A program made the translations under genes and the position numbers. This document shows positions 1-64,000 of a stretch of 64,000 bases of DNA, in pieces. Origin of the DNA: Pristiophorus japonicus (taxonomy: Eukaryota); the NCBI RefSeq assembly GCF_044704955.1, contig NC_091995.1, forward strand, positions 8,494,001 through 8,558,000, read 5' to 3'. Under the pieces are notes generated by a model. It did not search any database and had not been told where the DNA came from. It worked only from the letters and a program-made list of their open reading frames with translations. Every line of letters begins with the position of its first letter. Position 1 is the stretch's first letter.

Positions 1-11700: not shown

Positions 11701-14700
11701 TGTGCACTTAAAGTGCCGCAACCTACAGGTCTACGGGCCAAGAGCTGGAAAGTGGGGTTAGGTTGGGTAGCTCTTGGTCGGCCAGCGCGGACATGATGGG
11801 CCGAAATGGTCTCCTTCCTTGCTGTAAATTTCTATGATTCTATGATTCTTCCCAGACTGTAGGAATATATCAATGGACTTTTCAAGTGGTAAATGGAATT
11901 CAATCTGGAGAAGTGTGAGATAATGCATCTGGGGATGGCTACCAAGACAAGGGAATACACAATTAGTGGTAGGATACTGAGAAGTGTAGAGGAGCAGTGA
12001 GACCTTGGAGAACATGTCATAAGGACATAAGAATTTGGCCCCTCGAGCCTGCTCTGCCATTTAATAAGATCATGGCTGATCTGATCATGGACTCTGCTCT
12101 ACTTCCCTGCCCGCTCCCCATAACCCTTTATTCCCTTATCGCTCAAAGAATCTGTCTATCTCGGCCATAAATATATTCAATGACCCAGCCTCCACAGCTC
12201 TCTGGGGCAGAGAATTCCATAGATTTGCAACCCTCTGAGAGAAGAAATTCCTCCTCATCTCAGTTTTAAATGGGCGACCCCTTATTCTGAGACTATATCC
12301 CCTAGTTTTAGTTTCCCCTCAGTGGAAATATCCTCTCTGCATCCACCTTGTTGAGCCCCCTCATTATCTTATATGTTTCGATAAGATCACCTCTCATTCT
12401 TCTGAACTCCAATGAATAAAGGCCCAACCTACTCAACCCCCTCATCATTGGAATCAACCTAGTGAACCTTCTCTGAACAGCCTCCAAGACAAATATATCC
12501 TTCCTTAAATATGGAGACCAAAACTGTACGCAGTACTCTTGGTGTGGCCTCACCAATACCCTGTACAGTTGTAGCAGGACTTCTCTGCTTGTATACTCTA
12601 TCCCCCTTTGCAATAAAGGCCAACGTTCCATTGGCCTTCCTGATCACTTGCTGTACCTGCATACTAACCTTCTTATGTTTCATGCACCAGGACCCCCAGG
12701 TCCCTCTGTACTGCAGCACTTTGCAATTTTTTTCCATTTGAAATATAATTTGTTTTTCTATTTTTTTCTGCCAAAATGGATAACCTCACATTTTCCCACA
12801 TTATACTCCATCTGCCAAATCTTTGCCCACTCACTTAACCTGTCTATGGGCTAGATTTTATACTTTTGTGCATATCGCCCAAAAATGGGCATTATTTGCG
12901 GCATGTGCGGTAAAAATGGGTTTTCAGATCATTGGCTTCTCGCCCATTCTCAAAGCACCTAGTCTCCATTTTTGAAATTGGGCATTACCGCGAGCGAAAT
13001 GAAATGGGCGGTAGCGTTAAATCTCGCTGACCTTCTGCCGTAAAGTTTCACCGTCCTTAGCAACGGTATGGCAACGCTCAGTTCCCACGATTCAGGAGGT
13101 CAAGGGTCATCATGACATGCGCAGAAAAGGAGACAGAGAGAGAGGGAGCTGAGAGGGACTGAAGGTGTATGTGGGTGTGGTGTGTGCTTGTTTGGCTGTT
13201 GTGGGAGGCTCGAGGGAGGTTCACCAGCAGCAAAAAGCCTACTAAGAATAGAGTCGGCACCGAGTTTTTGTCCAACAAATAATATATAACATGGAAGGGA
13301 TGATGGAGGCCCTGGAGCTGGTAGCCAGAAATACTGATGGCAGAGGGCTCCCAGTGGTCCTGGATTGCAGCACTACACCCCCATTGCCAACCACACATGA
13401 GAGTCAGGAGCAGCATCTTGCTTCTGGCTCGGAGCACATTCCCACCTCAGGACTGTCCTCTCCTGTATCCGTCCAGGCAGCAGTTCGGCCGTCATTTCCT
13501 CCCCTCTACACCACCTCCCCCCCCCCCCCCCCCCCCCACCCCCACCCAATGAAGCATCACCTGAGGAGCCCCTTGGTCAGGCGGCTTGGAGTCAGGACGG
13601 GAAGGGGAAGGGATAGAGGTGGGGAGGAGAAGCAGAGGGGGAATGGTTGGTTTTTACAGAAATACTGATGATTTCAGACAACTGTTTGGTTTAAATGTTT
13701 TTTATTTAACAAAACCTTGTTGCGCATTGACACAGATAGCTGCACCTTTACACGCTGGTGATTCCTTAACATCAAAGAGTATAATGACACTTAATTTCAA
13801 TCAACTTAAACTTTAACTGTCACCAAGATGATGCCCACCATTGATGTATGAGCTGCACACCCAGCAGTGTGTCAGCCTTGTAAATAACACCAACGTTCTT
13901 TCAGGCAAAGCGCTCATTAATGAGCTCCTGATGTAAGGCTCTTGGAGCTATCATGCCACCACGGGGCCTTTCATGCGGTCTACAGGGGCCGGGGACATGG
14001 CTTCAGCGTCAGCTTGATTGTCTGGGCCGATGTCAGCGTCCGCCTCCTCGTCCTCCTCTTCCTCTCTCTGGTGAGGTGAACTGTCAGACTCATCAGGCAA
14101 TTCTTGTCCCCCGCTGATAGCCAAGTTGTGCAGCATGGAGCACACCACCACGAATTGAGCTACCTGCTCCGGGTGGTATTGGAGTTTGCCTCTCGAGTGG
14201 TCCAGGCATCTAAAGTGCTGTTTCAGCACTCCAATGGTTTTCTCCACAATATTGCAAGTGGCTCTGTGGCTCTCGTTGTATCGCCTCTCGGCTTCGGTGT
14301 GGGTGTCACGCAGGGGGGCCATCAGCCAGGTGGTGAGGCCATATCCTTTGTCACCAAGCATCCAGCATTGGCTGATTGTTAAACAAGTCAGATACAGTGC
14401 TCTCTCGCAGGATGTGAGCATCACGGATGCTGCCGGAAATTTAGCATTCACTGCCATTATAATTTGCTGGTGGTCGACAACGAGTTGGACATTCAGGGAG
14501 TGGAATCCCTTGCGGTTCTTGAAAACCTCAGCATCCTGAAAAGGTGTCCGCATCTTGGGGAAGTTTGCAATTCTGGAAAATCCTAGAGCCCTCTCACTCT
14601 GCCTCCCTGGTCATAGGGAAGCTGATCAAGTCCCTCCTGTATGCGTACAGGGTTTCAGTGACCTGTCTAATGAAGCAATGTGTGGCATGCTGAGACAGAC

Positions 14701-17700
14701 CGCAAATGTCGCCAGCTATGGCCTGAAAAGAACCCGACATGTAGAACGACAGTGCCGCGATGACTTTGACCTTGATGGACGGTGCAGTACTGATGGTGCT
14801 GGCAGGCTGCAGATCTCCGCTTATGAGCTGGCATACCTCAGTGATAACCTCTTTGTGGAAGCGCAGTCTCCGAAGGCAGGTGGTATCGGGCAAGTCGAGG
14901 TAAGACTGCTTCTCCCTGTACTTGCGGGAGGTGTAACGTCTGGCCCTTCTCATCAGTCTGTCACGTCTTACATTGGGCTCATAATGCTGTGGAGCGTACC
15001 TTCGGCCTTCTCGAGTCTGCAGCATGCAATTGGTCATCAAGAGAGGGTGGGAAAGGACAGGCCCCATTGCAGTAGCTCTCTGTTTTCCACCGATTGGTCA
15101 CAAACAATGAATGTCCCAACGAAGACACCTATTAAGTTCCAATCGCTCACAGTATGGTCAAGATGTTTGTATAGATGTTCATATCAACTCCAACGACCTC
15201 CAGAGAACATCTGAATTTCCTCGAGGTTGAAGCACAGCAGCCTTTTAAAGAATGCGACATGTGATGTAGAACATGGTGTCTATAACGCTGTGATTAGTTT
15301 CGGTTAGTTCCACTTTTTCTGGACGTTTTTTGGGGCGAGTGATATTGTGGGCGATATGTGTGAGGTGGTGAAAGTGACGCTGGGCGATCTCATGGCCGTT
15401 AGTTTCGGCAAATATGATCTTTACGACAAAAAAAGTGGACGGGCGGTATTATTGAATCTTGCCGTTAATTCCGTGCGGAAAGTAACGCTGGCCGATATTT
15501 TGGGTGTTGATTTCGCCCATTCTGATGATTTCGCACAAAAAAAGTGGGCGGGCGGTATTATTTTTTTCCGGCATTACACACATAGGGAAAGTAATGCTCG
15601 GTGATATTTTTCCAAAAAATGCCTGTCAGTTTCCATTTTGTAGCTAAATGGGCGATAAATGGGCATTATACGTCATTTTAGCGGTAAAATGGATGTTAAA
15701 TGAGTGTTAAGCATGCAAAAAAAAGTGGAAAATCTAACCCCATATCCCTTTGTAGATTTTTTGTGACCTCACAATTTGATTTGCCACCCATCTTTGTATC
15801 ATCAGCAAACTTGGCTACATAACTCTCTGTCCCTTCATTCAAGTCATTAATATAGATTGTAAATAGTTGAGGCCCCAGCACCAATCCCTACGGCACCCCA
15901 CTAGTTATTGTTTGCCAACTGGAAAATGACCCATTTATCCCGACTTTCTGTTTTGTGTTAGTTAACCAATCCTATATCCATGCTAATATATTACCCCCAA
16001 CCCCGTGAACTTTTATCTTGTGCAGTAACCTTTTATGTGGCACCTTATCGAATGCCTCCTGGACATCCAAATACACCACATCCACTGGTTACCCCTTATC
16101 CACCCTACTCGTTACATCCTGAAAGAACTCCAACAAATTTTTCAAACATGATTTCCCTTTCATAAAACTATGCTAGCTCTGCTTGATTGAATTATGCTTT
16201 CCAAATATCCTGCTACTGCTTCCTTAATAATGGACTCCAGCATTTTTCCCAGGGACCGAAGTTAAGCTAACTGGTCTATAGTTCCCTGCTTTCTGTCTGC
16301 CTCCTTTTTTAAATAGAGGCGTTACATTTGCGGTTTTCCAATCTGCTGGGACCTCTCCAGAATCCAGGGAATTTTGGTAGGTTACAACCAATGCATCTAC
16401 TATCCACTATGTCTGAGGCCACTTCCTTTAAGACCCGAGGATGAAAGCCATCAGGTCCAGGGGACTTGTCCGCCTTTAGTCTCATTATTTTACTGAGTAC
16501 TACTTCTTTAGTGATAGTGATTGTATTAAGTTCCTGCCTCCTTATAGCCCTCTCTATGTTCACAAATCCCTGAAGGTAGCAGAACAGGTACATAAGGTGG
16601 CTAAGAAGACATGCAGGATACTTTCCTTTATAAGCCGAGGCATAGAATACAAGAGCAGGGGGGTTATGTTTGAACTATATAAAACACTAGTTAGGCCACA
16701 GTTCTGGTTCCCACATTATAGGAAGGATGCGTTTGCACTAATGAGGGTACAGAGGAGATTTATGAGGATGTTTCCTGGACAGGAGAATTTCAGGTATGAG
16801 GAAAGATTGGATAGGCTGGGGTTGTTTTGTTTGGAACAGAGGAGAATGACGGGAGATTTAATTGAGGTGCATAAAATTATGAGGGGCCTGGATAGAATGG
16901 ATAGGAAGGATGTAATTCCCTTAGCAGAAAGGTTATTGATTAAGTAATTGGTAGAAGGATTAGAGGGGAGTTGAGAACTTTTTTCACCCAGATGGTGGTG
17001 GGGGTCTGGAACTCACTGCTTGAAAGGGTGATAGAGGCAGGAAACTCCCATCGTATTTAAAAAGTACTTTGATATGGACTTGAAGTGCCGTAACCTACAA
17101 GGCTATGGACCAAGAGCTGGAAAGTGGGATTAGGCTGGATAGCTTTTTCAGCCGACACAGACACCGGGGGCCAAATGCCCTCCTGTGGTGTCAATTTCTA
17201 TGATAGTAAGATTAATGTTCAGAATGCCCTTTTATTACCCCTACCTATTTATATACACTGTATATAGTGAGACAATGATCTGTCACATTTAGGCAATTAT
17301 TCCAAATTTATTTTCCAGATTCATGATTATTGGAAGAATTAGTAACACTAAAAATGGAATTTTATTTGTTTCCCTTAAATTACCTCCATTAAGATTAAAT
17401 CCTTTGCGACAGTAATATCGCTGATGTTGTTTAAAATGTTATATTTTACCAGAGAGATTCCGTGTGCTTGTAGCAGACGATCCCATCAGAGTCACTGTAG
17501 GTGAAGATATTGTATTAGAATGCCAACTGGTACCAGATATATCGCTGGATAACCTGGAGATTCGATGGTTTACATCAGACTCGGCTTCGCCAGTACATTT
17601 ATACACCGGTGGACAGGATCGACCTGATGTGCAGGACAAAGCTTATCAAGGGAGGACGGAACTATTTAAAGAGGAGTTTCCCTGTGGAAATGCCTCTCTC

Positions 17701-20700
17701 AAACTGCAGAAGGTAAAAGCATCAGATGAAGGGAGCTACACGTGTTTCATTGACTCCGAAACATACCATGCGGAAGCAGTGATAGATCTACAAGTTGGAG
17801 GTTAGTCCCTCGAGTTGGAAACTACTAATGGGTGCTGGGTATAAGACACAATATTCAAGTTCCAGTATTTTTTAAATCATGATTGACAATTAGCAAGCTC
17901 CATGTTATTTGAAAATTAAAACTACAAACAATTTACTGGAAAATTCAAGATTTTTGCTAATAATTCAAACTGCTATTTTTGGCACAGACTGGAAATATAT
18001 ACCAATTAAAATAAGGTCATGTCCCCGAGTGTACAGACAAGACAGGGAAGTGGAAGGTGTAATTGGACTCCACTCACCCAGGAATCGGCCTGGAATTTGA
18101 TCCAGTCAGTGGTAGTCGGGCCGCAGGCAGGCAGTGATGATATTAAGCTCTGCTCGACTATACAGAGATACCAAAGTATAGCGGTACTGCAGGCATAATC
18201 CTTCATAGTTCAGACAACACAGCGCTAATACTCCTGAGTTCAGACAATGCCAGGCCTATACAGCAATTCACTTGTGAGCTCATTCAAGTCTGTAACCCCA
18301 TGAACTGGCATGATGTCACCACTGGAAACCTTTTATCCATGTGTATAGAAAGATGTCATCAGAGGGCATGTACAGAAGGGTAACATCATCGGCCGACTGA
18401 AAACAGGATGTATTCATGGACCTTGAATGGCATTTCTGAGGCATCTCTGCCTCTTTTTGGAAACAATGCAAAATTCCATTGGAAAGGGGGAAGGTGCTTT
18501 GTGTGTCCACAACTTACTGGTGCTAACTTTGAAGAGGTGATGCCAGAAATCCCTGTACTTGTGTGGCCCACAATGCCGGTTTCCTATCAGTATTTGATTG
18601 TGGACAATCAACAAAGTGGGAAATTGCCCAGATATGTCCTGTCCTCAAAAAGCAGGACAAGTCCAACCCGGCCAGTTTCTACCCTATCAGCTTACTTCCA
18701 ATCATCAGTAAACTGATGGAAGGAGTCCTCAACATGAATTCTACAGGTGAGATGTGAGTACCCTTGATAGAAGGCAGCATTCAGCCGAGTGTGGCACCAA
18801 GGAGCCCGAGTAAAACTGAAGTCAATGCAGATAAGCTGGAAACTTTCCTGTGACTGGAGTCATAGATGGTGAGGGACGGAGCTTTTGAAGGACTGTGCAT
18901 GGTAAAAGGAAATGATTGGCAGAAAACGCAAAATCGTCAGTTGCAGAGGGTATCAGAAGAGTCACAGATATAGGTAGGTACAGACTGGACAAGAGTTAAG
19001 GTCAGAGGATATTAGTCTAGTGGGACAGCAGTAAGTAGAATCTACCAAGTCAGTCCTATTTGTGAATATTGGGGAGGAATTGGAAATTGGCTGTGGGTTG
19101 GGGAACAATAAGATTGGAAGCATGGGGTTGGGGGAGGGTTGATTTTGCTCACATTGGGAGATTATGATTTGATGTTTGGTCATGGGGTCATGGTGTGTAG
19201 TTAGATGGGAGTCATCGTCAGAAAATTAATGTTTAGCCTCAGCCTGTCTGAGGCCCTTCCGCCATATAACGTCAGTGCCCTCTTTCCTGGTGTGTTTGGT
19301 ATCTGGAATGGAACAAAAAGCTACAAGTGGAGAGGGAAATAAATTAAAGAAACAGAAACTGTTGATGTCACAGCGTAGTTGTTGATGAAGAGATTGAGTG
19401 AAGGCGGGATGAAGGAGTTTAGAATGCTGGAGACGGGAAAAGTGGTCTGATTCAGATTCACAAGCAGACCCCTGCTGGCTGAGAAAGAAGGCACAGAAAT
19501 GGTGGTCACATCATGCTGTCAATCCGATATTGCCTGTTTATACTATTGGCGAAAGTTAAAATGACCCCACCGATTTTAATACTTGGGTCACTCAATGGAG
19601 GAATAGGTCATCCTATATTAACAATTTAACAGACAAAAATGATTATAGATTGTTGCAATTAGACATTTAACAATAAAAATGAGTATTATTTTTTATTACT
19701 GATTAAATCCTAATTGTAGGGTTTGGACATCGACCTTGGATTCACCTGGAGGAAAACAACAAACAAGGAGTTCGTGTTGTGTGTAAATCAGATGGATGGT
19801 ATCCTGAACCACAGATATGGTGGGTGGATGGAAATGGACAAGAAATGACAGAATGGTCTGAAACAGAATTCATAAAGGACTCCAAAGGCCTTATTGCTGT
19901 CCAGAGTCACATTGATGTCACAAGTGATTCTGTAAACAAGTTTTCATGTTTCATACAAAACCGGTTCTTGCGCAAACAACGAGAGGCCCATATCCAGATA
20001 TCAGGTATGTGAGAGCTGAGAAATCATTTCATTAAAAAAAAAACGAACTTTATTTCTCTCCTGAAGGCACGAACTCAGACTGGGTGTGGATCTACGAGCA
20101 TTGGTTCTCCTGTGGAACATGTCCAAGGGTCAGTTTTTCATACTTGAACCTAGAAAGTTGACAAGCTTGTGGATTATCTGCGGCACAGCAGTTGAGCCTG
20201 ATCAGACCTCACCCAATGTCCATTTGTCTATATTCCAACAGTGGTCACTGGATAGAGATTAGGAGCAAGAACACTTATATTTCCTGCATTTTCTGTTTTT
20301 ATTTCAGATTTTAAGCATCCGCATTATTTTACTTTTAAATTAATATAACTCTTTTTTATCATATTATTTAACAATGTAATGAAGTTCTCATAGAGAAAAT
20401 TACATAGGAACATAAAAACATAAGAAATAGGAGCAGGAGTAGGCCATACGGCCCCTCGAGCCTGCTTCACCGTTTAATGCGATCGGGTCCACTTCCCTGC
20501 CTGCTCTCCATAACCCCTTATTCCCTTATCGGTTAAGAAACTTAAATTTATTCAATGTCCCAGCTTCCACAGCTCTCTGAGGCAGCGAATTCCTCAGATT
20601 TACAACCCTCTGAGAGAAAAAATTCCTCCTCATCTCAGTTTTAAATGGGCGGCCCCTTATTCTAAGATTATACCCCCTAGTTCTTGTCTCCCATATCAGT

Positions 20701-23700
20701 GGAAACATCCTCTCTGCATCCACCTTGTCAAGCCCCCTCAATCTTATATGTTTCGATAAGATCACCTCTCATTCTGCTGAATTCCAATGAGTAGAGGCCC
20801 AACCTACTCAACCTTTCCTTATAAGTCAACGGCCTCATCTCCGGAATCAACCTAGTGAACCTTCGCTGAATTGCCTTCAAAGCAAGTGTATCCTTTTGTA
20901 AATATGGAAACCAAAACTGCACGCAGTATTCCAGGTGTGGCCTCACCAATACCTTATATAGCTGTAGGAAGACTTCCCTGCTTTTATACTCCATCCCCTT
21001 TGCGATAAAGGCCAAGATTCAATTGGCCCTGATCACTTGCTGTACCTGCATACTAAACTTTTGTGTTTCATGCACCAGAACCACCAGGTCCCGCTGTACT
21101 GTGGCACTTTGCAATTATTTTCCATTTAAATAATAACTTGCTCTTCGATTTTTTTTTCTGCCAAAGTGCATAGCCTCACACATTCCAACATTATACTCCA
21201 TCGGCCAAATTTTTGCCCACTCACTTAGCCTGTCTATGTCCTTTTGCAGATTTTTTGTGTCCTCCTCACACATTGCTTTTCCTCCCATCATTGTATCGTC
21301 AGAAAACTTGACTACGTTACACTCAGTCCCTTCTTCCAAGTCGTTAATATAGGTTGTAAATAGTTGTAAACAGCACTGATCCCTGAGGCACTAGTTACTG
21401 ATTGCCAACCCAAGAATGAACCATTTATCCCGACTCTCTGTTTTCTGTTAGTTAGCCAATCCTCTATCCATGCTAGTATATTACCCCCAACCCCGTGAAC
21501 TTTTATCTTGTGCAGTAACATTTTATGTGGCGCCTTGTCAAATGCCTTCTGGAAATCCAAATACACCACATCCACTGGTTCCCCTTTATCCACCCTGTTC
21601 GTTACATCGTCAAAGAATTCCAGCAAATTTGTGAAACATGACCTCCCCTTCATAAATCCATGCTGACTCTGCCTGACTGAATGTTGCTTTTCCAAATGTC
21701 CTGCTCCTGCTTCTTTAATTATGGACTCCAACATTTCCCAACCACAGATGTTAGGCTAACTGGTCTATAGTTTCCTGCTTTTTGCTTGCCTCCTTTTTTA
21801 AATAGGGGCATTACATTTACAGTTTTCCAACCTGCTGGGACTGTCCCAGAATCCAGGGAATTTTGGTAAATTACAAACTATGCATCCACTAATCCTGCTG
21901 CTACTTCTCTTAAGACCCGAGGATGCAAGCCGTCAGGTCTCGGCGATTTATCTTCCTGAGTACCACCTCCTTTGTGATTGTGTAAGTTCCTCCCCCCTAG
22001 CCCCTTGACTATCTACTGTTGGGATATTTTTAGTGTCCTCTACCATAAAGACTGATATTAACTAGATATTTGTTCAGAGTTTCTGCCATCTCCATGTTCC
22101 CCATCACTAATTCCCCGGTCTCGTCCTCTAATGGATCAACATTTACTTTAGCCACTCTTTTCCTTTTTATATAACTGTAGAAACTCTTGCTATCTGTTTT
22201 TATATTTCATGCTAGTTTACTTTCTTAGTCTATCTTCCCTTTCTTAATCATTTTTTAGTTGTTCTTTGCTGGCTTTTAAAAGCTTCCCAATCTTCTGTCC
22301 TCCTACTAGTTTTGGCCACTTTGCATGCCCTTGTTTTTAATTGGATACCATCCTTTATTTCTTTAGTTAGCCACAGATGGCTATCTTTTCTTTTACAGTC
22401 TTTCCTCCTCACTGGAATATATTTTTCTTTAGAGTTATGAAATATCTCCTTAAATATACACCACTGTTCATCAACCGTCCTACACTTTAATCTATTTTCC
22501 CAGTCCACTTTAGGCAACTCTGCCCTCATAGCTTTGTAGTTTCCTTTATTTAAGCTTAGTACGCTGGTTTGAGATCCAACATTCTCGCCCTCCATCTGAA
22601 TTTAAAATACAACCGTGCTATGGTCATTCATTCCAAGGGGATCTTTTACTAGGAGATTGTTTATTAATCCTACATTATCCTACAAAGGATATGCAAGCGT
22701 TGCAGGATTCTCCAGTTATATAATTTCATTGTTCTATTGTGTAGGAGTCTGTACAATCCACTTAGTTCATATGTTTATACCTTTTTTTGGTGGAAATTGC
22801 CCCCTTTAAGGCCCATTACTGCCTCAAATAGGGTAGTAAGGCCTTTCGGCCCGGGGGCAGGCGGCGGGGCCAACCCATTCGGAATTGTCCCCGAGCCGGG
22901 GGCGGTGGGAACGGGTTTCTGCCATGCCCCGTGTTTCCGCCCCGCCCGGAATGCTGACCCCTTACCGACCAGCGACGGCTCGTTTTCTGCCCCGCGGGGG
23001 AATTTGCCTCGCAGGTTCGTGCTACTGACAGCTTCAAGAGTCGGGAAACTGCCAGTGGCTGGGTGGTGCAGCCGCCCATGAAGGGGAGGGCGCAACGCCG
23101 CGACCGCCATTTTGTTTTAATTGTCGGCCGTTGGTTCGGCCGAGCTGCCAACAGGCAGTCCGGCACCCGCTCTTTGGTCCCGGGCCGCTGGTCCAGCCGA
23201 ACACCTTCCTGGTGGCCCAGTGGGCTCCACAACGGCCCTTCCCTTTAAGTGAAGGGGACGAATGTTGTGACACAGCACTTCCACGTCGCGCTGACGTCAT
23301 CACCACCGCGCTGACATGGTCAGTGCAGCCGTGATGGACATCGCTCCGCTCCGTCACAAACCTGCCCCTATACCGCCTCAAACAGCGCTCAAACGCTGAG
23401 AGGTGGTGTCAGAGTTAAAGAGACGAATTTTCCGGCTCTTCCCTCTGACTCCCGCCGGGATTTCCAGTTAATTCAAAGTGCCCTCCCCAATTTCCCGCTG
23501 AGGGCAATTTCGGCCCCTTTACGGTTTTTACTGCACTTTTAGGGTTAATATCAGTCTTATCGTCTGTAAGGTTTGGTTCCTGTCCATTCCGTTTTCCTTT
23601 TGACCCATCATTAGGTGCAGTGCCTTCAGCCACCTAGGGCCCATTTCTGGAATTCCCTCTCCAAACCCTTCTACCTCTCCACCTCCATCTTCTCATTTTC

Positions 23701-26700
23701 AGATCCTCCTTAAAACTCAAAACTCACAAATGTGACAAAGCTTTTGGTCACCTTTCCTCATTTAACTAGTTTGTCCTCACACCACACGCATTAAGAGAGA
23801 AATAGTGTTAATATAGTGCCTTGGAAAGTATTTCTCTTGTTAAAGGCACTACATTAATACAATGTTTCTCTCTCCACAGAAGCTACCTGACCTGCTGAGT
23901 ATTTACAGCATTTTCTGTTTTTATTTCAGATTTCAAGCATCCGCAGTATTTTATATTTATAATAATGTAAGTCTTTGTTATCACTGATGTTATTTACCAA
24001 TATAATTCGGATGGAAGTCAGCACCAGAGATTGCTGCTGAGGATTGATGAAGACCTATGAATAATATTTGGAATGAGAACCTAGTGATGGTTGTACAGTA
24101 TTGGGCTCCTCAAATCCGATACTGATTCTGTTTTTTTTTTACCTTAGATGAGTTTTTCCCTAAAGTCAACGTCTGGCTGGTAATTTTCTGGGTGTTTGCA
24201 GGCCTTGTGATTACGGCTGTTGCTGCTGATATAATGGTCCACAGAAAAGAAGATAAAAAGATTAAAGGTAGGAGCACAAATAATAGTTCAACAAGGGGAT
24301 AAGGGTTTATGGGGAGCGGGCGGAGAAGTGGAGGTGAGTCCATGATCCGATCAGCCAAATGGCGGAGCAGGCTCGAGGGGCCATATGGCCTACTCCTGCT
24401 CCTATTTCTTATGTTCTTAAGTTCGAACATTATTGTGTTAAGAAGTCTATAAAACTTTAAATTTATGTATGTGAATTGAGTTTGAAATCTGTAGTCACAT
24501 TGCAGAGGTATAATAACAATAGAATTATAATTGTAGGAGACTGTAATCATCCAAAAATAAGACCGAGATATGAAAACAATTGGTGAAAAAGTAGAAGTTT
24601 ATTTCAGGGTGTTCAGGAATGATTTCTTAATCAATATGCTGTAATTCCTTGGCACGATATAACTGGCTTTAGTATAGGAAAAGAAAAGTTGACTAAAAAA
24701 ATGCAATTTGTAATAATGTAAAAGGGACCTTGCCCAGATTGCAATGAAAAACAATTGTTAACTTGAACTGTTGGTCAGCATTGGGAAATATTTAAACTGT
24801 GGGTGGGAAGGATATAAATTAATTACATTTCAGTGAGGGTAATCTGTCAAAGCCTGAATGGAGGAATAAGACTGTTGGACTTTGAGCCATTTACTGCCCA
24901 TCCTTATCCGCAATCAAACTGCCCTTCTGTTTGGGGAACTGGATGGTGATCAATGAAGGTGCCCGGACAAATATTTACCTCTCCCTGGCAAAGCTGAACT
25001 CACTGAATCATGAACCATTTGAAATCGGGAGAGTTACACATTTTTAATTTTGGCAGCTAACACGCCCATTATTTACAGCTTTCAGTGGTTAAGTAATGAC
25101 ATCACTTTACATTATCAGAGTCTCAGGAAAGGTTGCTGGTAAATTTGTCCCCCGCCCCAGACATGTACTGGATGCTATTGTAATCGTGCTACATTACAAT
25201 CACATACACACACAGCTAATCTATAACCTGCTGACACATCTACTTTGTGGACAGATACTGTAATGCAGTCTAGCTGTGATCCCCTCTTCTCTCATTGAAA
25301 CAACAGCAACTTGTATTTATATAGCACCTTTTAATTTAGCAAAACATCCCGAGGCGCTTCGCAGGAATGTTATGAACCAAAATTTGACAACAAGCCACAT
25401 ATTAGGACAGGTGAAGGGAGAGGTTTTAAGGAGTGTGTTAAAGAAGGAGAGGCTCAGGGAGGTAATTCCAGAGCCTAGGGCCCAGATAGCAGAAGACATA
25501 GTCACCAGTGGTGGAGCGATTAAAGTTGGGAATGCCCAAGAGGTGGAGGAGCACAGAGATCTCAAAGGGTTATTTATAGGGCTGGAAGAGGTTACGGAGA
25601 TAGGGAGAGGCGAGGCCATGGAGATATTTGAAAACAAAGATGAGAATTTTAAAATCAAGGTATGGCTGGACCGCGAGCCAGAACAGGGTGGTGGATGAAT
25701 GAGAGTTAGTGCGAGTTAGGGTATGGGCAGCAGAGTTTTGGATGAGTTCAAGTTTATGGAAGGAGGAAGACTGGAGGGTCACAGGGGAGCATTAGAAGAG
25801 TCAAGTCTCGAGGTAATGGGCCCAAGTTTCCACAAGAAACAAAACGGGGGCCCCTCCGAGCTGGGCGCCCGTTTTTCGCGCCTAAAACGGCGCCTAAAAA
25901 AATCCTCGGTATTCTCCACCTACTTATAGGTCCTCTGGCCCTCGGCGCAGCCAACACGAGCTGTGGGGGGGGGCGGAGCCAGGTCCCGGCACTGAAAACA
26001 GTGCCGGGACCTCTGCACATACGCGCTACAGTCGGCATGCAAGTGCAGTAGCTCCAGGCGCCGAACTGTGTGGGAGGGGCCCGAAGCACGCAGCCCCTAG
26101 CCCTGGCCCAATGGCCTCACTGGGGCTGCGTGAATAAGGCTCCTCCCATGGCCAGCTCCTGCTTCCTGCCGNNNNNNNNNNNNNNNNNNNNNNNNNNNNN
26201 NNNNNNNNNNNNNNNNNNNNNNNNNNNNNNNNNNNNNNNNNNNNNNNNNNNNNNNNNNNNNNNNNNNNNNNNNNNNNNNNNNNNNNNNNNNNNNNNNNNN
26301 NNNNNNNNNNNNNNNNNNNNNNNNNNNNNNNNNNNNNNNNNNNNNNNNNNNNNNNNNNNNNNNNNNNNNNNNNNNNNNNNNNNNNNNNNNNNNNNNNNNN
26401 NNNNNNNNNNNNNNNNNNNNNNNNNNNNNNNNNNNNNNNNNNNNNNNNNNNNNNNNNNNNNNNNNNNNNNNNNNNNNNNNNNNNNNNNNNNNNNNNNNNN
26501 NNNNNNNNNNNNNNNNNNNNNNNNNNNNNNNNNNNNNNNNNNNNNNNNNNNNNNNNNNNNNNNNNNNNNNNNNNNNNNNNNNNNNNNNNNNNNNNNNNNN
26601 NNNNNNNNNNNNNNNNNNNNNNNNNACAGCTGCAGAATTCTTCCTGGCTGAAGCACTTTCACACAGGTAGGAAGATGGTTTATTTAATATTTTCTTGGCT

Positions 26701-29700
26701 TATAAATGTTTATTCAGGTTGGATTTATTTGTATAATATTTGTAGAAGTATAAATAAGGTTTCATTGTCGAATTTAATGAGTTCCCTTCCCCCCCCCCCA
26801 CCTTGTTCTGGACGCCTAATTTGTAACCTGCGCCTGTTTTTTTAATGTGTAGAACAGGTTTTTTCAGTTCTACAAAAATCTTCACTGGCTCCATTCTACT
26901 TTAGTTTGGAGTACATTTTCACTGTGGAAACTTTCAAATCAGGCGTCAGTGGCCGGACACGCCCCCTTTTGAAGAAAAAATTCTGTTCTAAAGTAGAACT
27001 GTTCTACCTGACTAGAACTGCAGAAAAAAAAATGTGGAAAATTACGATTTCTAAAATAGTCCGTTCTCCACCAGTTGCTCCTAAAAATCAGGCGCGAATC
27101 ATGTGGAAACTTGGGCCCAATAAAGTCATGGATAAAAGCAAAAAGGGCCACATTACAGCAAAATTCTAAAGGGGCAAAGTGTGTTAAAAAGATAAGCCTG
27201 AAGGCTCTGTGCCTCAATGCGAGGAGTATTCGGAATAAGGTGGACGAATTAACTGCGCAGATAGCAGTTAACGGGTATGATGTAATTGGCATCATGGAGA
27301 TATGGCTGCAGGGTGACCAAGGCTGGGAACTCAACATCCAGGGGTATTCAACGTTCTACATTTAGGATAGACAGAAAGGAAAAGGAGGTGGGGTGGTGTT
27401 GCTGGTTAAAGAGGAAATTAATGCAATAGTAAGGAAGGACATTAGCTTGGATGATGTGGAATCTGTATGGGTGGAGCTACGGAATACCAAAGGGCAGAAA
27501 ACGATAGTGGGAGATGTGTACAGACCACCAAACAGTAGTAGTGCAGTTGGGGACAGTATCAAACAAGAAATTAGGGATGTGTGCAATAAAGATGCAGCAA
27601 TTATCATGGGTGACTTTAATCTACATATTGATTGGGCTAACGGTTGGACAAAGGGTTTAATTAGGAGGGGGAAATAGAGTATGAGAGGAAGCTTGCTGGG
27701 AACATAAAAATCGACTGCAAAAGCTTCTATAGATATGTGAAGAGAAAAAGATTAGTGAAAACATACGTAGGTCCCTTGCAGTCAGATTCAAGTGAATTTA
27801 TAATGGGGAACAAAGAAATGGCGGACCAGTTAAACAACTACTTTGGTTCTGTCTTCAAGAAGGAAGACACAAATAACCTTCTGGAAATACTAGGGGACCG
27901 AGGGTCTAGTGAGAAGGAGGAACCGAAGGAAATCTTATTAGTCAGGAAATTGTGTTAGGGAAATTGATGGGATTGAAGGCCGATAAATCTCTGGGGCCTG
28001 ACAGTCTGTATCCCAGAGTACTTAAGGAAATAGCCCTAGAAATAGTGGATGCATTGGTGATCATTTTGAAACAGTCTATCGACTCTGGATTGGTTTCTAT
28101 GGACTGGAGGGCAGCTAATGTAACACCACTTTTTAAGAAAGGAGTGGGACCGGTTAGCCTGACATCAGTAGTGGGAAAAATGTTGGAATCAATTATTAAA
28201 TATGAAATAGCAGCACATTTGGAAAGCAGTGACAGGATCGGTCCAAGTCAACATGGATTTATGAAAGGGAAATCATGCTTGACAAATCTTCTACAATTTT
28301 TTGAGGATGTAACGAGTAGAGTGGACAAGGGAGAACCAGTGGATGTGGTGTATTTGGAATTTCAGAAGGCTTTTGACAAGGTCCCACACAAGAGACTGGT
28401 GTGCAAAATTAAAGCACATGGTATTAGGGGTAATGTACTGATGTGGATAGAGAACTGGTTGGCAGACAGGAAGCAGAGAGTCGGGATAAACGGGTCCTTT
28501 TCAGAATAGCAGGCAGTGACTAGTAGGGTACTGTAGGGCTCAGTGCTGGGATCCCAGCTATTTACAATATATATTAATGATTTGGATGAGGGAATTGAGT
28601 GCAATATCTCCAAGTTTGCAGATGACACTAAGCTGGGTGGCGGTGTGAGCTGTGAGGAGGACTTGGACAGGTTAGGTGAGTGGGCAAACATGTGGCAGAT
28701 GCAGTATAATGTGAATAAATGTGAGGTGATCCACTTTGGTGGCAAAAACACGAAGGAAAATATTATCTGAATGGCGGCGGATTAGGAAAAGGGGAGGTGC
28801 AATGAGACCTCGGTGTCATGGTACATCAGTCATTGAAAGTTGGCATGCAGGTACAGCAGGCGGTGAAGAAGGCAAATGGTATGTTGGACTTCATAGCTAG
28901 GGGATTTGAGTATAGGAGCAGGGAGTCTTACTGCAGTTGTACAGGGCCTTAGTGAGGCCTCACCTGGAATATTGTGTTCAGTTTTGGTCTCTGAATCTGA
29001 GGAAAGACGTTCTTGCTATTGAGGGAGTGCAGCGAAGGTTCACCAGACTGATTCCCGGGATGGCAGGACTGACATATGAGGAGAGACTGGATCGACTGGG
29101 CCTGTATTCACTGGAGTTTAGATGGATGAGAGGAGATCTCGTAGAAACATATAAAATTCTGACGGGACTGGACAGGTTAGATGCAGGAAGAATGTTCCCG
29201 ATGTTGGGCAAATCCAGAACCAGGGGTCATAGTCTAAGGATAAGGGACTGAGATGAGGAGAAACTTCTTCACTCAGAGAGTTGTTAACCTATGGAATTCC
29301 CTACCGCAGAGAGTTGTTGAGGCCAGTTCATTGGATATAATCAAGAGGGAGTTCGATATGCCCCTTACAGCTAAAGGGATCAAGGGGTATGGAGAGAAAG
29401 CAGGAAAGGGGTACTGAGGTGAATGATCAGCCATGATCTTATTGAATGGTGGTGCCGGCTCGAAGGGCCGAAAGGCCTATTCCTGCACCTATTTTCTTTG
29501 TTTCTATGTTTCAGCAGCAGATGAGCTGAGGCAGGGACGGAGAAAGGCAATGTTATGGAGGTGGAAGTAGGTGGTCCTGGTGATGGAGCAAATATGTGGT
29601 CAGAAGCTCACCTCTGGGTGAAATAAGATGCCAAGGTTATGAATGGTCTGGTTCAGCCTTGGACAGTGACTAGGGGGAGGAATGGTGTCAGTGGCTAGGG

Positions 29701-32700
29701 AACGGAGTTGATGGCGGGGTCCAAAGACAATATTTAGTTGGATGAAATTTCTGCTCATCGAGAACTGAATGTCTGACTAGTAGCGTGATAAATCAGAGAC
29801 AGGGTTTGGTGAGATAGAGCTGGGTGTTGTCTGTGCTTTGAAATGATGTCAGCGAGGGGCAACATGTAAATGAGAAGTAACAGGGGCCAAGAATAGATCG
29901 TTGAGGAATTCCAGAGGTAACAGAGCAGGAAGAGAAGCCATTGCAGGTGATTCTCTGGCTACGCCTGGATATAGGCGGGAGTGGGGAGGGGGAGTGAGAG
30001 TGAGGTCCGGGAGTGCACCAAGGGCAGCCCCACCCAGCTGGATGATGGAGGAGAAGTGTTGGAGTAAGATGAAGTGGTCAACTGTGTCAAAGGCTGCAGA
30101 CAGGTAGAGAACAACGAGGAGAGATAGTTTATGATGGTCATGTAGGATGCCACTTGTGACTTTGATAAGGGCTGTTTCTGTGGGTGGTAGGGCAGAAACC
30201 TGATTGGAGGGGTTCAAACATGGAATTGCAGGAAAGGTGGGCACAGATTTGGGAGGCTGCAATATGTTCAAGCACCTTGGAGAGGAAAAGGAGGTTGGAA
30301 ATGGGGCGTAGATTGCAAGGACAGAGGGATCAATGGTGTTTTTTTAGGAGAGGGGTATTGATGGCAGATTTGAAGGGGAGGGGGACAGTACCTGAGGAGG
30401 GGCAACCATTAATGTTATCAGCTGATCTAGGGGCCGGGAAGGGAAATTTGGTGGTCAGCAGTTTGGTGCCAATCATTGAGGGAACAGGAGGTGGGTCTCA
30501 TGCGCAAGGTGAGCTCGGAGAGGGCATGAGGGGCGATAGGACAGAAACAAGAGAAAGTTTAGGGCTAGGTCAGGGAGGAAGTTTCGGGGAAGTTTGGCCC
30601 GGTAGGCGTGGGGAAGGAAAAGAAGCGGCAGATGCAGCTGAATGGATGGTCTCAATCTTGGTGATAAAGAAGTCCATGAACTCCTTGCACTTGTTAGAAT
30701 CAAAGAGTTGGATTTTCGGTTGTCTAACGCCTCAGTTAGTGGCCAGGAGGGGCATTAATGGGGGTGTAAGAGGTTATCGACAGGGCACACAGCTTTTAGC
30801 GCCCCGATGGAAAATTCATTGGAGGCTCACTGGGCGTAAACCATTAGCGCCTGGCTGCTGGCGATCAGTGCGATTCTCACATCAGTCCCGTTGCAATGCC
30901 CACGCTTGCGCCCGGTCGGTAAATTAGGCCACCTCATTTAGCGACTGCTAATAACAACCTCTGTAAACACAGTCAGTGCAGGCTTGCAGAGCCGTTCAAT
31001 GGTGGCTATTTAAAGAGATGAGGCAGCGCTTCCCTCGAAGGTCCCAGTCAGTGCAGCGTTCACACAGAGCACGGTGCGTGAGTCTCCGAGTTTGCAGCAG
31101 CAGACAGACATAACAGTTCAGCTTGAGAAAAAATAACTTGTTAAACTTTTGTGGGTGCATTGCTATGGAGCAAGGTGGCTTCGACAGAGAAGTGCTGTTG
31201 GCCATGTCGGCAGCCGAAGGAGGAGAACCCCTCGACATTGGGTCAGGAGGCCTACCCCCCAAGGCTTTACCGGCGACAACACTCATACCTGGACCTGTCC
31301 GAGGAGCAGTGTGTCAGAAGGCTGCACTTCCGAAAAGAGGTAGATACAGAGATATGCCATTTCCTGCAGCCTAAGATCGGCAACAGGACTGCGCTGGCTG
31401 TCGCAGTGGCACTCGCCTTCGATGCCTCCGGCTCCTTCCAGACTTCATCAGGGGACACGCGCAGCACATCCTCGCAGTTAATGCTCACTATCCTGGAACC
31501 GCACATGATGCCTTTATCCTGCGGAACAGCACTGTGCCTCGACTGTCTCAGCCACCAAGGCAAGGCCGAGGCTGGCTGCTCAGGACAAGGGGTACGACAT
31601 GCCCACCTGGCTAATGAACCCCCCTCCGCAACCCCAACACAGAGCCAGAGGAACGCTACAATGAGAGCCATGCCACCATCCATAACATCACAGACCAAAC
31701 AATAGAGCTGCTGAAGCAGCGATTCCGATGCCTGGACCGCTCTGGAGGCAGCCTTCAATACTCCCCTCAACAGGTCTCGCTATTCATTGTGGTGTGCTGC
31801 ATGCTTCACAATTTGGCCATTATGAGGGCCCAGGCCTTGCCAGTGGGGATCACGGGCCCACCTAAGGAGGATGAGGGGGAGGAGGAGGAAGAGGACCAGA
31901 AGCCTGCTGATGTCCCGAATGTCTCGCAACATGCAGCATCCGCGGAGGAGACAGCGTGCCAATGTTGGTGGCGGCAGGGCTATTGGGCGGTGGCTGATAA
32001 GGGAGCACTTCGCTTAAATGGTGTGATCTGAGGGCTGCAGCTAGTAATGAGCGTGTATTGTGCCACAATAATGTCACCTCTCCATAACAAGTCAACAGTC
32101 ATACACCAGGCTGAAGGAATGGTCAACGTCACATTTTATTTGAAAAACATCCCTCAAACAACCCCAAAAACACCATGTCCCTCAAAGAAAACAAAATGGG
32201 GCACCCATCCCTTCAAATAATATAACAGATGAATAATATTTACAGTATTTGTACAAAGGACCCATGGGGACATCTTTCATCAGTGGGTCTTACATAGGCA
32301 TTTCCCACCCCTCTGCCTTGCTCCCCTCCCTCGCCTACTGCGCCTCCTCAATGGGTCCTCAGTGCCTGCAGCAAAGCCGCTTGAGGGCTGCTGTGTGTCT
32401 GAGGGAGACCGGACAGATGGCCGAGCACGACTCCCTGGACCAGCTCTGGGCCTGGAAAGCCCGGCTATTGACAGCATCGCCTGAGAATGGGCAGCAGCAG
32501 TCTCTGATGGCTGGGGTGCAGACCGCGGCAGATTCGAAGGTGGAATGGCAGTGGTGGGAGCCTGAATGATGTCGTCCTGAGAGAAGGATATCACGTTCCA
32601 TCTCGACCGACTGGCTGCCACTTCCCCGGGGCAGAGCCTCGGCATCCGGAGCAATCTGGTAGGGTGCAGATTGCTGGCCTACTTCAGCACTGTTAGCTTC

Positions 32701-35700
32701 CTGATGGACTGATGGGGCCCCAGATACAATGGCAGCAGTCCGTGCTTGCGTGGCATCAATTTGACCCTGCAACATAGCACACAGCGCAATGATGGCACCA
32801 CGCACTGACAGCCTGGCAGAATGCAGGATTTGTGTAGTCTCGTCCTGCCGCTCAATGGCTACTGCTGTGTCACAATGGCCTCCGCCATTATGGCTGGGAC
32901 CCCCATGGTCATGTGGCCTCCATCATCCATTGGAATATACGAAGGATGGGCTCGATCAGCCCCCGAGGTGCAAATGCAAAGATTGAGGCAGCCTCCTCCA
33001 CATATAAAGCAAGTGCATCCACCCTCTGCGGGATCCTTGCCAAAGCACCCATTGGCTCGCAGTGTATCTGCATTGACTCCCAGGACAGAGCCTCCAAGTC
33101 CAGGTCCTCATCTGCCGGTCTGTGAGCATAACTCATGGGCTGACTTATCTCCAGAGAGCTAGTCCCTGAGCTTCCCCTCGCCCTGGACGTTGCTGCAGGC
33201 CACTGGGGCCTGGAGCCTCCGGTTCAATTAACCCCGGGAAGATGGCCTCTTCCACTGAGGTGGACTCCGTTCTCGCCAAAGAGGACGTCTCGTGCTGTCG
33301 CGGCACACTGCTCTCCACCTCCTCCTCTTCTTCCCCGTCGTAATAATACGTCGGCTCATGGGCAGGCTGGCGCTCATCATCTGAGCTCAAGCACAAAGCA
33401 ACAGAAGTGTGGTTATCAGCTGGGGAGGGGGCAAGAAGACAAGAAGGAGGGGTGCTTGTTATTTTGGTTGCAACATGTTGTAAGCCATGTGGCCTCAAGG
33501 CTAAGGGTACTCACACAAAACGGCCATCGCATTTACATACCGACACTGCCGAGCGGGGGCTCTGCCTCTCTGCCCTCCACCGCCACGACTGCAGCGCTCA
33601 TGAGGGCAGACATTCGCTCCTCCTCGTCAGTCAGATCCTGGCCCTTTCTCTGACATTGGAACACACGCATATTGTGACCTGCAATGACCAACACAAAAGG
33701 TTGTTAGTGGCTGTGTAGGTGCTGGTGTACCACATGTGTCTGCAGTAGGGTATTGCGAGTAATATACCGAAGTGAGCATATCTGCATTTCATCCTGTGTG
33801 ACATCGCACAGTGGATGTGTGACCGGTGGGTCTGGGGCACAAGCAACTACCAGTAAGTATGAGGCTTAGGCCTGTGACCGCATATGAAGAGTTGAAAGAT
33901 GCTGCTAGGTGGGCTCAGGCTGAGTAAGGAGCGAGAAGGTGAGAGACGCTTGGATGGGCAGGGCATGACTGGTGAGACAATGGAGAGTTCTCAGACTAGC
34001 TTCAGCAAGGAGGAGCATGGCCTGGTAAACATAGAGAAGGGGTTGGCACTGCAATGTCTTTACATTGTGTGAGACAGTGAGGTTCACTTGAAGGCGTTGG
34101 AAGGTGAATTAAAGGGTACTCACCCTGATGACCCGAGTAAGGCCGTTGAATTTATTGTGACATTGCGTCGCTGTTGTGGCCACTGTGTTCCAGGCTGCAA
34201 CGTGCTGTGCCACCTCCCTCCACAGCCCTGTTAAAACCCTAGGTGGTGGCCTTCATCCCCCTCCAGAGGACATTCCAGCGACTCTCCACTGCCTCTAGCA
34301 AGGCATCAAGGACGGTGGGCGAGAAGCAGGGAGATAGCTTGCTTCCTCCTTGCTCCTCCATTTTCACGCTCTGAAGACACTGTGGAGCTGGAGCTGCTCA
34401 TGCGCTAACTTACGCACTAATGTGCCTTTAAGACTCGACTTTTCCCGGGATCTGAATCGGAGTTCGGCGCATGCGCAATGGGTCGGTTCAATTTAGTGCC
34501 GGAATTTTCATTCGCGCCCCCCAGGTCAAGTGTGTAACGGCTGAATTTGCACCACATTCAGCTCTTCGCCCAATTCCAACAAACTTCTCAACGGAAAGCG
34601 CAAACTTTTTCAAGGCGCTAAATTACTGATCCGCCTGGATTACCGCCCCACCTGAGGCGCAACCGAATTCCTCCCCCATAGAGTCTTGGCCTGTCTTGCC
34701 TGTGCCGATTCTTTTAAAGAGCTTTCCAATAACACACTCCACCGTTCTCCCCATAACCCTGCAAATGAGTTCTCTTCAGGGACCTGTCCAATTGCCTTTT
34801 GAAAGTCACTATGGATTCTGCTTCCACCATCCTTCCAGGTAGTGCGTTCCAGATCTTAACATCCCTCTGTGAAAAACATTCTCCTCATTTCCCCTCTTGT
34901 TATGTTACCAATTATATTAGATCTATGCCCTCTGATCACTGACCCAATTGCTAGAGGAAGCAGTTTTTTTCCTAACTTGTTCTATCAAAATCCATCATAA
35001 CTTTGAGTAACTCTATTAGATCTCCCCTTAACCTTCTCTACTCTAAGGAGAACAAATTCAACTTCTCCAATCTGTCCTCATCACTGAAGTCCCTCATCTC
35101 TGGTATCAACCTGGTAAACCTCCTTTGTATCCTCTTCGAAGCCTTGACATCCGTCTAAAAGTGTGGTGCACAGAATTGTACACAATGTTCCAGCTGAGGC
35201 CTAACTGATGGTTTGTAAAGGTTTAGCATAACTTCCTTGTTTTTGCATTGAATGCTTGTATTTACAAGGTCAAGTATCCCATATGCTATATTAACCACTT
35301 TATCAACTTGCCCTGCACCTTCAAAGATTTGTGAATATACACCCCCAGGTCTCTCTGCTGATGCTCTCACCTCAAAATAGCACCATTTAGATTATACTGC
35401 CTCTCCATGTTGTTCCTCCCAAAATGCAGCACCTTGCACTTATCCACATTAAGTTGCATCTGCCTTGTACCTGCCCGTTTCACCAGTCTCTTTATGTCTT
35501 CCTGAAGTCTGCAACTGCCCTGCTCACTATTTACGATGTTGCCAAGTTTTGTACATCTTCAAACTTCAGAGTTGTAGTCCCTATACCCAAGTCCAGGTCA
35601 TTTATATTTAACAAGAAAAGCACTGGTCCGAATACCGATCTCTGGGAACCCCACTGCTTACTTCTCTCAAGTCAGAAAAATATCTATTCACCATTACTCT

Positions 35701-38700
35701 GCCTCCTATCCCTTAGCCAATTACATACCCAAGTTACCACCATCCCTTTAATACCGTGTGCTTCTATTTTCTGATTAAGTCTGTTATGTGGTTCTTTATC
35801 AAATAGTATTAGGCAGTCCCTTAGGGTCGATGATGACCCACACCAAAAACTGAGTTCTCTGGTGTTTCTATGCCAAACTTTATTTTGAAGGATGAAAGAT
35901 GCCCGTGCGTGAATACTTTTAAAGTGGGATAGCCGTTGCACACCAGCCACCACACGGGCTTGACAGAGCCAGGTCTTGATCCAGTGACAAGGAGATCCAA
36001 GACGTCTGGAGACCAAGTTCCGCTGCATGGGCCTAGTATACACACATACTCCTACTGTCCCTGGGATTCATAGGTCACAGTGTGGGCCTCACGGCCTCGA
36101 TGCTGGTCCATGCTGCACCTTTCCTGTGCCCCAACCCCGTTGCTGGTACACGCTGCACCACTCCTGGGTCTTGACCTCGCTGCTGGGCTCCAGCTCGTTC
36201 GTGGGTCCCGACCCCGCTCCGCTCCTGGGCCCCGACTTTGTTGTTCCTCCGCTGCTCGCCGCTTCCGATTGCCGGTCCCAACCTCTGCTCCACGCCACCT
36301 CCGATCACAGCTCCTTGCCGGTCTCTATCTCTGGGTCTCGCTGCTCCTCCAGCACCTGGGTCACGACCCCGCCACTGGTCTTGTCCACGTTCCAATCGGC
36401 TACCTGGACTCTGATGACATCGATCCAGTTGCCCTCCTCGATTCCGTCACCCACCTGTGATGGCTCGCGATCTAACTGATGGTGTTTTCTCGCAGGCTGG
36501 CGCCGTGCTGGGTCCTGCTTTTATCCCCGCCTGCCGTTGATGGTGTTTTCTCATAGGTACAATATCTACTGCACTATCTTCATTAAACCTCTCTACTACT
36601 TCATCAAAGAATTCAAATCAGGTTAGGCAGACACAATTTGCCTTTAACAAATCCACACTGGCTGTCTCTTATTAACCCATGCTTCTCCAAGTGTGAATTA
36701 ATTTTGTCCTTAATTTTGGGGTCTCGTAGTTTACCCACCACTGACATTAGACTGACATTACTTACCAGGTTTATAAGAACATAAGAAATAGGAGCAGGAG
36801 AAGGCCATACGGCCCCTCGAGCCTGCTGCACCATTTAATACGATCATGGCTGATCTGATCATGGAATCAGCTACACTTCCCTGCCCGCTCTCCATAACCC
36901 CTTATTTCCCTATTGTTCAAGAAACTGTCCATTTCTGTCTTAAATTTATTCAATGTCCCAGTTTCCACAGATTTACAACACTTTGAGAGAAGAAATTTCT
37001 CCTCGTCTCAGTTTTAAATGGGCGGTCCTTTATTCTAAGGGACCCCTAGTTATGCCCCCTAGTTCTAGTCTCCGCCATCAATGGAAACATCCTCTCTGCA
37101 TCCACCTTGTCAAGCTCCCTCATAATCTTATACATTTCGATAAGATCACTTATCCTTCTCTCCTTTTTAAAACAGGGCTGTAACATTTGCAATCCTCCAG
37201 TTCCCTAGCTCCAATCCCATATCCATGGAGATTGAAAGATTGTGGCCAGAGTCCCTGCTGTCTCCACCCTAGCTTCTGTTAGCAACCTAGGACGCATTCC
37301 ATCTGGATGGGTGACTTCTTAACTTGGAGTGATGCCAACCTATTTGGCACCTCCTTTCTATCTATTTTTATCCTACCCAATATCTCTACTCCCCCTTCCT
37401 CTACTGCGACATTAACTTCATCCTCTTCAATGGTGAAGACAGATACAAAGTGCTCACTCATTAATTTAGTCAGCCCCACTGCCTCCACAAGATGATTACC
37501 TTTTCTGTTCCTAATCAGCACCACCATTCCTTGAACAATCCTCTTACTTGTTATATGTTTCTTAAAGATTTTTTGGTTCCCTTTTATGTTACCCACTAAT
37601 TTTTTCTCATAAACTCCCCTTTGCAGTTATTACATCGTTTTTCAATTTCTCCCTGCACTGTATTCTGCCTTTTTTTCGACTGAAATCTGTACCTGACATT
37701 TGTCATGAACCTCGTTTTTCTGTTTTAATGAACCTCTTTCCTTCGTCATCCAGGAAGCTCTACCTTTGGATGTCCAATTTTTCCTTCTTCTGGGAATATG
37801 CTTGATTTGTACCCAAAGTATCTCCACCTTGAAGGCCTGCCATTGCTGATTTGTTGTTGGAGGTGAGAGTGGAGGAGGCAAGGGAGGGGGGGTTTCAGAT
37901 GGTTTGTAGAGGAGAAGGGAAGCCCAGTGGGAGGAGGGGGGAGGTCGGGGGTTATCTTTTCATTCCAGGTTGATCTTAAACCAGTTGTCTGCCATAAACT
38001 TCAAGTCTGTGTCCCTTGGACTTGAGGGACCAGAGATGATGACCGTACCGAGAGAATGAGCAATGTGAGAAACAGTAATGGTTTTAATGAGGACTAGGGT
38101 ATCAAAGGTGGAAGTGAGGGTGTAACTGAGCAGATCGGTAGCTGCAGAAAGTCATGGTGAATGGGAGGCCAAAGGCTAGACTGTTGAGAATTTGAAAGTG
38201 CCATTGCAAGTGACTTGGGGAGAGTTTTTAAGTGGACAAAGGGGAACTAGTAGATGTACTGTATTTGGACTTCCAGAAGCTTTCTATAATGTGCCACATA
38301 AAAGGTTACTGCACAAGATAAGAGCTCACAGGGTTGGAGGTAATATATTAGCATGTATAGAGGATTGGCTAACTAACAGAAAAAAGAGTCGGGATAAATG
38401 AGTTATTTTCAAGTTGGCGAACTGTAGCTAGTGGGTTGCCACTAAGATCAGTGCTGGGGCCTCAACTATTTACAATCTATTAATGACTTGGATAAAGGAA
38501 CTGAATGTAATGTAGCCAAATTTGCTGATGATATAAAGATATAGGTGGGAAAGCAAGTTGTGAGGAGGACACAAAGAATCTGCAAAGGGATATAGACAGG
38601 CTAAGTGGGCAAAAATTTGGCAGATGGAGTACAATGTGGGAAAATGTGAGGTTTGGTAGGAAAAATAAAAACAAATTATTATTTAAATTGAGAGAGATTA

Positions 38701-41700
38701 CAAAATACTGCGGTACAGAGGGATCTGGGGTCCTTGCACATGAAATACAAAAAGTTAGCATGCAGGTACAGCAAGTAATTAGGAAGGCAAATGGAATGTT
38801 GGCCTTGAGGCTCGGATGCAGAAGGTGCAGTCACGTGTGACTGTTCAACCAATCAGGTACAGTATTCTCAATAGCAATGAGAACTCTATATCTATGAGTT
38901 CTCGTTGCTATTAATTGAGAAAAAAACAAACACAATAACACCAATTAAAAAATAAAAAACACACCTCACATAATTAAAATTAATTGAAATTAAAGTTAAT
39001 AAATATCTTGGAGAAAAAAAATATTTCCGAGTTTTTACAAAGTTTTTTTAATTATGGTTCAAAATAAATTTAACGTAGTGGACAGGGTTTCTAAAAATAA
39101 AATGTGTATTTTTAATTTAATTTTTTCTGTTTTAAGTGTGTTTTAAGACTCTTACACCTGTAACAATAGGCTGTACGCCTGCTTTTATCCGGCGCAAGAG
39201 TTTTGAGGACATTTGCCGGGCAAGATATGGGTAAATACCGCAATCTTGCTCTTGCAAATGTCCTCGCTCCCGAGATGTGGAGGATCTGTCAAGCTGGAGC
39301 TTGGCGGATCGGAAAAGCCGGTTTTCAGCGCATGCGCATTGTGTGCTGAAAACTGGGTTTTCCGGTATTTTTCCGGGTCCGTAGAAACTCCGTACGGACC
39401 CGGGGAGGCCGGAATGTCTGGGCCATTGAGAGGGCTGGACAAGTTGGATGCAGAGAGGATATTTCCACTCATAGGGGAGACTAGTCTCAGATTAAGGGGT
39501 CGCCCATTTAAAACTAAGATGAGGAGGAATTTCTTCTGAGGGTTGTAAATCTGTGGAATTCTCTGCCCCAGAGAGCTGTGGAGGCTGGGTCATTGAATAT
39601 ATTTAAGGTGGAGATAGACAGATTTTTGAGCATTAAGGGAATAAAGTGTTATGGGGAGCGGGCAGGGAAGTGGAACTGAGTCCAGGATCAGATCAGCCAT
39701 GATCTTATTAAATGGCGGAGCAGGCTCGAGGGGCCAAATGACCGACTGCTAGTCCTATTTCTTATGTTCTTATGCTGACTGAGTTTCGTTTCTGCATGCT
39801 CTCGGCGACAAGACTTGAGGTGCTCCGCGCCCTCCCGGAGCCTCTTCCTCCACTGAGGGCAGTCTTGGGCCAATGACTCTCCAGTGTCAGTGGGGATGTT
39901 GCACTTTATCAAGGAGGCTTTGAGGGTGTCCTTGAAACGTTTCCTCTGCCCAGCTGCGGCTCGCTTGCCATGTAGGAGTTCCGAGTAGAGCGCTTGCTTT
40001 GGGAGTCTCATGTCAGGCATGCGAACAATGTGGCCTGCCCAGTGGAGCTGGTCGAGTGTGGTCAATGCTTCGATGCTGGAGATGTTGGCCTGATCGAGAA
40101 CACTGACGTTGGTGCGTCTGTCCTCCCAGTGGATTTGCAGAATCTTGCGGAGACAGTGCTGGTGGTACTTCTCCAGCGATTTGAGGTGTCTACTGTATAT
40201 GGTCCATGTCTCTGAGCCATATAGGAGCTGTAGAATTTCTCACACTAACACATCCCTGTGTTCTTGATTTTCAGAACTACAGCTGTTTTGCACTTTAGAA
40301 GGTAAGCAATTTAAGAATCATTTCAGGGCTCTGATTTAATAACTGAATAAAAACATTAGTTTCATTGCATGGGAATCCAGGAATTTTGAAGATAGAGTTC
40401 TATAATCCCATTTATTTTCCTTGAAAAGCATACACCAATGGTCTTGACCATTTTACATTTCTGTGAACTTCACACCTTGTTTAGTTAGAACAACACCCTG
40501 CTGGTTGGTGCAATGTGTTAGGCATTTAACTTTCACCTCTGGGCTTGGGTGGAGTGTTGGGTTAGGCACTGACCTTTCATTTTTGAAACCCGTTGGTGCA
40601 TTGGATTAGACACTAAATATTGGACCATCAACTTTCCTTTGGTGTTTTTCTCCACATATGCCGCCTAGCTTACTCCAACTGTCCTTTCACCTTTGAGACT
40701 GGGGAGTGCAGTGGGTCAGATACTGTCCTTTCAGCTTTGGAACCCCATGGTGCAATGGGTTAGATACTGTCCTTTCCTTTTTGCTATCAGTATTTAATTA
40801 TTCTTTGCTTTCTGTTCTTGGAAACTACACTTCACGTGTGGGGGCAGAATACTGAGTGAAACACAATAATGGGGTAAAAATTGTGGTTGGAGGTTTCCCA
40901 CGAGCAGATGACTCTGACCTGCAAAAAATCTGCAAATTTACCTGGTGGTTCGTAGATTCACGCTCCTGAGCCTCTCCGGGTACCCACGAGTAGACGCCTG
41001 CATATCTCGAGATCACATGGGCTTACCCAACCAATAACAGAAGGGAATCCCCTCCCCATTCACACTGATGGGGTTTCCTTGTTCCGAACTCCCATAAGTG
41101 TGAATGGGGATCACTTAAAAATACACAAACACATGAAATAAGTTTTTAAACTCCTACACTGGTTAAAGCAGGTCTTGTGCCTACTTTTACCAGACGTATG
41201 AATTTCAAGGACAGTTGCTGGGCAGAATTTGGGCAAATAGCCCAACTCTCCGCCCTTAAATTCCCTTTACTTTTGGATTCGTACGATCTGGCGAGGATTC
41301 TTGACAGATCGCAAGTTGTGAGTTTCAGCGAATACGCAGTGAATGTCTAAACCTGGAACTTGTGGGGCCCCTACAAATTCAGCCCCATTGTTCCACATCA
41401 ATCAAATCTGTAAATGTATTTCATAATTACACCAGAAATGTTCTCTCACTTTATACTTCTCTGCTTATTTATTTCTTCACTGAGGGAGGGGATAGAGAAT
41501 TTTTTCTGATTGGTTAACCGCCAGAAGACAGCTTATCTTGAGCAGAACGGGACCCTCCCACCTAATTTCCTCTTCCTTCCCCAGTGACCCATTCAAAAAT
41601 AGAGATAGGCCTCTCACTGCAGCCACTATTTGACTGTCAGTCCAGGCTGCATGTTGTCACGGGGATCTGCTCTAAAACCAGCTAGAAACAGGTGAAAGTG

Positions 41701-44700
41701 ACAGCAGTATTATGGTTGGGTTGAGCTGTCAGGTTCTCAGCTCCCAACTTGTGATTGGAGCAGAGTTGGAATGTAATAATAGTGGGCTGATCACATGAGA
41801 TGTAAATGCTGTAAACCCTTCCCAATATTCCAGTCTCTGTGTTCAATCTGCAGCTCAGTCTTTTCATTGCATTGAATGGGATGATTATTTTGAGATGAAC
41901 AGAACATTTGATCTGTGTCGTTAATCGTTGGATTGTAACCCAGCATAGTGGTGCAGACTGAGTGAGGGAATTCCTTGTTCCTATTCTCAGTCTGTGAAGA
42001 TACAGCTCATAGTTTTAACTGGCAGTCAGCAAGAAGTGTAAGCTGTGAAATATTTTTGTTTCGACAGGATATGATGAAGTGGATATAGATTATGGTAAGT
42101 ACAGAACCATTATACAATTCAATACAACTGTCCCCATATTTATAATACAAATTGAAGAACAGTTCCTGAACACTTTACTGAAACAACTCATCAGAATACA
42201 TCTTCTGAACAAATATTTATTTTGTTCGAGCTGCTTTACTCCAGCTGATGTTTTTTCCAATCCCAACCCTGAGGGACTCCCTTCGCCACGACCCCGAGCG
42301 GCGCCCCCCGACCCCGAGGCACTCTCGTCCCCCCGACCCCGAGGCACTCTCGTCCCCCCGACCCCGAGGCACTCTCTTTTCCCCCCGACCCCAAGTGACA
42401 ATCTCTTCCCCCCCCTTACCCCTCCCCCCGACCTCGGGTGACTCCCTCCCCTTGACCCTGAGTGACTCTCTCTCCTCCCGGCCCCCAGTGACTCTCTCCC
42501 CCCCGACCCCCAGTGACTCCCTCCCCCCGACCTCCCCAGTGACTCTCTCCCCCCGACCCCGAGTGACTCCCTCCCCCGAACCCCAGTGACTCTCAGCCCC
42601 CCCGACCCCGAGTGTATCATCATCCGACACCCGGTGACCTCCCCCCCGATCCCGTGACTCTCGTCCCTCCCACCCCCGAGTGAATCATCGCCCCCCCCGA
42701 CTCCGAGTTACTCTCTCCCCCCGACCCCGAGGCACTCTCGTCCCCCCGACCCCGAGGCACTCTCTTTTCCCCCCGACCCCAAGTGACACTCTCTCCCCCG
42801 ACCCCGAGTGACTCCCTTCCCCCCCTTACCCCTCCCCCCGACCTCGGGTGACTCCCTCCCCTTGACCCTGAGTGATTCACTTCCCCCCGGCCCCCAGTGA
42901 CTCTCTCCCCGCCGGCCCCCAGTGACTCTGCCCCCGACCCCCAGTGACTCTGCCCCCGACCCCCAGTGACACTCTGCCCCCGACCCCCAGTGACACTCTG
43001 CCCCCGACCCCCAGTGACACTCTGCCCCCGACCCCCAGTGACACTCTGCCCCCGACCCCCAGTGACACTCTGCCCCCGACCCCCAGTGACTCTCTTCCCC
43101 CCCTGACCCCGAGCGACTCCCTCATCCCGACCCCGAGTGACTCTCTCCCCCCGACCCCTAGCGACTCTCTCCCCCCGACCCCGAGCGACTCTCCCCCCGA
43201 CCCCGAGCGACTCTCTCTCCCCCTACCCCGAGCGACTCCCTCCCCCCGACCCCGAGTGACTCCCTCCCCCCGACCCCCAGTGACTCTCTGCCCCCGACCC
43301 CCAGTGACTCTCAGACCCCCCGACCCCAAGCGACTCCTCCTCCGACACCCGGTGACCTCCCCCCGATTGCGTGACTCTCGTCCGCCCCACCCCCGAGTGA
43401 ATCATCGCCCCCCGACCCCGAGTGACTCCCTCCCCCCGACCCCCAGTTACTCTCTCCCCCCCGACCCCCAGTTACTCTCTCCCCCTGACCCCAAGTGAGT
43501 CTTTGCCCGCCATCCCGAGTGACCCTCTCTTCCGACCCCGAGTGACTCTCTCTCCCCGACCCCGAGTGACTCCCTCACCCCGACCCCCAGTGACTCCCTC
43601 TCCCCCGGACCCCCAGTGACTCCCTCTCCCCCGGACCCCCAGTGACTCCCTCTCCCCCGGACCCCCAGTGACTCCCTCTCCCCCGGACCCCCAGTGACTC
43701 TCTCCCCCCGACCCCCAGTGACTCTCTCACCCCCGACCCCCAGTGACTCTCTCCCCCCGACCCCCAGTGACTCTCTCCCCCCGACCCCCAGTGACTCTCT
43801 CACCCCCGACCCCCAGTGACTCTCTCCCCCCGACCCCCAGTGACTCTCTCCCCCCGACCCCCAGTGACTCTCTCCTCCCGACCCCCAGTGACTCTCTCCC
43901 CCCGACCCCCAGTGACTCTCTTCCCCCCGACCCCCAGTGACTCTCTCCCCCCGACCCCCAGTGACTCTCTCCCCCCGACCCCCAGTGACTCTCTCCTCCC
44001 GACCCCCAGTGACTCTCTCCCCCCGACCCCCAGTGACTCTCTCCCCCCGACCCCCAGTGACTCTCTCCTCCCGACCCCCAGTGACTCTCTGCCCCCGAGC
44101 CCCAGTGACTCTCTGCCCCCGACCCCCAGTGACTCTCTGCCCCCGACCCCCAGTGACTCTCTGCCCCCGACCCCCAGTGACTCTCTCCTCCCGACCCCCA
44201 GTGACTCTCTGCCCCCGACCCCCAGTGACTCTCTTCCCCGACCCCCAGTGACTCTCTTCCCCGACCCCCAGTGACTCTCAGCCCCCGACCCCCAGTGACT
44301 CTCTCCTCCCGACCCCCAGTGACTCTCTCCCCCCGACCCCCAGTGACTCTCTCCCCCGACCCCCAGTGACTCTCTCCTCCCGACCCCCAGTGACTCTCTG
44401 CCCCCGAGCCCCAGTGACTCTCTGCCCCCGACCCCCAGTGACTCTCTGCCCCCGACCCCCAGTGACTCTCTGCCCCCGACCCCCAGTGACTCTCAGCCCC
44501 CGACCCCCAGTGACTCTCTCCCCCCGACCCCCAGTGACTCTCTCCCCCCGACCCCCAGTGACTCTCTCCCCCCGACCCCCAGTGACTCTCTCCCCCCGAC
44601 CCCCAGTGACTCTCTCCCCCCGACCCCCAGTGACTCTCAGACCCCCCGACCCCGAGTGTATCTCTCCCCGGATCCCGAGCGACTCCTCCTCCGACACCCG

Positions 44701-47700
44701 GTGACCTCCCCCCGATTGCGTGACTCTCGTCCGCCCCACCCCCGAGTGAATCATCGCCCCCCAACCCCGAGTGACTCCCTCTCCTTGACCCTGAGTGATT
44801 CTCTCCCCCGACACCCAGTGACTCTCTCCCCCCGACCGAGTGACTCCCTCCCCCCGACCCCGAGTGACTCCCTCCCCCCGACCCCCAGTGACTCTCTCCC
44901 CCCGACCCCCAGTGACTCTCTCCCCGGATCCCGAGCGACTCCTCCTCTGACACCCAGTGACCTCCCCCCGATCCCGTGACTCTCGTCCCCCCCCAACCCC
45001 GAGTGAATCATCGCCCGCCGACTCCGAGTTACTCTCTGCCCCCGACCCCCAGTGAGTCTTTGCCCCGCCATCCCGAGTGACCCTCTCTTCCGACCCCGAG
45101 TGACTCTCTCTCCCCGACCCCGAGAGACTCCCTCCCCCCGACCCCGAGTGACTCCCTCCCCCCGACCCCGAGTGACTCCCTCCCCCCGACCCCGAGTGAC
45201 TCCCTCCCCCCGACCCCGAGTGACTCCCTCCCCCCGACCCCGGGTGACTCCCTCCCCCCGACCCCGGGTGACTCCCTCCCACCGACCCCGAGTGACTCCC
45301 TCCCCCCGACCCCGAGTGACTCCCTCCCCCCGACCCCGAGTGACTCCCTCCCCCCCGACCCCGGGTGACTCCCTCCCCCCAACCCCGAGTGACTCCCTCC
45401 CACCGACCCCGAGTGACTCCCTCCCCCCGACCCCGAGTGACTCCCTCCGCCCGACCCCGAGTGACTCCCTCCGCCCGACCCCGAGTGACTCCCTCCGCCC
45501 CGACCACGAGTGACTCCCTCCCCCCGACCCCGAGTGACTCCCTCCCCGCGACCCCGAGTGACTCCCTCCCCCGACCCCGAGTGACTCCCTCCCCCGACCC
45601 CGAGTGACTCCCTCCCCCCAGTGACTCTCTTCCCCACCCGACCCCCAGTGACTCTCTGCCCCCGACCCCCAGTGACTCTCTGCCCCCGACCCCCAGTGAC
45701 TCTCTGCCCCCGACCCCCAGTGACTCGCTCTCCCCGACCCCCAGTGACTCTCTGCCCCCGACCCCCAGTGACTCCCTCCCCCGACCCCGAGTGACTCCCT
45801 CCCCCCGACCCTGAGTGACTCCCTCCCCCCGACACTGAGTGACTCCCACCCCCCAGTGACTCTCTTCCCCCCCCGACCCCGTGACTCTCTGCCCCCGACC
45901 CCCAGTGACTCCCTCCCCCCGACCCCCAGTGACTCTCTCCCTCCCCCCGACCCCGAGTGACTCCCTCCCCCCGACCCCGAGTGACTCCCTCCCCCCGACC
46001 CCGGGTGACTCTCTCCCCCCGACCCCGAGCGACTCTCTCCCCCCGACCCCGAGCGACTCTCTCCCCCCGACCCCGAGCGACTCTCTCCCCCCCGACCCCG
46101 AGCGACTCTCTCCCCCCGACCCCGAGCGACTCTCTCCCCCCGACCCCGAGCGACTCTCTCCCCCCGACCCCGAGCGACTCTCTCCCCCCGACCCCGAGTG
46201 ACTCCTCCTCCGACACCCGGTGACCTCCCCCCGATCCCGTGACTTTCGTCCCCCCCACCCCCGAGTGAATCATCGCCACCCGACCCCGAGTGACTCCCTC
46301 CCCCCGACCCCCAGTTACTCTCTCCCCCTGACCCCAAGTGAGTCTTTGCCCGCCATCCCGAGTGACTTCCTCACCCCGACCCCGAGTGACTTCCTCACCC
46401 CGACCCCGAGTGACTTCCTCACCCCGACCCCGAGTGACTCCCTCACCCCGACCCCGAGTGACTCCCTCCCCCCGAACCCCCCAGTGACTCTCTCCCCCCG
46501 ACCCCCAGTGACTCTCTCCCCCCGACCCCCAGTGACTCTCTCCCCCCGACCCCCAGTGACTCTCTCCCCCCGACCCCCAGTGACTCTCTCCCCCCGACCC
46601 CCAGTGACTCTCTCCCCCCGACCCCCAGTGACTCTCTACCCCCGACCCCCAGTGACTCTCTACCCCCGACCCCCAGTGACTCTCTCCCCTCGACCCCCAG
46701 TGACTCTTTCTCCCCGACCCCCAGTGACTCCCTCACCCCGACCCCCAGTGACTCCCTCACCCCGACCCCCAGTAACTCTCTACCCCCGACCCCGAGTGAC
46801 TCCCTCCCCCCGACCCTGAGTGACTCCCTCCCCCCAGTGACTCTCTTCCCCCCCCGACCCCCAGTGACTCTCTGCCCCCGACCCCCAGTGACTCTCTGCC
46901 CCCGACCCCCAGTGACTCTCTGCCCCCGACCCCCAGTGACTCTCTACCCCCGACCCCCAGTGACTCTCTCCCCTCGACCCTGAGTGACTCCCTCCCCCCG
47001 ACCCTGAGTGACTCCCTCCCCCCAGTGACTCTCTTCCCCCCCGACCCCCAGTGACTCTCTGCCCCCGACCCCCAGTGACTCTCTACCCCCGACCCCCAGT
47101 GACTCTCTCCCCCCGACCCTGAGTGACTCCCTCCCCCCGACCCTGAGTGACTCCCTCCCCCCGACCCTGAGTGACTCCCTCCCCCCAGTGACTCTCTTCC
47201 CCCCCGACCCCCAGTGACTCTCTGCCCCCGACCCCCAGTGACTCTCTTCCCCCCCGACCCCCAGTGACTCTCTTCCCCCCCGACCCCCAGTGACTCTCTG
47301 CCCCCGACCCCCAGTGACTCTCTGCCCCCGACCCCCAGTGACTCTCTGCCCCCGACCCCCAGTGACTCTCTGCCCCCGACCCCCAGTGACTCTCTGCCCC
47401 CGACCCCCAGTGACTCTCTGCCCCCGACCCCCAGTGACTCTCTCCCCTCGACCCTGAGTGACTCTCTCTGCCCCCGACCCCGTGACTCTCTGCCCCCGAC
47501 CCCCAGTGACTCTCTGCCCCCGACCCCCAGTGACTCTCTGCCCCCGACCCCCAGTGACTCTCTCCCCTCGACCCTGAGTGACTCCCTCCCCCCGACCCTG
47601 AGTGACTCCCTCCCCCCAGTGACTCTCTTCCCCCCCGACCCCCAGTGACTCTCTGCCCCCGACCCCCAGTGACTCTCTGCCCCCGACCCCCAGTGACTCT

Positions 47701-49802
47701 CTGCCCCCGACCCCCAGTGACTCTCTGCCCCCGACCCCCAGTGACTCTCTGCCCCCGACCCCCAGTGACTCTCTGCCCCCGACCCCCAGTGACTCTCTGC
47801 CCCCGACCCCCAGTGACTCTCTGCCCCCGACCCCCAGTGACTCTCTGCCCCCGACCCCCAGTGACTCTCTGCCCCCGACCCCCAGTGACTCTCTGCCCCC
47901 GACCCCCAGTGACTCTCTGCCCCCGACCCCCAGTGACTCTCTGCCCCCGACCCCCAGTGACTCTCTGCCCCCGACCCCCAGTGACTCTCTGCCCCCGACC
48001 CCCAGTGACTCTCTGCCCCCGACCCCCAGTGACTCTCTGCCCCCGACCCCCAGTGACTCTCTGCCCCCGACCCCCAGTGACTCTCTGCCCCCGACCCCCA
48101 GTGACTCTCTGCCCCCGACCCCCAGTGACTCTCTGCCCCCGACCCCCAGTGACTCTCTGCCCCCGACCCCCAGTGACTCTCTGCCCCCGACCCCCAGTGA
48201 CTCTCTGCCCCCGACCCCCAGTGACTCTCTGCCCCCGACCCCCAGTGACTCTCTGCCCCCGACCCCCAGTGACTCTCTGCCCCCGACTCCCAGTGACTCT
48301 CTGCCCCCGACCCCCAGTGACTCTCTGCCCCCGACCCCCAGTGACTCCCTGCCCCCGACCCCCAGTGACTCTCTGCCCCCGACCCCCAGTGACTCTCTGC
48401 CCCCGACCCCCAGTGACTCTCTGCCCCCGACCCCCAGTGACTCTCTACCCCCGACCCCCAGTGACTCTCTCCCCTCGACCCTGAGTGACTCCCTCCCCCC
48501 GACCCTGAGTGACTCCCTCCCCCCAGTGACTCTCTTCCCCCCCGACCCCCAGTGACTCTCTGCCCCCGACCCCCAGTGACTCTCTGCCCCCGACCCCCAG
48601 TGACTCTCTGCCCCCGACCCCCAGTGACTCTCTGCCCCCGACCCCCAGTGACTCTCTGCCCCCGACCCCCAGTGACTCTCTGCCCCCGACCCCCAGTGAC
48701 TCTCTGCCCCCGACCCCCAGTGACTCTCTGCCCCCGACCCCCAGTGACTCTCTCCCCTCGACCCTGAGTGACTCTCTTCCCCCCCGACCCCGTGACTCTC
48801 TGCCCCCGACCCCGTGACTCTCTGCCCCCGACCCCCAGTGACTCTCTGCCCCCGACCCCCAGTGACTCTCTGCCCCCGACCCCCAGTGACTCTCTGCCCC
48901 CGACCCCCAGTGACTCTCTACCCCCGACCCCCAGTGACTCTCTCCCCTCGACCCTGAGTGACTCTCTTCCCCCCCGACCCCGTGACTCTCTGCCCCCGAC
49001 CCCCAGTGACTCTCTGCCCCCGACCCCCAGTGACTCTCTGCCCCCGACCCCCAGTGACTCTCGGTCCCCGACCCCCAGTGACTCTCGGTCCCCGACCCCC
49101 AGTGAGTCTTTGCCCCTCCATCCTGAGTGACCCTCTCTTCCGACCCCGAGTGACTCCCTCCCCCCGACCCCGTGACCTCCCCCCGATCCCATGTGACCTC
49201 CCCCCCCGATCCCGTGACTCTCTCCCCAACTCCGGGTGAATCTCTCTAACTCTCTGCTTTTTCTCCCAGTCTCTGTGACCCTGGATGTGGAAACAGCGAA
49301 TCCATGTCTCGAGGTGTCTGAGGATCTGAAGAGTGTGAGATGGACCGGGACCTGGAGGAATCCCCCTGACACTGAGAAGAGGTTTACACACTGGGCCTGT
49401 GTGCTGGGATCGGAGGGATTCACATCGGGGAGACATTACTGGGAGGTGGAGGTGGCGGGGAATGAGGAGTGGAGTCTGGGAGTAGCCGCAGAGTCTGTGG
49501 GGAGGAAGGATTGGGTCACACTGAGCCCGGAGAATGGATTGTGGACCATCGAGCGGTACAATGATCAGTTTAATGTAAACTCCTCCCCTCCATCCCCTCT
49601 CCCTGCCGGTCAGATCCCCGGGAAGGTGGGAGTTTATCTCAGTTACGAGTCCGGGACAGTTACATTTTACAGCGCGGACACCAAGTCCCATCTCCACACC
49701 TTCACTGGGAATAAATTCACGGAGAAACTTTATCCTTTCTTCTGGACTGAGGATCTGAACAAGTGGCTGAGAATCTGCTCCGGTTTCAATCCGGGTCTGT
49801 GA
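5662..49802 (+). CDS. Butyrophilin-family protein (SP-IgV-IgC-TM-B30.2), 7 coding exons, 465 aa: join(5662..5719,17453..17800,19720..20004,24148..24267,40275..40301,42068..42094,49270..49802)
   Basis: Exons assembled by hand. Every intron is GT..AG and phase 1. Lengths 58+348+285+120+27+27+533=1398 nt give one open frame ending in TGA at 49800-49802. The domain order is the defining butyrophilin architecture. No one-to-one orthologue can be assigned. Confidence 0.9.
5985..8975 (+). mobile_element. CR1 LINE, decayed (end of ORF1 esterase, APE, RT, 3' tail)
   Basis: Fragments [41 protein letters not shown]; many stops and deletions. Confidence 0.93.
9220..10190 (+). mobile_element. CR1 LINE, 5'-truncated (RT C-terminus and tail)
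   Basis: [24 protein letters not shown], tail TTTCTATGTTTCTA; preceded by another CR1 tail fragment at ~9130-9220. Confidence 0.92.
10280..10530 (-). mobile_element. Deu-domain SINE, degenerate
   Basis: Reverse-complement similarity to 2530-2780. Confidence 0.65.
10545..11850 (+). mobile_element. CR1 LINE, second subfamily, 5'-truncated
   Basis: RT fragments, [33 protein letters not shown]; tail (ATTCTATG)n; interrupted at 11403-11537. Confidence 0.9.
11403..11537. mobile_element. 135-bp solo-LTR-like insertion
   Basis: TG...CA termini (TGATAC.../...ATGTCA), 5-bp TSD GAGGG at 11398-11402 and 11538-11542; the host CR1 reads through once it is removed. Confidence 0.7.
12848..15740 (-). mobile_element. 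Harbinger DNA transposon 1 (decayed; transposase on -, remnant of second gene on +)
   Basis: TIRs GGGCTAGATTTT / GGGTTAGATTTT (rc), 3-bp TSD TAT/CAT, subterminal GGGCG/CGCCC repeats, HARBI1-like ORFs. Confidence 0.9.
13951..15067 (-). pseudogene. Harbinger (HARBI1-like DDE) transposase pseudogene
   Basis: YLDL...[48 protein letters not shown]; frameshift near 14595 and FPK joined directly to MRTP, so the GAIDCTH catalytic motif is deleted. Confidence 0.9.
16555..17205 (+). mobile_element. CR1 LINE 3' fragment
   Basis: [10 protein letters not shown]...[11 protein letters not shown]; similar to 11030-11840. Confidence 0.88.
17453..17800 (+). CDS. BTN-like exon: IgV domain (B7/butyrophilin V-set)
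   Basis: ttttaccag acceptor; (E)[23 protein letters not shown]...LEIRWF...VHLY..GQD...[12 protein letters not shown]...[17 protein letters not shown]...LQVG; donor G|gttagt; 348 nt. Confidence 0.96.
18590..18865 (+). mobile_element. Non-LTR retrotransposon RT fragment (clade uncertain)
   Basis: [36 protein letters not shown] resembles the W..A...P..KK....NYRPISL RT N-terminal motif. Confidence 0.7.
19720..20004 (+). CDS. BTN-like exon: IgC domain (CD80-like C-set)
   Basis: ttgtag acceptor; (G)[39 protein letters not shown]...[21 protein letters not shown]; the C-x-S-x-GWYPEP motif is typical of BTN IgC; donor G|gtatgt. Confidence 0.95.
20402..22675 (-). mobile_element. CR1 LINE, decayed
   Basis: [41 protein letters not shown]; tail (AACATAAG)n at the left end. 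Confidence 0.93.
22787..23517. mobile_element. GC/CpG-rich Harbinger-type MITE
   Basis: Termini ..GGTGGAAATTGCCC / GGGCAATTTCGGCCCC, flanked by TTT; sharp GC-rich island in AT-rich intron. Confidence 0.7.
24148..24267 (+). CDS. BTN-like exon: transmembrane segment and stop-transfer
   Basis: Poly-T tract plus accttag; (D)[39 protein letters not shown]; the FFP..W motif follows IgC in BTNs; donor G|gtagga; 120 nt. Confidence 0.92.
24293..24420 (+). mobile_element. CR1 3'-tail fragment just after the TM exon
   Basis: GGAGCAGGCTCGAGGGGCCATATGGCCTACTCCTGCTCCTATTTCTTATGTTCTTA matches the other CR1 tails. Confidence 0.8.
25818..27118. mobile_element. Young Harbinger-type MITE spanning the assembly gap
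   Basis: Perfect 17-bp TIR GGGCCCAAGTTTCCACA / TGTGGAAACTTGGGCCC; perfect TSD AAT (25815-25817, 27119-27121). Confidence 0.9.
26172..26625. other. Assembly gap (454 N)
   Basis: Run of N. Confidence 1.
27133..29510 (+). mobile_element. CR1 LINE (ORF2 with internal deletions) inserted in L2
   Basis: [29 protein letters not shown] motifs, tail; same subfamily as 50609-54825. Confidence 0.93.
31151..32040 (+). pseudogene. Harbinger transposase pseudogene
   Basis: [69 protein letters not shown] across shifted frames; large internal deletion near 31455. Confidence 0.88.
32250..34361 (-). pseudogene. Harbinger Myb/SANT-like (trihelix) DNA-binding protein pseudogene, intron-containing
   Basis: ATG at 34361: [26 protein letters not shown]...(frameshift)LWREVAQHV...[17 protein letters not shown]|gtgagt (exon ends 34124); second exon ~33540-33678 (RERAR...LTDEEERM) ending at gtatgt; third acidic low-complexity exon from ~33381. 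Confidence 0.75.
35806..36560 (-). mobile_element. SINE-like insertion, possibly RTE-related, with a GC-rich repetitive block
   Basis: Cleanly interrupts the CR1; the AGGCAGTCCCT..GTCGATGATGAC end resembles RTE-type 3' ends from memory; duplicated TGATGGTGTTTTCTC at 36477 and 36538. Confidence 0.45.
36773..37150 (-). mobile_element. CR1 3' fragment nested in the older CR1
   Basis: Nearly identical to 20415-20770. Confidence 0.85.
38230..39772 (+). mobile_element. CR1 LINE fragments (38230-38805, 39428-39772) flanking a MITE
   Basis: [41 protein letters not shown], tail CTTATGTTCTTATG. Confidence 0.88.
38806..39424. mobile_element. Harbinger-type MITE, 5'-deleted, same family as 688-1401
   Basis: Colinear similarity with ~800-1401 including the right TIR GGAATGTCTGGGCC followed by ATT. 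Confidence 0.8.
39773..40230 (-). mobile_element. RTE (BovB-like) LINE 3' fragment
   Basis: [28 protein letters not shown]...[14 protein letters not shown], the typical RTE C-terminus. Confidence 0.9.
40275..40301 (+). CDS. BTN-like juxtamembrane micro-exon A, (E)LQLFCTLE
   Basis: ttcttgattttcag acceptor, 27 nt, donor AG|gtaagc, symmetric phase 1; lies in unique sequence between TEs; 21-27-nt exons are typical of this position in BTNs. Confidence 0.75.
40500..40785 (+). repeat. Degenerate tandem array of tRNA-derived SINE heads (~40-45 bp, about 6 units)
   Basis: Repeats of TGGTGCAATGGGTTAGRYACTGWCCTTTCA(C); A-box-like start and CTTTCAC loop. Confidence 0.55.
40871..41386. mobile_element. 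Harbinger-type MITE, diverged relative of 688-1401
   Basis: TIRs GGGGTAAAAATTGTGG / GGGGCTGAATTTGTAG (rc), flanks AAT/ATT, same internal layout (CCAAT then hairpin). Confidence 0.7.
42068..42094 (+). CDS. BTN-like juxtamembrane micro-exon B, (G)YDEVDIDY
   Basis: tttttgtttcgacag acceptor, 27 nt, consensus donor G|gtaagt, symmetric phase 1. Confidence 0.8.
42260..49235. repeat. ~7-kb C-rich minisatellite, 24-bp unit AGTGACTCTCTGCCCCCGACCCCC, with higher-order modules
   Basis: Fills nearly all of intron 42095-49269; perfect core ~47640-48285; variant units elsewhere. Confidence 0.98.
49270..49802 (+). CDS. BTN-like terminal exon: B30.2 (PRY-SPRY) domain
   Basis: Branch point ctctaac, pyrimidine tract and cccag acceptor; [23 protein letters not shown]...RF...[19 protein letters not shown]...W.LGVA...[14 protein letters not shown]...LHTF...LYPFF; TGA at 49800. 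Confidence 0.97.
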
Positions 49803-49989
49803 AAGGGGCGGGGCCTCGGGCCGGCTCACGTCATCCATGACCTCACAATGACTTGACCCCGCGCGGATAGGGTCAGGAGCAGAGGTTAGGGGTCGGGAGT
49901 TAGAAAATGTAATTTCCAAATGATGCATTGTAAAATCCCAATGAGACTGTAAATACAACCCATACAAATATAAAATGTCAGGAGACTTA

Positions 49990-49995
49990 AATAAA
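49990..49995 (+). terminator. Candidate polyadenylation signal AATAAA (alternative ATTAAA at 50056-50061)
   Basis: Canonical hexamer ~190 nt after the stop codon. Confidence 0.6.
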
Positions 49996-50193
49996 AAGTA
50001 AAAGCCGACAGCAAGTCCATCCCAGCCCTTTCTCATCACTGCCCCGCTCCTTTGTATTAAAAAGCAGGTCTAAGTTGTGCTCTGACAATGAGCACATTCC
50101 TCAGGTATTCAGCACCACGCACCATTGGTGATGGGAAATACACAAACTGTCTCTCCTCAAAAACACCGGGAGTTTGGTAATCTTCGGTTTAAA

Positions 50194-50293
50194 GGGCTGG
50201 ATGTTCCCTTTTACTGCCGTGCGGGGTGTAAAACTGGCGGCTGATCCGCTAACACCCGAGTTGTTCCCGGTGGTAAAAGTGAAAATTCACCCC
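50194..50293. mobile_element. 100-bp palindromic Harbinger-type MITE
   Basis: 25-bp imperfect TIR GGGCTGGATGTTCCCTTTTACTGCC / GGGGTGAATTTTCACTTTTACCACC (rc); flanks AAA/AGA. Confidence 0.7.
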
Positions 50294-50481
50294 AGAGTGT
50301 TTCACGTTCCCTTGCAGGTCACTGTAATGCCGCTTTCAGCCAGGAGATGGTGATGGCGAGCTGTACAGAGAGCTGTAAAGTTTTATGGTGCAATATCACC
50401 ACCTGCTGGTGTAAACCGGTACTGCGGGAATACCCATAAACAGAAAATGCTGAAACACTCGGCTCATCTGATAATTCAGAA

Positions 50482-50581
50482 CATGAGTCCATGATCAGAT
50501 CAGCCATGATCTTATTAAATGATGGAGCAGGTTCGAGGGGCCAAATGGCCTACTCCTGCTCCTATTTTTTTATGTTCTTAA
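50482..50581 (+). mobile_element. CR1 3'-tail fragment
   Basis: Matches the other CR1 tails. Confidence 0.75.
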
Positions 50582-50800
50582 CTGAAAGATAATTGGATTA
50601 GGAAAAATAAACATAGAAACATAGAAAATAGGTGCAGGAGTAGGCCATTCGGCCCTTCTAGCCTGCACCGCCATTCAATGAGTTCATGGCTGAACATTCA
50701 ACTTCAGTACCCCATTCCTGCTTTCTCGCTATACCCCTTGATCCCCCTAGTAGTAAGGACCTCATCTAACTCCTTTTTGAATATATTTAGTGAATTGGCC

Positions 50801-53604
50801 TCAACAACTTTGTGGTAGAGAATTCCACAGGTTCACCACTCTCGGGGTGAAGAAGTTCCTCCGCATCTCGGTCCTAAATGGCTTACCCCTTATCCTTAGA
50901 CTGTGACCTCTGGTTCTGGACTTCCCCAACATTGGGAACATTCTTCCTGCATCTAACCTGTCTAACCCCGTCAGAATTTTAAATGTTTCTATGAGGTCCC
51001 CTCTCATTCTTCTGAACTCCAGTAAATACAAGCCCAGTTGATCCAGTCTTTCTTGATAGGTCAGTCCCGCCATCCCGGGAATCAGTCTGGTGAACCTTCG
51101 CTGCACTCCCTCAATAGCAAGAATGTCCTTCCTCAGGTTAGGAGACCAAAACTGTACACAATACTCCAGGTGTGGCCTCACCAATGCCCTGTACAACTGT
51201 AGCAACACCTCCCTGCCCCTGTACTCTAATCCCCTTGCTATGAAGGCCAACATGCCATTTGCTTTCTTAACCGCCTGCTGCACCTGCATGCCAACCTTCA
51301 ATGACTGATGTACCATGACACCCAGGTCTCTTTGCACCTCCCCTTTTCCTAATCTGTCACCATTCAGATAATAGTCTGTCTCTCTGTTTTTACCACCAAA
51401 GTGGATAACCTCACATTTATCCACATTATACTTCATCTGCCATGCATTTGCCCACTCACCTAACCTATCCAAGTCACTCTGCAGCCTCACAGCATCCTCC
51501 TCGCAGCTCACACTGCCACCCAACTTAGTGTCATCCGCAAATTTGGAGATACTACATTTAATCCCCTCATCTAAATCATTAATGTACAGTGTAAACAGCT
51601 GGGGCCCCAGCACAGAACCTTGCGGTACCCCACTAGTCACTGCCTGCCATTCTGAAAAGTACCCATTTACTCCTACTCTTTGCTTCCTGTCTGACAACCA
51701 GTTCTCAATCCATGTCAGTACACTACCCCCAATCCCATGTGCTCTAACTTTGCACATCAATCTCTTGTGTGGGACCTTGTCGAACGCCTTCTGAAAGTCC
51801 AAATATACTACATCAACTGGTTCTCCCTTATCCACTCTACTGGAAACATCCTCAAAAAATTCCAGAAGATTTGTCAAGCATGATTTCCCTTTCACAAATC
51901 CATGCTGACTTGGACCTATCATGTCACCTCTTTCCAAATGCACTGCTATGACATCCTTAATAATTGATTCCATCATTTTACCCACTACCGATGTCAGGCT
52001 GACCGGTCTATAATTCCTTGTTTTCTCTCTCCCTCCTTTTTTAAAAAGTGGGGTTACATTGGCTACCCTCCACTCCATAGGAACTGATCCAGAGTCAATG
52101 GAATGTTGGAAAATGACTGTCAACGCATCCACTATTTCCAAGGCCACCTCCTTAAGTATGGATGCAGTCCATCAGGCCCTGGGGATTTATCGGCCTTCAA
52201 TCCCATCAATTTCCCCAACACAATTTCCCGGCTAATAAGGATTTCCCTCAGTTCCTCCTCCTTACTCGACCCCCCGACCTCTTTTATAACCGGAAGATTG
52301 TTCGTGTCCTCCTTCGTGAATACCGAACCAAAGTACTTGTTCAATTGGTCCGCCATTTCTTTGTTCCCCGTTATGACTTCCCCTGATTCTGACTGCAGGG
52401 GACCTACGTTTGTCTTTACTAACCTTTTTCTCTTTACATATCTATAGAAACTTTTGCAATCCGTCTTAATGTTCCCTGCAAGCTTCTTCTCATACTCCAT
52501 TTTCCCTGCCCTAATCAAACCCTTTGTCCTCCTCTGCTGAGTTCTAAATTTCTCCCAGTCCCCAGGTTCGCTGCTATTTCTGGCCAATTTGTATGCCACT
52601 ACCTTGGCTTTAATACTATCCCTGATTTCCCTTGATAGCCACGGTTGAGCCACCTTCCCTTTTTTATTTCTATGCCAGACAGGAATGTACAATTGTTGTA
52701 GTTCATCCATGCGGTCTCTAAATGTCTGCCATTGCCCATCCACAGTCAACCCCTTAAGTATCATTCGCCAATCCATCCCAGCCAATTCACGCCTCATACC
52801 TTCAAAGTTAGCCTTCTTTAAGTTCTGGACCATGGTCTCTGAATTAACTGTTTCATTCTCCATCCCAATGCAGAATTCCACCATATTATGGTCACTCTTC
52901 CCCAAGGGGCCTCGCACAACGAGATTGCTAATTAATCCTCTCTCATTACACAACACCCAGTCTAAGATGGCCTCCCCCCTAGTTGGTTCCTCGACATATT
53001 GGTCTAAAAAACCATCCCTTATGCACTCCAGAAAATCCTCCTCCACCGTATTGCTTCCAGTTTGGTTAGCCCAATCTATGTGCATATTAAAGTCACCCAT
53101 TATAACTGCTGCACCTTTATTGCACGCACCCCTAATTTCCTGTTTGATGCCCTCCCCAACATCACTACTACTGTTTGGAGGTCTGTACACAACTCCCACT
53201 AACGTTTTTTGCCCTTTGGTGTTCTGCAGCTCTACCCATATAGATTCCACATCATCCAAGCTAATGTCCTTCCTAACTATTGCCTTAATCTCCTCCTTAA
53301 CCAGCAATGCTACCCCACCTCCTTTTCCTTTTATTCTATCCTTCCTGAATGTTGAATACCCCTGGATGTTGAGTTCCCAGCCCTGCTCATCCTGGAGCCA
53401 CGTCTCCGTAATCCCAATCACATCATATTTGTTAACATCTATTTGCACAGTTAATTCATCCACTTTATTGCGGATACTCCTTGCATTAAGACACAAAGCC
53501 TTTAGGCTTGTTTTTTTAACACCCTCTGTCCTTTTAGAATTTTGCTGTACAATGGCCCTTTTTGTTCTTTGCCTTGGGTTTCTCTGCCCTCCACTTTTCC
53601 TCAT
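50801..53604 (-). pseudogene. CR1 ORF2 (APE endonuclease and reverse transcriptase), two small frameshifts
   Basis: 490-aa and 448-aa frames (ITETWL, GDFN, SDH; [22 protein letters not shown]) separated by a small deletion at ~52157 (DGLHP/..LKEVALE); second deletion at ~50810. Confidence 0.93.
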
Positions 53605-53681
53605 CTCCTTTCTGTCTTTTGTTTTTGCCTCCTTTTTGTTTCCCTCTATCTCCCTGCATTGGTTCCCATCCCCCTGCCATA

Positions 53682-54631
53682 TTAGTTTAACTCCTCCCCA
53701 ACAGCACTAGCAAACACTCCCCCGAGGACATTGGTTCCGATTCTGCCCAGATGCAGACCGTCCGGATTGTACTGGTCCCACCTCCCCCAGAACTGGTTCC
53801 AATGCCCCAGGAATTTGAATCCCTCCCTGCTGCACCATTGCTCAAGCCACGTATTCATCTGAGCTATCCTGCGATTCCTACTCTGACTAGCACGTGGCAC
53901 TGGTAGCAATCCCGAGATTACTACTTTTGAGGTCCTACTTTTTAATTTAGCTCCTAGCTCCTTAAATTCATTTCGTAGGAACTCATCCCTTTTTTTTTAC
54001 CTATGTCATTGGTACCAACGTGCACCACGACAACTGGCTGTTCTCCCTCCCTTTTTAGAATGTCCTGCACCCGCTCCGAGACATCCTTGACCCTTGCACC
54101 AGGGAGGCAACATACCATCCTGGAGTCTCGGTTGCGGCCGCAGAAACGCCTATCTATTCCCCTTACAATTGAATCCCCTATCACTATCGCTCGCCCACTC
54201 TTTTTCCTGCCCTCCTGTGCAACAGAGCCAGCCACGGTGCCATGAACTTGGCTGCTGCTGCCCACTCCTGATGAGTCATCCCCCTCAACAGTACTCAAAG
54301 CAGTGTATCTGTTTTGCAGTGGGATGACCACAGGGGACCCCTGCACTACCTTCCTTGCACTATTCTTCCTGCTGGTCTTCCATTCCCTCGCTGGCTGTGG
54401 ACCCTTCTCCTGCGGTAAGACCAACTCGCTACACGTGATACTCACGTCATTCTCAGCATCGTGGATGCTCCAGAGTGAATCCACCTTCAGCTCCAACTCC
54501 GCAACGCGGACCGTCAGTAGCCGGAGGTGGACACACTTCCCGCACATGTAGTCGTCAGGGACACTGGTGTTGTCCCCGTGTTCCCACATGGTACAGGAGG
54601 AGCATATCACATGACCGAGCTGTCCTGCCAT
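53682..54631 (-). pseudogene. CR1 ORF1 (Zn-finger and SGNH/GDSL esterase), one frameshift
   Basis: C-SS-C..W...C-GK-C; esterase blocks GDSIV, HVGTND, DGLH; frameshift in the T-run at ~53990-53998. Confidence 0.9.
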
Positions 54632-55989
54632 GACTTAACCCTTAGATACACTTAAATTGCCGACAACAATGTTAAAAGTTACTGACTAATAAAGAAAAAG
54701 AAAAACTACTCACCAATCAGCAGCCAATCACTTACCACGTTGGCTGTGACGTCACCTTTTGATTTCTTTCTACTTCTTTTTTGACTTCTCAGCTGGAGCT
54801 GCCCACTTCCCACTTCCCACTTCCGTGCTTCTGGGAAATTCCGCACCCCGGCCTGCCCAATGTTCAAAAGGCAAAGGTTGGGAGTGTGGAATTTCACAAT
54901 ATAGGTTTCTGGTGTGTCAGGAGAGCTGAATTCTATTATCTTGGCCTGTATTCCGAGTACAGAGAGGAGATTAAATGAGTTTAAAAATCACTGAAGTGGG
55001 TGCTGAAGACATGACATTTATTTCCCGGGGGTGTCTGGGACATACTTTGCAGTGTGGCCCACTCCATTTTATGTTGTTTTGAGCCTGCGGTAATTCTGCC
55101 TTTCAAACCAAAAATAATTTTTCCTCGAAGGGTTACAGATATCTTAAATATTAAAATAAAAGTGTGTATTTTTTCATCTCATTTTTATGCTATTAACTAT
55201 ACTTGCAAACTGCTCCAAGATGGTTGAACACATGACGACCATTTCTTTTAATGCTCTGCAAAAGTCAAGTGACTTTTTTTTTAATGAACATTTGAGAGAT
55301 CTCACAGCTGAGAAGAGACATTTTTCACAGGCCCTAAGAGACGTCCTTCAATTGTCTCTGAACTGTGAAGAAAGCTGCAACTATGGTGATAAAGAAATGA
55401 GAAGATCTGTTCATGGGAAAGATTTGTTTAAGAATATTTCTTTGTTTTAAACTCAGCAATTAGTTGCACGGTGGTCAAACGTCCCAGAAAAGGATATAAA
55501 ATGGGTGTAACACGGGAGATAGGAGGAACTGCGGCAGGCAACAGAACTGGCACCTGGTTAGTGCCAAGAGAATGAGGGAGTTCATTTCCAATCACTGACC
55601 ACGGTCTGGTGTGAGGGTCTTTGTTTTCTATTAATCACTTGGGGGATGGGCAAGTTTAACCCTTATCAGGGATTTAACGGGATAGGTTGGTGCGAGCTAA
55701 TAATTAAGAAATTGTTGTACATTTAATGCACAAGTAAATTGCTTGTATTTCTTTTGATTATTCTAAGTAAAGATAACCCCTGGATTGGGGTGGTGAAGGA
55801 CCATCTGTGTCTGCATTGTTTTGTCTCACAAGTTCGAACTCTGAAAGTGTCGAGTCAAGTCGTAAATAAGTCTTGACTGTTTAGTGAAAAGAACAAGACA
55901 AAATTTTACAGGATAAAAACCTGTTCCTATACAGGATAAGTCTTACAAGCGGTGTGGGGCTTCAATATGACATCCATACATGGAGAGAC

Positions 55990-56585
55990 TGGTGAAGCTT
56001 GTATTGTTAACTAGTTTATAAACCACTAGTTCGATCCCAGCTGGAGTATTGTGTCCAATTCTGGGCACCACAATTTAGGAAGGATGTGAAAGCTTTGGAG
56101 AGGTTCCAGAAGAGAATTACTAGAATGGTTCCAAGGATGAAGGACTTCAGTTAGTGGATAGACTGGAGAAGCTGGGATTGTTCTCCTGAGAGCAGAGGAG
56201 ATTTGATAGAGGTGTTCAAAATCATGGGGTGTCTGGACAGAGTAGATAGAGAGAAACTGTTCCCATTGGCAGAAGGGTCAAGAACCAGAGGACACAGATT
56301 TAAGGTGATTGGGAAAAGAACCAGAGGCGACATGAGGAAAAACTTTTAAGCAACAAGTAGTTAGGATCTGGAATGCACTGCCTGATAGGGTGGTGGATTC
56401 AGATTCAATAGTCGCCTTCGAAGGAAATTGGATAAATACTTGAAGGAGAACAAATTACAGCGATATGGGGAAAGAGCGGGGGGAAGTGGGACTAACTGGA
56501 TTACTCTTCAAAAGAGCCAGCGCAGACTCGATGGGCTGAATGGCCTCCTTCAGTGCTGTCCCACTCTCTGATTCTCTGATTCTAA
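55990..56585 (+). mobile_element. CR1 3' fragment
   Basis: CAGCTGGAGTATTGTGTCCAATTCTGGGCACC ([11 protein letters not shown]); tail (ATTCTCTG)n. Confidence 0.85.
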
Positions 56586-57119
56586 CTGAGTGTACACTTG
56601 GTACCTTGGTTACCGAACACAATTGTGATGGAGACTGTAGGCTCCAGAGCTCTCTCCTGTCAGGAGGAATATAATTACTCATAGTGCTGCTCGCAGGGGC
56701 TGAGGGGAATCGTGTATTGTGGAGGGTATACCCCAGAATGGCAGCCCATTCTAGAAAATAACTTATCCTGCATCACTCAACCCACAGCTACAACATTCAG
56801 TAAGAAGTCTCCAAAGGTTTCTTATTTTTATTAATAAAAATCCTTCTGATAAGATCCTCTCTTCACTTCCAGAAAGTAATAACAGTCCCACCACTTGTTT
56901 CTCATTGCTTGCTTCAGTCTGACACAAAGGAACATTTGGAGACAACATTCAGCTTTCCTGCAACCGACAGTCACTAAATGGCTCGACTACATTCTATCTC
57001 CCTCCAGACCTTTACACAGCACACTCCCAACAGCTAGAGATTGGTAGAGCCACAGTGCAGACAGAGAGCTGATCTTCACCCTTCACTGGAGGCAGAAAGA
57101 ATCTGCCAAACCAACAAAC

Positions 57120-57760
57120 GTAGAATTACATCGAGTTTACAGCACGGAAACAGGCCATTCGGCCCAACTGCTCCGTGCTGGTGTTTATGCTCCACATGAG
57201 GCTCCTCCCACCCTGCTTCATCTCACCGATCACCCTATCCTTCTGTCCCTTTCTCCCTCATGTACTTATCCAGCTTCCCCTTAAATGTATCTATGTTATG
57301 TGTCTCAACCACTCCCTGTGGTGGCTAGTTCCACATTCTCATCACTCTCTGGGTAAAGGCATTTTCTCCTGAATTCCCGACTGAATTTATTAGTGACTAT
57401 CTTATATTTATTCCCCCCTGGTTTTGGACGACCCCACAAGTGGAAACATCTTCTCTACATCGACTCTATCAAACCCCTTCATCATTTTAAAGACTTCTGT
57501 CAGGTCACCTCTCGGCCTTCTAACATATAAAGAAATGATCCCCAGCCCATTCAATCTTTCCTGATAGTTATAACCTCTCAGTTCTGGTATCATCCTCATC
57601 AATCCTTTTGGTACCTTCTCCAGTAGGTCTATATCTTTTTTGTAATCTGGAGACCAGAACTGTGCACAGCACTCTAAGTGTGGTCTTACCAAGGTTTGGT
57701 GCAAGTTTAACATGGCGTCCCTGCTTGCCAATTCAATTCCTCTAGAAATGAACACCCAGT
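57120..57760 (-). mobile_element. CR1 3' fragment (older subfamily)
   Basis: LVRPHLECCAQFWSP...RGDLTEVFKMMKG. Confidence 0.85.
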
Positions 57761-57795
57761 GCGTACAGCCCAGACCTTACACAGAAAATACTTCA

Positions 57796-57945
57796 GAACA
57801 TAAGAACATAAGAGTTAGGAACAGGAGTAGGCCATCTAGCCCCTCGAGCCTGCTCTGCCATTCAATAAGATCATGGCTGATCTGGCCGTGGACTCAGCTC
57901 CACTTACCCGCCCGCTCCCCATAACCCTTAATTCCCTTATTGGTT
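57796..57945 (-). mobile_element. CR1 tail fragment
   Basis: (AACATAAG)n plus the conserved 3'UTR. Confidence 0.8.
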
Positions 57946-58069
57946 CTGTTGTGACTGTCCTCTACTGTGTGAACATTGAGTCTTTCTGTCAATTTGCTTC
58001 TTCCGTGTTGGTTTAACATTTAAGTCTGTGTTTTTCTCCTTTCTATTTGGTTATTTTCTACATTGATGA

Positions 58070-58280
58070 ATAACCAATCATATTGTGCAAAATCATTCTA
58101 TCCAATCACAATCTAGCAAAAAATTCTACCCAATCATAGTCTAACAAAAAATTCTACCAATCATATTCCTGCAAAGCATTTTACCCAATTACGTTCCAGA
58201 AAAAATTCTACCCAATCAGATTCCAGCAACAAAATCTACCCAATCATGTTCCAGCAATATATTCTACCCAATCACATTCC
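58070..58280. repeat. Degenerate ~21-bp tandem repeat TTCTACCCAATCAYATTCCAGCAAAA (CCAAT-rich)
   Basis: About 9 units, each with CCAAT. Confidence 0.8.
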
Positions 58281-58529
58281 TTCCTTTGTTGGAACACAAT
58301 GGGAGTACAGAACGGCCAATAGAGAATCAGCTGCCCTTTTCACACACCAATTTCCGAATGCCAAGTTAATGGAACCATCCAAGATAAATTTCATGTTCAG
58401 AAAAGTGGAGTTCCATTCTCTCCCATTGCCATACCCATTTTGATGAATTAAAAAGTAATTACTGCACCCTCTCCCCTCCCCCACCCCACCAGCGGCCCCA
58501 AACCCTTTTGCATTCAGTCAGATGGCCCT

Positions 58530-58842
58530 GGATTCAAACCTCATTCCAGACACTTGAGCACACACTCCAGGCTGACATTTCCAATGCTGCACTGTCGGAG
58601 GTGCCATCTTTCAAATGAGATGTTACACCGAACCCCTACTGTTTAAGTAGATGCAAAAGATCCCCCCCATGGCATTTTTATAGAGTTCTCCTGGTGTTCT
58701 GGCCAAATTTATCCTTCAACCGACCCGACCCAACAAAACCGATGTAACTGTTCATTTATACCAGTGGTGTATGTGGGAGCTTGCTGGGTGCAAACAGAAG
58801 GTGTGATTTTCCAACAACAGTGACGACACTTGAAAAGTAATT
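58530..58842 (+). mobile_element. Deu-domain SINE, truncated by a CR1
   Basis: GCACTGTCGGAGGTGCCATCTTTCAAATGAGATGTTA core. Confidence 0.7.
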
Positions 58843-61655
58843 CATAGAAACATAGAAAATAGGTGCAGAAGTAGGCTCTTCGGCCCTTCGAGCCTGCACC
58901 ACCATTCAATATGATCATGGCTGATCATGCAACTTCAGTACCCCATTCCTGCTTTTTCTCAATACCCCTTGATCCCTTTAGCCATAAGAGCCACATCTAA
59001 CTTACTTTTGAATATATCTAATGAACTGGCCTCAACAGCTTTCTGTGGTAGAGAATTCCACAGGTTCACAATTCTCTGAGTGAAGAAGTTTCTCCTCATC
59101 TCGGTCCCAAATGGCTTACCCCTTATCCTTAGACTGTGACCACTGGTTCTGGACTTGCCTGCATCTAACCTGTCCAATCCCGTCAGATTTTTTATATGTT
59201 TCTATGAGATTCCCTCTCATTCTTCTAAATTCCAGTGAATATAAGCCTAGTTGATCCAGTCTTTCGTCATATGTCAGTCCTGCCATCCCGGGAATCAGTC
59301 TGGTGAACCTTCGCTGCACTCCCTCAATGGCAAGAATGTCCTTCCTCAGATTAGGAGACTAAAACTGCACACAATACGCAAGGTGTGGTCTCACCAAGGC
59401 CCTGTACAACTGCAGTAAGACCTCCCTGCTCCTATACTCAAATTCCCTCGCTATGAAGGCCAGCATGCCATTTGCTTTCTTTATTGCCTGAGGTACCTGC
59501 ATGCCTACCTTCAATGACTAATGTACTTTGACACCCAGGTCTCGTTGCACCTCCCCTTTTCCTAATCTGTCACCATTCAGATAATAATCTGCCTTCATGT
59601 TTTTGCCCCCAAAGTGGATAACGTCACACTTATCCACATTATACTGCATCTGCCATGCATTTGCCCATTCACCTAACCTGTCCAAGACCCCCGCAGCCTC
59701 CCAGCATCCTCCTCGCAGCTCGCACTGCCACCCAGCTTAGTGTCATCTGCAAACCTGGAGATATTACATTCAATTCCTTCGTCTAAATCATTAATGTATA
59801 TTGTAAATAGCTGGGGTCCCAGCACTGAACCTTGCGGCACCCCACTAGTCACTGCCTGCCATTCTGAAAAGGACCCATTTATTCCCACTCTTTGCTTCCT
59901 GTCTGCCAATCAGTTCTCTATCCACGTCAGTACATTACCCCCAATGCCATGTGCATCAATTCTGCACACTAATTCTCTTGTGTGGGACCTTGTCAAAAGC
60001 CTTTTGAAAGTCCAATGTACATCCACTGGTTCTCCCTTATCCACTCTACTAGTTACATCCTCAAAAGATTCCACAAGATTTGTCAAGCATGATTTCCCTT
60101 TCATAAATCCATGTTGACTTGGACTGATCCTGTCACTGCTTTCCAAATGGGCTGCTATTACATCTTTAATAACTGATTCCAGCATTTCCTCCACCACCGA
60201 TGTCAGACTAACCGGTCTATAATTCCCTATTTTCTCTCTCCCTCTTTTTAAAAAAAGTGATGTTACATTAGCTGCCCTCCAATCCATAGGAACAAACCAG
60301 AGTCCATGGAATGTTGGAAAATGACCACCAATGCATTCACTATTTCTCGGGCCACTTCCTTAAGTACTCTGTGATGCAGACTATCAGGCCCTGGTCATTT
60401 ATTGGCCTTCAGTACGTTCAATTTCCCTAATGCCATTTCCTGACTAATAAGGATTTCCCTCAGTTCCCCCTTCTCGCTAGACCCTCGGTCCCCTAGTATT
60501 TTCAGGAAGTTATTCATGTCTTACTTAGTGAAGACAGAACCAAAGTATTTGTTCAATTGGTCTGCCATTTCTTTGTTTCCCATTATGAATTCCCCTGATT
60601 CTGACTGCAAGGGACCTACATTAGTCCTCACTAATCTTTTTCTCTTCACATATCTATAGAAGCTTTTTCAGTTAGTTTTTATGTTCCCTGCAAGCTTACT
60701 CTCATACTCTATTTTCCACATCCTAATTAAACCCTTAGTCCTCCTCTGTTGAATTCTAAATTTCACCCAGTCCTCAGGTTTGCTGCTTTTTCTGGCCAAT
60801 TTATATGCCTCTTCCTTGGATTTAACACTTTCCCCAATTTCCCTTGTTAGCCACGGTTGAGCCACCTTCCCTTTTTTATTCTTACACCACACAGGGATGT
60901 ACAATTGTTGTAGTTCATCCATGTGATATTTAAATGTCTGCCATTGCCTATCCACCGTCAACCCTTTAAGTATCATTCTCCAGTCTATTCTCGCCAATTC
61001 AACTCTCATACCTTTGAAGTTTCCTTTCTTTAAGTTCAGGATCCTAGTCTCTGAATTAACTGTGTCACTCTCCATCTTAATGAAGAATTCTACTATATTA
61101 TGGTCACTCTTCCCCAAGGGGTCCTGCACAACCAGATTGCTAATTAATCCTTTCTCGTTACACAAGACCCAGTCTAGGATGGCCTGCTCTCTACTTGGTT
61201 CTCGACATATTGGTCCAGAAAACCATCCCTTATACACTCCAGGAAATCCTCCTCCATTGTATTGCTACCAGTTTGGTTAGCCCAATCTATATGTAGATTA
61301 AAGTCACCCACGATAACTGCTGTACCCTTATTGCACGTGTCCCTAATTTCCTGTTTGATGCCATCCCCAACCTCCCTACCACTGTTTGGTGGTCTGTACA
61401 CAACTCCCACTAATGTTTTCTGCGTGTTTTGCAGCTCTACCCATATAGATTCCACATCATCCAAGCTAAGGTCCTTCCTTACTATTGCGCTAATCTCCTC
61501 TTTAACCAGTAACGCTACCCCACTTCCTTTTCCTTCCTGTCTGTCCTTCCTGAATATTGAATACCCCTGTATGTTGAGTTCCCAGCCTTGGTTACTTGGA
61601 GCCATGTCTCCGTAATCCCAATTACATCATATCTGTTAACAGTTATCTGTGCATT
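58843..61655 (-). mobile_element. CR1 LINE ORF2, decayed; same subfamily as 50609-54825
   Basis: APE and RT fragments in ORFs between 58959 and 61703; multiple frameshifts. Confidence 0.93.
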
Positions 61656-62542
61656 GACTGAAGTTCTCTGAGATACAGTTAAAGAGAAGCTGGATAAGTA
61701 CACGAGGGCGAAAGGAATAGAAGGATAAGCTGGTAGGGTGAGATGAAGAGGGTGGGAGGAGGCTCGAATGAAGCATAAACACCGACATAGACCTGTTGGG
61801 CCGAGTGGCCTGTTTCTGTGCTGTTTATACTAAGGAACTCTGTGAATTGAGAAATGCAGTATAAATGCAAGTCATTTCTTTCTACTCCTCAACCAGCTCT
61901 CGTTCTGAGTCTGAATGTTGGTGTTGCTGTGTGGAGCCGATTCTAGCACGATCAGCCTGTGTAATGTCACTGTTCTATTATAGCTCAGTATAAATCTAGG
62001 TCACTGTGTAATTTCACACTGATCGACTTGAAGAGTGGGGCCAAGATTTCCCACCTCATTCACTGTAAGACCGAAAAATTCTAGGATGGGGTTGTGGAAT
62101 TTCCCAATGCAGATTCCTACCACGGTTAATGAGCACTGAAGCAGATTTTCAATAAATTTACTCTCAAATCACAAACGGGATTTTTCAGTGAGGTTGTTAT
62201 TGTGTATTACTTACAGCCAACATCATTCCTCACCACAAGAAATAGCTCCCATTCACAAAACAAGGGAACTGATGTTAAAGGTTGGAAATAAAGTTGACTA
62301 TTTATAAAGAGCAATGAGTGAGTAAAATGATGCCACACTGGAGGCGTTAGGGATTGGCTGGTTCATGTTCCTGTGATTTCTGATATATCTGAACCTTTTG
62401 CTGATATTATTTTCATGTGATCCCTTCCCATTATCTTTTCCTCTTAACAAATTAAAAGGTTTCTTTTCTTGCATTTTGTTTTTAAATAACTGGAAAGTGA
62501 TGGATGGGAGGTCAACCCACTTCTAGAGAATAAACCGACCTG

Positions 62543-62690
62543 TATCTCCCATCCCTCTCTATCTCCCATCCCTCTCTATCCCCCATCCCTCTCTATCCCC
62601 CATCCCTCTCTATCCCCCATCCCTCTCTATCCCCCATCCTTCTGTATCTCCCATCTCTCTGGCATCGTCCATCCCTCTGTATCTCCGATC
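62543..62690. repeat. 17-bp pyrimidine-rich minisatellite ATCCCTCTCTATCCCCC
   Basis: About 8 tandem units. Confidence 0.9.
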
Positions 62691-63169
62691 ACTCTGCCTT
62701 TTCTACTGTTTAGCCGGGAACAGGATCTGTTTAACCTGCTCCTATCAGGGGAATCGGACCTGTTTACCTTGCCACTAATTGGGGCTCAATTTCATTTACT
62801 TGTAAAGTTGATGAAGGAATGCATTGTTCAAGTTGCTGCATCAGTCTACTTTGTAGATATTTGATTCAGCTTGAGATCAGCAGGAGGGAGATGGGCTCAG
62901 TGCGTTAAGTGGACTAGAACCATACCACACTTGCACTGCAACAACTGCAGCCAGCAATGTGTGGCTGCTGTCAGGAATGGAGAGGGGAAAACTGGTGAGG
63001 AAAATAAAACAAGAAAAGTGAGCAGGATTGTGTGTGATTTCCCATCCAGTGTGATTATTTCCCACCCACTGTGTTATTAGAATACCTTAACCTGATTCCG
63101 TCACTTTGAAGGAGCCTGGTCAATTTCCCGCTCAGTCCTAATGCCTGTATCGGGGTACATGTGATAAAA

Positions 63170-63590
63170 AAAGAAAGACATTTATGGAGCGCCTTTCATG
63201 ACCACCGATCGTCCCAAAACGCTGAACAGCCAATAAAGTAATCATTTGAAGTGTAGTCACTGTAATGCAGAAAACATGGCAGCCAATTTGCGCACAACAA
63301 GCTCCCACTAACAGCAACGTGATAATGACCTGTTTTTAGTGATGTTGATTGAGGGATAAGTATTGGCCAGGATAAATCCCCTGCTCTTCTTTGAAATAAT
63401 GCCATGGAATCTTTTACATCCATCTGAGAGAGCAGATGGGGCCTCGATGTAATGTCACATCTGAAAGACGGCACTTCCGACAGGGCAGCACTCCCCCAGT
63501 ACTGCACTGGGAGTGTCAGCCGAGATATTTGTGCTCAATTCCCTGGAGTGGGACTTGAACCCACAAACCTTCCGACTCAGAGGCGAGGGT
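63170..63590 (-). mobile_element. Deu-domain SINE, near full length
   Basis: Reverse complement of 2463-2875, with B box GGTTCAAGTCC on the minus strand. Confidence 0.8.
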
Positions 63591-64000
63591 AGCGAAGTTA
63601 GCGATATTCACAGTTAGCATTGCTGTTCTCACTAATGATTATGTGACTCGGAGACACACGATTTTGCAGTTCAGCATCGGGTGCTTGTCGCCCTGCTCTG
63701 GGTCTTCAGCCTCCTTCCTGTCGGTCATACTGTGCGAGACGATCCCGCAGAATGTGTCATGTACACACAGATTGCATCTAATGCAATTGAAGACTAGATG
63801 CCACATACCATGAATTCCCCCGTCTCCCTTCCCCCTCGGTTGCTCTGCGTGCTATTACCGAGGGTTGGTGTATTCATCCCGTGTTTGAACATCAACCTTA
63901 CAGGAATGGCCCCAGTATCTCTCTGGTCCTGCACACGACTGATCTCAGCTGGGAGGGAGGAGGGGGATTTACAGTTGGGCTCAGTACCTCTGGAATAGCG

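Follow-up and report, generated by a model that had tools for sequence, protein, structure and literature searches.

Several described systems resemble the locus analysed here, as far as the consulted portions of the cited articles go. In the NLR-B30.2 genes of zebrafish, the B30.2 exon is converted across groups whose other domains remain distinct, one group has escaped, and conversion has been suggested to disseminate variants of recognition and recombine them; this conversion occurs within one family, and the sharing of the domain between NLRs and finTRIMs is treated as ancestral shuffling (bioRxiv 10.1101/027151). The B30.2 tree of finTRIMs and NLRs likewise unites two gene families with variation at binding surfaces, although the part of that article at hand describes a teleost shuffling event rather than continual homogenisation and does not involve butyrophilins (BTNs) (PMC2657112). 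The squamate harbiTRIM locus, presented with a focus on the antiviral function of TRIMs, groups TRIMs and BTNs with orphan PRY-SPRY genes in a repeat-rich setting, and its PRY-SPRY domains recombine recurrently (PMC12262214). Within the BTNs themselves, a single exon is homogenised among the BTN3A paralogues of hominoids, the IgV exon and only within BTN3 (PMC6790196), while human BTN3A1 and BTN2A1, which act in phosphoantigen sensing, have the same architecture as the gene described below (PMC7348870). The only relevant point in the portions consulted of the duck TRIM and spiny dogfish genome papers was a remark on BTN-TRIM similarity.

Here we analysed a 64-kb window, the whole stretch of sawshark DNA under study, and consider it probable (roughly 0.8) that its terminal B30.2 exon belongs to a pool exchanged by ectopic recombination among same-species A33-like TRIMs and two BTN lineages. 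Unlike the zebrafish case, such exchange would pass from one family to another, between membrane BTNs and cytosolic TRIMs, and would be repeated lineage by lineage, and in contrast to BTN3A it would involve the B30.2 exon, together with TRIMs. Compared with harbiTRIM, it concerns another vertebrate class and a pool known from sequence alone, and the available part of that source shows no species-wise replacement of the B30.2 domain of BTNs whose ectodomain tree is conserved (PMC12262214). Concerted evolution of B30.2 is already known; what would be new is that, throughout elasmobranchs, it crosses from BTNs to TRIMs. The literature search turned up no article that describes homogenisation of B30.2 between BTNs and TRIMs of cartilaginous fish, nor any on how the shark MHC is organised, so an earlier mention is possible.

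Gene architecture and exon composition

The window carries an intact BTN open reading frame of 465 aa on the forward strand, with canonical GT-AG splice sites and one stop codon (49800-49802), which joins a signal peptide, IgV, IgC and transmembrane (TM) domains, short juxtamembrane exons and B30.2, an exon layout identical to that of the orthologous BTN gene models. The signal-peptide exon starts at the ATG and ends in phase 1 (5662..5719; tblastn matches from four shark BTNs), and is followed by the IgV exon of ectodomain clade A (17453..17800; Pfam V-set), with 77-88% identity to the IgV of named shark BTNs, the IgC exon (19720..20004; Pfam C2-set_3, butyrophilin IgC) and the TM exon (24148..24267; 69-87% identity to clade-A orthologues). 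Two micro-exons of 27 nt follow, one whose peptide is identical in orthologues (40275..40301) and one specific to clade A (42068..42094), the last exon outside the sharing. The terminal coding exon (49270..49802; Pfam PRY+SPRY), a putative member of the lineage-wide BTN/TRIM pool, is preceded by a branch-point-like CTCTAAC (49244-49250), a pyrimidine tract and an AG acceptor (together 49244..49269), and is followed by a 3' UTR (49803..49995) with AATAAA at 49990. In translation, the segment 49244..49269 also weakly resembled ray TRIM models that retain an intron. A first-pass annotation had described the terminal exon as self-contained and phase 1, with its own branch point, stop and polyadenylation signal; these elements are in place, but they do not set it apart, since all coding introns of the gene are phase 1 and a single B30.2 exon is the general rule in the part of the source consulted (PMC2657112). 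No TRIM or other B30.2 remnant was found in the 64-kb window.

The GC content of the B30.2 exon (53.8%) exceeded that of the IgC (42.5%), TM (40.0%), IgV (45.7%) and signal (37.9%) exons, which bears out an earlier estimate by partial hand count. GC3 was 113/177 (64%) in the B30.2 exon against 109/288 (38%) (p = 7e-8), and GC at four-fold sites was 56/89 against 44/118 (p = 4e-4).

The minisatellite in the last intron

The last intron, 7175 nt long, is filled to about 97% by a C-rich 24-mer minisatellite (42260..49243), for which TRF reported a core at 42304-49227 with period 24, 290.2 copies, 85% matches and a score of 7396. Degenerate units with 77-79% identity to internal units begin at about 42260, where GC content rises from 31.7% (42096-42259) to 70.1%, and at the 3' edge the TRF core ends 42 nt before the acceptor while unit-like sequence continues to the branch-point-like motif, so that both the abrupt switch in composition and the near contact of repeat and acceptor noted at first pass were confirmed. 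A 16-mer core of the array matched 253 times in the window, where 0.88 matches would be expected, and all but one of the 200 matches listed lay inside the array. The G-rich strand, which is the template strand, held 134 G4-like motifs and the other strand none, and the terminal motifs of the array were found again five times inside it. With head-to-tail units in the 10-60 nt range and interspersed variants on a single haplotype, the array is a GC-rich minisatellite (VNTR); a megablast search for higher-order blocks gave nothing usable. The 5' region of the same gene contains a second array, of an unrelated GC-rich 29-mer, thus arrays of this type are not unusual at this locus.

Looking for the repeat in other collections gave negative results, from searches of limited power. 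The 24-mer was absent from metagenome contigs, as was the exon-start motif, and from viral contigs, collections in which shark intron DNA is scarce or absent. The translated array start matched none of 1704 protein candidates, the best 150 of 722 matches of the translated pure array to 50% representatives had neither a BTN domain nor the exact unit peptide and are low-complexity noise, and no repeat-derived peptide motif occurred in 152 BTN/TRIM proteins.

Conflict between the ectodomain and B30.2 trees

Trees, matches and residue comparisons were made at the protein level from gene models, dropping domains that covered <150 aa and isoform duplicates and keeping at most four single-domain TRIMs per species, taken by id order. 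The TRIMs are the best 120 of 1944 matches to the window's own B30.2 domain, so that the comparison of the window with sawshark TRIMs is partly circular, whereas other lineages are unaffected.

The ectodomain tree (42 rows) resolved three BTN clades spanning sharks and rays (support 99/93, 99/93 and 99/99), and by this tree the Ig-defined clades A, B and C are old and common to both groups. In the B30.2 tree, clades A, which holds the window gene, and C come apart into clusters that are each specific to one lineage and also contain A33-like TRIMs, the type to which the peptide had been likened at first pass and with which the database matches agree. Among the B30.2 domains of 37 BTNs, the window grouped with the clade-C protein P0075 (99/94), at 99% identity over 134 framework columns, while their IgV domains share 47% identity. 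AU tests rejected clade A (p = 0.0017) and clade C (p = 2.3e-5) in the B30.2 tree and the window-P0075 grouping in the ectodomain tree (p = 8e-4), whereas clade B, which serves as an internal control, was not rejected in the B30.2 tree (p = 0.38); a split of B30.2 into BTNs and TRIMs among 48 rows was also rejected (p = 9.3e-4). The window, P0075 and four sawshark TRIMs cluster together (99/96), and BTN and TRIM domains are also mixed in lamniform, dasyatid, Rhinoraja and galeomorph groups. This mixing remained when 42 hypervariable columns were dropped and a mixture model was applied, although support for the sawshark cluster fell to 85/74 with one sawshark TRIM outside. The sawshark TRIMs form one lineage clade in a TRIM N-terminal tree (111 rows), therefore clustering among TRIMs can be explained by expansion, and only the placement of the BTNs is informative.

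The B30.2 tree thus conflicts with the rest of the gene and clusters by lineage across gene groups, as in concerted evolution, and the anticipated departure from the IgV/IgC tree was found, the exon grouping with same-lineage TRIMs and a distant BTN paralogue. The polarity first suggested, a TRIM exon grafted onto a BTN, is probably wrong or unproven, since the pooled exon is sister to the clade-B BTN B30.2 (100/100); its original donor may have been a butyrophilin rather than a TRIM.

Lineage-wise sharing of the B30.2 exon

With TRIMs represented by the best 120 of 1944 matches, the nearest B30.2 came from the same lineage for 14 of 17 clade-A and all 11 clade-C BTNs (25/28 together) and for 0/9 in clade B; the three clade-A exceptions were sevengill and Mustelus, whose pool members are absent from the sample, and one zebra shark tie. 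At lineage-diagnostic sites, which were set from TRIMs alone and overlap between comparisons, BTNs of clades A and C carried the own-lineage residue 699 times, that of another lineage 31 times and neither 50 times, against 52, 61 and 69 in clade B, and the window gene had the own-lineage residue at 49/49.

Moreover, A and C paralogues of horn shark have lineage-specific C-terminal tails in common, as do those of cloudy catshark and of basking shark, and in the catshark and the basking shark these tails differ from those of the TRIMs sampled. When the first ~60 nt of the window's 3' UTR are translated in shifted frames, they resemble the C-terminal tails that BTNs and TRIMs have in other sharks. 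Judged by these comparisons, sharing starts at the exon acceptor and appears to extend beyond the stop codon.

In a hand count over nine species other than the sawshark, 58 of 62 TRIM-type matches, drawn from the best 120 of 1944, lay on a contig as long as the species' BTN contig. Clade-B genes appear to lie on the same contigs yet are not homogenised, hence linkage would not be sufficient.

Within the 15-row sawshark pool, a PHI-like test gave p = 0.002 (k = 3) and 0.019 (k = 5) and was not significant at k = 1 (p = 0.09); 100 of 176 B30.2 columns were invariant and 12 had at least four states, and variability profiles correlated across lineages (rho 0.50 and 0.55). Two sawshark clade-C copies differed at 29/289 ectodomain and 15/177 B30.2 positions (p = 0.63), with no sign of faster B30.2 turnover in this pair, unlike horn shark clade A, where identities were 94-96% in the ectodomain and 74-80% in B30.2. 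Pool-hypervariable positions 40-42 and 81 align to W350/H351/Y352 and W391 of BTN3A1, by numbering hand-counted from the P0075 alignment, and the position of H351 is Trp41 in the window domain and variable in the pool, so that the BTN3A-type His351 is lacking (compared with the part of PMC7348870 consulted). The window sequence gave no evidence of phosphoantigen binding by this BTN.

Discussion

At the protein level, exchange of the B30.2 exon is strongly supported, and a continual process in each lineage matches the data better than one graft. The route would be gene conversion and/or unequal crossover between linked genes, relying on the homology of the exon itself with its acceptor and proximal UTR, and GC-biased conversion would give rise to the high GC3. 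Exchange would homogenise the framework while a few surface positions stay hypervariable, and BTNs and TRIMs would draw on one repertoire of predicted ligand-binding faces. A far-reaching version, in which a BTN-born B30.2 exon was captured by A33-like TRIMs and then flowed in both directions between TRIMs and BTNs through an acceptor-linked minisatellite handle, as a germline library of shared sensors whose TRIM-selected specificity is displayed inside-out to T cells, is decidedly doubtful.

Compatible with exchange, but assigning it another cause, is the idea that a minisatellite common upstream of many BTN/TRIM B30.2 exons acts as homology seed or break hotspot. The array adjoins the branch point, meiotic breaks have been tied to minisatellite instability (PMC7615360, in the part consulted), and when 190 upstream segments were compared with the end of the window's intron, the top two were ray TRIM models that retain an intron (scores 35 and 32). 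Of these two, the one from Mobula also matched the array itself better than any other segment (score 40), which hints at a unit-like motif ahead of ray TRIM acceptors. A score of 35 was reached by 0/1322 window nulls and 3/1500 shuffles and a score of 32 by 7/1303 and 58/1500. However, these matches are weak and uncorrected for the 190 tests, the exon alone supplies near-identity over 0.5 kb, the repeat turned up in none of the proteins and contigs searched, albeit in collections where shark intron DNA is scarce or absent, and the 29-mer array shows that such arrays are no rarity in this gene. A shared seed is accordingly unlikely, and most likely the minisatellite arose where sequence next to the acceptor expanded locally, as a by-product of recombination or, at most, something that promotes it.

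Several RefSeq models are fusions of adjacent genes (P0003, P0066, P0071 and P0083), and the join in the window crosses a long repeat, its junction known from the assembly, as expected if a BTN ectodomain had been joined in silico, here over the 7-kb repeat, to the last exon of a neighbouring TRIM; such a chimera is nevertheless very unlikely, as the window has no TRIM/B30.2 remnant and an intron of 7.2 kb, the pattern is seen again when assemblies from many other species are examined, and in the catshark and the basking shark BTN-A has tails in common with BTN-C that differ from those of the TRIMs sampled. Domain shuffling in gnathostomes has been given as the origin of BTNs in the consulted part of PMC11788884, and the exon type is common to TRIMs, both in keeping with the idea that a TRIM B30.2 was grafted once, long ago, onto a BTN and that the domains evolved independently from then on, but this reading is largely refuted, because it requires the BTN B30.2 monophyly that the AU tests reject, and the starred branches force at least eight changes of BTN/TRIM label. 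Convergent protein selection could make same-species domains alike without DNA exchange if BTNs and TRIMs bind shared partners or pathogens, as they may; it has next to no plausibility given the shared frame-shifted tails and UTR-derived peptides, the conservative framework changes common lineage-wide, the near-identical framework in BTNs with 47% IgV identity, and the raised GC at four-fold sites.

The B30.2 domains of mammalian BTNs are intracellular sensors that license gamma-delta T cells, those of TRIMs recognise viral targets, and sharks and rays are the oldest living lineage with T cells. If exchange is true, a single, continually reshuffled pool of predicted sensor domains would serve both a membrane receptor and ubiquitin ligases of the cytosol, and the sensing side of butyrophilins would be polymorphic and coupled to TRIM arms races. 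Orthology calls from B30.2 or from whole-protein BLAST names would then be unreliable in sharks, while the unconverted clade B would provide a built-in control for what starts and stops cross-family conversion.

Organization of the butyrophilin gene and its surroundings

The window holds a single protein-coding host gene, a butyrophilin (BTN) on the + strand surrounded by LINE and DNA-transposon debris, with a signal exon (5662-5719), IgV (17453-17800), IgC (19720-20004) and transmembrane (TM, 24148-24267) exons, two micro-exons of 27 nt each (40275-40301 and 42068-42094) and a B30.2 exon (49270-49802). Splicing these exons in a script gave a 465-aa ORF with all junctions GT-AG and phase 1, and Pfam confirmed V-set, butyrophilin IgC, PRY and SPRY domains. 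Besides, a candidate non-coding first exon lies at 2036-2161 (AG acceptor near 2033, GTGAG donor near 2162), and a second GC-rich minisatellite (3302-4230; 29-mer, 28.7 copies, CpG o/e 1.05), 5' of the signal exon and unrelated in unit to the 24-mer discussed below, is probably located in the first intron. An assembly gap of 454 N (26173-26626) falls between the TM exon and the first micro-exon, where no exon is required judging by orthologues. Just 3' of the polyA signal is a near full-length CR1-like LINE (50804-54634, - strand; endonuclease matched by Pfam, ORF1 GDSL-like and weak), and small tandem arrays occur 3' of the gene at 58073-58280 (28-mer) and 62543-62695 (17-mer).

Probable exchange of B30.2 exons between butyrophilins and TRIMs

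The IgV search retrieved 41 proteins from 190 candidates, every one shark or ray butyrophilin-like (best 88%). Among the top 120 of 1944 B30.2 matches, from which the TRIMs compared below were taken, the closest single-domain matches were from Pristiophorus japonicus: a BTN at 92%, yet with IgV identity of just 47%, and next A33/NF7-like TRIMs (84-89%). By contrast, B30.2 identity was 71-80% in BTNs that are 77-88% identical to the window gene in IgV. Three sawshark TRIMs (P0084-P0086) have additional coiled-coil exons preceding the same pooled B30.2, and by sequence are a third architecture drawing on the pool. In the whale and zebra shark clade-B models P0031 and P0032, a second, pool-type B30.2 lies downstream, either an orphan exon or an adjacent gene fused by annotation.

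The IgV+IgC tree (42 rows) resolved clades A (with the window gene), B and C, each including sharks and rays, whereas in B30.2 trees A and C intermixed and regrouped by lineage (window gene plus P0075, a sawshark clade-C BTN, 99/94; horn shark A+C 99/95; lamniform A+C 100/95). For B30.2, AU tests rejected monophyly of A (p=0.0017) and of C (p=2.3e-5) but not of B (p=0.38); for the ectodomain, they rejected a window+P0075 clade (p=8e-4). With 30 TRIMs added, the window gene and P0075 grouped with four sawshark TRIMs (99/96), white shark BTN with TRIM (99/92) and stingray BTN with TRIM (96/90), and a BTN/TRIM split was rejected (p=9.3e-4). When 42 hypervariable columns were left out and a mixture model was applied, BTN/TRIM mixing persisted with at least 6 forced changes, and support for the sawshark cluster fell to 85/74. 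The best B30.2 match came from the own lineage for 14/17 A, 11/11 C and 0/9 B genes; the TRIMs were picked by likeness to the window B30.2, which inflates the window's own result and not those of other lineages. At lineage-diagnostic sites between TRIM pools, A/C BTNs carried the own-lineage state 699 times, the other 31 times and neither 50 times, against 52, 61 and 69 for clade-B BTNs.

In the sawshark pool (15 rows), 100/176 columns were invariant and 12 had at least 4 states, and a PHI-like test gave p=0.09 (k=1), 0.002 (k=3) and 0.019 (k=5). Variable sites were correlated between lineages and included positions aligned to BTN3A1 W350/H351/Y352/W391. Across 9 species, 58/62 TRIM-type matches lay on a contig of equal size to that species' BTN contig, as did clade-B genes. 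GC was 53.8% in the B30.2 exon and 38-46% in the other long exons, GC3 was 113/177 against 109/288 in the rest of the BTN (p=7e-8), and four-fold sites gave 56/89 against 44/118 (p=4e-4). GC-biased conversion is an established cause of raised GC, and the raised GC3 of this exon would stem from it.

Extent of the probable exchange tract and possible role of the minisatellite

Micro-exons were clade-specific all the way to the B30.2 junction, indicating that the coding tract of exchange begins at the acceptor. The tract likely extends beyond the stop codon: read in shifted frames, the window UTR resembles by eye the tails that BTNs and TRIMs carry in lamniforms and catshark, and each of two sawshark tail types is present in both families.

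The last intron (7175 nt) is nearly all a C-rich 24-mer array (42304-49227; TRF, 290 copies, 85% matches), with 253 core matches against 0.88 expected by chance and GC rising from 31.7% ahead of the array to 70.1% inside. These counts, together with exon GC, bear out the first-pass annotation's description of the array and B30.2 exon. Its suggestion that the array is a shared seed of the exchange appears unlikely, and we consider the array a by-product or incidental (probability about 0.8). The terminal motifs recur five times within the array and unit-like sequence extends as far as the branch point, which fits local amplification. In favor of a seed, the window intron end has weak matches in two ray TRIM models that retain an intron, one of which also matches the array; this hints that the unit may derive from a motif common to pool acceptors but does not extend to shared arrays. 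Indirect searches for the repeat elsewhere (metagenome and viral contigs, and translated against proteins, with little or no shark intron DNA) were blank. The BTN template strand is the G-rich strand of the array; in the R-loop arrangement of switch regions the G-rich strand is placed the other way round.

Known systems and origin of the pooled exon

The probable shark BTN/TRIM exchange works like the cross-group B30.2 conversion of zebrafish NLR-B30.2 genes (10.1101/027151) and like the squamate harbiTRIM locus, which has BTNs among its genes (PMC12262214). The latter is Harbinger-linked, and in the window two broken intronic Harbinger-type transposase remnants (13954-15097, - strand; 31145-32028, + strand; Pfam DDE_Tnp_4) co-occur with the BTN. 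A limited literature search, with one central review outside it, returned no report of such exchange for cartilaginous fish, nor of lineage-by-lineage BTN-TRIM homogenization with an unconverted control clade.

The pooled B30.2 was sister of the clade-B BTN B30.2 (100/100, branch 0.81, with the outgroup not cleanly resolved). A different B30.2 is carried by a second type of TRIM, whose N-termini share 69% identity with those of pool TRIMs, and also by the chimaera TRIM and one clade-C BTN. A horn shark clade-C BTN (P0002) and a sawfish model (P0071) share an older TRIM-like type (100/99), which may represent clade C as it was before capture. On the simplest reading of these sequences, at near even odds, BTN was the original donor: the exon would have arisen in the A/B butyrophilin ancestor and then invaded TRIMs and clade C, although B30.2 may instead have moved early from TRIM to BTN. 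Judging from copy number, present-day flow probably runs mostly from many TRIMs to few BTNs.
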